Shown piece by piece: positions 1 through 64,000 of a stretch of DNA of 64,000 bases (positions are counted from its first letter, which is position 1; each line of letters begins with the position of its first letter). The stretch lies in assembly GCA_026386805.1 (NCBI GenBank), contig JAPLMX010000171.1, forward strand, positions 8,176-72,175, given 5' to 3'. The DNA is from Phycisphaerae bacterium (GTDB lineage Bacteria > Planctomycetota > Phycisphaerae > Sedimentisphaerales > Anaerobacaceae). A program made the position numbers and the translations under genes. The notes under the pieces are model-generated. The model saw only the letters and a list, made by a program, of their open reading frames with translations, was not told where the DNA came from and did no database searches.

Positions 1-2437
1 TGTCCATCTTCCGAGGCACGATGATCGTGTCGCCGGGCTCCAGTCGAAGGCTCATGAACCCGCCGAAGGACCACTGGTTATATTCCGAGTTCCAGGAGAT
101 CAGCCTGCCGCGGTTGCCCTGCGCGATGCTGATCACGGACCCATCCGCCTTGACCACGCTGACCTGCTTCTTGTCCGCCTCCTTGGTCATTCCGCCCACT
201 CGGCGCAGGTAATAACTGACCGTTTCACCCCGCTCGTGCACCAGGGAGGTCGGATTGAAGACTTCGCCGACCACGTGCACCACGCCGGGCGTTTGCGGGA
301 CGACCAGCTTGTCCCCGCTCTCCAGCTCGAAATCGTATTTCGATCTCTTGAACTCCTCCAAGGGGGTCATCCGGACCACCACGCGTCCCGTGATTTCGGC
401 GGCCCGCAGCTTCGTCAGAAGTTCTTTCTTCGCCGCCAGGGCCGCCTGCTCCGTCTTGGCCGTATCGGCGTCGAGTGCCCCGCTCATTTGCCGCTGGGCA
501 TTGCTCAGCATGGATTGCTCGACCTGGCGGATCAGGTCATCCAGCCGGCGCCGCTGTATGTCCATCGCACTTTTGCGGGTGAAGACGGCGCCCCTGAGGT
601 AGGCCTGCTCGCTGTAGCCTCCCGCCCGCTCGATCAGCGAGCTGAGCGTCTCCTGCTTTTCGATGGGATAGACGCCGGGGAAACGCACCTCGCCCACGAT
701 CTCGGCCGTCAGGCTGAACTGGAGGTCCGGGATCGGCCGAATCACCAGGTAATCATAATCACGAAGGACGATGTTGTTCTCGGGATCGCCCGCAACCGCC
801 TTTTCGAGATTGATCTCGATCTTCTCCGTCGCCACGCCCTCCTGGCTGATGTGCCGGCGGGTGACCTCCGCCGTGCGGAGGTAGGCGTTCTTCTGCAGAC
901 CGCCCGCCGCATCGATCAGATCGCGCACTTTCATGTCCGGGACGAGGCGATATGCATTGGGATCGTAGACCATGCCCGAGATGGTCACCTTCTCCGAGAT
1001 CCGCTTATCCCACCGGAACGTGCGAATCGTATCGTACTGAGCCAGCTCGATATTCTGCGCCGCGTCACCCGCGAGCAGTTGACCCAGGTTGAATGGGATC
1101 GTCGTAGGGTGCAGATCGGGCGGGAGGAGCCGAATGATTTCGCCATACTCCGTGTTCGGCTGCGGCAGAAGGACTTCGTAGGAGCTCAAGATGTCCTTGA
1201 GCCGCATGCCCGGCTTCCATTCGTACTTGCCGGGTCTGGCCGCGTGTCCTTCGAGAAAGACGACCTTGGCCTCCTGCGAGACCACGGGGAAAACCTTGAC
1301 CACGTCGCCGTCTCTCAGGGCCGTGCTCGCCGCCGCAGATGGGTTCTGAGGTGCGCCGCCCGGCGACAGGTCGAGGTCCACCACGATGCGCCGTTCGTGG
1401 TTCTCGATCCGTTCCACCTGCACTCGCTGGAGCCAGCCGGCGACCGTGACGCCGCCGGCCAAGTCGAGGGCCCCTTTCAGGGTCGTCGGTCCGGTCATCT
1501 CATAAATCGCCGGCCTCTTGACGTTGCCCGCGACGCCGACAACGGGGCCAATCAACGGAATGAAGATCGTGTCGCCATCCTGCAGCCGGATGTCCTTGGT
1601 CTTGTCGCCCCCGAGGAGAAAATCATAGAGGTCGAGCTTCACAAGGTCCTGGCCCGTCCGGGTCAGGCGAATCTCGCGAAGACTGCCGTTTTTGGAGGGG
1701 CCGCCCGCCGCCATCAGCGCGTTGATCACCGTGGACAGCGAGCTGACCGTATACGTGCCCGGCGTCGCTGCCTCCCCCACGACAAAGACTTGGATCGTCC
1801 GCAGCCGGCTCATGGTGACCGATATCTTGAAGTCGGTGTACTTACGCGAAAGCTCGTGCTGGAGATAGCCTTCCAAGCTGCCGAACTTCATCCCCCACAC
1901 TTTGAGGACGCCGACCTCCGGCAGAACGATCTGACCATCCCGATCCACCTGCAACGGGAACTGGCCGTCCGCACGGCCCCACATCGTCAAGGTGAACGCA
2001 TCCCCCGGCCCAATCACGTAGTCCGGCCCGACGGGAACATCGGTCACAGGGGCAAACGTGCTCACCGGCCGGCTGAACACGTCGTATCCGAACTGGCGAA
2101 GATTTGTGGAAACGTCGCTGGGCAACTGACCCGACAACAGCCGTTCGGTGGTGGAAGGCTCGGTCGGGGCGACGGGTGTTCGCCGTCCCTGTGGAGCCGC
2201 TTTCTGCTCGGGTGTCTGCTCCTGACCGGCTGGAGCCTGCGGTTGCAGCTCAGCCGGTGTTTGCACCTTCTGAGTTTTTAAGGCGTCCTGAATTTGCTGA
2301 GCCTGTTGCGGGGAGATCGTGGTCGGACCGGTCCCCGCCTGACCAACCGAGCTTGGGGTTGCCGGGGCGGCGTCCTGCGCCATAACGGGCAGACTGGCCA
2401 GGGCAAGCACGATCAACGCCGCGACTACGACCGTCAC
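1..2437 (-). CDS. Polysaccharide export protein, Wza/KpsD-like (Poly_export plus repeated SLBB domains); 3' end runs off the window
   Basis: Hand translation of the minus strand gives signal peptide VTVVVAALIVLALASLPVMAQD, then GPDYVIGPGDAFTLTMWGR, RTIQVFVVGEAATPGTYTVSSLSTVINALMAAGGP, IRLQDGDTIFIP and further SLBB-like repeats. It is absent from the ORF track because it is open at position 1. The listed plus-strand 681-aa ORF 236..2281 is its antisense shadow. Start is uncertain (GTG 2437 or ATG 2383). Confidence 0.8.
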   Translation of the reverse strand, partial: MTVVVAALIVLALASLPVMAQDAAPATPSSVGQAGTGPTTISPQQAQQIQDALKTQKVQTPAELQPQAPAGQEQTPEQKAAPQGRRTPVAPTEPSTTERLLSGQLPSDVSTNLRQFGYDVFSRPVSTFAPVTDVPVGPDYVIGPGDAFTLTMWGRADGQFPLQVDRDGQIVLPEVGVLKVWGMKFGSLEGYLQHELSRKYTDFKISVTMSRLRTIQVFVVGEAATPGTYTVSSLSTVINALMAAGGPSKNGSLREIRLTRTGQDLVKLDLYDFLLGGDKTKDIRLQDGDTIFIPLIGPVVGVAGNVKRPAIYEMTGPTTLKGALDLAGGVTVAGWLQRVQVERIENHERRIVVDLDLSPGGAPQNPSAAASTALRDGDVVKVFPVVSQEAKVVFLEGHAARPGKYEWKPGMRLKDILSSYEVLLPQPNTEYGEIIRLLPPDLHPTTIPFNLGQLLAGDAAQNIELAQYDTIRTFRWDKRISEKVTISGMVYDPNAYRLVPDMKVRDLIDAAGGLQKNAYLRTAEVTRRHISQEGVATEKIEINLEKAVAGDPENNIVLRDYDYLVIRPIPDLQFSLTAEIVGEVRFPGVYPIEKQETLSSLIERAGGYSEQAYLRGAVFTRKSAMDIQRRRLDDLIRQVEQSMLSNAQRQMSGALDADTAKTEQAALAAKKELLTKLRAAEITGRVVVRMTPLEEFKRSKYDFELESGDKLVVPQTPGVVHVVGEVFNPTSLVHERGETVSYYLRRVGGMTKEADKKQVSVVKADGSVISIAQGNRGRLISWNSEYNQWSFGGFMSLRLEPGDTIIVPRKMD

Positions 2438-3061
2438 GCGGGTACGCGTCGCGCCCGTTCGATCACACGAACTGACGACCGTCCGTCTGCGCTGACGCCG
2501 GCGTGAGCAGCGTTCGAGACAGTCACACCCCCTCAGGCCGCCTTGAGTCCAACTGCCCTCGAAATTCATTCTACAATCCTTTGCGTTCAAACAAACCCAG
2601 CCCAGAGAGACAGGTCCCACCGCCGGAAACTGCCTCTCCCAAAGGCTTCTACTCCTACAGGTGACAGGATCCTCCGACCCTGTCTGCCTCAATACTCCTT
2701 CTCATGCCGGAGCAATCGCCCAAAATGGTATCGCGTCCAGCAGTACTGTCAAGGCTTTTTTCGCGGGCCTATCGGTCATTCACGGAAATTGAAATCGATC
2801 CCAGCCCCATCGAGCCATCCCGCCACACAGGCAAAACTACCCTGTCTGAGTGACTATTATCGGACAGCGGTTACAGGAGTCTTTAGCAGCGAATCGGAAC
2901 TCAGCGGATTTCAAGGTTCGACACTTCTGGGCGGTTGGGACGGTTGTCTCAAGAGTACAACGCCACCTTCGTATTTCAGGTTCCCAACCACAATTCGCTT
3001 GACCATGCCCTCCAGGCAATTGTACTTGTTGTGTGTCTGTAGTAAAGAAGGGGTTGTTGAC

Positions 3062-3418
3062 ATGAGAACCAGCCAGTTTGCACACATCGCCGTTTTCCTT
3101 CTCCTGCCGCTCCTGAGCACCGCCCGGGCCGGCAATGCCGGTGGGAAACTCAGTCTCGATCTGCCCGCCGGCAAGCCCGAGGTCTTCGAACGTGTCGAGA
3201 TCTCCGTCACCGGCGTGCCCGCCACCGCCAACCCCTTCGACCCCGAATCGATCGCCCTTGACCTGGAGGTGACACAACCGTCCGGGCCGCGGCTGCGCGT
3301 GCCCGGCTACTTTCAGCGGGAATTCGAGCGGAGACTCGACGGCAATCACGAGACCCTCACACCCAGCGGCGAAGGGAGTTGGCGCCTCCACTGGCTGCCC
3401 CTTATGCCGGCACTTTGA
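3062..3418 (+). pseudogene. Truncated N-terminal fragment of a secreted DUF5060-type protein (Ig-like domain normally preceding a glycoside-hydrolase-like domain)
   Basis: Internal ATG 3062 of ORF 2543..3418 gives signal peptide MRTSQFAHIAVFLLLPLLSTARA, then VFERVEISVTGVPATANPFDPESIALDLEVTQPSGPRLRVPGYFQREFERR. The ORF stops after ~118 aa, 30 nt before the convergent SWIM gene. Family assignment is from memory. Confidence 0.4.
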
Positions 3419-3447
3419 GAGCAGGTTCTGGCGGTCGGCTCAGTCCC

Positions 3448-4320
3448 TCACTTGGCCCGCTTCTTCGGTGTCCTCTGCGTGGAGACCTTGCGTTGAGCCT
3501 TGGCCGTGGACTTGGGGCTGGCGGTCCCTTCGCTGCGTACAGAGCGGCGCTTGGTCCGAAGGCTTTCTTTCTCCACCGCTACAGCGGGCTCCATCTCGAT
3601 GCCGAACACATCCCCCAGGTCGGCGTCGTCGATCACGCGGGAGGTCTTCTTCTTCGCCTGTTTCAACAGCTTTTCGGATTTTTCGCGAACGGCCTGGGTG
3701 ATGAGGTCGTCCATCTTCACCTTGCGAAGAACGAAGAACAGGCTCGGGTCTTCATCCAGCCGCGTCCCGATGCCATAAAGGACGGCGGCGACATGCTTAC
3801 ACATGTAGGCCCAGTCGGGACAACTGCACTTGAATTCGATCTCCTTCGGGGAAGGAAACAGCCCGCTGTCTTTGGCCGTGAACAGCTCCATCAGGCCCTG
3901 GGGGAACCGCCCCGCCAGCAGTTCCTGCAAAGACGCAAGCTGGCCCGCGCAGGCGGCCTTGATCTGTTTCCAGACCGGCTCGCTGACAGGCTTGATCTTG
4001 ATGGCGACTGTGTACGGGCTTCCTTGTCTGCCTTGCACCAGAGCTTTGACTTGACCAGGACTGATCTGCAAGTCCAGGACGGCCCCGTGCCGCACGTAGC
4101 TGCGTCCGCGTCCGACCCGGTTGGCGTAGTCGGCATACTTGCCAAGATTGCCGTTCCACGCCTTGCCCCACCACGTGCGGACGAGGGTATTGCCTTCAAT
4201 GACAACCGGGCGAATGCCCGGGTGCTTCTTTCTTAATTGTTCGAGCTTGCGCCACGCCCGGGCCCGTTTCTCGGCCACGGACACGTAGGGCGGATAGCCA
4301 TAGTTATTGTAGTACGCCAT
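3448..4320 (-). CDS. SWIM zinc-finger protein (partner of the upstream SNF2 helicase)
   Basis: 290-aa ORF with the SWIM signature CSCPDWAYMCKHVAAVLY and a lysine-rich C-terminal tail. Its start lies 10 nt downstream of the SNF2 stop on the same strand. Confidence 0.85.
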   Translation of the reverse strand: MAYYNNYGYPPYVSVAEKRARAWRKLEQLRKKHPGIRPVVIEGNTLVRTWWGKAWNGNLGKYADYANRVGRGRSYVRHGAVLDLQISPGQVKALVQGRQGSPYTVAIKIKPVSEPVWKQIKAACAGQLASLQELLAGRFPQGLMELFTAKDSGLFPSPKEIEFKCSCPDWAYMCKHVAAVLYGIGTRLDEDPSLFFVLRKVKMDDLITQAVREKSEKLLKQAKKKTSRVIDDADLGDVFGIEMEPAVAVEKESLRTKRRSVRSEGTASPKSTAKAQRKVSTQRTPKKRAK

Positions 4321-4330
4321 AGGGTCTCCT

Positions 4331-7051
4331 CTATAAAGACAGCGTGAACAGCCTCACTAACTCCTTGTCGTCCATTTCCGTAATCCATGCCTCGCCGGAG
4401 TCCGGGATGATCTGCCGCGAAAGCTCGGCTTTCTCCGCCAGCATCGTGTCGATCTTCTCTTCTACCGTCCCCTTGGTGACGAACTTGTGGACCACCACAT
4501 TCTTGCGTTGCCCGATGCGAAAGGCCCGATCCGTCGCCTGATCCTCGACGGCGGGGTTCCACCAGCGGTCGAAGTGCACCACGTGATTCGCCGCCGTCAG
4601 ATTCAGTCCCACACCGCCCGCTTTCAGCGACAGGACCAGGAAAGGTGTGTATTCGTCGCTCTGGAACCGCTCGATCATCTGCCGGCGTTTTGCCACCGGT
4701 GTGCCGCCGTGCAGGACAAGGCCCTCATGACCAAAAATGGCATCGAGGAATCCCTTCAGAGGCCCCGTCATCTCCTTGAACTGCGTGAAGACAAGCATCT
4801 TCTCTCTCTTTTCGAAGATCGTCTCGCAGATCGGCCGAAGCCGCTGGAATTTACCGCTGTCGAGCTCGGCGAACCCGCCCTGACCCAGGTACTGGTCCGG
4901 GTGATTGCACAACTGCTTGAACTTCATCAGCGAAGCGAGAATCAGGCCCTTTCTGCGAATGCCGTCCGGCTGTTCCTCCAACACCTGCCGAAGCTGCTTG
5001 ACCAAGTCCTCATACAGAACGACCTGCCGGCGGCTGAGCTCCGCATAGGTCTTCATCTCGATCTTCTCGGGCAGGTCGGAGATGACGGTCTTATCCGTCT
5101 TGAGTCTGCGCAGGATGTACGGACCCACCACCTTCTTCAGCCGGGCGTAGCCGCTCGAGTCGCGCTTGAGCTTTCTGCTGAACCCGCCGAACTCCTCGAC
5201 GGTGCCCAGCAGCCCCGGATTGAGGAAATCGAACAGCGACCACAGATCGGAAAGGCGATTCTCGATCGGCGTGCCCGTCATGATGATCCGGTTCTTGGCG
5301 TGCAGCTTCTTGACCGCCCGGGTCTGCTGGGTCCCGGGGTTTTTGATCGCCTGCGCCTCATCCAACACGACCAGGTCCCACTGAGCGTTCTGGAGCCAGG
5401 CGTATTTCTGACACAGGCCGTAGGTGGTTATCACCAGATCGACGTCATCCAGTGCGGGGCCGCGCCGTAGCGTGTCCTTGTCGGCTCCGCCGGATGGATG
5501 AGCTATGAAGTATCTCAATGACGGCAGGAAACGCTCGATCTCGTTGGTCCAGTTACCAATCAGTGAGGCCGGCAGGATCAGCAGGCTGGTCTTCGGCCCT
5601 TGCCTCGATTTCTCCGCCGTCCGGACACTGAGCATGGCCAGCAGTTCCACCGTCTTTCCCAGGCCCATGTCGTCGGCCAACAACGCTCCGAACCGTAGGC
5701 CATCCAGAAAGCACAGCCAGTCCACGCCCTGGCGCTGGTAGGGCCGCAGCGTCGCCTTGAACCGACTGGGCACTCGAACCGAGTCAATACGCTGCGGCTC
5801 GCGAAGCCGAGCAATTACAGATTCAAGCCATTGCCCCTGGGAGACCTCCACCTCGACGTCTTCCTCGGACAAGCCCAAGGCCCTGTCGGCGTCCAACTGT
5901 AGCCGCATAGCCTCACGCAGGGTCAAATCCTCCTCGGCCATCAATGTCTGCGCCTTCTCATAGGCCCGCAGGGTCTGTTCGAGCTTCTCGCGGTCCACCT
6001 CCACCCATTTGCCCTTGATGAAAGCCAAGCCCTCCGATTCGTCCAGCAGCCTCCGGGCCTCCTCTTCGGAGATGGGCGCATCGCCCAGCAGCAACCCGGC
6101 ATGGAAATCGAGAATCGCGTCCATCCCCAGCGAGCTGGGCCGGGCCTCGCCCATCTGGATATTCAGGCGAAGCCCCGCCGCTCGATTCTTCCACCAGTTG
6201 GGGATGCGGCACAGGATGCCGGCCCGCTCATAGATCGGGATCTCCTTCAGGACCGTGCACGCCTCGCCGGCCGAGAGGGCCAACGGATGGAAGATCTCGC
6301 CGCTATCCATGACTCCGGAGAGAAACTGGCTCTCGGCCGCCGCCTGGTGGACGGTGGCAAGCAGATCGAGCAGCTTCTTGCTGTCGGCGCCGTATTCGGT
6401 CAGGGCGTGCTTCAGTGGCACGTGCTTGCAGCCGCCCTTTGGGTCCAGGCCGGTGGAGTAAGTGGCGAGAAAGGCGAACGGATACTCATCTTTCTTGCTC
6501 TCAACGAGATGAAAGAAGACCCGGCCAACAAGGTGCACCTTTGGACTCAAGGTACGGACAAAGTCGGCAACCGATCCTTCATACGAGTTGACCTGCCGCT
6601 GGTACGTGGCATTGAGCTTGGACCACAGATCATCAAGCAAACCGCGGTCCAGATATTCGGACCCGGGCATGAAGGGCGCGCTGTCGAGCATCGCGCCGGC
6701 TTCGGCATCGGTGAGAGCGACCGTTGCCTTATGCCTCAGGACCTCCAGATCGGGCGTCCTGACCAACTCCTCGGCGAACCGCCCCGTCACCTTTCTCCAG
6801 TAATCCAGCGAGACCGATAGCGGCACCGACGGATCGGAGAAACCCAGCAGCAGCAGGAACGACTCATAGTCCCCTCCCATCCGCTTCCACAACTCGTCCT
6901 GGAGCAGTCTCTGATCCCGGCCAATCGAGTCGTCGACAGAACTCCATTCGAGCTCTATACGCCCATTAGGCAATACCGTGGCGTTCAACTCATTGAACAA
7001 GGTTCCAGATGTCTGGTCGAACACGGGAAATTCCCTGAACACGGATCGCAA
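4331..7051 (-). CDS. SNF2-family DEAD/DEAH-box helicase with N-terminal SNF2-associated domain
   Basis: 906-aa ORF with LADDMGLGKT (motif I), VVLDEAQAIKN (motif II), IIMTGTPIENRLSDLWSLFDF (motif III) and helicase-C motifs LVLSLKAGGVGLNLTAANHVVHFDRWWNPAVEDQATDRAFRIGQ. Confidence 0.92.
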   Translation of the reverse strand: MRSVFREFPVFDQTSGTLFNELNATVLPNGRIELEWSSVDDSIGRDQRLLQDELWKRMGGDYESFLLLLGFSDPSVPLSVSLDYWRKVTGRFAEELVRTPDLEVLRHKATVALTDAEAGAMLDSAPFMPGSEYLDRGLLDDLWSKLNATYQRQVNSYEGSVADFVRTLSPKVHLVGRVFFHLVESKKDEYPFAFLATYSTGLDPKGGCKHVPLKHALTEYGADSKKLLDLLATVHQAAAESQFLSGVMDSGEIFHPLALSAGEACTVLKEIPIYERAGILCRIPNWWKNRAAGLRLNIQMGEARPSSLGMDAILDFHAGLLLGDAPISEEEARRLLDESEGLAFIKGKWVEVDREKLEQTLRAYEKAQTLMAEEDLTLREAMRLQLDADRALGLSEEDVEVEVSQGQWLESVIARLREPQRIDSVRVPSRFKATLRPYQRQGVDWLCFLDGLRFGALLADDMGLGKTVELLAMLSVRTAEKSRQGPKTSLLILPASLIGNWTNEIERFLPSLRYFIAHPSGGADKDTLRRGPALDDVDLVITTYGLCQKYAWLQNAQWDLVVLDEAQAIKNPGTQQTRAVKKLHAKNRIIMTGTPIENRLSDLWSLFDFLNPGLLGTVEEFGGFSRKLKRDSSGYARLKKVVGPYILRRLKTDKTVISDLPEKIEMKTYAELSRRQVVLYEDLVKQLRQVLEEQPDGIRRKGLILASLMKFKQLCNHPDQYLGQGGFAELDSGKFQRLRPICETIFEKREKMLVFTQFKEMTGPLKGFLDAIFGHEGLVLHGGTPVAKRRQMIERFQSDEYTPFLVLSLKAGGVGLNLTAANHVVHFDRWWNPAVEDQATDRAFRIGQRKNVVVHKFVTKGTVEEKIDTMLAEKAELSRQIIPDSGEAWITEMDDKELVRLFTLSL

Positions 7052-7178
7052 CGGCGCCGCACAGAATGGGATCGGTCACCGCATTACTCCTATGGCGACC
7101 TACATTGCAGCGGGAGATACCGGGATTGTCAAGCACGGGGTGTGCGACCAGTTTTCGTGGGCGTAGTGCGCCCGTTTT

Positions 7179-7312
7179 GTCATCCTGAGCGACAGCGAAG
7201 GATCTGGGCGGAGCACAATGACAGGTGTGGGTTCGGGTCCCCATCGCGACCAGTCGCGATGGGGGTCCCGTTCCATGTCGTCGCCCAGATGCTTCGCTTC
7301 GCTCAGCATGAC
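7179..7312. repeat. Palindromic REP/MITE-like element (family G), copy 1
   Basis: Arms gtcatcctgagcgacagcgaaggatctgggc and gcccagatgcttcgcttcgctcagcatgac are imperfect reverse complements. They enclose the perfect hairpin ccccatcgcgaccagtcgcgatgggg (7239-7264). The same arm sequences recur at 60411-60517. Confidence 0.8.
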
Positions 7313-7422
7313 AGAGGGGGATTGATCTCCCACAAAACGCAGTTGCGCACCCGCATGGGTCGCCAAACACAATTCACTTGACCTTACGCCGGACATGGTT
7401 TACTTCTTTGAACCTCTGGTAG

Positions 7423-7441
7423 CACGGGCATCCTGCCCGTG
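7423..7441. repeat. Short perfect palindrome cacgggcatcctgcccgtg
   Basis: 8-bp arms around tcc. The related motif gcgggcaggatgcccgc occurs inside the 12737-12966 element. Confidence 0.6.
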
Positions 7442-7513
7442 ATCCGGAATCCATGGGCGCTCGCGCCTATGCTACTAAGGATTGGTTGGCAGAAATTTGT
7501 CACAGATGGGCCC

Positions 7514-8998
7514 ATGCGAAGGATTGCAGTCTTCCTCATTTTGTCCGTGTTGCCGAGTTTGCCATCCCGTGCCTCGGTGTCCACGAATGTCCCGCTGGGC
7601 CACTGGAGTTACGGCGCCGTCGAGAAGCTGGCCAATTACGGGCTGATCGACAGCGCCATGCTGGCGACCAAACCCCTGTCCCGGCTCGAGATGGCCCGAC
7701 ACGTGGCAGAGGCGAAGGACGCTCTCGAGCAAACGGAGGACGCGCCCGAGATCCTCGCGGCCCTCGTGGAAAGGCTCACGAGAGAATATAGCGGCGAGCT
7801 CGTTCAATTGGGCGTGCTCGATAGCTCGTATGACGGCACAACGTGCTTCAAGCCCCTGGAAGACCCCTACGTCAAGTATCTATACGCCAAACACATGCCG
7901 GACCTGGAGAACCGGCGGGGCGACGTGTTTCAGAGCGGATCAAACTACCGGGCCGGCCTCGCCTCGCGCGGGACTCTGTTCGACACGTTCGCCTTCTACC
8001 TGCACCCGGAGTACGCCGGCTCGGGCGAAGGCGGCAACGACGTCGAGTTGATCGAAGGTTACGGCAAGGTGGGGCTCGGGCCCTTGGAGCTGGAGGCCGG
8101 GCGGGACTCGCTCTGGTGGGGACCGGGCCAGCACGGCTCGATCCTGATGAGCAACAATGCCCGACCGTTCGACATGCTCAAGATCTCCAACCCCGGGCCG
8201 ATCCTGCTTCCCTGGGTCTTCCGGGCGCTGGGCCCCGTCAAGGCCGAATGGTTCCTGGCCCGGCTGGAAGCGGATCGGGACTTCCCGCACGCGGATCTGT
8301 CGGGCATTCGGCTCAACATCAAGCCCCATCCGTTGGTGGAGTTGGGGGCGTCACGAGTGGTGGTTTTCGGGGGACAAGGGCAGCCCAGCCTTGGTCTCTT
8401 CGACTATATCAAGCCGCTGGTGGCTGCCCATGAGGAGGCCGAGAACAACCAGTTGGCCGGCTTCGACGGCTCGGTTCTCGTGCCGCTGCCCAAGAATGGG
8501 CTCCTGCGATCCGTCAAGCTGTATGCGGATGCCGCCGGCGAAGACGAGGCGGGTCTGATGCCGACCAAATGGGGGGACTTGCTGGGCGTGCAGTTCAATG
8601 ACATCCTGAAAACCGGCCGGACGGATTTCCGGATTGAGTATGCCGATGACATCGTCCCCGGCTACCCAAGCGTCTTTTACACGCACAGCCTTTACACGTC
8701 AGGATATACCTACGACGGGCGGGTCATCGGCCATTTCATGGGTCCGGAATCCCGCGACCTGTTTATGCAACTGTCGCACTATCTGACGAGCGACCTGATC
8801 GTGGATGTCGCTTACGACCGGCACACGCACGGGACAAGCGACGGTACGCGCACGACGGCAAACATCTATGAATTGGGCGTGACGTACTTCCCTTCGCAGA
8901 ACTGGCAAATCACGGGCGGCTATCGCTTCGAGCAAAGGGACGACCGCGCGGACGGCGATAATCACGTCGTCGAGGTGGGGTTGATAAGAAAGTTCTGA
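7514..8998 (+). CDS. wzi: Capsule assembly Wzi-family outer-membrane protein
   Basis: Signal peptide MRRIAVFLILSVLPSLPSRASV from internal ATG 7514 of ORF 7439..8998. The motif SLWWGPGQHGSILMSNNARPFDMLKISNP matches my memory of the Wzi family signature. The C-terminal half is rich in beta-strand-like Y/G segments. Confidence 0.7.
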   Translation: MRRIAVFLILSVLPSLPSRASVSTNVPLGHWSYGAVEKLANYGLIDSAMLATKPLSRLEMARHVAEAKDALEQTEDAPEILAALVERLTREYSGELVQLGVLDSSYDGTTCFKPLEDPYVKYLYAKHMPDLENRRGDVFQSGSNYRAGLASRGTLFDTFAFYLHPEYAGSGEGGNDVELIEGYGKVGLGPLELEAGRDSLWWGPGQHGSILMSNNARPFDMLKISNPGPILLPWVFRALGPVKAEWFLARLEADRDFPHADLSGIRLNIKPHPLVELGASRVVVFGGQGQPSLGLFDYIKPLVAAHEEAENNQLAGFDGSVLVPLPKNGLLRSVKLYADAAGEDEAGLMPTKWGDLLGVQFNDILKTGRTDFRIEYADDIVPGYPSVFYTHSLYTSGYTYDGRVIGHFMGPESRDLFMQLSHYLTSDLIVDVAYDRHTHGTSDGTRTTANIYELGVTYFPSQNWQITGGYRFEQRDDRADGDNHVVEVGLIRKF

Positions 8999-9008
8999 GA
9001 AACGAGTT

Positions 9009-9113
9009 GAAAGTGTGAAGTGCGATCTTTGATTGTTGATTTGGGAGAGTCACCTCTTGCTTCAAACTTCAAACATCCAACTTCTCACTTCAAAAGTCTC
9101 ACTTCACACTTTC
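9009..9113. repeat. Low-complexity hairpin element (family D), copy 1, between convergent wzi and fliS
   Basis: Perfect 14-bp termini gaaagtgtgaagtg and cacttcacactttc. The interior is built of gattgttgat and cttcaaacttcaaac words. Roughly 85-90% identical by eye to 11299-11396. Confidence 0.8.
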
Positions 9114-9471
9114 ATCCCGTGATTGTTTTCCAGCTCTGGCTGAGCTCGTCCATCAGGGTGATGACTTCGCGGATCATCTGGGGATCGCGTTTGGCATTGG
9201 CCTGCCAGAGGCGTCGATTCATGAAGTAGTACAACCGCCGCAGGTTCTGGGCGATCTCGCCGCCGCCCTCCATGTCCAGGACGCCGTTCAACTCGTTGAT
9301 GACGTCCTGGGCGCGGCTCAGATACTGGCCTTTGGCCGCCATGTCACCCTCTTCCAGGGCTTTGATCGCCAGCCTCATGAACTTGGCCGCCCCGTCATAC
9401 AGCAGGACGATCAGGCGTCCCCGGCTTTGGGTGGCGATGGCCGTTTCCTGATATACCTCGATTCCCTTCAT
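9112..9471 (-). CDS. fliS: Flagellar export chaperone FliS
   Basis: 119 aa: YQETAIATQSRGRLIVLLYDGAAKFMRLA...LSRAQDVINELNGVLDMEGGGEIAQNLRRLYYFM, the typical FliS four-helix pattern. Sits downstream of flagellin. Confidence 0.9.
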   Translation of the reverse strand: MKGIEVYQETAIATQSRGRLIVLLYDGAAKFMRLAIKALEEGDMAAKGQYLSRAQDVINELNGVLDMEGGGEIAQNLRRLYYFMNRRLWQANAKRDPQMIREVITLMDELSQSWKTITG

Positions 9472-9500
9472 GATCTGGTCCCCGGCACAGAATGAACCGC

Positions 9501-9580
9501 TGGAATACTGGAATGTTGGAAATGGGGGAACGCCTTTCGAGCTTCCTATTCTTCCATCATTCCATCATTCCAATGCTCCA
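9501..9580. repeat. Low-complexity imperfect hairpin (tggaatactggaatgttggaaatggg / cttccatcattccatcattccaatgctcca) between fliC stop and fliS start
   Basis: The two arms are approximate reverse complements made of ggaat(g/a) words. Placement suits a partial terminator or processing site after fliC. Confidence 0.55.
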
Positions 9581-9674
9581 TGATCCATCATCAATTATCA
9601 ATGGGGAGATGACTGACGGACGGGGCCGCAGCCATCTCCCCCTAATGAGCGTCAAACGTGTTGTCCCGCGCTGA

Positions 9675-11048
9675 CTATCCTCTCAGCAGCGTCAGTGCCA
9701 TCTGCGGAATCGAGTTGGCCTGGGCCAGCATCGCCGTACCGGCCTGTGCCAGCACCTGGTTGCGGGTCAGGACCGCCATTTCCGTCGCCACATCGACATC
9801 CGAAATCCGCGACTCGGCGGTACTTAGGTTCTCCGACTGAATGCCCAGCACCTCACCGGTGCTCTCCAGACGGTTGATCTTGTACCCGAACGCCGCACGG
9901 GCCGTGTCCTTGAGACCGATGGCGGCCGCCACGGCAGCTATCGCATCCTGGGCGGCCGACGCCGTGAGGAGGTTGATACCCGTACCGGCCTGCTCGCCCA
10001 TGGAACCTTCGGTGACGGGGGTGACGAGATCGTCGGGATCGATGTCCTCGGTCACGTCGAAAGCAAGGACGGCACCGGAGTCGTTCACGATACCGAGCGT
10101 TGACTCCCCCGTCGCGGCGCTGAGCATCGATGTCATCGTCACGGTGTCCGCACCCGCCAGCCTCGAGTTGAGCTGGAGGTAAAACTGGTTGGCCTCTCTG
10201 CCATTGGTTCCATCCCCTGCGACCACTTCGGCCATTTGGTAGTTTTTGGACACGCCGTCCGCGTCATTGTCCTGGTTCTGGCTTGCCACGTTGATGAGGT
10301 CGACAACCTCTTGCAGCGAGTAAGCCTGTGCGGCCCCGAGCGCGCCAGTATCCAACTCGATGGAAATGGCGTCCTCTAGCACGCCACCATCGGCGAATTG
10401 AATCGTGATCGTCTGAGTCCCGGCGGCGGCACTATCCTCTACGCTCACCCAGTCCTCGGTACTCGCATTGGACACTCCATAGCCGGATATGAGCTGGAAG
10501 CCGGCGCTGCCGGTCGTAATGCCCAGACCGCTCTGCGTCATGTCGCTCCGCGCGATCGAAATCTCGTCGTTCGTGCCGGTTCCAAAGCGGATCTTCACAT
10601 CGGCCGCGGCATCGACCGTGTCCGGGTCCGTCTTGTTGAGCATGGCAATGCCATTGAACTTGGTGGACTTCGAGATACGGTCCACTTCGGCGGCCATTTC
10701 CGAGAACTCGTTGTTCATAATGACGCGCTGGGCGGCGGAATAGGACCCCGTCGAGGCCTGCTCCGCCAACTGCTTCATGCGGACGAGGGCGTTGTCGATC
10801 GTGGCCATTGTTCCTTCCATCGTCTGGAGCATGCTGATGCCGTCCTGCGTATTCCGGACGCCCTGATCGAGGACGGAGATATCCGCCCGCATCAACTCGC
10901 GAACGGCCATGCCGGCCGCGTCATCTTTGGCGCTGTTGATCCGCAGACCGGACGACAGCCTTTCCACCGACTGGGCCAAAGCATCGTAGCTCTTGCCCAG
11001 ATAGCGGGCGGCGTTCGCGGCCATCATATTGTTCTTGATTGCTAACAT
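9675..11048 (-). CDS. fliC: Flagellin
   Basis: 457 aa. N-terminus MLAIKNNMMAANAARYLGKSYDALAQSVERLSSGLRINSAKDDAAGMAV and C-terminus LTRNQVLAQAGTAMLAQANSIPQMALTLLRG are the conserved flagellin D0/D1 segments. The centre is variable and T/S/A/D-rich. Confidence 0.97.
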   Translation of the reverse strand: MLAIKNNMMAANAARYLGKSYDALAQSVERLSSGLRINSAKDDAAGMAVRELMRADISVLDQGVRNTQDGISMLQTMEGTMATIDNALVRMKQLAEQASTGSYSAAQRVIMNNEFSEMAAEVDRISKSTKFNGIAMLNKTDPDTVDAAADVKIRFGTGTNDEISIARSDMTQSGLGITTGSAGFQLISGYGVSNASTEDWVSVEDSAAAGTQTITIQFADGGVLEDAISIELDTGALGAAQAYSLQEVVDLINVASQNQDNDADGVSKNYQMAEVVAGDGTNGREANQFYLQLNSRLAGADTVTMTSMLSAATGESTLGIVNDSGAVLAFDVTEDIDPDDLVTPVTEGSMGEQAGTGINLLTASAAQDAIAAVAAAIGLKDTARAAFGYKINRLESTGEVLGIQSENLSTAESRISDVDVATEMAVLTRNQVLAQAGTAMLAQANSIPQMALTLLRG

Positions 11049-11143
11049 GTGCTCAACTCCTTAAAAAAGACCCCAATACGGCCCCTTACGAAATCCTGTA
11101 TCTGACCAAGGGCACAAGGAACGCTCTTGGCCTGCTACGTTGA

Positions 11144-11170
11144 TTATCGAAGACAAGATGGGGAACTTAA
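11144..11170 (-). promoter_or_regulatory. Sigma-28 (FliA)-type promoter upstream of flagellin
   Basis: The minus strand reads TTAAGTTC-N11-TTCGATAA, against consensus TAAAGTTT-N11-GCCGATAA. The -10 element ends ~95 nt upstream of the fliC ATG (11048). An AAGGAG Shine-Dalgarno precedes the ATG. Confidence 0.65.
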
Positions 11171-11298
11171 GGGGTTTGCATATACCAAATAGCGATAAGA
11201 ACGGAGGGCCTTTAATGAGCCGCTTACCAGTAGTGATACCGCTCGCAGCCGAGATCCGCCCTTATGGCATGATCTGGAAAAAAGTACAAGGAGGCGAA

Positions 11299-11396
11299 GA
11301 AAGTGTGAAGTCTGATCGTTGATTGTTGATTGGGGAGAGTGGCCTCTTACTTCAGACTTCAAACATCCGACTTCCAACTTCAGAAGTCTCACTTTC
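11299..11396. repeat. Low-complexity hairpin element (family D), copy 2
   Basis: gaaagtgtgaagtctgatcgttgattgttgattgggg...cttcagaagtctcactttc, collinear with 9009-9113. Confidence 0.8.
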
Positions 11397-11447
11397 CCCG
11401 TCAAACTCTGATGCGGCTCCGCATCGATGACCGATACTATCTTATTG

Positions 11448-11628
11448 CTGGAGTTTTGCAAAATGGAGATTAGGCCTATATTCTTCCAGGAAATCTTATT
11501 CTTCGATTTCCTGGAAGAATCGGCGTCAGTTCTTCTCTGGCCCGTCGTTACGGTTTGGTAAGGAAAAATCGAGAAAAGAGATTTTTCCTTCCCAAAGTAG
11601 GCCTAATCTCCATTTTGCAGAACTCCAG
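11448..11628 (+). mobile_element. 181-bp MITE-like element, copy A1 (about 30-bp terminal inverted repeats, two internal hairpins)
   Basis: TIRs are ctggagttttgcaaaatggagattaggcct and aggcctaatctccattttgcagaactccag. Internal hairpins are attcttccaggaaatc/gatttcctggaagaat and ggaaaaatc/gatttttcc. About 95% identical (about 8 differences by hand) to the reverse complement of 14682-14862. No coding capacity. Confidence 0.85.
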
Positions 11629-11657
11629 GTCTTACAAATCACGGGACATAACCGCCT

Positions 11658-12695
11658 ATGGCGACCGACAAGACTCTGCTCGTTTTCAATTGTCACGAGC
11701 CCTGGATTCACCAGCTCGGCATCCTGGGCTACCGGCTCGACATCATTGTAAACTTGCGGGGCAAGTACAATAAAGGATGGGATGAGCGGATGCGGCCGCT
11801 GCCGGCCCACGCCCGCCTCGTCACCCTGCCGGAGGCGCTTGCGTCGCCGACGGAGTACTACTGCATCGTCGCGCACAATACCACGGACCTGCTCGACGTC
11901 CGATTCCGCCCGGAGCCACGGATGCTCGTGCTGCACCACACTCTGGAGGGCCGGCTGCAGGAGGAGCGATCCACCGTCGATCCGCAGAAGATGAGGGACA
12001 TGCTCCGCACCTATATCGACCTCGTGGGGGGGCACGTCGTCGCCACGTCCATGTTCAAAGGCGAGTCCTGGGGATTCACGGAGGATATCGTGCCGTTCGG
12101 CATCGATGCCGACGACTATCCGCTCTGTTCGGGCGAGCAGCCGAGAGGTCTGCGGATTTGCAACTTCATCAACAACCGCCGGCAGATCCTGCTCTGGGAT
12201 TTCCATGAGCGCGCGTTCGAGGGCGTCCCCGTGACGCTCGTCGGCCACAACCCGGACCTGCCCGGCGTCGAAGCCGCGAAGAACTGGGATCACCTCAAGA
12301 CAATTCTCCAGTCCCACCGGTTCTACATCCACACGGCGGACCCGCGCTTCGAGGCGGGCTACAACATGGCCATGGCAGAGGCGATGGCCGCCGGTCTGCC
12401 GGTCCTGGGGAACTGTCACCCGACCTCTCCGATCCGCCACGGCATCACCGGGTTCCTCAGCGACGACCCCGCGCAGTTGCAGCGCTATGCGCGAATGCTC
12501 CTGGCGGACAAGGAGCTCGCACTCCTGATGGGACGGCGAGCGCGACAAACGGTCGTGGAGCGATTCTCGCTCACACGATTCCGGCACGGATTTCTGCGTT
12601 CGATTGAGATTGCCCGGGGGAAATGGTATACGCGGAAAATCGATCCGGCGTCCCTGCGCGCGGAGTCGTTTCCGGTAGGCGCCGGGGCCCAATGA
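11658..12695 (+). CDS. Glycosyltransferase, GT4/Glycos_transf_1 type (candidate flagellin-modification enzyme)
   Basis: 345 aa. C-terminal EAGYNMAMAEAMAAGLPVLGNCHPTSPIRHGITGFLSDDPAQLQRYARMLLADKELALLMGRRARQTVVERFS fits the GT1 E-X7-E region. Lies next to fliC. Confidence 0.8.
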   Translation: MATDKTLLVFNCHEPWIHQLGILGYRLDIIVNLRGKYNKGWDERMRPLPAHARLVTLPEALASPTEYYCIVAHNTTDLLDVRFRPEPRMLVLHHTLEGRLQEERSTVDPQKMRDMLRTYIDLVGGHVVATSMFKGESWGFTEDIVPFGIDADDYPLCSGEQPRGLRICNFINNRRQILLWDFHERAFEGVPVTLVGHNPDLPGVEAAKNWDHLKTILQSHRFYIHTADPRFEAGYNMAMAEAMAAGLPVLGNCHPTSPIRHGITGFLSDDPAQLQRYARMLLADKELALLMGRRARQTVVERFSLTRFRHGFLRSIEIARGKWYTRKIDPASLRAESFPVGAGAQ

Positions 12696-12736
12696 CAGCA
12701 TGTCGCCCCTCCTGCCCCCACAGGGTAGGGCGTTTA

Positions 12737-12966
12737 TTGATCCTCAGGGATTCAAAGCGTGTGCCGGGTGGCATCGCCAAGCCTGCCCTGAGCCTGCCGA
12801 ATGGGACCTTTGGTCTTGACGATGGTTGTGTCGCGGCCATCTTGGCCGCGCCGTGTCGAGGGCGTCCCGCCCTCGAATCGCGGGCAGGATGCCCGCGACA
12901 CAAAGCCGCCATCGTCAAGGGGCAAGCCCTTGGCGATGCCACCCAGGAGTTGAATTCCTAAGGATC
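12737..12966. repeat. Nested ~230-bp palindromic element between convergent glycosyltransferase and fliK
   Basis: Outer arms ttgatcctcagggattcaa and ttgaattcctaaggatc. Perfect 16-bp arms gggtggcatcgccaag and cttggcgatgccaccc. Inner arms cttgacgatgg..gtgtcgcgg and cccgcgacac..ccatcgtcaag. Core hairpins cgagggcgtcccgccctcg and gcgggcaggatgcccgc. Confidence 0.85.
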
Positions 12967-12980
12967 GGTGAACACAGACC

Positions 12981-14663
12981 CTATAGAAGCATGTCGATCC
13001 GGCCGGGCGGGGCACTACTCTGCCGGTCGGCACCGGTCGGCTCCTCGGAAGGCGCAGTGTACCTCGTGGTCTCCTGCGACCACGCCGTGTGGGCGGCAGG
13101 GAAAGGCTCGCGGTGCTGTCCCGAGCCATGCTGCCCCGCCCCCACGTCCTGCTGCGGCAGCCCCCGGCCGAGATCCGGCCCAGCCGAGTCGCTGCTCGTC
13201 ACGTCGAATCGGCGAATGGGCACCCCCGCCTCCTGGAGGCCCCGAACCACGTCCGGAAGGGCCTGCTCGATCTCGCGGCGGACGTCGCTTCTGCCGACCT
13301 CGATCGTGCCTTCCAGGTGATCGCCTTGTTCCCGAAGCCGGACAGCGACCGTCCCCAGCTCCGGCGGCTGCAACCGAATGACGATTTGCCTGTCACCCGG
13401 GGTCGTAGAGGCCCGCACCGAGTCCAGGATCTGCTCGCCCACACTCCGGATGGGGTTCGCCGTCGCGCCGACCTCGGCGACCTTGGGCGTTGGAGCATCG
13501 AGAGAAAGACGCGGCGTAGCGACAACGGGCTGACCGGCTAAAGAAGCCGGCGGCTCCGCCGGCACGGTCGCGCCCTCCTGACGCTGCGAGGACGGAGTCT
13601 TCTTTTCCCCCGGTCCATCGACTTCCAACGGCCGGTTCCGGGCCGCCGGCGTGTCCTCACGTCTTGGGGTCGTCCGCTGCTGGCTTTCCGTGCGAGACGC
13701 CGCGGTCCCCCGCTGGGGTCCTTCGGGGGCCTGGACAGCCGCCTCCCGGCTCGCCAAGGGGGCCTTTGGGGAGGCCTGATCCGGGTTCGCGATTGTGACA
13801 GATGGCCGATCCGCCGGCACAGGCGCCGGTGTGAAAGGTGCTTTCGAGCCTGCGTTCGTCGGCGCCTCGTTGCCTCCCGCCCGCGTGCGTTGTGGCTTCT
13901 CGGCGGATTCTCCGGCCGTGACCCCCTGTCCCTTGTGCTCCGCCTTCCCCGGCTCGGTTTCGGTGCTCGCCGTCGCGTTCTCTTTGCCCTCTTTCTGCGG
14001 CGGTTGCAAAACCTGGCGACCCATGCCGGCCGGCACAGGCTGTGACACCTCGGCCGTTGCCTGGTCTGGGCGGGCTGCCGCCCTATTGCCGGTCGCGTGG
14101 GCGGCAACGTCCGATAGTCCTTCCTTGGGGGACGGTGTATTCCTGGAAGGTTGAGGGTGGACGGCACACCAACACCCGACCGGTCCGATCAGGGTCTCTT
14201 GCGGCGAAGACTCTTGCGCGACTGGATTCGGCGATTGCTTCTGCTCCCCGCCCTTCGTCCCTTGTTCGCCATCCTCTGTTATCTTGCGTTCTGCGTTCTT
14301 GGGGAATGACTTCGACGGGGAATCGGCGTTCACGATGTGACTCTTGGGCTGCACAAGCAGCACTGCCGGCTGGTCCGATAAACCAGTGCCTATCGCCGCC
14401 TGGCCACTGTCGGGCACAGACCGATTGCTGCGTTTGTGCGTTTCCGGGGTGCCTTGCTGAGATTCCGGCCCCACGTGGACGGTGGCCTTGTCTGCGGCCC
14501 CTTTATCGGGCTTTGTCTTCTCTTGGAGGCCAGCCAGCGCGGGGACGTCGGCAAAACGCTGCTGCGGCTTTGCCGTCGTTCGCCGCATCGGCCCTTTTTC
14601 ACGCACGCCATCACTGGATGACAACACGGCACTCGGATTTGCGGGAGCATTCATGTCCACCAT
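12981..14663 (-). CDS. fliK: Flagellar hook-length control protein FliK
   Basis: 560 aa. Long P/T/S/A/Q-rich N-terminal region, then the C-terminal Flg_hook pattern DRQIVIRLQPPELGTVAVRLREQGDHLEGTIEVGRSDVRREIEQALPDVVRGLQEAGV. Confidence 0.85.
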   Translation of the reverse strand: MVDMNAPANPSAVLSSSDGVREKGPMRRTTAKPQQRFADVPALAGLQEKTKPDKGAADKATVHVGPESQQGTPETHKRSNRSVPDSGQAAIGTGLSDQPAVLLVQPKSHIVNADSPSKSFPKNAERKITEDGEQGTKGGEQKQSPNPVAQESSPQETLIGPVGCWCAVHPQPSRNTPSPKEGLSDVAAHATGNRAAARPDQATAEVSQPVPAGMGRQVLQPPQKEGKENATASTETEPGKAEHKGQGVTAGESAEKPQRTRAGGNEAPTNAGSKAPFTPAPVPADRPSVTIANPDQASPKAPLASREAAVQAPEGPQRGTAASRTESQQRTTPRREDTPAARNRPLEVDGPGEKKTPSSQRQEGATVPAEPPASLAGQPVVATPRLSLDAPTPKVAEVGATANPIRSVGEQILDSVRASTTPGDRQIVIRLQPPELGTVAVRLREQGDHLEGTIEVGRSDVRREIEQALPDVVRGLQEAGVPIRRFDVTSSDSAGPDLGRGLPQQDVGAGQHGSGQHREPFPAAHTAWSQETTRYTAPSEEPTGADRQSSAPPGRIDMLL

Positions 14664-14681
14664 CCTTATAGACTATGATCA

Positions 14682-14862
14682 CTGGAGTTCTGCAAAATGG
14701 AGATTAGGCCTACTTTGGGAAGGAAAGATCTCTTTTCTCGATTTTCCTTTCCCAAACCGTGACGACGGGCCAGAGAAGAACTTACGCCGATTCTTCCAGG
14801 AGATCGAAGAATAAGATTTCCTGGAAGAATATAGGCCTAATCTCCATTTTGCAGAACTCCAG
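14682..14862 (-). mobile_element. 181-bp MITE-like element, copy A2 (reverse complement of A1), in the fliK leader
   Basis: Same TIRs and internal hairpins as 11448-11628. Lies between the sigma-54 promoter at 14873-14888 and the fliK start (14663). Confidence 0.85.
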
Positions 14863-14872
14863 TGATAACAGC

Positions 14873-14888
14873 AGCAATCCACGTGCCA
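14873..14888 (-). promoter_or_regulatory. Sigma-54 promoter (-24/-12) for fliK
   Basis: The minus strand reads TGGCACGTGGATTGCT, a perfect TGGCAC-N5-TTGC with correct GG-N10-GC spacing. Confidence 0.75.
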
Positions 14889-15107
14889 GCCGGACGACGC
14901 CTGCAACAGAACGCCCTAAGTCATTGATTCAAGAGCCTTTACCTCGATGTCGAAAGAGCGTGACAGCCGGGCGGGACCGATTCCAGGCCGGGTCTGCGGA
15001 GGAATGCTCTGAGCATAGGGAAGAACCCTCCGGGTGGGCGGCGCGCGATCGCGACCTCGGTCCATGTCAAATAACCGGCCGTGTGTATAGAAACCGGACA
15101 CCGTCAG

Positions 15108-15203
15108 AATTGATGAAGGATGATTGATGATCGATGATTGACGAAGGAGTCCGGACTTCTGCTTCAATCATCAATCTTCAATTATCAATCGTCAATAATC
15201 AAT
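15108..15203. repeat. Low-complexity hairpin element (family E: attgatga / tcatcaat words)
   Basis: aattgatgaaggatgattgatgatcgatgattgacg ... cttcaatcatcaatcttcaattatcaatcgtcaataatcaat. Ends 5 nt before the flgB sigma-54 promoter. Confidence 0.75.
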
Positions 15204-15208
15204 CCCTC

Positions 15209-15224
15209 TGGCACGCCCGTTGCT
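15209..15224 (+). promoter_or_regulatory. Sigma-54 promoter (-24/-12) for the flgB operon
   Basis: TGGCACGCCCGTTGCT on the plus strand, 50 nt upstream of the flgB ATG at 15274. Confidence 0.8.
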
Positions 15225-15273
15225 ACGATGGGGTTGGCACAGGCTGTTCGTACGAACTTGGAAGGGATGTGGT

Positions 15274-15636
15274 ATGCCACAACCGGTTGGTATCGTCGGT
15301 TTGCTTGAGTCGGGAATCAAGGCGGAAGAGCTTCGTCAAAGGACGATTGCCAGCAACATCGCCAACATCGAGACGCCGGGCTATCGCCGGCTGGACGTGC
15401 GCTTCGAGGAATTGCTGGCCAAGGCCATGAAGTCGCAGCGGGCAGCGGACCCCGACGACCTGGAGCCGGAGATCTTTCAGCCCAAGGCCACGCCGGTCAA
15501 GTCCAACGGCAACGACGTGAACATGGAAATGGAGATCGGGGAGATGCTCAAGAACTCCTTTCGCCAAACGGCCTTCGTGCGGCTCCTGCGAAAGAAGTTC
15601 GCCCAGGCGGAGGAGGCGGTGAACACGGGAGCGTAG
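15274..15636 (+). CDS. flgB: Flagellar basal-body rod protein FlgB
   Basis: Internal ATG preceded by GGAAGGGA. LRQRTIASNIANIETPGYRRLDVRFEELL and NGNDVNMEMEIGEMLKNSFRQTAFVRLL are typical FlgB segments. Confidence 0.9.
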   Translation: MPQPVGIVGLLESGIKAEELRQRTIASNIANIETPGYRRLDVRFEELLAKAMKSQRAADPDDLEPEIFQPKATPVKSNGNDVNMEMEIGEMLKNSFRQTAFVRLLRKKFAQAEEAVNTGA

Positions 15637-15709
15637 GCAGGGAAAGCTCGCCCAGGTCGCCGTGCAAGGGCGGGCGACCTATGGCACCTGGCGGAAAGGA
15701 TTTCGTTCA

Positions 15710-16114
15710 ATGACAGTTCACAGTGTACTCGGCCCGGTCGATATCGCCGTCTCCGGGATGCGGGCCCAGAACCAGCACATGGAGGTGATTTCCTCGAACA
15801 TTGCCAACGCCCGCACGGCGGACTCCGGGCAGGGCCAACCGTACCACCGGCTCGAGGCGATCTTCCGAGCCCAGACGGAAGGCGTCAGCGGCGTCGAGGT
15901 CAGCCAGATCGTCCCGGACACAAGCGCGCTGCAGCGAATCTACGACCCCGGGAACCCCAAGGCGGACAAATCCGGCTACATCATGATGCCCAACGTGCAC
16001 CTGCCGGTGGAAATGATGAACCTTACCGTGGCCAGCCGGTCCTACCAGGCCAATGCGGCCATCCTCAAACGTTACCAGAAGATGATGGATACCACGCTGG
16101 AGCTGCTGCGCTGA
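15710..16114 (+). CDS. flgC: Flagellar basal-body rod protein FlgC
   Basis: Starts at MTVHS after GGAAAGGA. VSGMRAQNQHMEVISSNIANARTA ... YIMMPNVHLPVEMMNLTVASRSYQANAAILKRYQKMMDTTLELLR. Confidence 0.92.
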   Translation: MTVHSVLGPVDIAVSGMRAQNQHMEVISSNIANARTADSGQGQPYHRLEAIFRAQTEGVSGVEVSQIVPDTSALQRIYDPGNPKADKSGYIMMPNVHLPVEMMNLTVASRSYQANAAILKRYQKMMDTTLELLR

Positions 16115-16158
16115 TTGCCGCGCTACGCTCGCCATGACATCCTGAGGGGAATTGAAAA

Positions 16159-16473
16159 ATGGTCAACTTCGATCCCAACGTCCGTTCGATGCTGCCCAAC
16201 ATCCAGTCGCCGACGCCGAATGCCGAGAGCACCGGCGCCGCCAAACCGGGCTTTCTCAACGCCGTCGAGGCGGCGGGCAAGTACGTGTCCAGGGTCAACG
16301 ACCTGCAGGAAGCGTCGGACGCGTCGATCCAGGACCTGCTGACGGGCAAGAACAACGATATCACCGCCGTCGTCTCGGCCGTCGCCAAGGCCGACGTCAG
16401 CTTCAAGGTCCTCGTGGGCGTTCGGAACAAACTGATTGAGGCGTATAAGCAAACGATGAACATGCCGTTATAG
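16159..16473 (+). CDS. fliE: Flagellar hook-basal body complex protein FliE
   Basis: 104 aa with LTGKNNDITAVVSAVAKADVSFKVLVGVRNKLIEAYKQTMNMPL, the FliE C-terminal pattern. Confidence 0.88.
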   Translation: MVNFDPNVRSMLPNIQSPTPNAESTGAAKPGFLNAVEAAGKYVSRVNDLQEASDASIQDLLTGKNNDITAVVSAVAKADVSFKVLVGVRNKLIEAYKQTMNMPL

Positions 16474-16507
16474 GAAAGTGAGATTGTTGATGGAAGATTC
16501 TTGATTC

Positions 16508-18034
16508 ATGAATCAACCCTCAACCATCGAACATCAAACTTCCATGGAGTTCCTGCACAAAGTCGTCTTGGTCTGGCAGAAGATCAGCCTGGTACAGCGG
16601 GCGCTGCTGGCAGCCGTCCTCCTGGCCACCGTTGCCATCGGCGCGCTGCTGATCCTCTGGGCCCGCACGCCGGACATGAGGCTGCTGTACCAGGATCTGC
16701 CGCCGGCCGAGGCATCCAAAATCACCGAGAAAATCAGCACCAAAGGCATCGCCTACGAACTGCGGGACGGCGGCACCGCGGTCTACGTCCCCAAGGAGCA
16801 AGTCTATCAACTCCGGCTCGACCTCGCCAAAGAGGGTCTGCCGGCCGGAGGGCAAGACGGGTACAAGCTCTTCGACGACGAAAAGATCGGTGTCAGCCCC
16901 TTCGTCCAGAATATCAATCTCAAGCGCGCCCTCGAAGAGGAGCTGGCCAAGAGCATCCAGATGATCGACGGCGTCGCTCACGCGCGCGTGCACATCGTCA
17001 GTCCCGAGCAGAAGCTGTTTGCTTCGGAGCAGGAGCAGACGACGGCCTCGGTCGTCCTGCGGCTCAAGCCCGGCTTCCGGCTCGCCGGCACCAACATCGC
17101 CGCGATCACTCACCTGGTCTCCGGCAGCGTCAAGGGGCTCAAATCGGAGAGTGTCACGGTCATCGACAGCGAGGGGCACCTGCTCTCGGGCAACGCCGAT
17201 GGCGCGATGGCGAGCGGGGCCGGCACGGTCCACGACTACCGGGAACGCGTCGAGCAGGACCTGGCCCGCAAGGCCGAGGATATGCTGACCACCGTCCTGG
17301 GTCCGGGCCGGGCCACCGTCCGGGTCAGTGCCGTGGTGGACATGAACAGCGTCAGCACGATCACGGAGACCTACGACCCGATGGGCAAGGTCCCCATCCG
17401 AGAAGAAACCACGAACAACTCGACGACCGAGGCCAGCGCCGCAGGCCAGAAAACGGCCGCAGGCCCCACCAAGAAAGATGAGACCACGACGACCGAGTAC
17501 CAGGTCGGCAAGACCGTCAAACAACAAACGATCCTGCCCGGCGCGATCAAGTCCCTATCGGTGGCCGTATTCGTCGATCTGGCGGCCGACGCCAACACTC
17601 CGGCCTCGGGCGGCCAGCCGGCCCTCCTCATGCAAATCACGGACGTCGAACTGATCATCCGTAATGCGCTGGGCCTCAAGGAAAGCGACGCTCTCAAGGT
17701 TGTCAATGCCAAGTTTCACCGATCGGCCGAGGCGGCCGCCGAGCAGGAGCCTGCCGACTGGTCCCGGTATATCGCGCTGGCGCGCCACCTCTCCCTGGGC
17801 ATCATGGCCATCTGCGCCTTGATCGTTCTGAGGATCTTCAGCCGCGCGCGAGGCAAGACCCTGGCGCCGGCGCAAGGGCAGGCGACCTCAGAGGCCGGTC
17901 CCGGCGGCCTGCTGCCGCCCGGAGAACTGGTCGCGGAACCGGCGATAGTCCGCCAGCAGATCGCCCATGCCTTGAGGCAGAACCCGGAACAAGTCCGGCA
18001 GATGTTCCGCACTTGGATCCAAGAAAAGGAATAG
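16508..18034 (+). CDS. fliF: Flagellar MS-ring protein FliF
   Basis: 508 aa. N-terminal TM LLAAVLLATVAIGALLILW, then LLYQDLPPAEASKITEKISTKGIAYEL and VYVPKEQVYQLRLDLAKEGLP. C-terminal TM LSLGIMAICALIVLRIF. Confidence 0.93.
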   Translation: MNQPSTIEHQTSMEFLHKVVLVWQKISLVQRALLAAVLLATVAIGALLILWARTPDMRLLYQDLPPAEASKITEKISTKGIAYELRDGGTAVYVPKEQVYQLRLDLAKEGLPAGGQDGYKLFDDEKIGVSPFVQNINLKRALEEELAKSIQMIDGVAHARVHIVSPEQKLFASEQEQTTASVVLRLKPGFRLAGTNIAAITHLVSGSVKGLKSESVTVIDSEGHLLSGNADGAMASGAGTVHDYRERVEQDLARKAEDMLTTVLGPGRATVRVSAVVDMNSVSTITETYDPMGKVPIREETTNNSTTEASAAGQKTAAGPTKKDETTTTEYQVGKTVKQQTILPGAIKSLSVAVFVDLAADANTPASGGQPALLMQITDVELIIRNALGLKESDALKVVNAKFHRSAEAAAEQEPADWSRYIALARHLSLGIMAICALIVLRIFSRARGKTLAPAQGQATSEAGPGGLLPPGELVAEPAIVRQQIAHALRQNPEQVRQMFRTWIQEKE

Positions 18035-18105
18035 CATGGGCCTCTCGCCCATGAAGACACGGGCAGGATGAGTTCCCCAACGTGATCGATCACGTTGGGG
18101 GTCCC

Positions 18106-19137
18106 ATGCCAGTACTACGAAGGAGTAGAGGCAACGTGCTCTTGACAGGCAAACAAAAAGCGGCGATTCTTCTGACCACCCTCGACGCGGCGACCGCCGC
18201 CGAGCTGCTCAAGGGCGTCGACGCCGCCACCGTGCAGGAACTGGCCGTGGAGCTGAGCTACCTGGATGCCTCCGGCTACCGGGACACCCGGCAAACGGCC
18301 GAGGTGGCACGCCAGTTCTGCAAGTCCCTCCAGCCGGAGGCCGGGTTCCACTTCAAGAGCTTCCTGAGGGACATGCTTCACCACTCCGTCGGAGACGACC
18401 AGGCCAAACAAATCCAGCAGGAGATCCAAAACCTCCTGCAAAGGCGGGACCCGTTCCTCTCCATTCGATCCGCGGACCTGCAGACGCTGGCGGCGGTCCT
18501 GGAGACGGAGCATCCCCAGGCGGTGGCGGTCGTCCTGTCGGAGCTGCCGCCCAAGAGGGGGTCGGAGCTCCTCGGCCTGCTCGGCGAGAGCGTGCGAGTC
18601 AGCGCGATCAGCCGGATGACCAGCATCGGCAGCACCACCCCGGAAGCCAAGATGAGAATCGCCCAACTGGTCCAGGGACGTCTGGAAGGCGCCGGTTCCG
18701 GCCCGCAGGCCGGCGCGGCCGTCCAGGTTCGTCCCGAGCAATCCCTGCGGCAAATCGCCGTGCTCGTGCGAAACCTCGACAAGGAGGTCCGCGACGGCGT
18801 GCTGGAGGCCATCCGGCAGAAAGACCAGGAGGCGGGTGACAAGATCACGAACCTCATGATCATCTGGGAGGACCTGCCCTCCGTGAGCGGCCGCTCCATG
18901 CAGCAGGCGCTACGCGGCACCAACGAGCGGCAGTTGGCCCTCGCCTTGCACGAGGCTCCGGAGGACATCGTTCTCAAGATCAAATCCAGTATCTCCGAGC
19001 GTGCCGCCACCATGGTGGCCGAGGAGGCCTCCTTGATGGCCGCACCCAAGAAAGACGACGTCCGGGCGGCCCAGGAGAAAATCCTGAGCGCTTTGCGGGA
19101 ATTGAACAAAAAGGGAGAGCTGACCTTCGAAGAGTGA
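18106..19137 (+). CDS. fliG: Flagellar motor switch protein FliG
   Basis: LTGKQKAAILLTTLDAATAAELLK, LQTLAAVLETEHPQAVAVVLSELPP and IKSSISERAATMVAEE. Start is uncertain: GTG 18082, ATG 18106, or GTG 18136 preceded by AGGAG. Confidence 0.9.
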   Translation: MPVLRRSRGNVLLTGKQKAAILLTTLDAATAAELLKGVDAATVQELAVELSYLDASGYRDTRQTAEVARQFCKSLQPEAGFHFKSFLRDMLHHSVGDDQAKQIQQEIQNLLQRRDPFLSIRSADLQTLAAVLETEHPQAVAVVLSELPPKRGSELLGLLGESVRVSAISRMTSIGSTTPEAKMRIAQLVQGRLEGAGSGPQAGAAVQVRPEQSLRQIAVLVRNLDKEVRDGVLEAIRQKDQEAGDKITNLMIIWEDLPSVSGRSMQQALRGTNERQLALALHEAPEDIVLKIKSSISERAATMVAEEASLMAAPKKDDVRAAQEKILSALRELNKKGELTFEE

Positions 19138-19141
19138 TCCG

Positions 19142-19744
19142 ATGTCCCCGATGCAAATCATCAACCTGATGCAGCCGATTGCCACCGCGTGTGTCGTGGA
19201 CCCGGAGCAATTGCGGATGGCGGATGGCGGATGGCGGATGGAGCCCGCACCCACGAATCCACAATCCGAAATCCGCAATCCGCAATCGGAGGATCTGACC
19301 CGGGAGTTGCAGGAACAGAGGAACAAGCTGGCCCGGCTTCTGGAAACCGTCAACGGTGTCGCCGCCGGCCTCCACAGGTCTTACGAACAGATGCTGGCGA
19401 GCAACCACGGGGAGATCGCCAAGCTCGCCGTCGAGATCGCCAGAAAGATCCTGATGTACAAGGCCGGTAAGGGCGACTACGAAATCCAGGCCATCGTGGA
19501 GGAAGCCCTCCAGCAGGCCCCGACACGTCAGAACGTCGTCGTCCGCCTGCATCCGGAGGACCTGCCGCGCTGCCAGCAGCTTCAGCGGGAGAATCCGCAA
19601 AGCCCGCTGGCGGAGCTGGAATTCACGGCCGACGGGAGCCTCGGCCGCGGCGAGTGCCTCGTCCAGACCCCCAAGGGGATCGTCCAGTCATTCATCGAAG
19701 AGCACCTCGAACGCATCAGCGGGGCGCTGCAGAAGGTCCAATAG
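19142..19744 (+). CDS. fliH: Flagellar assembly protein FliH
   Basis: EIAKLAVEIARKILMYK...IVEEALQQAPTRQNVVVRLHPEDL...GECLVQTPKGIVQSFIEEHLERI. The first ~55 codons cover a heptamer-repeat hairpin (19211-19288). An in-frame TTG at 19307 is an alternative start. Confidence 0.8.
   Translation: MSPMQIINLMQPIATACVVDPEQLRMADGGWRMEPAPTNPQSEIRNPQSEDLTRELQEQRNKLARLLETVNGVAAGLHRSYEQMLASNHGEIAKLAVEIARKILMYKAGKGDYEIQAIVEEALQQAPTRQNVVVRLHPEDLPRCQQLQRENPQSPLAELEFTADGSLGRGECLVQTPKGIVQSFIEEHLERISGALQKVQ
19211..19288. repeat. Heptamer-repeat hairpin (family C: gcggatg x4 / aatccgc words) inside or just before fliH
   Basis: ttgcggatggcggatggcggatggcggatgg ... ccacaatccgaaatccgcaatccgcaatcg. Translated in frame as MADGGWRMEPAPTNPQSEIRNPQSE. 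Confidence 0.8.
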
Positions 19745-19747
19745 ACT

Positions 19748-21103
19748 ATGGCACAGACACAGAGCTGCACGATCGACTTCCACAAGTACTACTCGGCCCT
19801 GGACGGCGTGCGCCTGCTGAATTGCCAGGGCACCGTGGTCCGCGTTTCCGGCTCGACGGTGGAGTCGGCCGGTCCGGTCCTCGGGCTCGGTGAATTGTGC
19901 GGCATTCACCTCCGCGGCGGCCGGCGGGTCCTCGCAGAGGTCGTGGGCTTTCGAAACGACCATCTGATCCTGTTGCCCCTGGAACATATCGAGGGCATCT
20001 CTCCCGGCGACGCCGTCACGGCCCGGACGACGCCCCGGCACATCCTGCTCAGCGAAGCCGCCCTGGGCCGGGTCCTGAACGGCCTGGGCGAGCCCATCGA
20101 CGGCAAAGGCCCCCTCGCGGGGGACCAGCAGTGTCCCCTCGATGGGAACAGCCCCCCGCCGCTGAGCCGGGAGAAGATCACGGAGCCGCTGGCCCTGGGC
20201 ATCCGCTCCATCGACGGCGTTCTGACGTGCGGGCGCGGCCAGCGCATCGGCATCTTCGCCGGCAGCGGCGTCGGCAAGAGCGTGCTGCTCGGCGACATCG
20301 CCGTTTCCAGCGATGCGGCGGTCAACGTCGTCGCCCTGATCGGCGAGCGGGGCCGCGAGGTCCGCGAGTTCCTCGAAGAGAACCTCGGTCCCGAAGGTCT
20401 GGCCCACAGCGTGGTGGTCGTCGCCACCTCCGACGTGCCGCCGATTCAGCGGGTCAAGGCCGCCTTCGTCGCCGTCACCATCGCGGAATACTTCCGGGAT
20501 CGCGATAAGAACGTCCTTTTCATGATGGATTCCCTGACTCGGTTCGCGCAGGCCCAGCGGGAGATCGGCTTGGCCGCCGGCGAGCCGCCCGCCACGAAAG
20601 GCTATTGTCCCAGCGTTTTTGCCCTCATGCCGCGCCTGATCGAGCGGCTCGGCTGCGCGCAGACCGGGAGCATCACGGGCATTCTGACCGTCCTGGTCGA
20701 GAGCGACGATCTGACGGACCCGGTCGCCGACAGCGCCCGGAGCCTGCTGGATGGTCACATCGTCCTGTCGCGCAAGCTCGCCGACCGGGGGCACTACCCC
20801 GCGGTCGATATTCTGCAAAGCATCAGCCGGCTCATGCCCGCCGTGGCGAGCGACGAGCACTGGGGCGCCGCGCAAAAGCTCCGGGAGATCTACGCCACCT
20901 ACGCCGACGCGGAGGATCTGATCAACATCGGCGCCTTCGCGCCCGGTAGCAATCGGCGCATCGACGGGGCCGTCAGCCTGATCGACCGGATCAATGAATT
21001 CCTGGTCCAGCCGGTTCGTCAGAAAACCCCCTTCCCGGAGACCGTCAAGCGGCTGACCGCCATCAACAAGGCGTGGGACAAGCTGCTGAACCCGAAGAAT
21101 TGA
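19748..21103 (+). CDS. fliI: Flagellum-specific ATP synthase FliI
   Basis: 451 aa. Walker A GIFAGSGVGKSVLLG, Walker B region VLFMMDSLTRFAQAQREIGLAAGEPP, and SITGILTVLVESDD. Confidence 0.96.
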   Translation: MAQTQSCTIDFHKYYSALDGVRLLNCQGTVVRVSGSTVESAGPVLGLGELCGIHLRGGRRVLAEVVGFRNDHLILLPLEHIEGISPGDAVTARTTPRHILLSEAALGRVLNGLGEPIDGKGPLAGDQQCPLDGNSPPPLSREKITEPLALGIRSIDGVLTCGRGQRIGIFAGSGVGKSVLLGDIAVSSDAAVNVVALIGERGREVREFLEENLGPEGLAHSVVVVATSDVPPIQRVKAAFVAVTIAEYFRDRDKNVLFMMDSLTRFAQAQREIGLAAGEPPATKGYCPSVFALMPRLIERLGCAQTGSITGILTVLVESDDLTDPVADSARSLLDGHIVLSRKLADRGHYPAVDILQSISRLMPAVASDEHWGAAQKLREIYATYADAEDLINIGAFAPGSNRRIDGAVSLIDRINEFLVQPVRQKTPFPETVKRLTAINKAWDKLLNPKN

Positions 21104-21113
21104 CGAGGGATAA

Positions 21114-21180
21114 TTGGAGTTCTGCAAAATGGAGATTAGGCCTATATTCTTCAAGGAAATCTTGTTCTTCGATTTCGTGG
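21114..21180 (+). mobile_element. Partial (left-half) copy A3 of the MITE-like element, between fliI and fliJ
   Basis: ttggagttctgcaaaatggagattaggcctatattcttcaaggaaatcttgttcttcgatttc matches the first ~65 nt of copy A1. It ends 7 nt before the fliJ ATG. Confidence 0.8.
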
Positions 21181-21187
21181 ATGATGG

Positions 21188-21637
21188 ATGAAACGATTCG
21201 CATGGCGTCTGCAAAAAGTGTTGGATATCAAGAGCAAGCAAGAGCAGCTCAAGCGAAACGAGCTGTTCCGGATCGCCGAGCAGTTGGCGGTCCAACGCGA
21301 CGAATTGCTCATGCGGCGGAGAATCTTGCAGGACCTCGTGACCGAGATCCAGGGACAGGGATCGCTGACGCGGTTGAACGCACAGGAGTTCTTCCTCCGG
21401 CACGCCGCAGCCGACGACGAGCAGATGGGTCGGCTGCGGGAGGAAATCGCCGCCCTGGAAGTCCGGCACCAAAAGAAAACGGCCGAGGTGCTGGCCGTCC
21501 GACGGTTCAAAGAAGGTCTGGAGAGGCTACGGGAGCAGGCCAAGGAACAGTATATCCGGGAGCAGGAAAAGATGGAGCAGAAGGAATCGGATGAGCGAAC
21601 GGCCATCGCCTTCGCCCACAACGAAAGCAGCGTGTAG
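21188..21637 (+). CDS. fliJ: Flagellar export protein FliJ
   Basis: 149-aa coiled-coil protein, MKRFAWRLQKVLDIKSKQEQLKRNELFRIAEQL. Position directly after fliI. Confidence 0.8.
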   Translation: MKRFAWRLQKVLDIKSKQEQLKRNELFRIAEQLAVQRDELLMRRRILQDLVTEIQGQGSLTRLNAQEFFLRHAAADDEQMGRLREEIAALEVRHQKKTAEVLAVRRFKEGLERLREQAKEQYIREQEKMEQKESDERTAIAFAHNESSV

Positions 21638-21662
21638 GACGGCTCTGGTGTCGTGCGAGGAC

Positions 21663-21742
21663 CCCTGCCTTCGCAGGGGGAGGGGACCCCAAACGCGACC
21701 TGTCGCGTTTGGGAACCCGAACCTAGCCCCGCGGAGGCGGGG
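21663..21742. repeat. Cluster of three GC-rich hairpins (family F REP-like) between fliJ and the motE-like gene
   Basis: cccctgccttcgcagggg, then ccccaaacgcgacctgtcgcgtttggg (21687-21713), then ccccgcggaggcgggg. The central palindrome recurs at 53091, 53618, 25513 and 55694. Confidence 0.75.
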
Positions 21743-21769
21743 CCACGACCTATATGAGGAGCACAACAG

Positions 21770-22492
21770 GTGAACAAGAAAGTCATCATCATGGCGGCCG
21801 CGGCGGGGCTGGTGAGTTTTGCCGGCATGTTCGTTGCCGGATGGCTCACCCAGCCGAAGGCCGCGCTCGGTTCCGACGGTCCGGCGCCAATGGCAGCGGC
21901 CAGCCAGGCGAGTTCGCCGGCTCAGGCCCCCGCGGCGATTCTCGCGCCCACCACCACCACGGCGGCCGAGGACGGCACGGGAACCCGCACGATGACCGAG
22001 CAACAGCTCAAGGAGTTGATCTTCGAAGTCCGGGAGAAGATCCAGGAGTACAACCGCAAGCTTCTGAGCCTCGAAAAGGAGAAGGAGCGGATGCAGACAG
22101 CCCAACAGACCCTGAAAAAGGACATCGATACGCTCAACAATCTGCGGGTGGACCTGGCGGCGAGCGTCGCGGGTCTCAAGAGTGAGCGGGACGCGCTGCT
22201 CAAAGCGCGAACGGAGGTCGAGCAGGTGGAGAAAACCAACCTGATGGCGATTGCGGCGGCCTACGACAAGATGGACGCGACCCGGGCCGGGGAGATCCTT
22301 AAGAGCATGGTCCAGGGGCAGACCGCCAGGGGGATGGCCGCCAAGAACGCCAACGCCGACGACGCCGTCAAGATCCTGCACTTCATGCAGGAGAGGACCA
22401 AGGCCAAGGTCCTGGCCGAGATGGCCGCCACGGAACCTGCCCTGGCGGCGGCGCTGTGCCAGAGGCTCAAGCTAGTCGTGGAGAAAAAGTGA
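21770..22492 (+). CDS. MotE/YlxF-like flagellar protein (N-terminal TM, coiled coil, MgtE_N-like C-terminal region)
   Basis: 240 aa. TM IIMAAAAGLVSFAGMFVAGWL, coiled coil, then AAAYDKMDATRAGEILKSM...AVKILHFMQERTKAKVLAEM. Occupies the post-fliJ slot that ylxF holds in the B. subtilis fla/che operon. Assignment is from memory. Confidence 0.5.
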   Translation: MNKKVIIMAAAAGLVSFAGMFVAGWLTQPKAALGSDGPAPMAAASQASSPAQAPAAILAPTTTTAAEDGTGTRTMTEQQLKELIFEVREKIQEYNRKLLSLEKEKERMQTAQQTLKKDIDTLNNLRVDLAASVAGLKSERDALLKARTEVEQVEKTNLMAIAAAYDKMDATRAGEILKSMVQGQTARGMAAKNANADDAVKILHFMQERTKAKVLAEMAATEPALAAALCQRLKLVVEKK

Positions 22493-22496
22493 CGAT

Positions 22497-23273
22497 ATGG
22501 ATATCGCAACAGCCTTAGGCGTGATCTGTGGCTTCGTCGTGATTTTCGGGACCATCACGTTCGAGAGTCACGGGAAGATGGCCATCTTCTTCAACATTCC
22601 GGCCATCGCCATCGTCGTGGGCGGCACGATCTGTGCGACCATGATCCATTTCTCCATGAAGCAATTCCTCGGGGTCCTGTCGGTGGTCAAGAAGACTCTC
22701 CTGACCAAGATCACGGCCCCGCAAGAGGTAATCCAGAGAATGGTCAATTACTCCGCCGTCAACCGGCGGGATGGGGCCCTGGCCCTGGAGCAGGAGATCG
22801 GGAAGATCAAGGACCCCTTCCTGTCCAAGGGCCTGCAGATGCTCGTGGACGGGGCGGACGAGCATGCTATCCGCGACCTGCTCGGCCTGGAGATCCAGTA
22901 CATGGAAGAGCGGCACTCCATGGGCAAGAAGATCCTGGATTTCATGGGCGCCTCCGCGCCCTCGTTCGCCATGGTCGGCACGCTGATCGGTCTGATCTCC
23001 ATGCTCAGCAACATGGAGAGTCCCGATGAGATCGGCGCCGGCATGGCCACCGCCCTGGTCTGCACCTTCTATGGCGCCCTGGTCGCCAACCTCGTCTTCA
23101 TCCCCATGGGGGGCAAGCTGGGGCAATACTCCAAAGCGGAGAAGATCTCGATGGAAATGGTCGTCGAGGGCGTCTGCTGCATCGCCAAGGGTGACAACCC
23201 AACGGCCGTGGGCGAGAAGATGCAGGTCTTCATCTCCACCAAACACCGCGAGGCGGTGAAGGCGCAGGTATGA
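22497..23273 (+). CDS. motA: Flagellar stator protein MotA
   Basis: 258 aa, four TM segments. C-terminal GAGMATALVCTFYGALVANLVFIPMGGKL is typical of the MotA/TolQ/ExbB channel family. Confidence 0.9.
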   Translation: MDIATALGVICGFVVIFGTITFESHGKMAIFFNIPAIAIVVGGTICATMIHFSMKQFLGVLSVVKKTLLTKITAPQEVIQRMVNYSAVNRRDGALALEQEIGKIKDPFLSKGLQMLVDGADEHAIRDLLGLEIQYMEERHSMGKKILDFMGASAPSFAMVGTLIGLISMLSNMESPDEIGAGMATALVCTFYGALVANLVFIPMGGKLGQYSKAEKISMEMVVEGVCCIAKGDNPTAVGEKMQVFISTKHREAVKAQV

Positions 23274-23276
23274 AGA

Positions 23277-23431
23277 AAATCCGAAATCCGAAATCCGAAA
23301 TCCGAAACAAATGCGAATGTCCAAAACCCCCAATGCAAAACGGCGGCGCCGGCCGGCGCCAGCGTTTCGGTCATTCGTGCCTTTGGATTTTGGATTCGTT
23401 TCGGATTTCGGATTTCGGATTTCGGATTCGT
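23277..23431. repeat. Low-complexity hairpin element (family B: aatccgaaatccgaaa / tttcggatttcggatt arms), copy 1
   Basis: Arms of tandem aatccga units flank the core aaacggcggcgccggccggcgccagcgtttcggtcattcgtgcctttgg. Related cores occur at 25588-25738 and 39290-39530. Confidence 0.85.
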
Positions 23432-23439
23432 TTCTAACG

Positions 23440-24102
23440 ATGGCACACAGTGCAAAACCGAAACAAGAAGAAGAAAGAGGCGAGGGAGCGCCGTTGTGGA
23501 TCATTTCCTTCGCGGACATGATGTCGCTGCTCATGGCGTTCTTCGTGATGCTTTCGACGTTCTCCTCGTTCGGACCCAGTGACGCGGAGAAGCTCCAGAA
23601 AGTGGCAAGCGCCACCCTGGCCGCCAACGTCGGCGGCTGGCACAAGCAGCGGTCCAGGGCCACCGTCGGAGGTCAATCGCCGGCCGCCGGACAACTCGGA
23701 AAAGGCAGCGAAAAGCCCACCCTCCAGGAGAAGCAGGGAAAGGGCATGATGAAAGAGGCTCAAGCGGGCGATTTCCGGACGCGCAAGGTCTTCCTGATCG
23801 AATCGAAAACGGTGTTCTGGGGCGCCGGGACCACTCTGTCCCCGAGCGGCCGCGACTTCCTCGATACCCTGGCCTCTTTCCTCGCCAAGATGCCGGACCG
23901 AATCGTGATCAGCGAGAGCGGCCCGGGCGAAGACAGCGACCAGGGATTCCTCCGGGCGGCCGACGCGCTGAATTACCTGACCAGCAAGGGGATTACGAAA
24001 GATCGTTGCAGCATCGCGGCAAAGGGCATGTCGCCCGATCGCCGTTTCGAGACGCAACGCCTGCTGGAAGTCGTGTTGCTCAGTGCGAGCGTGTATCAAT
24101 AA
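23440..24102 (+). CDS. motB: MotB-like stator protein, paralog 1
   Basis: Starts at MAHSAKPKQEEERGEGAPLWIISFADMMSLLMAFFVMLSTF (conserved Asp in FADM). The C-terminal OmpA-like region is divergent. The longer listed ORF (23311) begins inside repeat B1. Confidence 0.8.
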   Translation: MAHSAKPKQEEERGEGAPLWIISFADMMSLLMAFFVMLSTFSSFGPSDAEKLQKVASATLAANVGGWHKQRSRATVGGQSPAAGQLGKGSEKPTLQEKQGKGMMKEAQAGDFRTRKVFLIESKTVFWGAGTTLSPSGRDFLDTLASFLAKMPDRIVISESGPGEDSDQGFLRAADALNYLTSKGITKDRCSIAAKGMSPDRRFETQRLLEVVLLSASVYQ

Positions 24103-24175
24103 GAAGTTGGAAGTGGAAAGTGGAGCTCCTTCAGACGTCAAACCTGAAACTTCAAACTTGAAACTCCCCTTTACT

Positions 24176-24940
24176 ATGAGTCGAAAAAAAACCGCACCGC
24201 CACAGGAAGAAAAGGGCGAATGTGCCCCGCTGTGGATCATTTCGTTCGCCGACATGATCTCGCTGCTGATGGCTTTTTTCGTCATGCTCCTGACCATGTC
24301 CACGACCCAGAGCGGCAAGCTGTGCAACGAGGGAGAAGGCGTCTTCGAGAAGACGCTCTATGGGTTCCGGCGGTCGATCGACGGGTTCGGAATGCCGGGA
24401 ATGTTCGGGACGGCGGAGGAGGCGATCCAATTCGACAGCTCCAAGGTGTATTATCCGATCAGCGATGGGACCGACCGTAACGTTCCGAGGACCATCGACG
24501 CCAGCGAAGAGAACATCCGGCGGGACTTCCGCAAGCTCCAGCAACGCACCAGGACCTACGAGGCCCAGATTCGCGGCCGAAATCCCAATTTCCTGGTCCT
24601 GCCGGTCACGTTCGCCCAGGGACAATCCGTCTTGAGCGAGTCCGCCAGGGGAGTCTTGGGCCGCTTCCTGACGAACTTGAAGGGCTTCGGGTCGGCGGAG
24701 GGACTGAGCCTCTACGTGGTCGGACTGGCCCCGGACGAGCCGGACCTGCAACAGCAATGGCTGCTCTCCGCCAAGCGGGCGGACGCTGCGGCCCAGTTCC
24801 TGCAAAGCGGTCTTCCCGCCAACGCCCTGTGCCGCGTCTTTTCCTGGGGAGCAGCGGCGGGAGGCGACTGGGTGAAGAAGGATAGTCCCCTCTCCCGGCA
24901 ATCCCAGATCGCGATCGCGACCCTCCGACAGAACGACTGA
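24176..24940 (+). CDS. MotB-like stator protein, paralog 2
   Basis: Starts at MSRKKTAPPQEEKGECAPLWIISFADMISLLMAFFVMLLTM, near-identical plug/TM to paralog 1. The C-terminal domain is different. Confidence 0.75.
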   Translation: MSRKKTAPPQEEKGECAPLWIISFADMISLLMAFFVMLLTMSTTQSGKLCNEGEGVFEKTLYGFRRSIDGFGMPGMFGTAEEAIQFDSSKVYYPISDGTDRNVPRTIDASEENIRRDFRKLQQRTRTYEAQIRGRNPNFLVLPVTFAQGQSVLSESARGVLGRFLTNLKGFGSAEGLSLYVVGLAPDEPDLQQQWLLSAKRADAAAQFLQSGLPANALCRVFSWGAAAGGDWVKKDSPLSRQSQIAIATLRQND

Positions 24941-25069
24941 CAGCGCCGGCGCGTCAACTTTTTCGACACAACGCCCATTCTTCAGTCACGCGACATGCCA
25001 CTGCCGCCGTTGGCGCGTTTGCAGGCCCGCCGCCCCGATTCGGCACGCCATTTGCACAGTCTCCTGTAC

Positions 25070-25588
25070 ATGGGCAACCAAGGCAAGAAGATCGGGTTTC
25101 TGTGCCTGCTGCTGGTCGTCAGCGGCGGGTGGATCGCGCTGGCCTCGCGTCAAGGCGGGGACGTGGGCGGACAGAGCGCCGATCCGATCCGTCGTCCGTC
25201 GTCCTTCTTGAGCGATCCCAATCTGCCTTCTTCCCCAGGCATCCACCTGGGCAATGGCGAGCTGTTCCTGCGGATGATGCTCTCCGTCGGCCTTGTCATC
25301 GCCCTGGGCGCTGCCGCCCTGTACGTGTCCAAGAAGGTGCTGCCCGGAGTGGCCCAGCGGGGCGGCAAGGAGATCCACGTTCTCGAAACCGCCTACCTCG
25401 GCCCCCGCAAGGCGCTCCACCTGGTGGAGGTCGGCAACCAGCGGCTGCTCGTCGCCAGCACGAACGACAGCATCACGATGCTGGCCCCCGTGAACGAGGC
25501 GTGGCTCGGGGCCCCCAACGCAGAAGGCCGCGTTGGGGAACCCCTCGAGGCGGCCCAGCCGGAGCTTGACCAGGCGGTGAAACCATGA
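25070..25588 (+). CDS. fliO: Flagellar biosynthesis protein FliO (start 24995 or 25070)
   Basis: TM LRMMLSVGLVIALGAAALYV followed by KEIHVLETAYLGPRKALHLVEVGNQRLLVASTNDSITMLAPV, the FliO pattern. Position is immediately before fliP, with an ATGA stop/start overlap. Confidence 0.6.
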   Translation: MGNQGKKIGFLCLLLVVSGGWIALASRQGGDVGGQSADPIRRPSSFLSDPNLPSSPGIHLGNGELFLRMMLSVGLVIALGAAALYVSKKVLPGVAQRGGKEIHVLETAYLGPRKALHLVEVGNQRLLVASTNDSITMLAPVNEAWLGAPNAEGRVGEPLEAAQPELDQAVKP

Positions 25589-26547
25589 AATCCGAATATC
25601 GAAATTCGAAATCCGAAACAAGCACGAAGGTTCAAACTTCCAAATTCGAAAAGGGCCCCAGGCTGGCGCCAGCGTTTTGGTCCTTCCGGTTTGGGATTTT
25701 GGATTTGTTTCGGATTTCGAATTTCGGATTTCGAATTTTCCTCCTGGTGCTCCTGCTATCGCCGACCGTCTTCGGCCAAGCCACGCGTCCCCTCACGCCG
25801 CCGACGATGCCCCAGATCGTCCCGACGAACAAGCCCGCGCCAACCCCCGTCACCGTCCCGACGATCGGCGAGCTGATGAACGTCCTGGAGAAGGCGACCG
25901 CGCAGCAGCCGGAGAGCAAGGACTGGTCGACGTCGATCAAGCTCGTGATCATCTTCGCCGGGCTGGCCCTTCTGCCCAGCCTGCTGGTCATGATGACCTC
26001 CTTCACCCGCATCGTCATCGTGCTGGCCTTTGTCCGGCGTGCCCTGACGACGCAGAGCATCCCGCCGACGATCGCCGTCATCGGCCTGGCGCTGTTCCTG
26101 ACCCTGTACACGATGGCCCCCACGTACGCGAGGGTGAACGCGGAGGCCATCGGGCCGTATCTGGCGGACGAGATCAACCTGAGCGTCGCCGTCCAAAGAG
26201 GCGGCGGGTGCCTCAAGGAGTTCATGCTCCGCCAGAGCCGCAAGGCCGATCTGGCACTGTTCGTCCAGATGGCCAAAGTGCCCCCGCCAGCCAGTCCCAG
26301 GGACATCGGCATGCACATCGTCGTGCCGGCCTTCATCATCAGCGAGTTCCGCACGGCATTCGAGATCGGATGCCTGCTGTTCATTCCATTTCTGCTGATC
26401 GACATGGTGATCGCCAGTGTGCTGCTCAGCGCGGGCATGATCATGCTGCCGCCGGCGATGATCTCGCTGCCGTTCAAGCTGATTCTCTTTATCCTCGTGG
26501 ACGGCTGGGGACTGCTGGCGAAGAGCTTGAGCCTGGGATTCCGATGA
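25585..26547 (+). CDS. fliP: Flagellar export apparatus protein FliP (true start uncertain)
   Basis: LVIIFAGLALLPSLLVMMTSFTRIVIVLAFVRRALTTQSIPP and GCLLFIPFLLIDMVIASVLLSAGMIMLPP. The first ~50 codons of the ATG-25585 ORF are the translation of repeat B2. An in-frame TTG near 25701 gives MFRISNFGFRIFLLVLLLSPTVFG. Confidence 0.9.
   Translation: MKSEYRNSKSETSTKVQTSKFEKGPRLAPAFWSFRFGILDLFRISNFGFRIFLLVLLLSPTVFGQATRPLTPPTMPQIVPTNKPAPTPVTVPTIGELMNVLEKATAQQPESKDWSTSIKLVIIFAGLALLPSLLVMMTSFTRIVIVLAFVRRALTTQSIPPTIAVIGLALFLTLYTMAPTYARVNAEAIGPYLADEINLSVAVQRGGGCLKEFMLRQSRKADLALFVQMAKVPPPASPRDIGMHIVVPAFIISEFRTAFEIGCLLFIPFLLIDMVIASVLLSAGMIMLPPAMISLPFKLILFILVDGWGLLAKSLSLGFR
25588..25738. repeat. Low-complexity hairpin element (family B), copy 2, overlapping the annotated 5' end of fliP
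   Basis: aaatccgaatatcgaaattcgaaatccgaaac ... ggcgccagcgttttggtccttccggtttggg ... gatttgtttcggatttcgaatttcggatttcgaatt. Confidence 0.8.
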
Positions 26548-26617
26548 GGAAGTTCAAAGTGTGAAGTGTGATTTTTGATTTGTGAATCTGCAATCAACAA
26601 TCAAACATCACACTTGA
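26548..26617. repeat. Low-complexity hairpin (family D-like) between fliP and fliQ
   Basis: gaagttcaaagtgtgaagtgtgatttttgatttgtg ... caatcaacaatcaaacatcacacttgag; the arms are approximate reverse complements. Confidence 0.7.
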
Positions 26618-26653
26618 GACAGTAGACTGGATCGTGGATGGACTCCAGACCCT

Positions 26654-26926
26654 ATGGATAGTAGTTTCGCCCTCTATCTCGGCCGACACACGCTGGAGAC
26701 GGCGTTGCTGCTCGCCGCGCCGATCCTGATCGTCTGCCTGGTCGTCGGCATCGTGGTGACGCTGTTTCAGGCCGTCACATCGATTCGGGATATGACGCTG
26801 ACGACCGTCCCCAAGCTCCTCGCTCTCGGGGTCGTCATGCTGGTGTTCAGCAGTTGGATGCTTCAGGTAACACTACGCTTCACCACCGAGATCTTCGCCT
26901 ATATTCAGAACATCGGAGGCAGTTGA
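26654..26926 (+). CDS. fliQ: Flagellar export apparatus protein FliQ
   Basis: 90 aa, two TM segments, TLETALLLAAPILIVCLVVGIVVTLFQAVTSIRDMTLTTVPKLL. Confidence 0.92.
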   Translation: MDSSFALYLGRHTLETALLLAAPILIVCLVVGIVVTLFQAVTSIRDMTLTTVPKLLALGVVMLVFSSWMLQVTLRFTTEIFAYIQNIGGS

Positions 26927-26960
26927 TGACACGGGAAACCCTAACCGTTGGACGTTCTCC

Positions 26961-27695
26961 ATGCTGCTCGGCTTTGCCCTGGTCCTGACTCGTGTCTCGA
27001 GTTTCCTGCTGGTGCTGCCGGTCTTCGGATCGAAGGCCATTCCCATGCAGATCAAGGCAGCCGCGGCGCTCCTGTTGTCCTTGTTCTTCTGCACCACGGC
27101 GCCGCTCGGAATCGACCCCGCCCAAATCTCCACCCTGGAGGCCATCCTGCTGCTGGCGAACGAAGCCATTTACGGCCTGGCGCTGGGGCTGATCGTCGCC
27201 TTGCTGTTTTCGGTCGTACCGCTCAGCGGGCACATCATCGAGCAGCAGATGGGATTGACCATGGCCGAGATCATCGACCCGCTGACGGACGAAGAGGCCG
27301 GCCCGCTGGCCAGCCTGCTGGAGATGATCTTCCTCCTGCTGTTCCTGAGCGCCAACGGCCACCATGTGTTTCTGCTGATCCTCTCCAAGAGCTACAGCGT
27401 CTTCCCGGCAGGCACCATCCCCACGCTGGGCATCTTGGTCGGCAGCGTCATCGAGACCGGCTCGGCGATGTTCGTCGCCTCTCTGCGCTTGGCGGCCCCC
27501 ATCATGGCGGCGTTTCTGATCCTGATGGTGGCCTTGGCGCTGCTGGCCCGGCTGATCCCCGAGATGGATATCTTCTTCATCAGCATGCCGGTGCAGGTGG
27601 CCCTCGGCTTGTTCCTGGCCGCCGCCTTCATGCCCTTGGTGGGCGGGTACGTGAGTGAAATGGCCGACTGGATGGCAAAGCTGTTGCCCCTTTGA
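26961..27695 (+). CDS. fliR: Flagellar export apparatus protein FliR
   Basis: 244-aa polytopic membrane protein, LLGFALVLTRVSSFLLVLPVFGSKAIPMQIK. Position between fliQ and flhB. Confidence 0.88.
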   Translation: MLLGFALVLTRVSSFLLVLPVFGSKAIPMQIKAAAALLLSLFFCTTAPLGIDPAQISTLEAILLLANEAIYGLALGLIVALLFSVVPLSGHIIEQQMGLTMAEIIDPLTDEEAGPLASLLEMIFLLLFLSANGHHVFLLILSKSYSVFPAGTIPTLGILVGSVIETGSAMFVASLRLAAPIMAAFLILMVALALLARLIPEMDIFFISMPVQVALGLFLAAAFMPLVGGYVSEMADWMAKLLPL

Positions 27696-27789
27696 ATTGA
27701 TGACTGATGAGGGATGATTGATGATTGTCAGAAACGAAAAGTCCGTGCTCCATAACCAATAATCAATAATCCATCATCCATAATCAATA
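27696..27789. repeat. Low-complexity hairpin element (family E) between fliR and flhB
   Basis: attgatgactgatgagggatgattgatgattg ... caataatcaataatccatcatccataatcaat. Confidence 0.7.
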
Positions 27790-27792
27790 CCC

Positions 27793-28872
27793 ATGGCCGA
27801 TCAACCTGCCAGCGAAAAAACGGAACAACCGACGCCGCGACGGCTCGAAAAGGCGCGGGACGAAGGCAAAGTCCCCCAGAGCCAGGAGCTGGCGGGCGCG
27901 GTGACGCTGCTGTCGCTGCTGCTCAGCCTGGCCGTGCTGGCCCCCAGCCTGCTTCAATGGTTCGAGCGTAAGGTCGAGTGGGGTCTTGCGGCGGGCCCCG
28001 TCACGGCCTTCTCCGACGTCCCCGCGTTCCTCCGCATGGTCCATCAGAATACCATCGACCTGATCGTTGTTCTTTTGCCCATTTTCACCGTGCTGGCCGT
28101 GGCCGGTGTCGTGGCAAGCCTCGCCGTAGGCGGCCTGACCTTCACGCCGGCAGCTCTGCGGCTGCGGTGGGAGGAGATCAATCCCGCTCATACCATCCCG
28201 AACCTGATCAGCCAGCGGGCGGCGGTCCGCCTGCTGGCCTCCATTCTCAAGCTCTTCTTTGTGAGCATCATCGTCTGGCTGTACCTGAATGACCAGCTAC
28301 CGGCGCTGGCCGCGCTGCGCTGGGCCTGGTCCGCCGAGATCATGGCCGCCACCGCCAAGATCATTTTCGGTCTGGGACTGCGGGTGGGTCTGGCCATCGC
28401 CGTCATCGGACTGGCCGATGCCCTGTATCAGAAGTGGCAGCACACCCAGGAGCTGAAGATGACCCGCCAGGAGGTCAAGCAGGAGCGTAAGGACACGGAG
28501 GGCGCTCCCGAGATCAAGGCCCGCATTCGCCGCATTCAGGTCGAGATGTCGATGCGGCGGCTCAAACAACAGGTGCCCAAGGCCAACGTGATTCTGGTCA
28601 ACCCGACGCACGTCGCCGTCGCCCTGCGGTATGACGCCAAGACGATGGAAGCGCCGATGCTCCTGGCCAAAGGCGCCGACCTCATGGCCCAGCGGATCGT
28701 CACAATCGCGCGGTCCTACGGCATCCCCATCGTCCAGCGTCCCGAGGTCGCCCGCACGATCTACGCCAATGTCAAGCCCGGCCAGCCCATCCCCGAGGCC
28801 CTGTACATGGCGGTGGCGGAAGTGCTCGCCATGCTCTATCGCCTCCGCCAGAAAAAGAGAGGGGGGAAGTAG
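27793..28872 (+). CDS. flhB: Flagellar export switch protein FlhB
   Basis: 359 aa. SEKTEQPTPRRLEKARDEGKVPQSQEL, four TM segments, and autocleavage site NPTHVAVAL. Confidence 0.95.
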   Translation: MADQPASEKTEQPTPRRLEKARDEGKVPQSQELAGAVTLLSLLLSLAVLAPSLLQWFERKVEWGLAAGPVTAFSDVPAFLRMVHQNTIDLIVVLLPIFTVLAVAGVVASLAVGGLTFTPAALRLRWEEINPAHTIPNLISQRAAVRLLASILKLFFVSIIVWLYLNDQLPALAALRWAWSAEIMAATAKIIFGLGLRVGLAIAVIGLADALYQKWQHTQELKMTRQEVKQERKDTEGAPEIKARIRRIQVEMSMRRLKQQVPKANVILVNPTHVAVALRYDAKTMEAPMLLAKGADLMAQRIVTIARSYGIPIVQRPEVARTIYANVKPGQPIPEALYMAVAEVLAMLYRLRQKKRGGK

Positions 28873-28940
28873 GAAGTGTGAAGTTTGATTTATGATTCCT
28901 CATTTAGGAATCTACTGTCAACCAACAACCATCACACTTC
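28873..28940. repeat. Low-complexity hairpin (family D-like) between convergent flhB and fliD
   Basis: gaagtgtgaagtttgatttatgattcc ... caaccaacaaccatcacacttc. Confidence 0.7.
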
Positions 28941-28943
28941 GAA

Positions 28944-31370
28944 TCATTTGCTGGTGCTTGTGGTCGTGACCCCCAAGGCGGCCATCTGGTTCTGGATCAG
29001 GGTCAGGGTCTTTTCCAGCCGGGCGAACCGCGCCGTCAAAGCCTTCTGCTTCTGCGTCAGGCGATCCTGCTCGACCTTGATCTGATCCTGAAGATGCTGG
29101 ATCTGATCGTCGATGCCCTTGCGGTCCACCGTAAGAACGCCGGTCGTCGCATCCAGCATCCGATCCAGGGCGTCCGACATCGCCCCGGCGAAGCCCTGCT
29201 GGACTCGAACCGTGGCCGTGAAGGTCCCGTCCTGGCTCCGATCGATGCTCAACTGGAGGCCGTTCTCCGGATAGAGCGGATCGCCGTTCTCGCTGAACGT
29301 GCTGTTCCCGAGAATCGTATTGCCCTGGTTCGTGGCATCGCGGTACGTGGTCTCGCCTTCGGTTTTGATCTTGGCGCTCGTGATAATCCCGCCGGAGATG
29401 GTCACCTGCACGTTGTACGTGCCGGCCGTGGTGTTGTCGCCCGAGGCGCCGTAGAACTTGATGGTATTGCTGTCGGAGTTGCCGGTTTTATCGGCCCCGA
29501 TGATGGCGAGCACACCCGCATAGTCCTCGGCAATGGCCTGGTCGAAGGTGCCGGCGGTCAGACTCAGCTTCCCGTCCTTGTCGAGATCGAGCCCGATCTG
29601 GCCAGGTATGACGAAGCTATCCAGCGCGGTGGCGAAGCCGCTGGCCTGCTGGATCAACAACATGTGCAGGTCATCGGCGGCGTCGGACACCACCGAATCG
29701 CCCATGAGGACGCCGGCGGTCTTGCTGGCAACGTCGTAGCCGGTCTTCTCCTCGTACAGGGTGATCGCCGCGTTGTACGCCGACACGATCGAGTTGACTT
29801 TTGTTTTGATCGACGTGGTATCCCGCGTCAAGTCGAGCTGCACGCTCCCGGTGTCGTGCAGGTGCAACGTCACGCCGGTAACAACGTTGTCGATCGTGTT
29901 CGAGCTGCGGGTGATCCATTCGTCCGCGCCCAAGGGGTACCCATCCACCTTGATCTGGGAATCCTGGGCGGACTGGGTCTTGGTGAAGTCGGCGGCCGCA
30001 AAGCCGGCCAGATCCGCCGTGATCGTCTCACCTTGCACGGACTCACTGATGGCAGGAATGTCCAAAGTGGTGGAACCCGACCCCGGGTTGTAGGTCAGGC
30101 TCAACTCCATCTGGCTCGTGCCGCTCGTGTGGTCGGTCAGCCGGATTTTGCCATTCTCCAGAGTGGCCGTCGCGGTGCCGCCAAACGCGTCGTTGATTTT
30201 CTGAATGAGATCGCTGAGTTTCGTACTCCCCGTGACGGAGAGACTCTGACTGGCCGCCGTCCCATCGTGCTTCTTGCCGCTGATGGTGATGGACTCGTCC
30301 CCCATGAGCGTGCCGAACGTGTCGTCAAACTCGTTCAGGTCGACGATCGCATCGGTCAACTCGCCATTCGCACCGCCTGCGGTAGCGGTAAAGGACGAGG
30401 CGGCCTGCCAGACTTCCCGGTTGCTCGAAGGGATGGCAGGAGTATCGAACGTGGTGGAGCCCGTCCCGGCGTTGTAGGTCAGGCTCAATTCCATCTGGCT
30501 GGGGCCGCAGGTGGCGTCGGTGAGCCGGATTTGGCCGTTGACCAGGGTGGCCGTGGCGGTGCCGTTAAAGGCGGTGTTGATCTCCTGAATGAGTTGACTG
30601 AGCTTGGTGGTCGAGTAGAGCATGAGGTTCTGACTGACGGCTGTCCCATCATGCGTCTTGCCGCTGATGGTGATGTACTCACCTCCTACGAGGGTGCCGT
30701 CGAGCTGGCTCAGACCAGAGATCGCATCCGTCAGTTCCGCGTTCGCAGTGCCGGTCGTGAAGGACGAGGCCGCCTCCGAGACTTCCGTGTCGTTCGCATT
30801 GACCGAAATCGCGTAGTCCGAGCCGGCGTCGTTGCCGTTGAGCATGAGATGATACGAGTTGTTGTAGAACAGCAGGTTGGCCGTCACGCCCGGATTGTTC
30901 GCATCGTTGTTGATCAGGCCGACCAGGTCTTCCAGCGTGGTATCGGCCGTGGTCGTGATCGTTGTCTCCTGGTGATTATACGAATAGATGAACGTCCCCG
31001 CGCCGACGGGGTCCTGGGCGTACTCCTGGCCGGCCGTATGAACCCACCGCTCCGGACTGGCGAGCTGATTGATGACGATGGCGTGGTTGCCTTCGAAAGC
31101 GCTGTTCGAGACCTCCGCCGTCAGAATGTCGGTGTCGCTGGACGCCGCCGTGAAGGCCCGCAACGTGCTCGCGTCAGAAATCGCGGCCGTGGCGGTTTTG
31201 AGCGACTGCAGCTTGGTTTGCAGATCGTTGAGGGCAGTCTCCCGAGTGCTCAACGTCTGTTGGCGCGTCTGGTACCGTTTGATCGTTCCTTGCTCCGCCG
31301 CGATGAGCTGGCTGACCAACGTCTGCGTGTCGATGCCTGAGAACAGGCCTCCCAGTTGTATGCTTGCCAT
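28944..31370 (-). CDS. fliD: Flagellar filament cap protein FliD (enlarged, with internal tandem duplication)
   Basis: 808 aa. N-terminus MASIQLGGLFSGIDTQTLVSQLIAAEQGTIKRYQTRQQTL and a C-terminal coiled coil DQIQHLQDQIKVEQDRLTQKQKALTARFARLEKTLTLIQNQM. Confidence 0.93.
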   Translation of the reverse strand: MASIQLGGLFSGIDTQTLVSQLIAAEQGTIKRYQTRQQTLSTRETALNDLQTKLQSLKTATAAISDASTLRAFTAASSDTDILTAEVSNSAFEGNHAIVINQLASPERWVHTAGQEYAQDPVGAGTFIYSYNHQETTITTTADTTLEDLVGLINNDANNPGVTANLLFYNNSYHLMLNGNDAGSDYAISVNANDTEVSEAASSFTTGTANAELTDAISGLSQLDGTLVGGEYITISGKTHDGTAVSQNLMLYSTTKLSQLIQEINTAFNGTATATLVNGQIRLTDATCGPSQMELSLTYNAGTGSTTFDTPAIPSSNREVWQAASSFTATAGGANGELTDAIVDLNEFDDTFGTLMGDESITISGKKHDGTAASQSLSVTGSTKLSDLIQKINDAFGGTATATLENGKIRLTDHTSGTSQMELSLTYNPGSGSTTLDIPAISESVQGETITADLAGFAAADFTKTQSAQDSQIKVDGYPLGADEWITRSSNTIDNVVTGVTLHLHDTGSVQLDLTRDTTSIKTKVNSIVSAYNAAITLYEEKTGYDVASKTAGVLMGDSVVSDAADDLHMLLIQQASGFATALDSFVIPGQIGLDLDKDGKLSLTAGTFDQAIAEDYAGVLAIIGADKTGNSDSNTIKFYGASGDNTTAGTYNVQVTISGGIITSAKIKTEGETTYRDATNQGNTILGNSTFSENGDPLYPENGLQLSIDRSQDGTFTATVRVQQGFAGAMSDALDRMLDATTGVLTVDRKGIDDQIQHLQDQIKVEQDRLTQKQKALTARFARLEKTLTLIQNQMAALGVTTTSTSK

Positions 31371-31490
31371 GATTATTCACCCTTCTGAACTGACGACGGA
31401 TAACTGACAATGGAGGATCGGAGACAAAGGCCCGCCCCATCCCCAATCAACCACCATCCAGCATCAACAATCCACCAGGCCCATCTCTTA

Positions 31491-31859
31491 TTATCGACGG
31501 AAAACCGTTGTCCGTGAGCCATAAGTACTCAGCACCTTCTTGCCCCGGCGGACAGCGTTCAGGGCGGCCAAGACCTCCGTTCGCTGCGACATCAACGCCA
31601 AAGCCAGCTTTTGATAGAGCCGCTCGATGCATTGCCACTGTGGCGTCGAGCCTTGCCCAACGGCCCCCCGAGAGCCGGTGATCCCCCGCACGCATCGGTC
31701 GGTCTCGTCGAACAGATCCATGGCGGCCGCCAGGCGGCCCCGATGCACCAGCGCAAGTTGGCTCTGGAGCAACCCCTGCAAACGGTCCAGCATCACCCCA
31801 GGCTCGCCCTCCCTAGAGGCGGCACGCCGCGGCGGTTCGCTTGACGGCGCGTCGCTCAT
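31491..31859 (-). CDS. Hypothetical small helical protein in the slot immediately upstream of fliD
   Basis: 122-aa ORF whose ATG overlaps the TPR gene stop (31856-31859). No motif I can assign. Predicted helical (LQGLLQSQLALVHRGRLAAAMDLF, RLYQKLALALMSQRTEVLAALNAV). Confidence 0.45.
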   Translation of the reverse strand: MSDAPSSEPPRRAASREGEPGVMLDRLQGLLQSQLALVHRGRLAAAMDLFDETDRCVRGITGSRGAVGQGSTPQWQCIERLYQKLALALMSQRTEVLAALNAVRRGKKVLSTYGSRTTVFRR

Positions 31860-32521
31860 GGGGCCTCCGCCCCGCCCTCGGCGCAGAGCGCCGCGGCGCC
31901 TCGGGGCGGCGCGTCGGCGAGGCTGTGCTCGACTTCTTCGAGCAAATTGGCGGCGTCGCGGTTAGCAGGCTCCATCGTCAACAGGTTCAGCAGCATCGCC
32001 TTCGCATGCCCCAGCCGGCCGTCCTTGCGATACAGGGCGGCCAGGGCAAACATCACGGAGGTGTCGCCCGGATGCATCGACAGGTAGACTTCGAGATAGG
32101 AGACGATCTTGGCAAAGGAACCCATCTCGCACGAGACCTGGAACAACCCCAGGAGGACCATGATATTGTCCGTGTCCAGCTCGAGCGATTTCATGTAGAA
32201 ATCGAAAGCCCGGGACAAGTCCCGCTGCTGCTGGGCGACCATCGCCAGCCCCGCGCAGGCTTTCGCGCATTTCGGGTCCAGGCGGTAGGCCACGCGAAAC
32301 GCGATCTCCGCGTCCTCGAGCTTGCCCATCTGCAGGGCGGCGACCCCGAGGCCGACATACGGTCCCGGCTCATCGGGACCGAGGGAGGCGGCCTTCTCAT
32401 AGCAGTGCTGGGCCTGGGTGTACCTGCCGACAGAGGTGTAGCAGTCCCCCAACTCCCGCAGGGCCTCGTAGTGTTGCGTGCGTGGATACCGGTCCATGCC
32501 ATGGGTGTTTGCTGCGCTCAT
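31856..32521 (-). CDS. TPR-repeat protein
   Basis: 221 aa with repeated A-x-x-x-Y/F-x-x-A-L-x-L-D-P type units (YEKAASLGPDEP, FRVAYRLDPKCAKA, YMKSLELDTDN). Confidence 0.75.
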   Translation of the reverse strand: MSAANTHGMDRYPRTQHYEALRELGDCYTSVGRYTQAQHCYEKAASLGPDEPGPYVGLGVAALQMGKLEDAEIAFRVAYRLDPKCAKACAGLAMVAQQQRDLSRAFDFYMKSLELDTDNIMVLLGLFQVSCEMGSFAKIVSYLEVYLSMHPGDTSVMFALAALYRKDGRLGHAKAMLLNLLTMEPANRDAANLLEEVEHSLADAPPRGAAALCAEGGAEAP

Positions 32522-34047
32522 GCTTGCCTCATTCTGTCTTCAGCGACGGGCTCATCAGGCCGGCCCATCACGGTAATTACTTCTCGACCCATAGCCGCCG
32601 CCTGCGGGTCGAGCTCGGTCTCCATTTGCGAAAGGATGTCGTCGACTTTCCGCAACTGCGGCTCGAGCGGATAACGCTCCTCCACGAAGCGACGGTATTG
32701 CCGCGGCTCGTAGTCGCTGGCGAGAACCTGCGTGCAGAACTGCTCGGCGATATTGAACAGGTATGGCGGCCCCAGCAGCTCGGCTGCCCCCGGGAAGTTG
32801 TGGACGACCGGCTTTAGTCCGCAGGCCATTGCCGCCAGCAGGTCCTCGACCGGGTTGGCCTCGATGCCCCCCGCCACGACAAAGTGCTTGTCGCTCAACC
32901 AGGCGTTCAGGTCGCCCGGATGGGACTCGAAGAAAACCACTTCGTTCAGGTCCAGGGTCCGGACCATGTGCCGAACGTACTGCTCCAGCATGGGGCTCTC
33001 GAACGTTCCCGAGAAGAACAGCTTGTATCCAGGATCCATGTAGTGCAGCTTCTGCATGCACTGGAGCAGAAGAGCGGGATTCGCCTCCATCGTCAGACCG
33101 CCGAGGCAGGCCAGGTGCTTGCCCCGGTCCCGCCGCCGCAGCACATAGCGCCGGAGGTTGACCCCCTGCGGGACGGCCGCGAGCCGGGTTCGGCGGCGCA
33201 GGTCCGGCGCCTGCTGGAGCAGGGCTTCTTCGACGGCCCGGCCGCCGATCGGCGCCAGGACGTCCACGTTCTCCCACAGGACCTCCTGCACCCAGCGGTC
33301 CCGGACGTCCGACCGGCGAACGCTGACGACGATTCGGGGGTCTCCGGACGCCGCAGACCGCGCCTGGGTCCCCTCCCCCCGGCCGGCCCGCCGCGACGCC
33401 GCGACGGCCATCGCGCCGCCGCCATAGAACCAAGCAATGTCGCTCCACTGCATCAGTTTTTCGATCCCCTCCGGGCCGCGGCCGTCGCAGAACTCCGTCC
33501 GGTAGCGCTGCTGCACGAACGCGAGGAGCTCGGCCGGCGTGCCACCCTCGCCCGAACCCCGCGGGAAGAAGGCCACCTTGGGCCGCTTACCGCGGATCAC
33601 GTCGAGAATCGGCGGCAGGACCTCCTGCGCGGGCCAGAGCCGGTGCGAGCGAAGCAGCACCTCGATGGCTGGGCCCTTGCGGTCCTGATCGAGCAGCATC
33701 GTGGCGGTCCGGTTCAGGACGTCGATACTCAGCGTACCGGTCCGCTCCATGTCGTCGAAGAGACGGATCGCCTCGACCGGCCGGCCGCCGCCCAGATAGG
33801 TCTCGACCAGGTTCCACACGATCTGGGCATCATCCGCCTGGAGCTGCCGCGCCTTCGTCAGAAGGCCGATCGCCTCGTCCGTGCGGCCCAGGCAGTGCAG
33901 GATCGCCCCCGCATCATTGAGAGCCCCGGCATCCTGCGGCATGCGGCGAAGATGCTCGCGCAGACAAGTCCACCCTTCCTCGTATTTCCCGGCTTCGGCC
34001 AGCTCCAGACCTCGCCGATACGGGCTGGAGTCCGTCTTCATGGTCAT
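32518..34047 (-). CDS. TPR + GT4-type glycosyltransferase fusion protein
   Basis: Start MTMKTDSS at 34047, preceded by AGGAG. The listed longer ORF would overlap flgL. N-terminal TPRs (GLELAEAGKYEEG, LGRTDEAIGLLTKARQLQADD). C-terminal VVAGGIEANPVEDLLAAMACGLKPVVHNFPGAAELL is GT1-like. Confidence 0.75.
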   Translation of the reverse strand: MTMKTDSSPYRRGLELAEAGKYEEGWTCLREHLRRMPQDAGALNDAGAILHCLGRTDEAIGLLTKARQLQADDAQIVWNLVETYLGGGRPVEAIRLFDDMERTGTLSIDVLNRTATMLLDQDRKGPAIEVLLRSHRLWPAQEVLPPILDVIRGKRPKVAFFPRGSGEGGTPAELLAFVQQRYRTEFCDGRGPEGIEKLMQWSDIAWFYGGGAMAVAASRRAGRGEGTQARSAASGDPRIVVSVRRSDVRDRWVQEVLWENVDVLAPIGGRAVEEALLQQAPDLRRRTRLAAVPQGVNLRRYVLRRRDRGKHLACLGGLTMEANPALLLQCMQKLHYMDPGYKLFFSGTFESPMLEQYVRHMVRTLDLNEVVFFESHPGDLNAWLSDKHFVVAGGIEANPVEDLLAAMACGLKPVVHNFPGAAELLGPPYLFNIAEQFCTQVLASDYEPRQYRRFVEERYPLEPQLRKVDDILSQMETELDPQAAAMGREVITVMGRPDEPVAEDRMRQA

Positions 34048-34058
34048 GCGTTTCACTC

Positions 34059-35246
34059 CTATTGAATGAAGTCCAGCAGCGACATCGTCATCAGTTTCCC
34101 GGCGACGGACAGGGACATCTGATAGAGCACCTGCTCGCGGGACAAGTCGATGGCAATCTGGGCCACGTCCGCCTGCTGCAAGCGTGTCGTCTGATCCTGG
34201 GTATCGTACTGCATGGTCTCCAGATTCTGTTTCAGCGTGTCCAGGAATCCGATCTGGGAGCCGGTGGTGACATTGGCCTGCACGAGACGATTTCGGACTT
34301 CCTCCACGCCGGCAACACACTCGTTGACATAGCTAGTCAAATCTTGAGAGGCCACGCCGTGGCCGTCCGTCAGCATGTCCCTCAAACCGATCAGGGCATT
34401 GAAGGCATCATACGTTCCCGGCAAGCGAACCAGCTCGACCCCCGTCTTATTGATTCCGGTCGTATTCACGTACAGAACGCGGCCCGTGCGAGAGTCCGTC
34501 ACGGCCTGGTTCGTATCCCCGCCCGGAGGCACGGTCACGAACGTCGCGCCATCGTCGACGGAAACCCGATAGTTGGCGCCATTGTAGTCCACCGTCAGCC
34601 ACGCGTCGCCCCGCAGGCTGGACGTCCCGGTTCCAGCCGCCGCCCCCGTCGAGCCGAGAAACACCGGAGCCCCGCGGTTGTCGTTGCGGAAAACCTCGTC
34701 GCCGACCGGGCCGGCCGCCACGTCCAGCCCGGGCGCCACGTCCACGCGACGCGCCTCGTCGCTCCCCTGATAGGTCACGCTGGCGATCTTGCCTCCTTCC
34801 CGCACCACGACATAGGGGGCGGCCCCCGTGTTGTTGCCGCCAAAGAGGTACTGGTTCGCGTACTTGGTGTTCGCCAGCGAGACCAGTTGTTCCAGCGCGC
34901 TGTCGACCTTTTCGGCGATCCTCTTCCGGCCGTCGGCGTCGTAAATGCCTCCGACGATCTGGCTCAGAAGCGTCCGGACGTCCGCCAATTGCGAAGCCAT
35001 GTTCGTGATGATCGTCGAGGACATCTGCAGACTGCCGGTCAGATCGGCGATGTTCCCGACGTAGCTGTCCAGGGATCGCTCCTGGGAGCTCAACCCCAGG
35101 ATCCGGTACGCCTCGGAGGGGTCGTCGGAGGCCCGATTGACCCGGTTGCCGGTGGACGCCTGCTCCTGAAGCTGACTGATCGACTGGCCGTGCAGTTGCA
35201 GGGCGTAGCTAATGCTCTCGTAGATGCCGGTCAAGGATCCGCTCAT
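34059..35246 (-). CDS. flgL: Flagellar hook-filament junction protein FlgL
   Basis: 395 aa. ISQLQEQASTGNRVNRASDDPSEAYRILGL and C-terminal QIAIDLSREQVLYQMSLSVAGKLMTMSLLDFIQ. Confidence 0.9.
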   Translation of the reverse strand: MSGSLTGIYESISYALQLHGQSISQLQEQASTGNRVNRASDDPSEAYRILGLSSQERSLDSYVGNIADLTGSLQMSSTIITNMASQLADVRTLLSQIVGGIYDADGRKRIAEKVDSALEQLVSLANTKYANQYLFGGNNTGAAPYVVVREGGKIASVTYQGSDEARRVDVAPGLDVAAGPVGDEVFRNDNRGAPVFLGSTGAAAGTGTSSLRGDAWLTVDYNGANYRVSVDDGATFVTVPPGGDTNQAVTDSRTGRVLYVNTTGINKTGVELVRLPGTYDAFNALIGLRDMLTDGHGVASQDLTSYVNECVAGVEEVRNRLVQANVTTGSQIGFLDTLKQNLETMQYDTQDQTTRLQQADVAQIAIDLSREQVLYQMSLSVAGKLMTMSLLDFIQ

Positions 35247-35260
35247 GATCGCCCTTACAT

Positions 35261-37222
35261 TTATATCATGTCCATCAATGTCGTCATGGTTGCCTGGAGC
35301 GTGCTCAGATACTTGGCGGCCGCCTGAAACATTTGCTGATACACCAGCAACAGGGCCGCTTCGTCGTTGATGTTCACGGAGCTCAAGTCGCTTCGCTGCT
35401 TCTGAAGGTTTTGCAGCATGGCCTCGGCATTCTTCTGCCGGGACTGCCTCAGGGCGACCTCCTGGCCCAGATTGGCCACCGTCCGCTGGTAATATTCGCC
35501 CGGGGTCATCCCCGCGAGACTGGCCATCGGCTCGTCACGCAAGGCGACAAGCTGCTGGGCGCCCGTGTTGTCCGTCAAGTCCGGCCCGAAGGCCGCGGCG
35601 ATCCGATCCGGCGAGTCGAGAACATCGCTGCAGACCCGCATCTCGGACGCACTGGCACCCGAGAAGAACGTGTTCATCCCGGCCGCCGCCAGAAAGCCGG
35701 AGGTATCGGTGGTCGCAAACGCCGCGACCTGGAAACTGTCGCCGGCATTCAGCCCGCCCATTCCCACGGCGATCTTGAGGCCGTTGCTCAGCTTGATGAC
35801 GTCGCCGGCGGCGTATCCATCTCCGACGTTCACCGTGCCGACCAGGTCACCGGCATCATCGCGGACGTCGAGCCGCAGGCTGCCGTTTCCGACGGACCCG
35901 CTGCCTACGGCCGTGAAGGTGAACACATGGTTCTTGTCACCGTCGTAGATGCCCGAGACGGCCACGGTCGGCGCGGAGGCCGCCGTGAAGCTCGTCGCCG
36001 TCGGCTCCGGCAGGGCCGCCGGGAGGAAGTCAAACGTGTAGCCCTGATCCGCCACGAGGCACAGCCGTGCCGAGCTGACGGATGCGCTCAAGCCACCGAT
36101 GGAGTCGATCCGGGCGGCAACCGACGTGAGCGTGTCCGGTGTCGCCCCAGACACCTTCACCTCGACCGCGTGCCGCTGGACCTCGCCGGTGGCCGTGTTG
36201 GTCACCCGGATGTAGAAGGTCCCATCCGTGACTTGGCCCCCGAGATCCGCCAAATCCGTGCCCGCGACACTCGAGCCGGCCAGTTCCTGAAACGATCCTT
36301 CCTGTCCCAGACCCTGGACGTGGATGCGATTCACCCCGTCGACGATGGCTTTCACCAGGGTGTCCAACTCGGTTTGGACGCCCCCGAGCAGATCGTTCTT
36401 CAAGGCCAACAAACCGCCGAGCTGCCCTCCGGCCACGTCCAGGTGGCTGCCGTCGGCGCCCCCCACGGAGACGGCCAGCGTCCCACCGGCGTCCAGACCG
36501 ACCGCCAGACTGAGAACAACCGATCCGGTGACCACGGGGATTCCGGCGATTGAGACATCGACAATGCCGTGTTCTCGCTGCTGTGTCTCGACCCCGACCA
36601 GCCCAGACAGCTCCCCGATCAGCTGATCCCGCTGATCGCACATGTTGTTGGCGCCCCCCTGTCCCTGGCTGATCTCGACGCTCTGGATCTTGCCGTTGAG
36701 CTCCGCAATCTGCGTGGTGAGCAGATTGATGGAATCCATCACGTTCTGGGTTTCCAGCACAATCTGGTCTCCCATGTCCTTGAGAGACGAACCCAGACGC
36801 CGAAACTCGCTGGTCAGGGCTTGGGCCGAGCTGATCGTGTCGTTGCGCGGCACGGGTTCCAGCGGATTGGCCGCCACCGACGCGAGGGAGTCGAAGAACG
36901 TGTCGATCGTGGCGTTCAGGCCGCCGCTGCCGGTGAATTCCCCGAGCGTCGTTTCGACGGTGCTCAAGAGGGACAATTCCTGGGAGACCTGGCCAGAGGA
37001 CGACTGCTGCCGCAGGATCTCACTTTCGAGAAGCGCATCGACCATGCGTGTGACGCCCGCCACATTCACGCCGCTCCCGCTTTGCCCATACGTGGAGGGG
37101 GAAAGCTCGATTTTCTGGCGGTGATAGCCCTCCGTGGCGGCATTGGCCACGTTGTTGCCAATGACATCCAAGGCGGTTTGGGCCGCATTCAGACCGCTCA
37201 GTCCGATGGAGAAATTCGACAT
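35261..37222 (-). CDS. flgK: Flagellar hook-filament junction protein FlgK
   Basis: 653 aa. MSNFSIGLSGLNAAQTALDVIGNNVANAATEGYHRQ and C-terminal SSVNINDEAALLLVYQQMFQAAAKYLSTLQATMTTLMDMI. Confidence 0.94.
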   Translation of the reverse strand: MSNFSIGLSGLNAAQTALDVIGNNVANAATEGYHRQKIELSPSTYGQSGSGVNVAGVTRMVDALLESEILRQQSSSGQVSQELSLLSTVETTLGEFTGSGGLNATIDTFFDSLASVAANPLEPVPRNDTISSAQALTSEFRRLGSSLKDMGDQIVLETQNVMDSINLLTTQIAELNGKIQSVEISQGQGGANNMCDQRDQLIGELSGLVGVETQQREHGIVDVSIAGIPVVTGSVVLSLAVGLDAGGTLAVSVGGADGSHLDVAGGQLGGLLALKNDLLGGVQTELDTLVKAIVDGVNRIHVQGLGQEGSFQELAGSSVAGTDLADLGGQVTDGTFYIRVTNTATGEVQRHAVEVKVSGATPDTLTSVAARIDSIGGLSASVSSARLCLVADQGYTFDFLPAALPEPTATSFTAASAPTVAVSGIYDGDKNHVFTFTAVGSGSVGNGSLRLDVRDDAGDLVGTVNVGDGYAAGDVIKLSNGLKIAVGMGGLNAGDSFQVAAFATTDTSGFLAAAGMNTFFSGASASEMRVCSDVLDSPDRIAAAFGPDLTDNTGAQQLVALRDEPMASLAGMTPGEYYQRTVANLGQEVALRQSRQKNAEAMLQNLQKQRSDLSSVNINDEAALLLVYQQMFQAAAKYLSTLQATMTTLMDMI

Positions 37223-37235
37223 TCCTTGGCCTTCG

Positions 37236-37799
37236 TCAGAATTGCATGCTCATCAACGTGGCGTTGATCTCGTGCTTGGCCGCCCCGGTCGAGCCGTAGG
37301 TCGCCCCCGGCCCTCCCTTCGCCCCGAAGAAGACATGCAGGAGAGACCGATTGAACCGAATGCAGTCCCGGACGAGCAGCACGGTCAGGGTATGTTCCCG
37401 TTTCAGTTGTGCGGTGAGAGCCCGCAGCCGTACCTGTCGATCCGCCAGGGCGACGCCCGCGTCATGACCGGCCAACACACCTGCCAGCGTAGAGAGCGTC
37501 AGACCGCTTGCCGCGCACCCCAGGTCCGCCGCCAAGTCCTGGCGGAGTTGCTCCCGTTTCCGCTCGTTCGCCTGGTACGCTTCCGCTTGCCCGCGGACTT
37601 CGTCCAGGAGTTTTTGCAGAGCCGCGTCCTCTCTCTTGACCAGCAGAGATCGGAGGGCATTCAAGCGCGACAGCGTGCTCTCGATGTGCCGGATATCCTC
37701 GTCAAGCACCTCCAGCAGCGCCGCAATTCTGACTTGGGTTCCCAAACGCAATGCCGCGCGTTTAGCGTCGCCTTCCATCGCCGCCGACATCATGATCAC
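37236..37799 (-). CDS. flgN: FlgN-family flagellar chaperone
   Basis: 187-aa helical protein directly upstream of flgK. LLEVLDEDIRHIESTLSRLNALRSLLVKREDAALQKLLDEV fits the FlgN pattern. Confidence 0.65.
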   Translation of the reverse strand: MIMMSAAMEGDAKRAALRLGTQVRIAALLEVLDEDIRHIESTLSRLNALRSLLVKREDAALQKLLDEVRGQAEAYQANERKREQLRQDLAADLGCAASGLTLSTLAGVLAGHDAGVALADRQVRLRALTAQLKREHTLTVLLVRDCIRFNRSLLHVFFGAKGGPGATYGSTGAAKHEINATLMSMQF

Positions 37800-38170
37800 A
37801 ACTCCTCGTCTAAGACATCAGCAGGATTCGGGGTCCCGTCCATCTGCTGAAGATGTTGGTAGATATCCTTCCACAAACCCAAGCCGCCCTTGTCGGCGGC
37901 GTCCCGGGCCAGGTAGAGCCAGAACAACCCCTGCACTTGCTGCGCGGTTCCCTCTTCCTCGGGGTCCAAACTCCCGATCGTCGTCTGCACCTCCGCGAAG
38001 AGCCGGGTCAGCAGGATGGATTCGAAATCCTTGGCGACCTGCTGCTTCTTCTGGTCCGTGCGGTCCACGGAATTCGATTGCAGCTTGATGATTGCGGACT
38101 GCGGATTCGCAAGGCGACTCAAATCCGCCATCTGCCATCCGCAATCCGAAATTGGTTTTATTCCATCCAT
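37796..38170 (-). CDS. Rod-binding protein (FlgJ N-terminal-domain-only type)
   Basis: 124 aa with KKQQVAKDFESILLTRLFAEV, the Rod-binding signature. No muramidase domain. The N-terminal ~25 codons overlap a family C repeat. Confidence 0.75.
   Translation of the reverse strand: MDGIKPISDCGWQMADLSRLANPQSAIIKLQSNSVDRTDQKKQQVAKDFESILLTRLFAEVQTTIGSLDPEEEGTAQQVQGLFWLYLARDAADKGGLGLWKDIYQHLQQMDGTPNPADVLDEEL
38089..38152. repeat. Heptamer-repeat hairpin (family C) inside the 5' end of the rod-binding protein gene
   Basis: gattgcggactgcggattcg ... aatccgccatctgccatccgcaatccgaaatt. Confidence 0.7.
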
Positions 38171-38180
38171 GGGCCGCTTT

Positions 38181-39275
38181 CTACATGACGATCAGCTTCG
38201 CCTGAAGGGCGCCGGCTTTCTTCAGGGCGTTGAAAATCGCGATCAGATCCCTCGGAGAGGCCCCGATCGCGTTGAGTGCCTTGGCCAGCTCCGAGACCGT
38301 CACCGCCCGCGACACCGGAATCAGGACCGCGCTCTGCTCCTGGACGTCCAGCGACGTCTCGGGAATCACCTCGGTCTTGCCGGCGTCGGAGAACGGCGCC
38401 ATCGGCTGGGAGACCTGGGCACTCTCCTTGACCTTGACCACCAGGCTGCCTTGGGAGATCGCCACCGACGAAATGCCGACGTTCTCTCCGACGACGATCG
38501 TGCCCGTGCGCTCGTTGATCACGACGGCCGCGGGCATATCGACCGTCACGTCCTTCTTCGTGATCTCGTCCAGGAACGCGACAATGCCCGGTTGGGTCAC
38601 GTTGTCCGGCACGGTCACCTTGACCGCCCCCGCGTCGAGCACGATGGTGCCGCCCGGGAAGGACTGGTTGATGGCGTCGCTGATCCGCTGGGCCGTCGTG
38701 AAATCGTTGTTGCGCAGATGGAGCGTGAGGTACCGCTGCCCCGCCACCTGCTCAATGAACGTGGCGAGCTCCGACTTCTCGACGATCGCCCCGTCGGGAA
38801 TCCACCCCACCGTGGGATGGTTCTTCCCGACCGTGGCCTGACTGCCCGAGGCCGACCAGCCGCCGAGGGAGACGCCGCCCTGCGCGACGGCATAGACCTG
38901 GCCGTCGAGTCCCCTCAAGGGCGTCGCCAGAAGCATGGCGCCCTGGAGGCTGGCCGCCTCTCCCAACGTGGAGACGTCCACGTCGAGGCGCGATCCTTCC
39001 CGGTCGAAGGCGCCCAACTCGGCCGTGACCATGACGACCGCCACGCTCTTGCCCGTCAGGTCCGTCGGCGACAGGACCAATCCCTGCTCCCGCAGCACGT
39101 TCGTGAGCATCTGCCGAGACAGCAGGGTCGAATCGCCCGTGCCGGCCAGGCCGGTCACCAGCCCGATGCCGGTCAGCGGGTTGCTCCGCACCCCCTGGAT
39201 ATCGACGATGTCCTTGATCCGCTCACCGCGGACAACATGCGCCGCCCCGAGCAGAACCAGTAGCACAAACACCAA
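38181..39275 (-). CDS. flgI: Flagellar P-ring protein FlgI (start set at an in-frame TTG/GTG after the repeat)
   Basis: Signal-like LVFVLLVLLGAAHVVRG, then ERIKDIVDIQGVRSNPLTGIGLVTGLAGTGDS ... LNAIGASPRDLIAIFNALKKAGALQAKLIVM. The longest ORF (to 39536) would translate repeat B3 as an 87-aa extension. Confidence 0.9.
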   Translation of the reverse strand: MVFVLLVLLGAAHVVRGERIKDIVDIQGVRSNPLTGIGLVTGLAGTGDSTLLSRQMLTNVLREQGLVLSPTDLTGKSVAVVMVTAELGAFDREGSRLDVDVSTLGEAASLQGAMLLATPLRGLDGQVYAVAQGGVSLGGWSASGSQATVGKNHPTVGWIPDGAIVEKSELATFIEQVAGQRYLTLHLRNNDFTTAQRISDAINQSFPGGTIVLDAGAVKVTVPDNVTQPGIVAFLDEITKKDVTVDMPAAVVINERTGTIVVGENVGISSVAISQGSLVVKVKESAQVSQPMAPFSDAGKTEVIPETSLDVQEQSAVLIPVSRAVTVSELAKALNAIGASPRDLIAIFNALKKAGALQAKLIVM

Positions 39276-39289
39276 ATCGCGAGGGGCGG

Positions 39290-39530
39290 AAATTCGACAA
39301 CTCCGCCGCAGGCGGACGCCGGTTGCCCCGTGTCGTTCGGGAAATCCAAAATTCGACAACTCCGCCGCAGGCGGATGCCGGTTGCCGCGTGTCGTTCGCG
39401 AAATCCGAAACAAATTCAAAACCCAAAGCACGAATGACCGAAATGCGCTGCCCGGCTCTGCCCGTTTTGAATTTTGGATTTTGGACATTCGAATTTGTTT
39501 CGGATTTCGGATTTCGGATTTCGGATTTGC
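39290..39530. repeat. Low-complexity hairpin element (family B), copy 3, with an internal ~58-bp tandem duplication
   Basis: Two tandem units aaattcgacaactccgccgcaggcgga(c/t)gccggttgcc(c/g)cgtgtcgttcg(g/c)gaaatcc at 39290-39347 and 39348-39405. These are followed by a core related to B1 in reverse complement and by tttcggatttcggatttcggatttcggatt. Confidence 0.8.
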
Positions 39531-39540
39531 TTTCACATTC

Positions 39541-40158
39541 TCACCACGGCCAAATGACGTTGATGATCTTCCCCAGCCAGCCCGGCTGCGAATAGGAGGC
39601 GGAGAGGCCGCGGTTCTTCGTCACAATCCGGAAGTTGGCGACTTGCTGGCTCTTGACCGTGTTGTCATACGCAATATCGCTGGGGCGAACGATCCCGCTG
39701 ACCTCGATCGTCTGGATATCGCCGGCGATGTCCCGATCGCGCGTGCCGGTCACCACGAGGTTGCCGTTCGGGAGAATGTCCATCACGACGACGGTGACCT
39801 GATCGGTGAAGCTGCGCTGATCCTGGACATCCGCCTTGCTTTTCAGCGAATTGTCCGATTGGGCGTCCGCCGTGAACCCGGGGACAGTCGGCAGAATCCG
39901 GCCGATGTTCAGCTTGCCGTTGAAGTCGCTCGACTGGGCCGTCTGCTTCTGCAGATCGAGCTTGGCCTTGTTGTCCACCTTGCTGCCTTCCGCGATCTTG
40001 ATCGTCAGGACATCCCCGATGTGGCGGGCGACGTCGTCCGCATACAGGCTCTGCGAGGTCTTGCTGCGCTTCGCCCAGATCGACCCCGCCTGCAGAGCAT
40101 CGCTCAGCAGAAGCGCATGAATCGCGGCGATCGCCACGAGCATCGTTCTTCTGTTCAT
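39541..40158 (-). CDS. flgH: Flagellar L-ring protein FlgH
   Basis: 205 aa. SLYADDVARHIGDVLTIKIAE ... VTVVVMDILPNGNLVVTGTRDRDIAGDIQTIEVSGIVRPSDI. The signal peptide has no obvious lipobox Cys. Confidence 0.9.
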   Translation of the reverse strand: MNRRTMLVAIAAIHALLLSDALQAGSIWAKRSKTSQSLYADDVARHIGDVLTIKIAEGSKVDNKAKLDLQKQTAQSSDFNGKLNIGRILPTVPGFTADAQSDNSLKSKADVQDQRSFTDQVTVVVMDILPNGNLVVTGTRDRDIAGDIQTIEVSGIVRPSDIAYDNTVKSQQVANFRIVTKNRGLSASYSQPGWLGKIINVIWPW

Positions 40159-40171
40159 TGGATCTCCTTTG

Positions 40172-41233
40172 CTACAACACCGGTTCCACGGTCCCGTCGG
40201 CGTTCACCTTGCAGACGATGACCCGGCTGGAATCCGCGTTCCGCACTTTCACGTATTCCCCGGCGCGGGCCTCCTGCAGGGCGACGCCGACCGCCGTCAC
40301 CGTCAGCCCGGGCTGCTGGATGCGGATGACCACCGTCTCATTGCGCAGCACCACGACGGGCGACTGCGTCGAGCCGGCCATATCGCTGCGAATCTCGGTG
40401 TCGGCAGCCAGTGTCCGGACGGCGACGAGGCCATACGGCGGTTTCCAGTTCGCCGGCTCCGGCTGGTCCGACACCACGGTCTCGACCTTCACGTTCTCGG
40501 GCGTCAACGCCGTGCCCTCGGGGACCTCCTGGGCCGTCACGACCCGGTGGCCCTGATACCGCAGCCGAAACGGGATCTCCCGCACGCCGCAGTCTTTTCC
40601 CTCGGCCGTGACGGTGATCCGAACCGTGACGAAGCCGCGGGTGGCGGTCCTGACGAACTGGGGCGTCACCCGCAGGTCCTGGACCTGTCCCGGCAGGATC
40701 AGGTCCTTGGGCTTCACGGTGGGGGTCGCTTCGCAGATCACCGGCCCCGGCGGATGCTGCCGCAGGAACGTCTTGCCGATCTCGATGAACTCGTCCATGC
40801 TGATGGTCTTCTGGAAGCGGCGGACGGTGACCGCGTCCGCCCCCGTCAGGCGGACCTGCCCCGCCGGGATGCCCTGTGCGGCCAGCCGGCTCAGGATGGT
40901 CGGCCGGTCCAGAATTGCCTTCTGCCCCGGCATCGAGAACTGCCCCAGGCCGACCCGGGCCGCCGTGGCCACCAACGCGGGATCGCCCCGGACCACGCTG
41001 ATTTGGCCCAAGGTCAGCAGGCTGCCCTGGACGGTCACCTCCCGCGGCAAATGCACCTGGAGCGGCGCAGGCGCCGCGGCAGCAGCCGGGGTGGCGTCGA
41101 TTTCGGATGGCGGATTGGGGATGGCGGATTCGGATCCCTGCGCGCATCCGCCATCCGCCATCCAAAATCCGCAATTCCCGATGATACCACCCACCGCCAC
41201 GATCATGACGGTGCATGAGAACTTACTACCCAT
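40172..41233 (-). CDS. flgA: Flagellar P-ring assembly chaperone FlgA
   Basis: 353 aa. C-terminal LTVTAVGVALQEARAGEYVKVRNADSSRVIVCKVNADGTVEPVL is the FlgA/SAF pattern. A family C repeat is translated after the signal peptide (GFWMADGGCAQGSESAIPNPPSEID). Confidence 0.85.
   Translation of the reverse strand: MGSKFSCTVMIVAVGGIIGNCGFWMADGGCAQGSESAIPNPPSEIDATPAAAAAPAPLQVHLPREVTVQGSLLTLGQISVVRGDPALVATAARVGLGQFSMPGQKAILDRPTILSRLAAQGIPAGQVRLTGADAVTVRRFQKTISMDEFIEIGKTFLRQHPPGPVICEATPTVKPKDLILPGQVQDLRVTPQFVRTATRGFVTVRITVTAEGKDCGVREIPFRLRYQGHRVVTAQEVPEGTALTPENVKVETVVSDQPEPANWKPPYGLVAVRTLAADTEIRSDMAGSTQSPVVVLRNETVVIRIQQPGLTVTAVGVALQEARAGEYVKVRNADSSRVIVCKVNADGTVEPVL
41098..41180. repeat. Heptamer-repeat hairpin (family C) inside the flgA 5' region
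   Basis: cgatttcggatggcggattggggatggcggattcgg ... catccgccatccgccatccaaaatccgcaattcccg. Confidence 0.75.
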
Positions 41234-41242
41234 GACTGACTC

Positions 41243-42034
41243 CTATCGGAAGATGTTGTTGGTATTGCGAAGCATTTCATCGCCCGCCTGAATGGCACGA
41301 GAATTGATTTCGTAGGCCCGCTGGGCGGTGATCAGGTTCACCAACTCGTTGACCATCTGAACGTTCGATTTCTCCAGGAAGCCGGACTGGAGCGAGCCGA
41401 AGCCCTCCTCGCCCGCCGTTCCGGTCACCGCCGGACCGCTGGCGTCGCTCGGGGCGTACAAGTTGTCGCCCAGGGCGGTCAAGCCGGAGGGATTGACGAA
41501 TCGGGCCAGTTGGATCGTGCCAACCACGCTCCGCGTGCCTTTCGAATCCGTCACGTTGACGCCGCCGTCGATGCCGATGTCGATGCTCGCCGCATCCGTC
41601 GGCACGGCAATCGCGGGCGAGATCTGATAGCCGGCGAGCGTCACGATCTGCCCGGTCGCGTTGGTCTGCAGCGCCCCGTCCCGGGTGTAGCGGGCGTCGC
41701 CATTGGGCATCATGACCTGCAGGAAGCCGTTGCCCCGGATCGAGATATCGAGGTTGCGGCCCGTGTTCTCGAATTGGCCGAGGCTGAAGACCCGCAGGGT
41801 GGAGGCCACCCGCACGCCCGTCCCGACTTCCAGCCCCGTCGGCGTGTTGACGCCCGGCGCGACCTCGGTGCCCGGCTCCTTGAGCTTCGAGTACAGCAAG
41901 TCCTGGAACTCGATCTGGCTGCGTTTGAAGCCCGTCGTGTTGACGTTGGCCAGGTTGTTGGCAATCACGTCCACCAACGTCTCCTGGGCCATCATGCCGG
42001 TGGCCGAGGTGGAAAACGCTCGCATCATGGGCAA
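41243..42034 (-). CDS. flgG: Flagellar distal rod protein FlgG
   Basis: 263 aa. MRAFSTSATGMMAQETLVDVIANNLANVNTTGFKRSQIEFQDLLY and C-terminal VNELVNLITAQRAYEINSRAIQAGDEML. Confidence 0.95.
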   Translation of the reverse strand: MPMMRAFSTSATGMMAQETLVDVIANNLANVNTTGFKRSQIEFQDLLYSKLKEPGTEVAPGVNTPTGLEVGTGVRVASTLRVFSLGQFENTGRNLDISIRGNGFLQVMMPNGDARYTRDGALQTNATGQIVTLAGYQISPAIAVPTDAASIDIGIDGGVNVTDSKGTRSVVGTIQLARFVNPSGLTALGDNLYAPSDASGPAVTGTAGEEGFGSLQSGFLEKSNVQMVNELVNLITAQRAYEINSRAIQAGDEMLRNTNNIFR

Positions 42035-42045
42035 TGCCCTTTCAC

Positions 42046-42160
42046 CGATTTACGATTGACGATGGACGACGTACGATTTAGGATCCAACCGGATGCTGCG
42101 GTCTGGGGCAACGGGAACAGCACGTCTGCCATCGATCGTAAATCGTAAATCATGAATCGC
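42046..42160. repeat. Low-complexity hairpin (cgatttacgattgacgatgg / ccatcgatcgtaaatcgtaaatc) between flgF and flgG
   Basis: Terminal arms built of (t)acgat(t) words are reverse complements. Confidence 0.65.
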
Positions 42161-42167
42161 AGATTCC

Positions 42168-42890
42168 TTAGCCCATTGCCACGCTGATCGCACTGCTCGT
42201 GTTGTCCTTGTTCACCGTGGTCAGTTTCATGTTCGCCTCGTAAAGCCGGGAGACCATAATCATGTTCACGAGTTCATCCACCAGCTTGACGTTCGAGGTC
42301 TCCTCGTAGCCCTGCCGAACGGCCACATTCGCGGCGTCTTTCGGCCGGACGTCCTTGGGTGTGGAAAAGCAGTTGTCCCCCACCGGGAGCAATTGGCTCT
42401 CCTTGTCTGCGAATTCGACAATACGGAATTGCCCGAGGGCCGCGTTCCGCGCCGTGACCCGCCCGGCGTCATCGACGTGAACCTCAGAGACATCGACGTT
42501 CGGAGGCACCATCAGCGGCCCGGCCGTCCCGGAGACCAGCCGGCCCATCGAGTCAACGATTTGCCCGTTCGAATTCGTCTGAAAGATCCCATGCCGAGTG
42601 TAGAGCGGCCCTTCGGGACTCTCGAGAATGAAGAAGCCCTTGCCGTAAAGGGCGACATCCAGCGTGCGGTCCGTCTGCACGAGCGTGCCCTGAGAGAAAT
42701 CGAAGGCGCCCGGCGCGGAGCCGTCGTCCGGCCCCGGACCACCGCCCTGGGCCGCCATCGCCTTGGTAAAGCTGTTGCACCGGCGTTTGAAGCCGACCGT
42801 GCTGACGTTCGCCATGTTGTGCGCAATAATGTCGAATTCCTTTTCCAAGGCATCGACACTCGCACTGAGTTGGGACATGCTACTTGCCAC
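42168..42890 (-). CDS. flgF: Flagellar proximal rod protein FlgF
   Basis: 240 aa. ALEKEFDIIAHNMANVSTVGFKRR and C-terminal ETSNVKLVDELVNMIMVSRLYEANMKL. Confidence 0.88.
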   Translation of the reverse strand: MASSMSQLSASVDALEKEFDIIAHNMANVSTVGFKRRCNSFTKAMAAQGGGPGPDDGSAPGAFDFSQGTLVQTDRTLDVALYGKGFFILESPEGPLYTRHGIFQTNSNGQIVDSMGRLVSGTAGPLMVPPNVDVSEVHVDDAGRVTARNAALGQFRIVEFADKESQLLPVGDNCFSTPKDVRPKDAANVAVRQGYEETSNVKLVDELVNMIMVSRLYEANMKLTTVNKDNTSSAISVAMG

Positions 42891-42918
42891 GTTCGACTCC
42901 AGAGGCCGCGGGGAACAC

Positions 42919-44181
42919 TTAGGTTGCCGTCGCCACGGGTGCGGGCGACTCTTGTGTCACGACGGCCATAGTGTCACGTCCCTCCCGCCCACGGGAGAGC
43001 AGCCTGCTCGTGATGGACGCAAGCTCTTCGAGTTCCTCGTTGTTCAGGCCCGTCAGCTCGACGGCGATCGACAGGGGTCCGGCCGCCACCGCGTGAAAAT
43101 CGCGTTGGGACGACCCCTCCCATACTCGGTCGATCGCGTCCGGGATTGCCACCCCGCGCTCGACGTCCCGGCCGTGCTTGACTCGCCCCACCGCCGCCAC
43201 GGTATGCGCCCCGGCCAGCGCAGCGTCGGTTCCCTCCGCCAGCCGAAACACCACTAAGATTTGGTCGTCCACCTGCACCTGCAACGTCGTCTCGATCTTT
43301 AGCCCCAGGCCCGCCAATTCCGTCACCGTGCTCTCCACGAACACGGGCGCTTCCCCGCCGGCCGAATCGGTTCGCAGGAAGGGCAGGTGGGCCAGCAACG
43401 CCGGCGCGTGCACCGCCACGCGCTCAAACCGCCGACGATCGACGAAGTGCACCTCGCCGCTATGAGTGAGAACCAGTGTCTGGCCGGCACAGCTCACCGT
43501 CGAGGTGCAAAACTCCCACCCGAATATGCCCGCACAGTAGCGTGCGAGCCAGGAGTCGCCGGCGTTGCTGTGCAGCGGCGCCGGCAGCGCAACGGCCATC
43601 TCGATTTCGTCATTCCGGAGCACCGCGGCGCGAATGGTGACCGCCCGGCCCGCGCTGCGACCCGTCAGCTCCAGAGCCGCGCCGACGGGGATTTCCCGGC
43701 TGCTTGCTTGCTCCGGCGCGGGGCCGCCCCGGCCCGCCGACGCCTTGTCAAAGCCCAGCTTCAGTCGAACGCGTGCCATCTCCGTTTTCAGATCCTCGAT
43801 CTCTTGCGAGGTGCGGGCCTGCACACACTCCGCCAGCAACTGGGTCATCCCGCGATTCAGCGAGTCGATGTCGTGGAAGACCTCGTAGGTGTGCTGCAGA
43901 CCGCTGCGCATGGCAATCGCCAGAAGAATCTGGCGCTCGCGGACACTGAGGCCCCGCCGCGCGGCGCTGTCGGCGAACGTCTCCGGCTTCTGCGCCTTGC
44001 TCTTGCCCTGCTGGTGCCGCCGATAGCTGATCGCAATCAGCAGCGAGAACAGCACCAGCATCACGACGACGCCGACCAGCACGAACCAGTGATAAGACGC
44101 CGCGCGAGGCTCGAGCCGGCGGGTGGCTCCCCACCGCTCGATCGCCGTCAGGCCCAACACGATGTGCGCTACGCCGTCCAT
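42919..44181 (-). CDS. Membrane-anchored YcgR-like PilZ-domain protein
   Basis: 420 aa. TM WFVLVGVVVMLVLFSLLIAISY, then a PilZN-like region, then VDRRRFERVAV (RxxxR motif) and a weak second motif STVTELAGLGLKI. Confidence 0.65.
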   Translation of the reverse strand: MDGVAHIVLGLTAIERWGATRRLEPRAASYHWFVLVGVVVMLVLFSLLIAISYRRHQQGKSKAQKPETFADSAARRGLSVRERQILLAIAMRSGLQHTYEVFHDIDSLNRGMTQLLAECVQARTSQEIEDLKTEMARVRLKLGFDKASAGRGGPAPEQASSREIPVGAALELTGRSAGRAVTIRAAVLRNDEIEMAVALPAPLHSNAGDSWLARYCAGIFGWEFCTSTVSCAGQTLVLTHSGEVHFVDRRRFERVAVHAPALLAHLPFLRTDSAGGEAPVFVESTVTELAGLGLKIETTLQVQVDDQILVVFRLAEGTDAALAGAHTVAAVGRVKHGRDVERGVAIPDAIDRVWEGSSQRDFHAVAAGPLSIAVELTGLNNEELEELASITSRLLSRGREGRDTMAVVTQESPAPVATAT

Positions 44182-44220
44182 GCCGTGGTCTGCACAGACG
44201 CAAAGATTGCGTCTCTACTC

Positions 44221-45906
44221 CTAACGAATGAGGTTCGTCAACTCGGTTAGAATCTCCGTGGCCACCCGGATGGTGCGGGCGTTTGCCTGGTACCCGTTCT
44301 GCGCCTGGATCATATTGACGAATTCGGTCGCCACGTCCGCGTTCGACTTCTCCAGAGCGCTGCCGTGAATCACGCCGGCACCGGTGCTCCCCGCTTGGGT
44401 CGCCACCGCCGAGCCGGAGTTGGCCGAGGCCAGGTAGTATCCGCCGCCGGCGCTCTGCAAGGCGGCCGGGTTGTTGAACAGAGAAATCTGCAGCGTCGCC
44501 AAGTCCTTCTTGACGCCATTCGTGAAGGCACCGACCAGCGTGCCGTCACTGCCTACCGACACCGCGGACAAGTTGCCCGATTCGTAGCCGTTCTGCTCGC
44601 GCGCCACGGCCGTGGAGTTGCCCGCAAATTGGGTCAGGCCGCCGAACGAGCCGATGGTCCCGAAGTCCAGAGAGAGGGTCTGCGAATGGGCGACGTCGTG
44701 ACTGAACGTGACGACGAACTCGCCCGCCTCGGTATCGGGAATCCCCGTGAAGGCCCCACTGAGCGGATCGAACGACAGCCCATTGACGCGGCGATTCGCC
44801 GGGTCGATGGTCTGAACGTCCCCCGTGATGGACGTCAAAATGACGTCCCAGGTGTTGACCGTGTCGGTCCGCACCATCGTGGCAGACAGAACGTGCTTGC
44901 CGCCCTGCGAATCATACACGGCGATGTTCGCGTTCTTGGATTCCGCGCCGCCGACCGTGGTCATTTCAAAATACGACGGGGTCGTGAGCGTACCGGCGCC
45001 CGAGTAGGAAAGCGCGATATCGGACTTGCTGTAGCCAGTCGCATCATCCGTGATGCGAATCTGGCCGTTCACGAGGGAGGCCGTCGCGTTGCTCAACACG
45101 TTGTTGTTCAGGTGGTCGATCAGGTCGTTGACGGTCGTGGCCGCCGTCACCGCGAAGGTCAGGCCGGTGCCCAGCGCGGTGCCGTCTTGTTGAAAGCCCG
45201 AGATGGAGATGGTGCCCGTCTGGCCGGCGCCCAGCTCGCCGCCCGCCCCGGAACCGCCGGTGAACTGGTCGAGCTGATCGATCTGGGCCGTCCCCAGGGC
45301 TTCCGAGCCATCCACCGTGTAGGCCAAGTTCGATGTCAGCACCTGCGTGTTCGGGGTCCCGGCCGCGTCGGAGCTGAGGTTGCCCGTGAGCGTGACCGTG
45401 GAGGTCGCCTTCGCGGGTAGCGCGGTGCCGTAGGGGATCTGGATATTGCTGTCCCCCGGCAGTTGGAAGCCGTCGCTTTCCCCCGTCAGACCGATGCGCT
45501 GGACACGGTAGCCGGTGGCGGGGTCCACGAGGTAGCCGGCGGCATCGACCCCGAAAGCCCCCGCACGCGTATACAGCGCGCGGACGCCGTCGTTGACGAC
45601 AAAGTACCCTTCTCCCTCGATGGCCGCGTCCAACGGACGGCCGGTATTGACGATACTGCCCTGGACCATGTCCGGCGCAATGCTCGCCGCCTTGACGCCG
45701 GTGCCCACCTGCTGGGGGTTCGTGCCGCCGACGCGGTCCGTCGGCTGCGACGCCTGCCCGATCGTCTGGCTCAACAGCTCCGCAAAACCGACGCGGCTGG
45801 CTTTGAACGCCGTCGTGTTCACATTCGCCAAGTTGTTACCGGCCACATCCAGCATCTCCTGATGCGCCTGCAGCCCCGTTACGCCTGAAGACAACGCATA
45901 CGACAT
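44221..45906 (-). CDS. flgE: Flagellar hook protein FlgE
   Basis: 561 aa. SGVTGLQAHQEMLDVAGNNLANVNTTAFKASRVGFAELL, DAAIEGEGYFVV, and C-terminal LEKSNADVATEFVNMIQAQNGYQANARTIRVATEIL. Confidence 0.95.
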   Translation of the reverse strand: MSYALSSGVTGLQAHQEMLDVAGNNLANVNTTAFKASRVGFAELLSQTIGQASQPTDRVGGTNPQQVGTGVKAASIAPDMVQGSIVNTGRPLDAAIEGEGYFVVNDGVRALYTRAGAFGVDAAGYLVDPATGYRVQRIGLTGESDGFQLPGDSNIQIPYGTALPAKATSTVTLTGNLSSDAAGTPNTQVLTSNLAYTVDGSEALGTAQIDQLDQFTGGSGAGGELGAGQTGTISISGFQQDGTALGTGLTFAVTAATTVNDLIDHLNNNVLSNATASLVNGQIRITDDATGYSKSDIALSYSGAGTLTTPSYFEMTTVGGAESKNANIAVYDSQGGKHVLSATMVRTDTVNTWDVILTSITGDVQTIDPANRRVNGLSFDPLSGAFTGIPDTEAGEFVVTFSHDVAHSQTLSLDFGTIGSFGGLTQFAGNSTAVAREQNGYESGNLSAVSVGSDGTLVGAFTNGVKKDLATLQISLFNNPAALQSAGGGYYLASANSGSAVATQAGSTGAGVIHGSALEKSNADVATEFVNMIQAQNGYQANARTIRVATEILTELTNLIR

Positions 45907-45935
45907 TTGTGCCTTCTCCTACTATCGTGAGACCA

Positions 45936-46319
45936 TCAATCTCGAATGGACGCGACATCCGCCAGGTTGACCTGCTGACCGCCGATGGCCAGCAAAGCCG
46001 ACCCATCGTCGGCGATGCTGACTTCCTCCACCTGTCCGGCCTTGGTCTCGGACGTGCCGTCCTCCGCCTGCACCTTGTACGAGACGTTCTTGCCGATCAG
46101 CGAGCTGGCGTAGTTGCGCTGCACCGACTCCAGCACTTTGCCAAACGAGGTGTTGAGGTTCTCCGTCTGCTGCAACTGGGAGAACTGCGCCAGTTGAGCG
46201 GACATGTCCTTGTTGTCCAGCGGTTCCAGGGGATTCTGGTTCTGGAGCTGTGTCACCAGCAGCTTCATGTAATCCATCTGGATGTCACTGGCCGACGCAG
46301 TCGACGTGATCGCAGCCAT
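45936..46319 (-). CDS. flgD: Flagellar hook assembly (capping) protein FlgD
   Basis: 127 aa with DYMKLLVTQLQNQNPLEPLDNKDMSAQLAQFSQLQQ, the FlgD signature. Confidence 0.9.
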   Translation of the reverse strand: MAAITSTASASDIQMDYMKLLVTQLQNQNPLEPLDNKDMSAQLAQFSQLQQTENLNTSFGKVLESVQRNYASSLIGKNVSYKVQAEDGTSETKAGQVEEVSIADDGSALLAIGGQQVNLADVASIRD

Positions 46320-46401
46320 CGGTCTCTATCCTCATGTCAAAACCATGTGTTTCTTCCCGGGCCGCACGTGCAACCCGGATGAACACCCGTGGAAACACAA
46401 T

Positions 46402-46417
46402 AGCAATTGGCGTGCCA
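46402..46417 (-). promoter_or_regulatory. Sigma-54 promoter (-24/-12) for the flgD-flgE... operon
   Basis: The minus strand reads TGGCACGCCAATTGCT. The -12 GC is ~85 nt upstream of the flgD ATG (46319). Confidence 0.8.
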
Positions 46418-46878
46418 CGGGAGCGAAGGACAGAGAAATACCACGACGAGAAACCTCCCAACCCGTGCTAGGGATACTGATTCGGGCGACGGTCGGTCCC
46501 ACCCGCGCCGCCGCGAACCGGCGATGTCGCGACACGGAATCCGGCAGAATCTTCCTTACCCAGAAAAATCTTCCTCCGCCCGTTCGCGCGTCCGGCGCAC
46601 CGGCCGCCGCAGACCGAGCGTCAGGGGCGCGTCCCATAAGAAGCCCGGCCGCTCTTGTGCCCAACGCAGGGATGGAAGACGCGTCGCCCCCTCCTTTTTG
46701 GGACCGTCCCATCAAGGGCATGACCGGGCCGTCCCAGGATCGCCGCCGGATGTCGAGACGCTCTCGCGGCGTCCAATAAAGATTAAAGATGTTGGAAACG
46801 CGCAGTCGATGTGTGCCGTATTCGACGCGACCGTCGGCCGCCGGCCGAGGCGTTGACAACCGGATAGGTTGGGAAGAT

Positions 46879-48321
<1,443 letters not shown>

Positions 48322-48721
48322 CCTCCCCCGGGACGGTCCCGGCAAAAACACAGACGTTCTCCACCTCCCCGTTCTCCAATGCGTCAGAGCCTTCGTGCGT
48401 GCTTGTCGAGCCGCAGAGGGTGTGTCAGAAAATCGGGCGAGCCGTATAGAATCCGGACACGGGGAGATAGGGAATTCCGGGGACACCTTACTTATTTCGG
48501 TCTTGAATTGAGTATGCTGTCCCCAGATATCAGTCACGCGGGCCAAATGCGTTCATGCTGCTGCTGCATTCATTGAACACGTACTCTCTTACTGCTTCTG
48601 TAATCATCCTGAAACCGCTAACAAATGTCGAGGAATGCGGCATCGGCAGCAGACACCACAGTGTAATCCGCACCCGATCTTCTCTCTACCAAGACGCCTT
48701 CCTCGCCGATCTCATTACACT

Positions 48722-48746
48722 CGCGAGACCCGCCGCGGGTCTCGCG
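48722..48746 (-). terminator. GC-rich hairpin downstream of the AAA_13 gene (no U-tract)
   Basis: cgcgagaccc-gccgc-gggtctcgcg, a perfect 10-bp stem ~30 nt after the stop at 48776. Confidence 0.35.
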
Positions 48747-48775
48747 TAGGAGTGCAAGCGATTGTTCGCCCTCGG

Positions 48776-51055
48776 CTATCCCAATACATCCAGCGCCTTC
48801 TGCGCGAATAACCGCACTACCTCTGGGGTCAGCGGAATCATTCCCGGAACATCGTCAGTGGCGTGATGACTTGGCAGCGAGGCATCGTTGATGGACTCCA
48901 AGTTTGGGACTTTCGCCCGCAGCGCATCTAGTCGCGATCCTGAATCACTGTCTCGTATTCTGGCAATCATTTGAGCGAGAGTATCACGAGTCTGAAAAGG
49001 CGGACCAGGAAACAGGTGCCGGAGTCGCTGTTCCAAGTAGGGCCGAATACACGCTGCTGCTAACCTGTGATCGCCGCCGTGTTCAAGAAAGTCGCGAAGC
49101 TTGAGGTAATGCTCCACATACTCCGTCTGCGTTGCGCGATCCACGTCCCATGGCAGCAATCGGCTCCCCCTGTTGGTCCTTTCCACCTGCAAAGGGACGA
49201 TATTCTTCAGCTTCTTGTCCCGCCACATCATTGCAGCCAACCGCTCGTCGTGAGTCAGGACAACAACCTGCGCGCCACGGACCCGCAAGTCACGAACGAC
49301 CCCTTCGATGAGGGTTCTGCGAGAACTTCCGAGGCTGTTCACCGGGTCATCAAGCACTACAACTCGACCAGTCAGATCGCTCTGATCCTTCAATCGTGCG
49401 AAGAAGAATGAGAGCGCGAGCGTGTTCTTGTCCCCCTCGCTGAGAACGGTCTCGAAGCAAGGTTCAGTCTCAGAAAGGCCGAGTTCGAACTCGTATCCGT
49501 GCACCTTGAGTTTGTACTGGACGATGGCTCTCCCACTAGGAAACCCTGACTCAACAGATTCGATTCTTATGTCGCAGCCGAAGTGTTCAAGGTAGTGATT
49601 GATGCCGGCTTGGTACTTGACGACCACCCTGGAAGCGTGTTCATCAATTTCTTTCTTCAGCCCCGTTTTCTCCCCGTCAAGCCTCGTCCGTTTCTCAATG
49701 AGAGCGTTTCTCTTTCCAAGCAGATCCTGCGCTAATGGCTCGAACCGGATCTTCTGGTTCTCAAGACGGCGCAGACGCTGTTCGATCTCCGCCATGTCCG
49801 CCTTCGACAGAGCGGCCTTTCGCTCTTGAGCCTTCTTGCCGCTGGCAGAGAGGATGTCGTTCACCTTGACGAGCATGGCTACCGCAGTCTCATACTCCGC
49901 CAGTGCCTCCTCAGCCAAAGCAGGCTCCATCCTCTCGAGCGGCCTGGCTTGTTTACTTGCGACAACTGCTCCCAACTTCCCCGCGGCAGATTTCCAGACC
50001 GCTTCGGCCTTGGTAAGAGTGGTGGCAATCGCGGACTGATCAATCGGCATTTCGTCCGCCCACTGGGCACCCACAGCGGCCTGAACCGAGAAAGCTGCCC
50101 GCATATGCGGGAAAGCGGCCGTGCCAAGTTGGTCCCGGATTGCCTGAATCTCCAGTGACAATGATTCGGTGTAGGCACGATATTCCGCACTGAAGTAGGA
50201 GCGGATTGTCGCGACGAGACTCGATCCGGCAATATCCTGAGCGCAGAATGGGCATTTGTTATCCGTCCCCGTATGCCTCGCGCCATATGCGAGCCAGTTC
50301 TCGCCGTCGTTGTCCAGATGCTGGTTGATGTGCGCTCGGACTACGGCAGCAATGTCTGCGCCTATGCCGTCAGCGCTCTTCTCCAGGAGTGTGGTAATCG
50401 CATTCCGATCAACCGTGGGCAACGCAACCGCCTTGGGTACCGCTCTTGCGAGAATCGCATCCTTGCTCTGTGCCTGCTTCAGTTCCGCGCGTACCTTGTC
50501 TATGTGCTCGTCAATCTTCGCGTCATTCGAGAGGCCCAGAAACGTCTCAAGGGTGTCGGGCTTCTTGATCAGCAGTTGAAGGTCTTTCTCAATTGCGTTT
50601 TTCTGGGTCAGCGCCTCCCGGCCCTCGTTATCGGCTTGCGTCAGCTTCCTCAATTTCTCAACTGCTGTCCGTCCGAGGACAAACTCGCAGAGATTTCGGC
50701 GATTATCGGGATCTATACCGGTTGCTGCATGAACGTTACGCGTTACGAAACCAGGAAAGAAGACCTCAAGTGTGTTATACGGCAGTTGGTCGTCCCAGTC
50801 TCGGCCATCGAAGGTGTAGAGTTTCCCGTTCATTCTGACGGCCACGGTCGGGGCGACATCCCCAGGAAGGCTTCTGCGCCTGATGATCTCCCGTGCGTTC
50901 CGCTCGCGTAGCGAATCGAGAATGGCGGCAAGCGTGGACTTGCCGACACCGTTCTCCCCGTAGATTAGTGTGACTTCACCGAGGTCGCGGCCGGGCGTAT
51001 GGGAGTAGTCCTCGAACAGTCCAACCTTGTTTACACTTTCAAATCTTTCGAGCAT
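48776..51055 (-). CDS. AAA_13-type ABC ATPase with coiled-coil insert and CPFC motif (RloC/PrrC-like architecture)
   Basis: 759 aa. Walker A LIYGENGVGKSTLAAIL; long coiled-coil-like stretches flanking NKCPFCAQDI; signature-like LSEGDKNTLALSFFFA; Walker B RVVVLDDPVNSL; VVVLTHDE. The ~150-aa C-terminal domain has IRPYLEQRLRHLF and NDASLPSHHATDD. Confidence 0.75.
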   Translation of the reverse strand: MLERFESVNKVGLFEDYSHTPGRDLGEVTLIYGENGVGKSTLAAILDSLRERNAREIIRRRSLPGDVAPTVAVRMNGKLYTFDGRDWDDQLPYNTLEVFFPGFVTRNVHAATGIDPDNRRNLCEFVLGRTAVEKLRKLTQADNEGREALTQKNAIEKDLQLLIKKPDTLETFLGLSNDAKIDEHIDKVRAELKQAQSKDAILARAVPKAVALPTVDRNAITTLLEKSADGIGADIAAVVRAHINQHLDNDGENWLAYGARHTGTDNKCPFCAQDIAGSSLVATIRSYFSAEYRAYTESLSLEIQAIRDQLGTAAFPHMRAAFSVQAAVGAQWADEMPIDQSAIATTLTKAEAVWKSAAGKLGAVVASKQARPLERMEPALAEEALAEYETAVAMLVKVNDILSASGKKAQERKAALSKADMAEIEQRLRRLENQKIRFEPLAQDLLGKRNALIEKRTRLDGEKTGLKKEIDEHASRVVVKYQAGINHYLEHFGCDIRIESVESGFPSGRAIVQYKLKVHGYEFELGLSETEPCFETVLSEGDKNTLALSFFFARLKDQSDLTGRVVVLDDPVNSLGSSRRTLIEGVVRDLRVRGAQVVVLTHDERLAAMMWRDKKLKNIVPLQVERTNRGSRLLPWDVDRATQTEYVEHYLKLRDFLEHGGDHRLAAACIRPYLEQRLRHLFPGPPFQTRDTLAQMIARIRDSDSGSRLDALRAKVPNLESINDASLPSHHATDDVPGMIPLTPEVVRLFAQKALDVLG

Positions 51056-51170
51056 ATGCCCTCTGGACGTTTCTTTCGCCGCACGAAAGGTGTTCTATGG
51101 TCAGGTGCTCCTTTCTCTGGCGAACGTTCGAGTTCAGCGGCTGCCGAAGGCAGTCCGCTGGAACGAATAG

Positions 51171-51818
51171 TTAGCTTTCAGTCCATAGCGGCAGAGCACT
51201 TAGGAGTGTCGTCCCCGATGAGGTGATGTCCGCTGCGCCTGCGCTCAGCGCCTCATTCCGAAGGTTGTGGGCCGCCCATGAACCGCAGAAGATGTAGACA
51301 GGCGTTTTGGGGCTAATCGACTTGATCTTCTGAATGAGGTCGATTCCCGCTTTGTCACCTTCAGGTCGGCCCATGTCCGACAAGATAATGTCGTACGAGA
51401 GCTTCTTGGACTTTGTTAAGGCCTCATCGGTGCTTAGGGCGATGTCAACTCGCGCCCCCCGCTCTTCCAGCGATTCGACCAAGAAGCTATTGTTCTTCGG
51501 GTTGTCGTCGACCCAAAGAATTCGCTTACCGCTTGCCGACGGCACAGTGACAGGAAGTTGCTGTGCAGTAGGGCTGGCGTTCAGGCGCTTTTCAAGCTCA
51601 GCGAGCTTGCTTTGTAGGTCGTTGACGATCACTCGTTGTTGCTCCGATGCTTCCTCCATCGTGAGTTCGTTACCTGCGACCTTGATCGTGAACTTCCTGC
51701 CATGTGCCGATTCCACTAGCGTTCGTATCGGACCGTACAGCTTGTATAGCAATGCGGCGAGTACGAGCGGCCATGCAAGCGAGGCAAGGGCGGATATGAG
51801 CTTGGCTAGAGCGTCCAC
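51171..51818 (-). CDS. Membrane-anchored receiver (REC)-like domain protein
   Basis: 215 aa. TM LISALASLAWPLVLAALLYKLY, a coiled segment, then KRILWVDDNPKNNSFLVESLEERGARVDIALSTDEAL...YDIILSDMGRPEGDKAGIDLIQKIK...PVYIFCGS (CheY-like fold with DD pocket and SDM Asp). Confidence 0.7.
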   Translation of the reverse strand: MDALAKLISALASLAWPLVLAALLYKLYGPIRTLVESAHGRKFTIKVAGNELTMEEASEQQRVIVNDLQSKLAELEKRLNASPTAQQLPVTVPSASGKRILWVDDNPKNNSFLVESLEERGARVDIALSTDEALTKSKKLSYDIILSDMGRPEGDKAGIDLIQKIKSISPKTPVYIFCGSWAAHNLRNEALSAGAADITSSGTTLLSALPLWTES

Positions 51819-51983
51819 AGTGGGTCTCCTGAAAGCTACCAGTAATTAGACTGATCCGCATGACACACCGTGAGAACGGCTGCCAGAGTCGCGCTAATCC
51901 CTTTATCTTCTGTTGGTTGCGCTCTATCCAGTAGTTTATCACGGCATCTTATGCGGATCGGCATAATAACCTCCTCGATTGCC

Positions 51984-52238
51984 TCAAAGCCCCTCAACCG
52001 GACTGCGAACGCCCGGCGGTCCACGGTTGAGGACATGAGTGTAGATCATCGTCGCCTTAACGTCGCTATGACCCAAAAGCTCCTGGACGGTTCGAATGTC
52101 ATAGCCGCCTTCGAGCAAGTGAGTGACAAAGGAATGCCGGAACGTATGGCAAGTGGCGCGCTTCGTCAATCCCGCCTTCGCAACCGCCTGCCTCGCGGGT
52201 GTACTCCTTTGATCGTATGTCTTTGGCACTCCCGACAT
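51984..52238 (-). pseudogene. C-terminal fragment of a tyrosine recombinase, integron-integrase (IntI)-like
   Basis: 84 aa: [57 protein letters not shown] carries the box II H-x-x-R...H...Y catalytic residues and the IntI-type tail. The N-terminal ~240 aa are absent. Confidence 0.8.
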
Positions 52239-52343
52239 CCGGTTCTCCTTCGCTTACAGCGGGGATCATAGCATGGCACGTCGTGCAAATCAAGAGTGTC
52301 GGCAAAAAAAACAATGACCCGCATGAAGGCTAAATGGGGTTTC

Positions 52344-52498
52344 AGCCACAGAGGACACCGAGGTCACAGAGACCAAGAAGGTAAGAAGGTGGGAAACCAA
52401 GAAGGTCGGAAGGTGCCCAGAGAAGAAGGTCGGAACGTCTCGCGTTCTGGCCTTCCCACCTGCGCTCCTCTCTGTGTTCCTCTGTGATCTCTGTGGCT
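52344..52498. repeat. Palindromic element (family H): arms agccacagaggacaccgaggtcacagag / ctctgtgttcctctgtgatctctgtggct around aagaaggt repeats
   Basis: The arms are imperfect reverse complements. The centre contains four aagaaggt(n) words. Confidence 0.75.
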
Positions 52499-52642
52499 TG
52501 CTTCCTTTCTTAGCTTTTGACCGGGCCGTTGAAAAGAAGGCCCGTATCTCGTCGTTTTCCGCGACCAGCATCGCCGCCGGGATCTGGGAGGCCCGACCGC
52601 GGCGTGCGAAGGCACAGGCAGATGAGAATGTCTACTTCATGG

Positions 52643-52812
52643 ACGAGACCGGCGGGCAGAAGACGCAGGCCGCCGCCCTGCTCGGCATTACGTGCGCCAC
52701 CCCCTACGCCAAGGTCAAGCAATACGACATCCGCAAAGAGGGGGCTGCCATGGAGGAAGTACGGCTGGCCGCTCCACAGCCCTCTGAAGCTGTAGGCGCC
52801 GCCGCGTACTGA
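52643..52812 (+). pseudogene. Displaced, decaying 3' fragment of the EBP 1 gene (HTH region)
   Basis: Translates as [53 protein letters not shown]. Compared with the intact copy it has R-to-C and L-to-P changes inside the HTH. No AAA+ domain lies upstream. Confidence 0.8.
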
Positions 52813-52960
52813 CCTCCCCCAGACGGTCCCGGCAAAAACACAGACGTTCTCCACCTCACCGTTCTCCAATGCGCCGAGGCCTTCGTGCGTGCTTGTCGAG
52901 CCTCAGAGGGTGTGTCAGAAAATCGGGCGGGCCGTATAGAATCCTGACACGGGGAGATAG
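52643..52960 (+). repeat. Direct repeat copy B (attR-like)
   Basis: See copy A. The reading frame is preserved as far as the same stop position (52810-52812). Confidence 0.9.
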
Positions 52961-53015
52961 AGGGCGGGACCGCTTCCGATCCGCAATCCGCAATCGCCCC
53001 CCCGCAATCGCAGTC

Positions 53016-53031
53016 TGGCACAGCGGTTGCT
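53016..53031 (+). promoter_or_regulatory. Sigma-54 promoter (-24/-12) ahead of the TPR-EBP2-fliLMN-flhA-fliA block
   Basis: TGGCACAGCGGTTGCT on the plus strand. The -12 GC lies only 16 nt before the ATG at 53046. Confidence 0.7.
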
Positions 53032-53045
53032 CAAAAGAAGGATAA

Positions 53046-55895
53046 ATGGCCGACGAGAGACAACAACCGGATCGCGACAACCAGACGGGACCCCAAACGC
53101 GACCAGTCGCGACTGGGAAGGGCTCCCAAGTGCGGAATTCTGCACTTGGGGACCCGAACCCGGCGCCGCCTGTCACGCCGACGCCGTCCGAAGACGAGAT
53201 CTTTGGGTCTCTCTTCGCGCGGCAGCCGACACTGGATGACATCTTCGCAGGGTCCCCAACGCGATCGTCCGCGTTTAGGAAGCCCGCGTCGCAGATTGAG
53301 TTCCCATCGGAGCCGACCCGCCGCAACGCGAGGCAATTCATACTCGAGGCACTGCGGGGAAAGCAGGTGCGGCTGCATCTGAGCGGAATTCTCAACGCGA
53401 TCCTTCGCGTCTGGAAAACCAGCCCGCTGTCGACCGTCCAGAAGATCCTGGCGGTAAGCATCGTCGTCATCGCCGCCGCCGTCCTCTATGTCCTGCTCTT
53501 TAGGGCCGCTGCTCCGCTGTCTCCGGACCAGACGGCCCTGGTCCAGTCACCTTCTGGGGACCATGCAGCGCCCCAGGGGGCAAGAACGACCGCAACGGCC
53601 GAGACCGTGGAAGGGGACCCCAAACGCGACCCGTCGCGTTTGGGAACCCAAGCGAGCCTCGGAGAGCCCCGGCGCGAGGAATCGCCTCTGGGGGCCCGAG
53701 CGCTTCCCAGCCCCGAGCCGCTTTCTCTGCAGTTGGCCGACAAGCTCTACCTGCACCGGGACTTCGAGCCTGCTCTGGTCATGTACGACAAGCTCTACCG
53801 GCGGCTGCCGTCCACGGAAGAGAACCAGCCGCTGCGAGACTTCCTGCTGCTGCGCATGGCCCTGTGCAGCAGGAACAGCGGCAGCGTCGCCCAAGCCGAC
53901 AGTCTGCTGCGGACCGTGTCCTTGAGCCGGCTGCCGGTCCTGAGGGCCTTGGCACGATATCACCAGAGCACGACGCTGATGAGCCGCAATCGCTACCTCG
54001 AAGCGGCGACCAAGGCCTATCAGACGGCGGCCCTGATCGAGGTGGCCAGTTACGACAAGAAATGGGTGTTGGCCGTGCAGCAGCAGTGTGGCCTTCTGGC
54101 CGCCGAGGCCGTGAGCCGCAACTTGCTGGCGCTGTGTGACGCCGACGCCAATCTGCCCAAAGAACTGTGGAGCGAGCACCCCGACATCGATCCCTTCCTC
54201 GAGATGGATGAGCCGCAGTTGCGGGTCTTCCTGGCCGCGGGCACGGAGCAACTCGAAGGGACCGTGCTGAGCCCGCAGATTCGCCCTACCGGCGACAAGA
54301 GCGAGGTGCCGCGCTGGTCGGTGATCTGCAACGGCGCCCCGATTGAGGAGTTGTTGGCCCGGTTTGCCGCCAACGCCGCCGTGAACATCCGCTGGACCGA
54401 TGGCGACCAGGGGCTCCCCAACGCGAAAGATGGCGTTGGCGGACCCCAGGCCCCCCCGGCAGAGGACAACGTGCGGGCCAGGCCCGTCTATCTTTACTTC
54501 ACTTCGGCCACGACGCCGCAGGTGGCCACAACAGCCGCCGGAAGCGTCGGCTTGATCGCCCAGACCGATGAGAAAGGCGACATCCGTCTGCTCGACCCCA
54601 CGTCGTACACTTCTCTGGCCGACCACACCAAGCTGCTGGCCGATGAGGCGATCACCCTGTGGCAGAGATTTCTGCTGACGGCGGAGAACGATCCGCGCAG
54701 CACGAACGCCCACTTCGCCATGGCGCTGCTCCAGGCCACGCGCGGGCAGTTCGACGAGGCGATTGCCGAATACAAGCTCGTCGCCAACCGCTTCGCCAAG
54801 CACGCGCTGGCCCCCCACGCCCTGCTCCAGTCGGGCATGTTGAAGGTTCGGCTGCGTGACTACGTGGGGGCGCACGCCGACCTCAAGCAGCTCGTGGAGC
54901 TGTACCCCGACACCCCGTTGTCGGATCGAGCGTGCCTGTACTTAGCCGACGCCACGATGAAGGCGGGCTTGTACCAGGAGGCGACCGGGCTGTACCACAA
55001 AGTGTACAATATGGGCCTGTCCGTCGCATCGCAGGCGCAGTCGGCGCTGGGGGCGGGCCGGTGCCTTTATGAGACCAAGGAGTACGAGGAAGCGGCCAAG
55101 TGGCTCAGCCGGTACACCACGCTGGTGCGGGACCAGAGCCGGCCGGAGTTCTCCACCGCCTGCCTGCTGCTCGGCAAGACGTATCTGGCCCTGCACAAAC
55201 CGCAACAGGCCCAGCCGGCACTGAACCTGGCAATCAAGGGCGAGCTGTCTCATCAGCAGCACGTGGAAACCATCGCGGTGCTCGTCAAAGCGTACCTCGA
55301 ACAGGGGCTTTGCCTCGATGCGCTTAACACACTCGAAGCCACCGCCGGATGGCAGTTGTCGCAGCAGGAGGCCGTCGAGCTGGCCCTGCTGCGGGCGCAG
55401 ACGTTTCGCGCCATCGGACTGGCGGACAAGGCCGCGTCGCTGCTGGAGGAGAAGAGCCAATATCTGTCCAGCCCCGAGCTCCAGGCGCAAGTGGCGTTCG
55501 AACTGGCGAAGTGTCACCTGGAGCAAGGTGATCTCGAGTCCGCCCGCAAGACGCTCGGCGAGGCGTTCGCGGCGGTCGAGCCCGGGCCGCTGGCCGATCA
55601 GATCGGCCGCGAATTGGCCGGCGTGTGTCTGCGTCTGGGCCAAACGGAACAGGCGATTTCCGTCTGTTCGCAACTGCTGGAAGGGCTCGCGGTCCCCAAC
55701 GCAGAATCCCGCATTGGGGGGCCCCTTTCCAACGCGAAACCTGGCGCTCGGGGACCCGAGCGTAGCGCCGCCTCCGAGAGACAGACGATCCTGGCCCTGC
55801 TGGCGGATGCCTATCGCAAACAAGGCAAATACAATCAGGCCGTGGCCGCGCTGCTGGACCGCTACGAGGTCCCGGAATTGATTAAGGGTAATTGA
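53046..55895 (+). CDS. Large membrane-anchored TPR-repeat protein (start uncertain: ATG 53046 or GTG 53130)
   Basis: 949 aa. One TM VQKILAVSIVVIAAAVLYVLLF, then many TPR-like units (YKLVANRFAKHALAPHALLQSGM, YHKVYNMGLS, AKWLSRYTTL). Three REP-like palindromes are translated in frame. Confidence 0.7.
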   Translation: MADERQQPDRDNQTGPQTRPVATGKGSQVRNSALGDPNPAPPVTPTPSEDEIFGSLFARQPTLDDIFAGSPTRSSAFRKPASQIEFPSEPTRRNARQFILEALRGKQVRLHLSGILNAILRVWKTSPLSTVQKILAVSIVVIAAAVLYVLLFRAAAPLSPDQTALVQSPSGDHAAPQGARTTATAETVEGDPKRDPSRLGTQASLGEPRREESPLGARALPSPEPLSLQLADKLYLHRDFEPALVMYDKLYRRLPSTEENQPLRDFLLLRMALCSRNSGSVAQADSLLRTVSLSRLPVLRALARYHQSTTLMSRNRYLEAATKAYQTAALIEVASYDKKWVLAVQQQCGLLAAEAVSRNLLALCDADANLPKELWSEHPDIDPFLEMDEPQLRVFLAAGTEQLEGTVLSPQIRPTGDKSEVPRWSVICNGAPIEELLARFAANAAVNIRWTDGDQGLPNAKDGVGGPQAPPAEDNVRARPVYLYFTSATTPQVATTAAGSVGLIAQTDEKGDIRLLDPTSYTSLADHTKLLADEAITLWQRFLLTAENDPRSTNAHFAMALLQATRGQFDEAIAEYKLVANRFAKHALAPHALLQSGMLKVRLRDYVGAHADLKQLVELYPDTPLSDRACLYLADATMKAGLYQEATGLYHKVYNMGLSVASQAQSALGAGRCLYETKEYEEAAKWLSRYTTLVRDQSRPEFSTACLLLGKTYLALHKPQQAQPALNLAIKGELSHQQHVETIAVLVKAYLEQGLCLDALNTLEATAGWQLSQQEAVELALLRAQTFRAIGLADKAASLLEEKSQYLSSPELQAQVAFELAKCHLEQGDLESARKTLGEAFAAVEPGPLADQIGRELAGVCLRLGQTEQAISVCSQLLEGLAVPNAESRIGGPLSNAKPGARGPERSAASERQTILALLADAYRKQGKYNQAVAALLDRYEVPELIKGN

Positions 55896-56824
55896 TTATG
55901 GGTTATTGCGAACGTCGCCAATTGTCGATCCTTCTGTTGCTTTCTCTGCTGTGCGGCGGTGCAACGCTGACATGGGCCGCCGACAAAGGCAAGTCTCTTG
56001 CGGCCTCGAACCGCCGTGCCGTGCCGTCGAAGAAGCCGGCGGTGGCCGACCCTTGCGCCCCCGGCAACTCGACGATGCAGACCGACGCGGCGGCCGACCC
56101 GTCACGCAACTCGGCCTCGGCCCTGGCAAGTCTCGCGACACGGGCCAAGAATCAGACGGGCACCTCGCTGGCCGATGCGGAACGCGGCAACCCGCTGGCC
56201 CTGAAATTGTGGTCCAGCCGCGTCTCGGTCCCCGAGGTAAGCGACGATACCGAGACCAGCCTGGCTCTCCAGCGTCTGATCCGGCGGGTCCGCACTCTGA
56301 CCGTCGACCACAAAGGCCCGACCGAGCCGTCCGCGTCTGCGAACCCCCAGTTGACGGCGGAACCGCCGACACCGGTCGCCACGGGCACGGAGACCCCTAA
56401 GCCGGTCCCGGCGGAAGCTGTCGCCGCGACGGCGCCCGAAACGACGCCGACGCTGTCGCCAAAGACCCTGAAGACCCTCGAAGACCTGCGCAAGGACCCC
56501 AACCGCATCCGCGACCCGCTGGAGACGGCCGAACTGCTGTTCCTGAGCGGCCGGCCCACCGACGCCGTGCCCTTCTACGAGGAAGCCCTGCGGCGCACCC
56601 GCGCCGGCGACGCCGCCTCCGACGGGGATCGGGCCTGGGCTCTCTTTCAGCTCGGCAACTGCTTCCGCGAGACGGATATCGCCAAGGCCCAGGACGCCTA
56701 TATGAGGTTGATCGCCGAGTACCCGGACTCGCCGTGGACGGAGATGGCTCGGGCCGGCGGCCGCTTCCTCACCTGGTACCAAAGCGCGCGGCCCGATCAA
56801 TTGACGGCGGCGCGCAAACCGTAG
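55892..56824 (+). CDS. Secreted protein with C-terminal YbgF/TPR-like domain
   Basis: Signal peptide LSILLLLSLLCGGATLTWAADKG, a P/T/A-rich linker, then AVPFYEEALRRT...AWALFQLGNCFRETDIAKAQDAYMRLIAEYPDSPW. ATGA overlap with the upstream gene. Confidence 0.6.
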   Translation: MIMGYCERRQLSILLLLSLLCGGATLTWAADKGKSLAASNRRAVPSKKPAVADPCAPGNSTMQTDAAADPSRNSASALASLATRAKNQTGTSLADAERGNPLALKLWSSRVSVPEVSDDTETSLALQRLIRRVRTLTVDHKGPTEPSASANPQLTAEPPTPVATGTETPKPVPAEAVAATAPETTPTLSPKTLKTLEDLRKDPNRIRDPLETAELLFLSGRPTDAVPFYEEALRRTRAGDAASDGDRAWALFQLGNCFRETDIAKAQDAYMRLIAEYPDSPWTEMARAGGRFLTWYQSARPDQLTAARKP

Positions 56825-56849
56825 GATAACGCAGCGGGAGACACTTATC

Positions 56850-58361
56850 GTGAGCAAGATCGACGCCACCAAAAGAGGCGAAATGAGACAACACGGCGGC
56901 AACGCCACCGTGCTGATCGTGGACCATGAGCCTGTGACCATCCGGCTCATGCTCGAGATCCTGGCCCGCCGAGGGATCGTCGCCCGGTTAGCCGCCGACC
57001 GCAAAGCCGCACTCGACGCCCTCGACGGCAGCGGCTGCGACCTGGCCTTCCTCAACACGACCATCACGGGCGCCGCCCATACCGACGGCTTCAAGCTGCT
57101 CGGCGAGATTCGGGCGGCGGCCCCGGAGATGCCCGTGGTCATGATGGCCGGCCCCGCGACCGGCGCCGAGTCCAGGCTCCACTGCGGGACCCAGACGGCC
57201 GTTCGCGCGATCCAGGCGGGCTGCCGCGATTTCCTGCTCAAGCCCTTGGACGGCCGGGCCGTGGAAAACCTGTTGGATACCCTGCTGCCCAATCGCCGGG
57301 TGGCGACCGCCGCGGCGGCCCAGGAAGCAGACCATCCGCTCTATCAGATCGTGGGCAAGTGCCCCAAGCTCGTCCAGACCATCATGCTGGCCGAGAGGAT
57401 CGCCCCCACGTCGGTGCCGGTCCTGATCAGCGGTGAGAGCGGGACAGGCAAAGAGCTCATCTCGCTGCTCGTCCATTACAAAAGCCGACGGGCCTTGGGG
57501 CCGTTCGTGCGGGTCAACTGCGCCGCCCTGAGCGACAGCCTGCTGGAAAGCGAGCTGTTCGGCCATGAGAAAGGCGCGTTCACCGGCGCCTACACGCAGC
57601 GGAAAGGCCGCTTCGAGATGGCCCACGGCGGGACGCTCCTGCTGGACGAGATCACCGAGACGCCGCCCAAGTTCCAGGCCAAGTTGCTCCGCATCACCGA
57701 GCAGCAGGAATTCGAGCGGGTCGGGGGCAACGAGAACGTCCGGGTGAACGTGCGTCTGATCAGCACGACGAACCGGGACCTGCTCCACGAGGTGCAGATG
57801 GGGCGGTTCCGCCAGGATCTGTACTACCGGCTTAGCGCCGCCCGGATCGTGCTGGCGCCCCTGCGGGACCGGCGCGACGATCTGCCGGAGTTGGTGTGGC
57901 ACTTTGTGAACCTCTACGCGAAAGAGGCCCAGCGCCGCATCGAAGAGCTCGACCCCACGATGATGGAGATCTTCGCCAACTACACTTGGCCGGGCAACGT
58001 CCGCCAGTTGCGAAATGTCGTGCTGACCTCGCTGATCCTCGGCACGGGACCGGTGTTGTCCCTGGCCGACGTATCCTGGCTGTTCGACGAGCTGCAGCCG
58101 CTGCCGCAACACCGTGCCGATTTCGGATTGAACCAGACCAGCGGTCCTAATCCGCAATCCGAAATCCGCAATCCGCAATCCGAAATGGGTGTTGGCGGTA
58201 TTTCGCTCGACGAGCTGGAGCGGCAGGCCATCCTGGAGACCCTGCGGCAGACCTCCGGCAACCAGACCAAGGCCGCCAAGGTCCTGGGCATCAGCGACCG
58301 CACGCTGCGGGAGAAGATGCGACGCTACCGCCAGCAGGAATGCCTGGAGCCGGTAGCCTAA
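56850..58361 (+). CDS. Sigma-54-dependent transcriptional activator (EBP 2, NtrC/FlrC-like with pseudo-receiver)
   Basis: GTG start. REC-like VLIVDHEPVTIRLML...CDLAFLNTTITG. AAA+ [92 protein letters not shown]. Confidence 0.9.
   Translation: MSKIDATKRGEMRQHGGNATVLIVDHEPVTIRLMLEILARRGIVARLAADRKAALDALDGSGCDLAFLNTTITGAAHTDGFKLLGEIRAAAPEMPVVMMAGPATGAESRLHCGTQTAVRAIQAGCRDFLLKPLDGRAVENLLDTLLPNRRVATAAAAQEADHPLYQIVGKCPKLVQTIMLAERIAPTSVPVLISGESGTGKELISLLVHYKSRRALGPFVRVNCAALSDSLLESELFGHEKGAFTGAYTQRKGRFEMAHGGTLLLDEITETPPKFQAKLLRITEQQEFERVGGNENVRVNVRLISTTNRDLLHEVQMGRFRQDLYYRLSAARIVLAPLRDRRDDLPELVWHFVNLYAKEAQRRIEELDPTMMEIFANYTWPGNVRQLRNVVLTSLILGTGPVLSLADVSWLFDELQPLPQHRADFGLNQTSGPNPQSEIRNPQSEMGVGGISLDELERQAILETLRQTSGNQTKAAKVLGISDRTLREKMRRYRQQECLEPVA
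58118..58186. repeat. Heptamer-repeat hairpin (family C) inside the AAA+/HTH linker of EBP 2
   Basis: cgatttcggattg ... cctaatccgcaatccgaaatccgcaatccgcaatccgaaat, translated as ADFGLNQTSGPNPQSEIRNPQSEM. Confidence 0.75.
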
Positions 58362-58386
58362 AGCAAGCAAAAGGAGAAAGCCACAC

Positions 58387-58965
58387 ATGGCCGAGCAAGA
58401 GAACACCGAGAAAAGCAAGACTGCCGAGCCGTCGGCCACGAAGGCCGAAGGGCCGCTCACTAAGCTGCTGCCGTGGCTGATCCCAACCCTGGTGGTCCTC
58501 GTCTTTGCCGCCGGCGGTTTCCTCATCGGGCGATCGTTCGGGACGCGGGGCCAAGCCCAGAACGCCTCCGGCGCGGAGCCAGGCACTGCTGCGGCGGAAC
58601 CGGCCCCGTCGAAGGAGCCCCCCCTGAAGGCCAATACGGGGGAGGGCTGGTATTACGATCTCGACCCCGTCGTCGTCAACCTGAACGAGCCGGGCGTGAC
58701 CCGCTATGCTCGCGTCGGCCTGACCCTCGAAGTCGGCTCCACGATGGATGAGAAGGAGGGCCGGCCCTTCCTGGATCAGAAGAAGCCCCTGATGAAGCAC
58801 TGGCTCACTCTGTTCCTGTCCAATCAGACGACCGAGGACACCCGCGGGGAGAAGAACCTGACGCGGATGGAGAGCCAAATTTGCGAGACGTTCAATAGCA
58901 ACCTGTTCCCCTCGGCCAAGGGGCGAATCAACGGCATTCTGTTCCGGGAGTTTGCCATTCAGTAA
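58387..58965 (+). CDS. fliL: Flagellar basal-body-associated protein FliL
   Basis: 192 aa. Single TM LLPWLIPTLVVLVFAAGGFLIG, then YYDLDPVVVNLNEPGVTRYARVGLTLEV...INGILFREFAIQ. Confidence 0.85.
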   Translation: MAEQENTEKSKTAEPSATKAEGPLTKLLPWLIPTLVVLVFAAGGFLIGRSFGTRGQAQNASGAEPGTAAAEPAPSKEPPLKANTGEGWYYDLDPVVVNLNEPGVTRYARVGLTLEVGSTMDEKEGRPFLDQKKPLMKHWLTLFLSNQTTEDTRGEKNLTRMESQICETFNSNLFPSAKGRINGILFREFAIQ

Positions 58966-59957
58966 TGGCGTCATCGACCAACCATCTCGGCAGAGCGAAG
59001 ATCGGCCAGCTTCTGGCGGCCATTGGCTCAAAGCACGCGCCGGATCCGTCGTCGCCCCAGGCGGCGTCTCATGATTGGCGCGATCCGCACTACTTCAACG
59101 CGGACCATCAGGGCCGGCTTACTCAAGCCCTGGGGCAGGTGGCCGCACGGATGGCGGAGATTCTCGCCCGCGCTCGCAACAGTGCCTTCGAGGTCTCTCT
59201 CAAGGCCCTGACACAACACTACGCCGGGGATTTCTGCCACCGCATGGAGCTCGATCGGGACTATTGTCTGACCTTCGCCCCGGACAAGGCCCCCCCTTGC
59301 GGCTTCGTCTCCATCTCGCCGCAAACCACGATCGCGTGGGTCACGTGGCTCCTGGGCGACGTGGACTCGGCCCGCGACCCAAACCAGGCGCTGTCCCCTC
59401 TGGAAGAATCGCTGCTGGGCGACCTGCTGACGTTGATGCTCGAAGCGTTTCTGGCCCCCTTGCGGGCACTGCACAACCTCCGGCCCGCCGGTCCGGTGTG
59501 CCAGGGCCAGCCCAACCTTCAGTACGAACTGACGGAAGAGATCGCCAGGATCGTCTTTCAAGTCAAGAGTGCGGACGCGGGCGCACCCAGCGAAATCGCT
59601 TTGGTACTGCCTTGCAGCCGGTTGGCTGCCCTGGCGGGTAAGACGGCGGCCGCCGCCCCGGCCAAGGTCGCGCCGCAAGAGCTTTCCCACGCCCTGATGG
59701 AGCACTTGCAGCAGGTGCCCGTAACAGTCAGGGTCACACTCACCTCGACCACGCTGACGTTCCAGGAAGTCCTGGATCTCGGCCCGGGCGACATCCTGCT
59801 GCTCGATAAGCCCGTGGACGGGCCGGCGGAGCTGATCCTCGACGGCCGCACCGTCTTTCGCGGCCGTCCGGCCCAGTCTCAGGGACAGTATGCGGTAGTG
59901 ATTCTCGAATCCGAGACCGCCGGGCAACAGACAACGACGGCAAAAACATCGAAATGA
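58965..59957 (+). CDS. fliM: Flagellar motor switch protein FliM
   Basis: 330 aa. Middle domain DWRDPHYFNADHQGRLTQALGQVAARMAEIL. C-terminal SpoA-type LTFQEVLDLGPGDILLLDKPVDGPAELILDGRTVFRGRP. Confidence 0.85.
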   Translation: MASSTNHLGRAKIGQLLAAIGSKHAPDPSSPQAASHDWRDPHYFNADHQGRLTQALGQVAARMAEILARARNSAFEVSLKALTQHYAGDFCHRMELDRDYCLTFAPDKAPPCGFVSISPQTTIAWVTWLLGDVDSARDPNQALSPLEESLLGDLLTLMLEAFLAPLRALHNLRPAGPVCQGQPNLQYELTEEIARIVFQVKSADAGAPSEIALVLPCSRLAALAGKTAAAAPAKVAPQELSHALMEHLQQVPVTVRVTLTSTTLTFQEVLDLGPGDILLLDKPVDGPAELILDGRTVFRGRPAQSQGQYAVVILESETAGQQTTTAKTSK

Positions 59958-59981
59958 GCCAACGAAAGGATATGAAGGGCC

Positions 59982-60362
59982 ATGCCTGAAACAGCCAACG
60001 CTCCGACGCAAAACGAACCACAGGCTCAAGGCGAGCCGGCGGCTCAGACCGATGCCAAGACGCAGGTCCGCGAGGTCCAGTTCGCCGAGGCGCCGGCGGA
60101 CACCGGCTCGGCCGGTGCCGGCCAGTTCGATATTCTCCTCGACATGAGCGTCCCCATTTCCGTGGTCTTGGGGCAGACCCAGATTCCGATCCGCCGGCTC
60201 CTGCAACTCGGCCCCGGCTCCGTGCTCAAGCTCGAAAAGCCGATCGAGGCCCCCGCCGACCTGTACCTGAAGGATTCCAAGTTCGCGGAGGTGGACGTGG
60301 TGGTCGTCGAGGATCGATTTGCCGTGCGGATCAAGAAAATCCTGGGAGCCGTGAACCCCTAG
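59982..60362 (+). CDS. fliN: Flagellar motor switch protein FliN
   Basis: 126 aa with ILLDMSVPISVVLGQTQIPIRRLLQLGPGSVLKLEKPIEAPADLYLKDSKFAEVDVVVVEDRFAVRI. Confidence 0.92.
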   Translation: MPETANAPTQNEPQAQGEPAAQTDAKTQVREVQFAEAPADTGSAGAGQFDILLDMSVPISVVLGQTQIPIRRLLQLGPGSVLKLEKPIEAPADLYLKDSKFAEVDVVVVEDRFAVRIKKILGAVNP

Positions 60363-60410
60363 GGGCCTGTAATCCATGTGCCCGTGTGACGTAAGGACGT
60401 GAGAGGCAGT

Positions 60411-60517
60411 GTCATGCTGAACGAAGTGAAGCATCTGGCCCAGGAACGGAGACTCCGCCTGGCATCCAGGGAGACCTCCCATCTTTTGGCCGGATCCTTC
60501 GCTGCGCTCAGGATGAC
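60411..60517. repeat. Palindromic REP/MITE-like element (family G), copy 2, between fliN and flhA
   Basis: Arms gtcatgctgaacgaagtgaagcatctggcc and ggccggatccttcgctgcgctcaggatgac. Same arm family as 7179-7312. Confidence 0.8.
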
Positions 60518-60565
60518 AAATACAACGGGTGGCCCTGAGGCATAAGAGGAGTTTAAACAGGAATC

Positions 60566-62698
60566 ATGGCTTCGAACCGTGCAATGACCGCCAGTTTGCC
60601 CACCGCCCTTGCCGGCGATGACGGCGTCCTGAACACACCGTTCGCCTCGTATACGAATATCATCCTGGCGACCGGTCTGGTGACCATCCTGGCGACGTTG
60701 ATCGTCCCCCTGCCGACGATCCTGCTCGATTTGCTCCTGGCGTGCAGCATTTCGCTGTCGATCGCGGTGCTCATCGTCACGCTGTCGTCCCGGGAGACGC
60801 TGGAGCTGTCCACATTTCCCTCCCTGCTGCTGTTCACCACGCTGTTTCGCCTGTCCCTGAACGTCGCCTCCACCCGTCTGATCCTCCTGCAGGGCGACGC
60901 GGGCCGGATCATCCAGACGTTCGGCAGCTTCGTCGCCGGCGGCAGCATCGTGGTCGGCTTGGTCATCTTCCTGATCCTCGTCATCATTCAGTTTGTCGTC
61001 ATCACCAAAGGTGCCGAGCGTATCAGCGAGGTCTCCGCCCGGTTCACCCTCGACGCCATGCCCGGCAAACAGATGGCCATCGACGCCGACCTCAATGCCG
61101 GCGCGATCACGGAGTCCCAGGCCAACGAGCGCCGAGGCAAGATCGTCAAGGAGAGCGAGTTCTACGGCGCGATGGACGGTGCCAGCAAGTTCATCCGGGG
61201 CGACGCCAAGGCCAGCCTGATCATCACGGCGGTCAACCTCATCGGCGGCATCGCCATGGGCTATTCCCGCGGAATGGCCATCACCACGGCCATCAAGACC
61301 TACTCGATCCTGTCCATCGGCGACGGCCTGGTCAGCCAGATCCCGTCCGTGATCATCTCCGTCAGCTCGGGCTTTCTGGTCACGAAGATCTCTTCCAGTC
61401 ACAGCGTCGGCCAGGACTTGTCCAGGCAGTTCCTCCGCTCGGGCACCCCACTGACGACCGCCGCGTGCATCGTGGCCGCCATGGCGCTGGTGCCGGGGAT
61501 GCCAAAGGTGCAATTCCTGCTGCTGGCGGCCGGCACGGCCCTGCTCGGGAGAATGGCCACGAAGGCCGAGAAGATACCGCCCAAGCAACAGGCCGCCGCC
61601 CAGAAGAAGAAACCCGAGAAGGAACCCGTCGAGGACCTGCTCGACATGGACCGCGTTTCCGTCCACGTCGGCGTGCGGCTGATCACGATGGTGGATCCCC
61701 GCAAGAGCAATACAATTTTCGACCGCATCGGCGCCCTGCGCCGGCAATTCGCCCAGCAGATGGGGATCATCATCCCCCTGGTGCGGCTCCGAGACGACCT
61801 GAACATCGAGCCGAACTCCTACGAGATCCGGCTCTCCGAGGTCCCGGTGGCCAAAGGGTACCTGGAGCCGGAGATGTTCCTGGCGATGGACGCCGGGGCC
61901 GTCCAGGAGAAGGTGGACGGGATCAAGACGACCGAGCCGGTCTATGGTCTGCCGGCCCTGTGGATCCCGGCGGGCAAGAAAGAGGCCGCCGACCTGAACG
62001 GGTACACGGTCATCGACCCGGAATCCGTGTTCATCACGCATTTGTCGGAAACGCTCAAGCGACACGCCGACGAGATGCTCACCCGCGAGGACGTCCAGCT
62101 TTTGATCGACCGGCTGCGAAAGAACCAGCCTTCCCTGGTCGGCGAGGTCGTCGGCGCTGAGAGCGAGGTCTCCGTGGGCCTGCTGCAACGCGTGCTGCGG
62201 AACCTGCTCCGCAGCAATATTCCGATCCGCGAGCTGACGGCGATTCTCGAAGCCCTGGCGGAGAACGCCCCCAAGACCAAGAACGCGACGACGCTGACCG
62301 AAATGGTCCGCAAATCACTGAGCCGGACGATCACCGAGCAATACCGAGACACCGAGGGTAAGATCTGCGTGATCGCGTTCGATCCCGCCTTCGAGCATCA
62401 GTTGACCTCCTCGCTGCGCCAGGAGGGGGGCGAACTGGCCCTGAACGCTTCCGCCCAGACAGCGATGGAACTGAACCGGCGGGTCGCCGACGCGTGGAAG
62501 TCGGCCATGGACAAGGGCAAGGACAAGGCCGTGCTGCTGTGCGACGCCCGGCTGCGAGCGCCTCTGGCCCAGATGCTGTCGCGAACGCTGCCAATGCTGC
62601 CGGTGGTGGCGTATGACGAGATCGTCCTGGGGACTCAAGTCGAGCCCATCGAGACGATTGCAGCGACACCGGATGAAATGACGATAAGGAACGAGTGA
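60566..62698 (+). CDS. flhA: Flagellar export gate protein FlhA
   Basis: 710 aa. FPSLLLFTTLFRLSLNVASTRLIL, FVVITKGAERISEVSARFTLDAMPGKQMAIDADLNAG, and a C-terminal cytoplasmic domain. Confidence 0.96.
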   Translation: MASNRAMTASLPTALAGDDGVLNTPFASYTNIILATGLVTILATLIVPLPTILLDLLLACSISLSIAVLIVTLSSRETLELSTFPSLLLFTTLFRLSLNVASTRLILLQGDAGRIIQTFGSFVAGGSIVVGLVIFLILVIIQFVVITKGAERISEVSARFTLDAMPGKQMAIDADLNAGAITESQANERRGKIVKESEFYGAMDGASKFIRGDAKASLIITAVNLIGGIAMGYSRGMAITTAIKTYSILSIGDGLVSQIPSVIISVSSGFLVTKISSSHSVGQDLSRQFLRSGTPLTTAACIVAAMALVPGMPKVQFLLLAAGTALLGRMATKAEKIPPKQQAAAQKKKPEKEPVEDLLDMDRVSVHVGVRLITMVDPRKSNTIFDRIGALRRQFAQQMGIIIPLVRLRDDLNIEPNSYEIRLSEVPVAKGYLEPEMFLAMDAGAVQEKVDGIKTTEPVYGLPALWIPAGKKEAADLNGYTVIDPESVFITHLSETLKRHADEMLTREDVQLLIDRLRKNQPSLVGEVVGAESEVSVGLLQRVLRNLLRSNIPIRELTAILEALAENAPKTKNATTLTEMVRKSLSRTITEQYRDTEGKICVIAFDPAFEHQLTSSLRQEGGELALNASAQTAMELNRRVADAWKSAMDKGKDKAVLLCDARLRAPLAQMLSRTLPMLPVVAYDEIVLGTQVEPIETIAATPDEMTIRNE

Positions 62699-62940
62699 CC
62701 ATGCTGCTGCCCATACGACCGATTGCGGTCAGCACCGCTGTTTTGTGCTTCTTTGCCCTCGGCATCGTCGGCTCGCTGGGCGGCCTGTCGCCCTACACGT
62801 GCTGCCAGCGGGCCGTGCTGGGAGCGATGATCACGTACGTCGTGACGGCCGGCGCCGTGCGCGCCATCAATGCGATCCTGACCCAGGCTATGATCGCCGA
62901 CCGGATCCGGAAGGAGACTCCTGGTGACAGTAGAAGCTAA
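62695..62940 (+). CDS. Small two-TM membrane protein of unknown function (GTG 62695 or ATG 62701)
   Basis: 81 aa. IAVSTAVLCFFALGIVGSLGG and AVLGAMITYVVTAGAVRAI. Its start overlaps the flhA stop and its end overlaps the fliA GTG start. Confidence 0.5.
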   Translation: MTMLLPIRPIAVSTAVLCFFALGIVGSLGGLSPYTCCQRAVLGAMITYVVTAGAVRAINAILTQAMIADRIRKETPGDSRS

Positions 62941-63742
62941 GGAAATCCCTGAGACCCGTCAGCAACAGACGGCCCGGGCCCCGGACAGTGCCGACCACCT
63001 GAAGGCCATGGCCACGCGGACGTACAACGGGCACAAGCACAACCGCATCGGCGACGAAGAGATCCTGCACCTGCTTCCGATGGTTCGTAAGATCGCCCGT
63101 CGGGCGGTCAGCTACCTCAAGCCGCCGCTATCGTTCGAGGATCTGGTGTCCGCCGGAACCGTGGGCCTGCTCAAGGCGGCCCGTGACTTCGACGCCTCCC
63201 ACCAGGCCGAGTTCAAGACCTACGCCTACATCCGGATCAAAGGGGCCGTGCTGGATGAGCTTCGCAGGGCCTCTTTGCTGCCCTCCAGCCTGAACCGGCA
63301 GATCCGCACCGCCCAGGAGCTAAGCCGCCAGATCGCCGAGCGGACGGGCACGCCCCCCACCGACGAGGAACTGGCCAAGAAGCTCGAGATCTCCGTGAAG
63401 GAGGTGTACGAGTTGTTCGAAAGTGCCCGCGCCTCACGTTTTGTCTCCATCGACGCCATCAGCGAGGAGCAGCCGGCCCTAGGTGATCTTCTGCCGGCCA
63501 CCCAAACCGACGGGCCGGACAGCCTCCTGGAAAAGGCCGAGCTGATCGAGGGCCTCACCAACGCTATCCAGGAGCTCGATGAAAGACGACAGCAGATCAT
63601 CGTCCTGTATTACAGCGAACACCTGACAATGAAACAGATCGCGGAGGTGCTGGAAATCACCGAGAGCCGCGTCAGTCAGTTACACGCCAGCGCCCTTTTC
63701 AATCTATCTGCAAGATTGGAGCAGTGGAAAGATGGCCGATAG
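62924..63742 (+). CDS. fliA: Flagellar sigma factor FliA (sigma-28 / WhiG family)
   Basis: Region 2 DLVSAGTVGLLKAARDFDASHQAEFKTYAYIRIKGAVLDELR. Region 4 LTMKQIAEVLEITESRVSQLHASALFNL. Start is GTG 62924 or ATG 63008. Confidence 0.92.
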   Translation: MTVEAKEIPETRQQQTARAPDSADHLKAMATRTYNGHKHNRIGDEEILHLLPMVRKIARRAVSYLKPPLSFEDLVSAGTVGLLKAARDFDASHQAEFKTYAYIRIKGAVLDELRRASLLPSSLNRQIRTAQELSRQIAERTGTPPTDEELAKKLEISVKEVYELFESARASRFVSIDAISEEQPALGDLLPATQTDGPDSLLEKAELIEGLTNAIQELDERRQQIIVLYYSEHLTMKQIAEVLEITESRVSQLHASALFNLSARLEQWKDGR

Positions 63743-63944
63743 CGACTTCAACACCATCAAGCCCGTGGAGAACCTTCACAATGTCGCGGCTTTGACGCCC
63801 ACGGGGCAACATCAGCAGCGTAAACGCCGGCAGAATCCTCCCCGCCAGGGCCAGGTGCCCCGGGAGGGTCAGGCGGATGAGACACAAGAACAACAAACGC
63901 CGGGGCGCGACGGCGACTCGCATACAATTGACTATTGCGCTTGA
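63732..63944 (+). CDS. Small Q/R/E-rich hypothetical protein translationally coupled to fliA
   Basis: 70-aa ORF. Its ATG overlaps the last codons of fliA. Predicted disordered. No motif recognised. Confidence 0.35.
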   Translation: MADSDFNTIKPVENLHNVAALTPTGQHQQRKRRQNPPRQGQVPREGQADETQEQQTPGRDGDSHTIDYCA

Positions 63945-64000
63945 CGCGAGCCGGTCTTGCGAGAAAAATCGCCGGAGGTGAAAGAACAAAGATGTTCAAG

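What the first reader, a model, noticed from the sequence alone, without database searches (positions are those of the whole stretch)
11448..11628. 181-bp MITE-like element found three times, always just upstream of a flagellar start codon and always in the same sense
Seen: copies lie at 11448-11628, 14682-14862 (reverse complement, ~95% identical) and a left-half copy at 21114-21180. Relative to the downstream gene (glycosyltransferase, fliK, fliJ) all three have the same orientation. They end 29, 18 and 7 nt before the start codon. Each full copy folds on paper into a long stem (about 30-nt TIRs) with two internal hairpins. The fliK copy starts about where the sigma-54 promoter at 14873-14888 should initiate, so the whole element would be the fliK leader. 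Inference: either a MITE with strong insertion-site or orientation bias, or an element co-opted as a structured 5' UTR (RNase III target or translational control) within the flagellar regulon.
Basis: partly seen in the sequence, partly recalled or inferred. Interest (0 to 1): 0.65.

Follow-up and report, generated by a model that had tools for sequence, protein, structure and literature searches.

The report
Planctomycete MITE inserted upstream of flagellar genes
The 181-base repeat is a small non-coding jumping element (a MITE) that is common in sediment planctomycetes and tends to sit just upstream of start codons of all kinds of genes, so its link to flagellar genes here is incidental, although the cut-down copy in front of fliJ may now help start translation of that gene.

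Summary
Full copies lie at 11448-11628 (+) and 14682-14862 (-), 95% identical, and a left-half copy at 21114-21184. Each full copy has 31-nt terminal inverted repeats and two internal hairpins. The copies end 29, 18 and 3-7 nt before the glycosyltransferase, fliK and fliJ start codons.

It is a MITE. More than 120 metagenome contigs and two Planctomycetota MAGs carry it. The target duplication is 7 bp and AT-rich (TTAnTAA). Related genomes have empty sites at the glycosyltransferase and fliK positions. No parent transposase was found.

Across the family, orientation relative to the nearest gene is random (23 vs 20). Position is not random: 36 of 48 copies lie within 45 nt upstream of a start codon, against 24.9 expected. 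Downstream genes are diverse. The window itself is almost entirely flagellar genes, so "always flagellar" carries no weight.

Only the window's own subfamily shows a same-sense bias (8 vs 0), and this is unexplained.

The fliK copy starts at the predicted +1 of a perfect sigma-54 promoter, so it should be the mRNA leader; any effect on expression is inferred.

New here: the terminal repeat carries GGAG-N9-ATG. In the truncated fliJ copy this opens a 20-codon ORF whose TGA overlaps the fliJ ATG. Three other loci show the same layout.

The parts
11448..11628 (+). MITE copy 1, full length (181 nt). Terminal repeats at 11448-11478 and 11598-11628, hairpin A at 11480-11520, hairpin B at 11554-11596. 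It ends 29 nt before the glycosyltransferase ATG.
   Evidence: Relative L127 has an empty site here, so this is an insertion.
14682..14862 (-). MITE copy 2, full length, reverse complement of copy 1. Terminal repeats at 14682-14712 and 14832-14862. On the + strand, hairpin B is at 14714-14756 and hairpin A at 14790-14830. It lies 18 nt upstream of the fliK ATG.
   Evidence: L127 and L128 have empty sites. The orthologous copy in L125 is 174/181 identical.
21114..21184 (+). Truncated MITE copy 3: the left terminal repeat (21114-21144) plus a degenerate hairpin A (21146-21184). The right half is missing. It abuts the fliJ start codon.
   Evidence: It is absent from L125, which has different sequence at this junction.
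21129..21191 (+). 20-codon ORF, MEIRPIFFKEILFFDFVDDG*. It starts at the ATG inside the terminal repeat, with GGAG at 21116-21119 nine nt upstream. Its TGA stop (21189-21191) overlaps the fliJ ATG (21188-21190), giving ATGA.
   Evidence: Read directly from the sequence. L074, L116 and L122 have the same layout, and L079 has an in-frame fusion.
14873..14888 (-). Sigma-54 promoter TGGCACGTGGATTGCT for fliK. With GG at -25/-24 and GC at -13/-12, the predicted +1 is the first base of the MITE (C at 14862).
   Evidence: The promoter is conserved in L125, L127 and L128. The +1 position comes from the standard sigma-54 spacing rule and was not measured.
12981..14663 (-). fliK, flagellar hook-length control protein, 560 aa.
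   Evidence: Pfam PF02120; 59 homologues.
11658..12695 (+). Group 1 glycosyltransferase, 345 aa.
   Evidence: Pfam PF13692 and PF00534. The start codon is conserved in L127.
21188..21637 (+). fliJ, 149 aa.
   Evidence: Pfam PF02050. The start MKRFAWRLQ is conserved in L125.

Best explanation
[quoted passage not shown] These are non-coding DNA of about 175-181 nt that must be moved in trans by a transposase not yet identified.

Shown:
- Each element has terminal inverted repeats of about 31 nt and two internal palindromes.
- It duplicates 7 bp of an AT-rich target with consensus TTAnTAA.
- It is found only between genes.
- It sits within about 10-45 nt upstream of a start codon far more often than even placement within the same intergenic gaps would give.
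- In this lineage it inserted at least four separate times in the flagellar cluster: upstream of the glycosyltransferase (window only); upstream of fliK (shared with a relative about 91% identical, absent from two relatives about 80-83% identical); upstream of fliS (relative only); and between fliI and fliJ (window only, now truncated).

Inferred:
- The start-codon proximity most likely comes from the preference for AT-rich target sites in a 62% G+C genome, together with loss of more harmful insertions. It is unlikely to reflect a flagellar function.
- The fliK copy starts at the predicted +1 of the sigma-54 promoter, so the whole element should be the 5' leader of fliK mRNA and fold into a 31-bp duplex with two hairpins. 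By analogy with Correia elements, this duplex is a likely RNase III substrate or a 5' stabiliser. The size and direction of any effect are unknown.
- The truncated fliJ copy cannot form that duplex. Its terminal repeat supplies GGAG-N9-ATG, and the resulting 20-codon ORF ends in a TGA overlapping the fliJ ATG. This probably couples fliJ translation to the leader ORF.
For: Spread:
- A profile search found 133 elements, 127 with distinct flanks.
- In the source metagenome the repeat core is about 70-90 times deeper than the window's flanks.

Target duplication:
- 35 of 68 elements have at least 7/8 matching flanks, against 1.8 expected when flanks of different elements are paired.
- Per-position agreement delimits 7 duplicated bases. 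With a fixed register, 16 are perfect and 7 match 6/7, with consensus T-T-A-n-T-A-A.
- The duplicated zone is 68% A+T, against 44% for the loci as a whole.

Empty sites:
- L127 and L128 lack exactly the fliK element.
- L127 lacks exactly the glycosyltransferase element.
- L127 and the window lack the fliS element found in L125.

Not coding:
- ORFs from the repeat's ATG end inside the element in 49 of 69 (A to B) and 43 of 62 (B to A) cases.
- Loop lengths differ by 1-2 nt between subfamilies.

Placement and orientation:
- No element lies inside a called gene.
- A start codon lies within 45 nt in 36 of 48 cases against 24.9 expected (P = 1.5e-5). In intergenic gaps of at least 150 nt the figure is 12 of 21 against 4.2 (P about 1e-4). 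There is no such bias for 3' ends.
- Shine-Dalgarno motifs are visible between the element ends and the called starts.
- Orientation is 23 vs 20; in tandem gene contexts, 18 vs 16.

Leader ORF:
- 8 truncated terminal repeats point into a start codon, 3 point into a gene's 3' end, and none lies the other way round. Four have the ATGA overlap.
Against: - No autonomous partner carrying these terminal repeats was found. Mobilisation in trans is therefore inferred.
- The three window copies lack clean target duplications, matching about 5-6 of 7-8 against the empty-site sequence.
- The same-sense bias in the window's subfamily (0 vs 8) is not explained by a purely selfish model.
- The fliK copy is 96.1% identical between two genomes whose 4-fold sites are 87.8% identical. 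This could mean constraint, although the whole fliK-flgB intergenic region is conserved to the same degree.
- Gene calls and start codons for the metagenome loci come from my own codon-model caller, not from a standard tool.
- The loci were collected by exact match to a 19-mer, so conservation of the core is by construction, and the sample is incomplete.
- The leader-ORF pattern was noticed after the fact. Its chance estimate, about 0.002, is rough.
Confidence: 0.8

Rival explanations
1. The element has been co-opted as a strand-specific structured 5' UTR that controls flagellar genes at the RNA level, through RNase III processing or translational control. On this view its sense orientation is maintained by selection.
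For: - All four insertion events in this lineage are sense to the downstream gene.
- The window's subfamily shows 0 A-proximal vs 8 B-proximal.
- The fliK copy is retained in two genomes at 96.1% identity, against 87.8% at 4-fold sites, and includes one compensatory change, CCAGG/CCTGG to CAAGG/CCTTG.
- The fliK copy begins at the predicted +1 of the sigma-54 promoter.
- 18 of 47 predicted pairs show compensatory changes.
Against: - Family-wide orientation is random.
- L063, in the same subfamily, is antisense within the nuoD-nuoE operon.
- G-U and A-C cells are about equal: 51 vs 37 overall, and 17 vs 16 in the internal hairpins, by my tally. The stems are therefore equally good on both strands, as expected for DNA palindromes or inverted repeats.
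- Downstream genes are diverse, and the window is nearly all flagellar genes.
- The other differences between the window and L125 fliK copies weaken the stems.
- Rfam gives no match.
- The fliJ copy is not structured.
Confidence: 0.1
2. The element carries its own sigma-70-type promoter at the A end (TTTGCA-16 nt-TATATT, reading inward). This would drive the downstream gene when the element is inserted in sense, which would explain the subfamily's orientation bias.
For: - The scan found this site at 11455-11482 with 9 of 12 matches.
- The TATATT motif is at least 90% conserved across the family.
- The corresponding position at the B end reads TACTTT, a poorer match.
- The subfamily bias is 0 vs 8.
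Against: - One such site per 650 nt is close to the shuffle expectation of 0.6.
- No equivalent site was reported for the fliK copy.
- There is no orientation bias across the family, although all subfamilies keep TATATT.
- fliK already has a perfect sigma-54 promoter.
- Planctomycete promoter rules are not covered by the scan.
Confidence: 0.07
3. The repeat is a small protein-coding gene (MEIR...), as gene callers have annotated it in public data.
For: - 69 predicted proteins of 33-94 aa match the translation of the commonest subfamily.
- In about 30% of elements the ORF runs through the whole element on either strand, against 0-10% in the other frames.
Against: - The ORF ends inside the element in most copies, and at different places.
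- Loop indels shift the frame between subfamilies.
- In the window the ORFs are only 32 and 21 codons.
- No long homologue and no Pfam domain were found.
Confidence: 0.02

Closest known systems
Correia repeat-enclosed elements (CREE) of Neisseria
   Same: - Both are 100-160-nt MITEs with terminal inverted repeats of about 26-31 nt.
- Both are scattered in intergenic DNA near genes and are co-transcribed with them.
- The transcript folds into a long hairpin.
- For CREE, RNase III cleavage at the terminal repeats, promoter creation at the ends and IHF binding are reported (PMC2649163, PMC10969869).
   Different: - By my recollection, not checked in a paper here, CREE duplicates a TA dinucleotide; this family duplicates 7 bp (TTAnTAA).
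- There is no sequence similarity, and the phylum differs.
- RNase III cleavage, IHF binding and end promoters were not tested here.
- This family has two conserved internal palindromes and an SD-ATG in each terminal repeat.
ERIC/IRU, RUP and BOX-type small mobile repeats of enterobacteria and pneumococci
   Same: They are short, non-coding, palindromic, dispersed repeats that are transcribed with neighbouring genes. They can change mRNA stability; for example, ERIC unmasks an RNase E site (PMC10969869, PMC2229807).
   Different: The sequences, hosts and target rules all differ. None is reported with a 7-bp TTAnTAA duplication or with a start-codon-proximal bias of this kind.
ISL3-family and IS6/IS26-family insertion sequences, as possible parents
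   Same: - Some subfamilies have GG-type tips (GGCTTCTGCAAAATGG, GGAGTTCTGCAAAA).
- The IS6 repeat motifs are a GG tip plus cTGTt and caaa (PMC7986276), which is a loose resemblance.
- IS6-derived MITEs exist (PMC7986276).
   Different: - IS6 makes 8-bp duplications (PMC7986276), and so does ISL3 by my recollection and in the one ISL3 copy seen here; this family makes 7 bp.
- The one ISL3 element found has different repeats (GGCTCATCCGGTTTTTGCGTACTTTT). It is inserted into a MITE copy with its own 8-bp duplication, so it is a guest and not the parent.
Upstream leader ORFs coupled to a downstream gene by an ATGA stop/start overlap
   Same: The truncated fliJ copy and three other loci have a short ORF whose TGA overlaps the gene's ATG. 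This is the classic arrangement for termination-reinitiation coupling in bacterial operons (general knowledge).
   Different: Here a transposon end supplies the ribosome-binding site and start codon of the leader ORF. I found no report of this for a bacterial MITE in the papers I searched.

Membership tests
MITE (non-autonomous DNA transposon) | Short, with no conserved coding capacity | tested here: met
   Elements are 175-181 nt. ORFs from the terminal-repeat ATG end at varying internal positions, and indels shift the frame between subfamilies.
MITE (non-autonomous DNA transposon) | Terminal inverted repeats | tested here: met
   31 nt and 97-100% complementary in the window copies. The paired columns co-vary across 68 copies.
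MITE (non-autonomous DNA transposon) | Target-site duplication of fixed length | tested here: met
   7 bp with consensus TTAnTAA. 35 of 68 elements have at least 7/8 matching flanks against 1.8 expected. The window copies themselves keep only degenerate duplications.
MITE (non-autonomous DNA transposon) | Many dispersed copies, with presence/absence polymorphism between related genomes | tested here: met
   127 distinct sites. Relatives have empty sites at the fliK, glycosyltransferase and fliS positions.
MITE (non-autonomous DNA transposon) | A related autonomous element with the same terminal repeats | tested here: inconclusive
   None was found among 4 genome loci, 120 metagenome loci, viral contigs or protein searches. 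The collection scans were capped and required an exact core match.
ISL3-derived MITE | 8-bp target duplication and ISL3-type terminal repeats | tested here: not met
   The duplication is 7 bp. The ISL3 copy found in L002/L003 has unrelated repeats and an 8-bp duplication (TCATTTTC). It lies inside hairpin A of a MITE copy.
IS6/IS26-derived MITE | 8-bp target duplication; repeat with GG tip plus cTGTt and caaa motifs | tested here: not met
   The duplication is 7 bp. The resemblance to the repeat motifs is only loose (PMC7986276).
Correia-type element | TA target duplication; RNase III cleavage of the transcribed terminal-repeat stem | tested here: not met
   The target duplication is 7 bp, not TA. 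RNase III cleavage cannot be tested with these tools; only the 31-bp duplex is shown.
REP/BIME or IS200/IS605-type palindromic elements | Single 20-40-nt palindromes with a GTAG/CGTC head, no terminal inverted repeats and no target duplication | tested here: not met
   This element has terminal inverted repeats and a duplication. The feature list follows PMC3733652 and general knowledge.
Curated cis-regulatory RNA family (Rfam) | Match to a covariance model; strand-specific structure | tested here: not met
   No hit at gathering score. The permissive search gave only chance-level microRNA and snoRNA hits. G-U and A-C counts are symmetric between strands.

The most novel reading that the evidence does not exclude
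The terminal repeat of this MITE may be a portable translation-start module (GGAG-N9-ATG). On this reading, after the element lands in an operon junction, deletions that keep the upstream repeat are repeatedly fixed. Those deletions place the stop of the repeat's short ORF on the start codon of the next gene (ATGA). A transposon end would thus be turned into a translational-coupling leader.

The window's fliI-fliJ junction would be one such case: ATG at 21129, TGA at 21189-21191, over the fliJ ATG at 21188.
Probability: 0.3. Interest if true: 0.6.

Novelty: new member of a known kind. Interest (0 to 1): 0.4.

Why it matters
It explains a striking repeat in a flagellar cluster without invoking a flagellar regulator.

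It defines a MITE family that I did not find described for Planctomycetota. Its rules are clear: a 7-bp TTAnTAA duplication, intergenic placement and a position close to start codons. The family is abundant in sediment metagenomes. It breaks assemblies and is mis-annotated as 55-94-aa hypothetical proteins.

It also gives concrete test cases for how such insertions affect expression. One is a sigma-54 mRNA whose whole leader is the element. The other is a truncated copy that may drive fliJ translation through a coupled leader ORF.

Tried and rejected
- **ISL3 as parent.** I first read the ISL3 transposase next to the repeat in L002 as the parent element. The junctions in L002 and L003 show that it is an ISL3 copy inserted into the loop of hairpin A, with its own 26-nt repeats and an 8-bp duplication.
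- **8-bp duplication.** My first estimate was 8 bp. Per-position analysis corrected it to 7 bp.
- **Gene calling.** Greedy longest-ORF calling mis-called the glycosyltransferase and FliI. I replaced it with a self-trained codon model that reproduces the JGI calls on L125.
- **Exact look-up of the window's FliI:** not on record.
- **Viral contigs.** The 18 hits to a 17-mer of the core all lie within unrelated sequence and are chance matches.
- **Plasmid collection:** no match.
- **Protein search with the element's translation:** only short ORFs from other copies, no transposase. The window's own 32-aa ORF was too short to search.
- **RNA runs.** Three metatranscriptome or RNA runs hold element-bearing contigs from other loci, but none covers the window's fliK flanks. 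This gives no evidence on processing.
- **Terminators.** No intrinsic-terminator-like site was found in or next to the copies.
- **Sigma-28 promoter for the glycosyltransferase.** I could not identify one convincingly.
- **Gene between the two inverted copies in L105.** It is not a transposase.

Full report
**1. The observation**

The window holds two full copies of a 181-nt element, at 11448-11628 (+) and 14682-14862 (reverse complement). They are 95% alike over 187 nt (I1). A left-half copy at 21114-21184 is 93% alike over 70 nt (D18).

Each full copy has 31-nt terminal inverted repeats (I7 and I12). A 22-nt core of the repeat occurs five times in the window and never in 100 shuffles.

Pfam confirms the neighbouring genes:
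- flagellin, 9675-11048 (-)
- a GT1 glycosyltransferase, 11658-12695 (+)
- FliK, 12981-14663 (-)
- FliF, FliG, FliH and FliI
- FliJ, 21188-21637 (+)

The copies end 29, 18 and 3-7 nt before the glycosyltransferase, fliK and fliJ start codons. All three have the same internal order relative to the downstream gene (hairpin A, then hairpin B).

As RNA, both full copies fold into a long outer stem with two internal hairpins. The energies are -115.7 and -114.6 kcal/mol, with z about -12.5 to -13.

**2. It is a mobile element with many relatives**

The repeat core has exact matches in a Pirellulales MAG and a Sedimentisphaerales MAG.

A profile built from 36 oriented full copies found 133 elements in the loci held, 127 of them with distinct flanks. 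They fall into several subfamilies that differ in tips, loops and spacer.

In the metagenome that holds the window, the window's flanks have depth about 12-13.5. The repeat core sums to 850-1140. Many contigs end inside the element, as expected for a repeat that breaks assemblies.

Rfam has no match. I found no paper describing a MITE of Planctomycetota.

**3. Target-site duplication**

Pairing the two flanks of each element gives at least 7 of 8 matches in 35 of 68 elements. Pairing flanks of different elements gives 1.8 expected.

Per-position agreement shows that exactly seven bases are duplicated. They lie at positions 10-16 outside the core TGCAAAATGG. The element tips lie nine bases outside the core.

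The consensus of the duplicated heptamer is T-T-A-n-T-A-A. This zone is 68% A+T, against 44% for the loci overall. The window is 62% G+C.

**4. Empty sites**

I recovered three syntenic loci through FliK homologues: L125, about 91% identical to the window, and L127 and L128, about 80-83% identical.

- **fliK site.** L127 and L128 lack precisely window 14668-14863.
- **Glycosyltransferase site.** L127 lacks precisely window 11446-11633.
- **L125.** It shares the fliK copy (174 of 181 identical). It lacks the glycosyltransferase copy and the fliJ half copy. It has a further 138-nt copy 21 nt upstream of the fliS ATG.
- **fliS site.** L127 is empty there, and the window also lacks the element.

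That makes four separate insertion events in about 12 kb of the flagellar cluster in two related genomes. All four are sense to the downstream gene.

The window copies keep only degenerate duplications, matching about 5-6 of 7-8 against the empty-site sequence. Both targets contain TTATC.

**5. The parent is unknown**

In L002 and L003 the repeat is followed by an ISL3-type transposase. Its N-terminus reads MSTSLLYHGFGIRGY and its C-terminus KIRVLQRKAYGFRDTEFFKLKIYALHE; I recognise the family from memory. That IS has its own 26-nt repeats and an 8-bp duplication (TCATTTTC), and it lies in the loop of hairpin A of a MITE copy. It is a nested guest, not the parent.

IS6 makes 8-bp duplications (PMC7986276), and so does ISL3 by my recollection and in the one copy seen here. 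The 7-bp duplication of this family therefore fails that defining feature.

Scans of viral contigs and plasmids gave nothing. A protein search with the element's translation also found no transposase.

**6. Is the flagellar association meaningful?**

No. From about 9 kb to 63 kb the window is one flagellar supercluster. It includes:
- fliS, flagellin and fliK
- fliF, fliG, fliH, fliI and fliJ, then motA and motB
- fliO, fliP and fliR, then flhB and fliD
- flgK, flgI, flgH, flgA, flgG and flgE
- a sigma-54 activator, and flhA

Any intergenic insertion here is therefore next to a flagellar gene.

Across the family, 60 genes start within 60 nt of an element. They hit 90 Pfam families, including sulfatases, LytB, fumarase, penicillin-binding proteins, CarA and pseudopilins. 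FliS, from L125, is the only flagellar family among the 25 listed; the fliK and fliJ products of the window lineage were also in the set.

**7. Orientation**

I called genes with a self-trained codon model that reproduces the JGI calls on L125.

For the 75 full, non-edge elements, the start-proximal end is the A end in 23 cases and the B end in 20 (p = 0.76). In tandem gene contexts 18 are sense and 16 antisense.

The window's own subfamily (at least 87% identical, 15 members) behaves differently. It has 0 A-proximal and 8 B-proximal members (p = 0.008 before correction for about five testable subfamilies). One member, L063, lies antisense between nuoD and nuoE, with its A end 81 nt from nuoE. 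I cannot explain this bias.

**8. Position**

No element lies inside a called gene. A start codon lies within 45 nt of an element end in 36 of 48 informative cases. Even placement within the same intergenic gap would give 24.9 (P = 1.5e-5). For gaps of at least 150 nt the figures are 12 of 21 against 4.2 (P about 1e-4). There is no such excess for 3' ends, 4 of 15 against 2.5.

Typical Shine-Dalgarno motifs lie between the element and the called start, which supports the start calls.

The simplest cause is the AT-rich target in G+C-rich genomes together with purifying selection. This is an inference.

**9. Structure and covariation**

In an alignment of 68 copies, 18 of 47 predicted pairs show compensatory changes. 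These occur in the terminal repeats and in both hairpins.

G-U and A-C cells are about equal: 51 vs 37 overall, and 17 vs 16 in the internal hairpins (my tally). The stems are therefore equally good on both strands. This fits inverted repeats and DNA palindromes, such as transposase sites or copying from master elements, as well as it fits RNA. It gives no sign of a strand-specific RNA function.

Between the window and L125, 4-fold degenerate sites are 87.8% identical and the fliK element 96.1%. The whole fliK-flgB intergenic region is conserved to about the same degree. Of the seven differences, two form one compensatory pair. The others weaken the stems.

**10. The fliK leader**

TGGCACGTGGATTGCT, at 14888-14873 on the minus strand, is a perfect sigma-54 promoter. 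It is one of four in the window, which also encodes a sigma-54 activator. It is conserved in all three relatives.

With the usual numbering (GG at -25/-24, GC at -13/-12; established knowledge), +1 falls on the first base of the element. In the empty sites the leader would be only about 25-30 nt long.

The fliK mRNA of the window should therefore begin with the whole element, with its 5' end in a 31-bp duplex. Correia elements show that such stems can be cut by RNase III (PMC2649163, PMC10969869). That is the best-supported analogy, but nothing here measures it. The RNA runs held element-bearing contigs only from other loci.

**11. The fliJ copy and other truncated copies**

Each terminal repeat contains GGAG-N9-ATG reading inward.

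Among repeats that are not part of a full element:
- eight point into a start codon 4-46 nt beyond the core;
- three point into a gene's 3' end;
- none has the opposite arrangement, with the start codon on its outward side.

In four of the eight (the window, L074, L116 and L122), the short ORF that starts in the repeat (MEIR...) ends with a TGA overlapping the gene's ATG. In L079 the ORF is in frame with the gene.

In the window the details are as follows:
- GGAG is at 21116-21119 and the ATG at 21129.
- The ORF has 20 codons.
- Its TGA at 21189-21191 overlaps the fliJ ATG at 21188.
- This stretch has no unusual fold (z = +0.5).

A rough chance estimate for four such overlaps in eight cases is about 0.002. 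The pattern was noticed after the fact. I therefore propose, at moderate confidence, that the truncated copy acts as a leader ORF translationally coupled to fliJ.

**12. Verdict**

This is a real, mobile and newly characterised MITE family. It has an insertion-site bias but no family-wide orientation rule and no specific tie to flagella.

The "element of the flagellar regulon" reading is not supported. A function as a structured RNA is unproven.

The most novel reading that remains open is that a transposon end has been reused as a translation-start and coupling module.

Noticed in passing
L002 7690-7900 and L003 4140-4289 (Sedimentisphaerales MAG DATIKY01): An ISL3-family insertion sequence is inserted in the loop of hairpin A of a MITE copy. 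It has 26-nt repeats (GGCTCATCCGGTTTTTGCGTACTTTT) and an 8-bp duplication (TCATTTTC). Both contigs end inside the IS.
   Followed up: partly
window 7229-7271, 18065-18105, 21678-21720, 25503-25545, 37733-37777, 53082-53155, 53244-53286, 53609-53651, 54406-54448, 55684-55726; also L040 about 60-100: A family of G+C-rich palindromes of about 40 nt (GGGACCCCAAACGCGAC...GTCGCGTTTGGGAACCC) recurs in intergenic DNA. It looks REP-like. In L040 one copy sits inside a MITE copy.
   Followed up: no
window 19209-19290, 23271-23431, 25588-25743, 38077-38156, 39399-39532, 41100-41186, 58135-58197: Palindromes built from tandem heptamers, (AATCCGA)n facing (TCGGATT)n, occur between flagellar genes. Related heptamer repeats (TCAATCA, GGAATGA) occur at 9483-9602, 15164-15203 and 27742-27788. 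One of these fills the flagellin-fliS junction where L125 has a MITE.
   Followed up: no
window 9009-9104 and 11299-11394: A 96-nt direct repeat (88% identical) contains its own inverted repeat. One copy lies 54 nt upstream of MITE copy 1.
   Followed up: no
window 48149-48470 and 52640-52960: A direct repeat of about 320 nt (93% identical) occurs twice, 4.5 kb apart. It starts at the 3' end of the sigma-54 activator gene (46789-48321).
   Followed up: no
window 14888-14873 (-), 15209 (+), 46417 (-), 53016 (+): There are four perfect sigma-54 promoter matches (TGGCAC-N5-TTGCT). The first three lie upstream of fliK, of the neighbouring + strand genes that align with L125's rod genes, and of the - strand genes that include the hook gene. 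The flagellin gene instead has a conserved sigma-28-like site (TAAGTT...TCGATAAT).
   Followed up: partly
L125 12757-13320: In this close relative the region upstream of the glycosyltransferase is replaced by a run of palindromic repeats of about 37 nt (TTACA..GCC..ATGTAA type). The glycosyltransferase gene is called shorter there, 255 aa against 345 aa in the window.
   Followed up: no
proteins P0060-P0128: Public gene calls annotate copies of this MITE as hypothetical proteins of 33-94 aa. One is filed under a 'candidate division Kazan' MAG.
   Followed up: partly
L016/L078, L100, L123, L014, L070: Several MITE copies carry extra short inserts. These lie in the loop of hairpin B or in the central spacer.
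   Followed up: no
window 30048-30315 and 30432-30699: An internal direct repeat of about 270 nt (81-82% identical) lies within the 808-aa FliD gene.
   Followed up: no

Follow-up and report, generated by a model that had tools for sequence, protein, structure and literature searches.

A receiver gene and an RloC-like ATPase gene as probable cassettes of a decayed integron in a Phycisphaerae genome

Overview

A 4.2-kb island of low GC content in a Phycisphaerae genome appears to be the remnant of an atypical integron, with the integrase gene (intI) transcribed towards the cassettes. The two genes lying side by side in it seem to have been captured independently and to be adjacent by site-specific insertion rather than by joint function; the probability of this reading, which includes an RloC-like protein most likely working on its own, is estimated at roughly 80%. 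The first cassette would carry the gene of an orphan membrane-anchored atypical receiver (hereafter REC) and be closed by an intact attC site of 58 nt. The second would begin at the G|TT core of that site, carry the gene of a stand-alone RloC-family protein and be closed by an attC site with a decayed 3' half. The integrase remnant, the intergenic attC site and the ending of sequence similarity at G|TT together indicate that the integron is decaying and that its two cassettes were captured independently.

The Island and Its Flanking Repeats

The GC content of the island (positions 48471-52639 of the window, the whole stretch of 64,000 nucleotides that was analysed) is 55.5%, compared with 64-65% in the flanks, which bears out the lower GC content claimed for it by an earlier sequence-only reading. 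The island is bounded on both sides by a direct repeat of 322 bp with 93% identity. The left copy (48149-48470, 93% identical to 52640-52960) consists of the 3' end of an intact sigma-54 activator gene (46789-48321, matching the Pfam families Sigma54_activat and HTH_8) and 149 nt downstream of it. The right copy (52640-52960) comes from the same gene, being a displaced piece of its 3' end. The repeat search assigned the copies to families D1 and D2. No tRNA or tmRNA gene marking the island was found, and an Rfam search of the whole window gave zero matches.

The 322-bp flanking repeat is outside what integron biology explains. The repeats would be attL and attR if the segment were an ordinary integrative island with operonic cargo, whose own tyrosine recombinase had inserted it at the 3' end of the activator gene. 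The duplication of a gene's 3' end, the presence of a recombinase remnant about 400 nt from one of the repeats and a GC content below that of the flanks are consistent with such an origin, but 322 bp at 93% identity is atypical as an att duplication, and the type of the recombinase points elsewhere.

Integrase Remnant

The recombinase gene fragment (51984-52238, minus strand) has the same orientation as the cassettes and encodes about 77 of the roughly 320-340 aa of an integron integrase, only the last quarter being left. It was matched by the integron integrase model TIGR02249 with 1.6e-34 (profile positions 244-314 of 315), by XerD with 2.6e-21 and by PF00589 with 4e-19. Its identity is 65% with IntI1 and 81% with a Gemmatirosa homologue, and the plasmid matches scoring best against it are annotated as integron integrase. 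The remnant thus fits an integron integrase much better than XerC/D or a phage integrase, which argues against the ordinary integrative island.

A sigma-70-like promoter candidate, TTGATT-17-TGnTATGAT (52265-52293, minus strand), points into the integrase remnant and the cassettes; the number of promoter matches around it is at chance level, so it is listed as a candidate only. No attI was identified for the remnant, and a search of the DNA of related loci with the 84-aa fragment found no integrase. Measured against a complete integron, with attI, the Pc promoter and a functional intI that includes the additional domain specific to IntI, the structure is a remnant and not a functional integron.

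Cassette Boundaries

The genes of the 215-aa receiver (51171-51818, minus strand, GTG start) and of the 759-aa ATPase (48776-51055, minus strand) are co-oriented and separated by 115 nt (51056-51170), as had been noticed from the sequence. Each protein has hundreds of full-length homologues with 55-92% identity, and both ORFs are real genes rather than chance ORFs. An integron cassette is an ORF followed by an attC site, an imperfect palindrome with the cores R'' (RYYYAAC) and R' (GTTRRRY). A custom scan for AAC/GTT pairing placed a 58-nt attC site (51119-51176, minus strand) at the end of the receiver gene. Its R'' core, AGCTAAC, overlaps the TAA stop codon, and its R' core is GTTCGCC. The site forms an imperfect hairpin, in which the 5' arm bears two bulged bases; its DNA folding energy, -16.8 kcal/mol (z -3.3), was equalled by none of 200 shuffles. 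A matching attC architecture with a compensatory stem change was found 3' of REC homologues in six other loci. RNAalifold gave no consensus for six REC-cassette attC sites, because MAFFT cannot align such divergent palindromes, and the sites were judged singly. The hairpin was also considered as an intrinsic terminator and rejected: it lacks a T-run, and it ends in the GTT core, where unrelated loci diverge.

At the other end of the receiver cassette, the boundary (51834-51862, minus strand) has a mutated core, GGTAGCT in place of GTTAGCT. Both attC sites and |GTTAGCT boundaries flank REC homologues in seven loci, and in three of these the cassette begins with |GTTAGCT or |GTTAACT. A motif of about 23-25 nt, CATGCGGATCAGTCTAATTACTG, located 5' of the left core, is common to two other loci (L083 and L096) and stands before cassettes elsewhere too. 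It was tried as a candidate attI and discarded, as a Pfam search around the AAA_13 homologue of L096 gave no integrase. The custom scan found no acceptable AAC...GTT site between the integrase remnant and the receiver gene. Most genomic REC homologues (about 66 of 78) have no attC and resemble ordinary chromosomal genes; REC is therefore not exclusively a cassette gene.

The RloC-like cassette, about 2.4 kb in size, starts at the crossover G|TTCGCCAGAGAA with a conserved 5' leader (51056-51124, minus strand) that includes the ribosome-binding site GAGGG. In six independent metagenome loci the similarity of AAA_13 homologues spans this leader and ends exactly at GTTCGCC, which in two of them (L089 and L092) is preceded by a different attC. 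The attC at the other end of the cassette (48700-48770, minus strand; R'' GGCGAAC at 48770-48764) is degenerate: the 5' arm is kept, as is a GC stem of 12 bp, the 3' arm has diverged, and the GTT core is gone. It still folds with z -3.7, and it is identical to the sites of L089 and L081 up to window position 48721 and divergent beyond. Homologous loci carry a complete RloC-like attC (GGCGAAC...GTTGGGC and similar); in four of them (L089, L090, L100 and L106) it ends in ...|GTTRRRY, and the flanks differ past GTT. The custom scan of the region after the ATPase gene gave only an implausible site of 155 nt. The RloC-like attC has no recognisable R' core. The left core of REC reads GGT, and the array is therefore probably no longer recombination-competent.

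Both genes are bounded by AAC...GTT hairpins with a G|TT crossover that recur in unrelated contexts, which speaks further against an ordinary integrative island with operonic cargo. That explanation is considered unlikely, although it does not exclude the integron, as homologous recombination could have moved a decayed one. The source of the sequence is a MAG, and the two copies of the repeat differ by 7%, as strain variants might, so a join of two strain variants could be suspected behind the arrangement or at least behind the 322-bp duplication. An assembly artefact of this kind would not place an attC exactly between two ORFs, however; the gene-attC-gene junction is internally consistent, and the match of each cassette to independent assemblies extends to the core sites, as expected. 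Such an artefact is hardly credible.

Absence of Co-Occurrence

The sequence-only reading had proposed a dedicated two-gene defence module, in which a signal sensed by the receiver would control the RloC-like ATPase-nuclease. The genes are co-oriented at a short distance with no intrinsic terminator between them, and are probably co-transcribed here; moreover, receiver-like N-terminal domains weakly match the PADLOC models of Shedu and PDC-M60C. The neighbourhood survey revealed no conserved co-occurrence of the two families, which is the outcome that the sequence-only reading had itself named as refuting the module. No AAA_13 homologue was present within about 6-8 kb of REC homologues in 80 genome loci or in six metagenome loci (0/86 together), and no REC homologue was present near the AAA_13 homologues with 65-92% identity (0/21), which makes 107 related loci without the pair. 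Between the genes lies a complete attC, and both have cassette ends of their own. The closest homologue of the ATPase, 92% identical, stands alone after a different attC, and RloC itself needs no partner gene (PMC2610378). A sensor/effector module is thus very improbable. The attC between the genes, the boundaries of each cassette and the lack of co-occurrence indicate that their adjacency results from integron cassette capture. Both proteins are 60-90% identical across phyla, in line with mobile cassettes. The ATPase already matches a defence candidate of PADLOC, PDC-S06.

RloC-Like Protein

Motifs and profile matches place the 759-aa protein in the RloC family. It was matched by PF13166 (AAA_13) with E 5e-35, and its ATPase head also matches the Pfam families AAA_21 and SMC_N, and Rad50 in the PDB. 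The match to the PDC-S06 profile PDLC04895 (E 2.2e-74) covers residues 1-682 of the protein and, in the profile, positions 1-708 of 784; roughly the last 80 residues fall outside it. Homologues of the protein are annotated at source as 'wobble nucleotide-excising tRNase'. The motifs that had been quoted for both proteins are all present, in this one GENGVGKST (residue 33), CPFC (268), LSEGDKNTLALSFFFA (538), VVVLDDPVNSL (565), IRPYLEQRLRHLF (670) and SHH (729). The layout suggested for it, that of RloC and PrrC, is supported: a coiled coil with CxxC interrupts the ABC head, and a C-terminal effector domain with a conserved Arg-x3-Glu...His follows. GENGVGKST, LSEGDK, VVVLDDP and T601-H602-D603 are invariant or nearly so among 30 homologues. 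The invariant C268-P-F-C271 follows the N-terminal half of the head and precedes the C-terminal one, in an insert that is predicted to be a coiled coil from its sequence and the Rad50/SMC-type matches.

RloC has been defined by the motif Arg-X3-Glu-X36-52-His, often with Ser before His, together with ABC motifs and a coiled-coil insert with CXXC (Davidov & Kaufmann 2008, PMC2610378). R671, E675 and H731 are 100% conserved among 94 representatives with less than 50% identity to each other; the Glu-to-His spacing is 55 (54 to H730) in a C-terminus that reads S729-H730-H731. [quoted passage not shown] 2013, PMC3710099), a superfamily of all-alpha helical bundles with the endoRNase motif Rx4-6H, often plus Ex3[KR] (PMC3710099). 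E675-x3-R679 fits the latter, and the His motif is N723-x6/7-H730/H731, not Rx4-6H. In the predicted structure of the C-terminal domain (pLDDT 81), a short beta-hairpin at the N-terminus is the only departure from an all-alpha fold. Among PDB structures the HEPN domain of sacsin matches it best, but weakly (Foldseek probability 0.92, E 0.4, TM 0.5). With E up to 10, the isolated C-terminal 163 residues matched no Pfam family, and a PDB sequence search with the C-terminal profile gave no match; a word-index homologue search with the same profile returned only fragments of the protein's own family. The Pfam AAA_13 alignment skips this domain in the 759-aa protein and covers it in distant members of the family. 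The domain was found in 770 clusters, almost all of about 760 aa.

Homologues of the ATPase occur in Methylomirabilia, Elusimicrobia, Acidobacteria and Ignavibacteria, occasionally (in two loci) near DNA methyltransferase or restriction-modification genes. A scan of viral contigs yielded one remote match with 24% identity, which indicates no phage association. It is likely that the protein is a lone latent toxin or defence protein. The Rad50-like ABC head with the zinc-hook coiled coil would sense DNA- or nucleotide-related stress and release the C-terminal HEPN-type RNase (Arg671, Glu675, His731), which would then cut tRNA anticodon loops and so halt translation.

Membrane-Anchored Receiver

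The 215-aa protein comprises a TM helix, a conserved RKFTIKVAGNELTMEE segment, a long helix and a REC domain, with the motifs WVDDNPKNN at residue 102 and SDMGRP at 147. Its description as a membrane-anchored receiver, also made from the sequence, proved right: residues 7-25 are hydrophobic (Kyte-Doolittle 19-residue mean 2.05), PF00072 (Response_reg) was matched with E 1e-13, and the AlphaFold model has helices at 2-26 and 54-80, the latter long, and a receiver domain of canonical fold. Structures such as Spo0F and CheY match the model at 1.7-2.3 A with a TM-score of about 0.8 relative to the target. D104, D105, D148, C178 and S201 are invariant in the family alignment. Together with the strands predicted at 174-177 and 197-199, the alignment puts C178 at the conserved Thr/Ser position (end of beta4) and S201 at the Lys position (end of beta5). 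REC therefore keeps the acidic pocket and the phospho-acceptor Asp and is without the conserved Thr and Lys and without a linked kinase; among 76 loci no conserved neighbour, a kinase included, was found. A role as a conventional two-component response regulator is unlikely.

REC homologues are found in Phycisphaerae, Comamonadaceae, Lysobacter, Chitinophaga and Desulfobacterales. They are 60-80% identical across at least 10 phyla and sometimes form an integron cassette; the scan of viral contigs gave zero matches. The suggestion that this receiver variant also occurs in NTPase conflict systems met with a weak echo only: PADLOC models SduA, PD-T4-6 and PDC-M60C match REC weakly (E 1e-4 to 0.015), and receiver domains appear only 'sporadically' among effectors (Kaur et al. 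2020, PMC7159879). A rather doubtful, speculative idea is that REC may be a self-sufficient, host-independent unit, e.g. a device of a single gene for stress, defence or counter-defence that is set off by small-molecule phosphodonors or membrane events, and which here might additionally influence the RloC-like toxin in trans.

Significance and Comparison with Known Systems

Adjacent, co-oriented genes with a defence-like appearance need not form a system: in an island of low GC content, integron capture can bring them together by accident. In this case the cassette ends, that is, the attC sites and the G|TT boundaries, were the decisive test. Defence genes have reservoirs in integron cassettes (bioRxiv 10.1101/2024.07.02.601719), and the putative ATPase-nuclease of RloC type, in an unusually large cassette, joins the defence-type genes that integrons carry between phyla. 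A Phycisphaerae genome now has a recorded integron remnant with a co-oriented intI. The lone membrane-bound receiver, being widely spread, is a small question of its own; no new class of system is opened by the two genes.

REC shares with the single-domain regulators CheY and Spo0F the receiver fold, the acidic pair D104/D105 and D148 at the phospho-acceptor position. It differs from them by the N-terminal membrane anchor and the long helix, by the invariant Cys at the Thr/Ser position and Ser at the Lys position, and by having no linked histidine kinase or conserved neighbour.

The 759-aa protein is closest to RloC (COG4694, PF13166, HEPN), with which it shares the head motifs (Walker A, the signature-like LSEGDK, VVVLDDP and the H-loop His602), the long helical insert with an invariant CxxC, the all-alpha C-terminal domain with invariant Arg-x3-Glu...Ser-His-His, a similar size, a stand-alone gene and, in homologues, the occasional link to DNA methyltransferase or restriction-modification genes. 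Its Glu-to-His distance is just outside the published 36-52, and its gene forms an integron cassette. PrrC likewise combines an ABC NTPase with a C-terminal HEPN RNase with the Arg-Glu-His triad, but has no coiled-coil/zinc-hook insert and is always located within a type I restriction-modification locus, whereas restriction-modification genes are absent here. PDC-S06 is, like the 759-aa protein, a single-gene candidate; it is a computational candidate system, for which no published validation was found in the literature searched.

Some integrons are known in which transcription of intI runs towards attI (PMC3607928), and in Treponema-type integrons, where intI points towards the cassettes, the orientation is the same as that of the remnant described here. 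Compared with these and with degenerate integrons or integrase-less attC clusters, the present structure has a truncated integrase, one decayed attC and one decayed core, no identified attI and only two cassettes, and the whole unit is flanked by the 322-bp direct repeats. The R''/R' attC sites, the occurrence of the cassettes in other attC contexts and the defence-type cargo are common to all of them.

Genomic Context and Cassette Structure of the Island

ORF calling in the window placed two genes on the minus strand, a 215-aa ORF encoding the small, membrane-anchored receiver (51171-51818) and a 759-aa ORF encoding the large, RloC-like ATPase (48776-51055), separated by a spacer of 115 nt. 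The Pfam search assigned the small protein to PF00072 (E 1e-13) and the large protein to PF13166 AAA_13 (E 5e-35), and an NCBI entry from a Phycisphaerae MAG is 100% identical to the small protein. The motifs quoted in the sequence-only reading were all found in the window at their expected places, and its domain assignments were the same. The GC content of the island (48471-52639) is 55.5%, compared to 64-65% in either flank.

Directly upstream of both genes, in the direction of transcription, an 84-codon ORF on the minus strand (51984-52238) represents the remnant of an integrase gene, intI, co-oriented with the cassettes. In a profile comparison, its last ~77 residues were recognised as the C-terminal end of an integron integrase, with TIGR02249 (1.6e-34) preferred over XerD (2.6e-21). 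The remnant shares 65% identity with IntI1, and the top plasmid matches carry an integron integrase annotation. At the start of the 115-nt spacer, a 58-nt imperfect palindrome AGCTAAC...GTTCGCC (51176 to 51119, minus strand) has the AAC/GTT cores of an attC, the recombination site of integron cassettes, and the stop codon of the small gene lies inside the R'' box. None of 200 shuffled versions folded as well as this site (z -3.3).

The window aligns near-perfectly with six independent metagenome contigs (L089, L090, L092, L093, L095 and L101) from the large ORF through a 70-nt leader. The alignment ends exactly at GTTCGCC, and the six contigs are mutually unrelated upstream of that point. In L089, a different attC of 72 nt precedes the GTT of the RloC-like cassette, and in L092 it is probably preceded by an 80-nt attC. 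On the 3' side of the large ORF, the homologous loci have in common an attC GGCGAAC...GTGAC|GTTRRRY, and L089, L090, L100 and L106 diverge right after its GTT. The window copy of this downstream site is conserved only to position 48721 and has no GTT core in the 3' arm, and the site has therefore decayed. Likewise, a similarly designed attC is located downstream of the small gene in seven related loci (L006, L008, L013, L014, L029, L043 and L083); the inner stems of the window and L083 sites differ by a compensatory change. It is directly preceded by |GTTAGCT or |GTTAACT in L006, L013 and L014; the corresponding core in the window is GGTAGCT. The integrase remnant, the attC sites and the termination of similarity at the cores indicate that the island is the remnant of a two-cassette integron with a truncated integrase. 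The end points of similarity to other assemblies are the decisive evidence for why the two genes adjoin.

A motif of 23-25 nt, CATGCGGATC[CA][AG]TCTAATTA[TC]T, is located immediately 5' of cassette boundaries in three independent contexts, ahead of two REC cassettes and one RloC-like cassette (window 51840-51862, minus strand; L083 5964-5979; L096 4958-4973). It could be the attI of integrons with a co-oriented intI, or a shared 3' arm of attC; no integrase was found in the examined parts of L083 and L096. In the window, the motif forms the 3' arm of a 107-nt imperfect palindrome (51852-51958, minus strand, DNA fold z -2.2) between the intI remnant and the REC cassette. This palindrome is without terminal AAC/GTT cores and was ruled out as a canonical attC. 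A sigma-70-like promoter match with an extended -10 element (52265-52293, minus strand) lies a short distance upstream of the intI remnant, and transcription from it could read through into both cassettes; matches of this type are no more frequent in the region than expected by chance.

Edges of the Island

The island is bracketed by a 322-bp direct repeat with 93% identical copies (48149-48470 and 52640-52960), which duplicates the last 57 codons of a sigma-54 activator gene, at its 3' end, together with 149 nt of downstream sequence. The repeat is too long for a target-site duplication, and could originate from homologous Campbell-type insertion, att duplication or a MAG/assembly artefact. 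The activator gene itself (46789-48321), with no receiver match in the N-terminal region in the Pfam search, lies to the left of the island (42919-48321), as do flagellar genes encoding a FlgE-like hook protein (44221-45906) and a FlgD-like protein (45936-46319).

A low-complexity element (52344-52498) with tandem 24-nt units and 20-nt inverted repeats AGCCACAGAGGACACCGAGG / CCTCTGTGATCTCTGTGGCT is located in the interval from the truncated intI to the right repeat copy. This element may have arrived as a REP/MITE-like insertion, destroying the 5' part of intI in the process. A 33-nt palindromic REP-like repeat, GGGACCCCAAACGCGAC..GTCGCG.TTGGGAA, also occurs in four copies at 53078-53649, within the first ~200 codons of a 949-aa TPR-like ORF (53046-55895), the true start of which is probably further downstream.

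Distribution of the Two Genes

The sequence-only reading had proposed that the receiver and the ATPase constitute a defence module. The survey of the small protein comprised 80 genome loci from many phyla (30-72% identity, up to 8 kb on each side as the contig allowed) and six metagenome places of an 81%-identical homologue. A phmmer search (E <= 1e-3) with the 759-aa protein gave no match among all ORFs of these 80 + 6 loci. Conversely, the homologue of the small protein was absent from all 21 loci containing 65-92% identical homologues of the 759-aa protein. With antisense ORFs of the gene itself set aside, clustering of the neighbours of the small protein revealed no family that occurred in over 14 of the 76 loci, and the few shared families are due to synteny among related Burkholderiales. 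Thus, while the domain assignments of that reading were right, the proposed module was not: the genes do not co-occur in either direction (86 and 21 loci) and an attC lies between them. Such a lack of conserved co-occurrence is the outcome that the sequence-only reading had itself named as a refutation. The existence of a conserved REC + RloC system is not supported.

The Small Protein

In the AlphaFold model of the small protein, a hydrophobic helix at the N-terminus (residues 2-26) is followed by a short conserved beta-hairpin RKFTIKVAGNELTME, a long helix (54-80) and the receiver domain, which superposes on Spo0F, CheY, PhoP and KdpE at ~2 Å. The mean Kyte-Doolittle value of 2.05 for residues 7-25 supports a membrane anchor. 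Residues D104, D105 and D148 are invariant across 25 homologues, but the family differs from typical receivers in having an invariant Cys178 at the conserved Thr/Ser place and an invariant Ser201 at the Lys place. No linked kinase was found by neighbour clustering of the 76 loci. A recognisable attC accompanies only about 10-12 of 78 genome copies, and the gene is thus for the most part chromosomal and solitary, with additional instances of capture as a cassette.

The PADLOC matches of the small protein to the receiver-like N-termini of Shedu, PD-T4-6 and PDC-M60C are weak (E 1e-4 to 0.015), and receiver domains were described as sporadic among effectors by Kaur et al. 2020 (PMC7159879); a defence role is not established by these data. 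In the metagenome contigs L083-L088, the 81%-identical REC homologue heads a long run of co-oriented small genes (~5.4-12.6 kb in L083), which is rich in toxin-antitoxin pairs (ParE, PIN/FitA, DUF2442/DUF4160) and includes a DNA methyltransferase. The run in L083 looks like a cassette array, with a clear attC at the REC gene only.

The Large Protein and Comparison with Known Systems

The sequence features of the large protein place it with the RloC / AAA_13 / PDC-S06 kind. The Walker A motif, the LSEGDK signature, VVVLDDP, His602, Cys268/Cys271 and a set of C-terminal residues are invariant in 30 full-length homologues (55-92% identity), and many homologues bear the JGI label 'wobble nucleotide-excising tRNase' (RloC/COG4694). 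PADLOC assigned the protein to the single-gene candidate PDC-S06 (PDLC04895, E 2e-74), which appears in the literature searched as a prediction only.

Residues 615-759 were modelled by AlphaFold as a beta-hairpin followed by a helical bundle (pLDDT 81), with the sacsin HEPN domain as the best, although weak, PDB match (prob 0.92, E 0.4, TM ~0.5). When 1.84 billion representatives were scanned in full with HMMER, this domain was found in 770 clusters, nearly all of them ~760-aa proteins that carry it C-terminally. In ten of the more distant relatives, the alignment to the Pfam AAA_13 model runs far into the C-terminal region, up to profile positions 656-709 of 713 in nine proteins and to position 611 in the remaining one, which links the domain to that modelled in the RloC/PrrC family. 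Arg671, Glu675 and His731 are 100% conserved in 94 representatives, and Arg679, Asn723 and His730 are at least 90% conserved.

The features by which Davidov and Kaufmann defined RloC are ABC motifs, a coiled-coil insert containing CXXC, and the triad Arg-X3-Glu-X36-52-His, in which a Ser frequently precedes the His; tRNase activity was lost when any residue of the triad was mutated (PMC2610378). The Glu-to-His spacing of the large protein, 55, is marginally outside the range of 36-52 described there. [quoted passage not shown] (PMC3710099). It is likely that the protein would act by a stand-alone RloC-like mechanism, in which a stress- or DNA-sensing ABC/zinc-hook head gates a putative HEPN RNase.

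Outside the cassette context, RloC-like homologues (81-87% identical) were observed in the metagenome contigs L091 and L094. A gene for an N6/N4 DNA methyltransferase with a DPPF motif comes after both homologues, and rmuC lies ahead of the one in L094 (L091 2919-3451; L094 ~1200-1900 and 4307-4573). The methyltransferase adjacency fits the 'restriction-linked' history of rloC.

The literature search revealed no paper linking RloC to integron cassettes. That defence genes are stored in integron cassettes has been described before (bioRxiv 10.1101/2024.07.02.601719 and 10.64898/2026.03.17.712381), and the occurrence of RloC in a cassette may be a new but incremental detail. The element itself is a degenerate integron whose orientation, though atypical, has a precedent: in the integrons of Treponema, intI is transcribed towards attI (PMC3607928), and the intI remnant of the window shows the same co-oriented arrangement.
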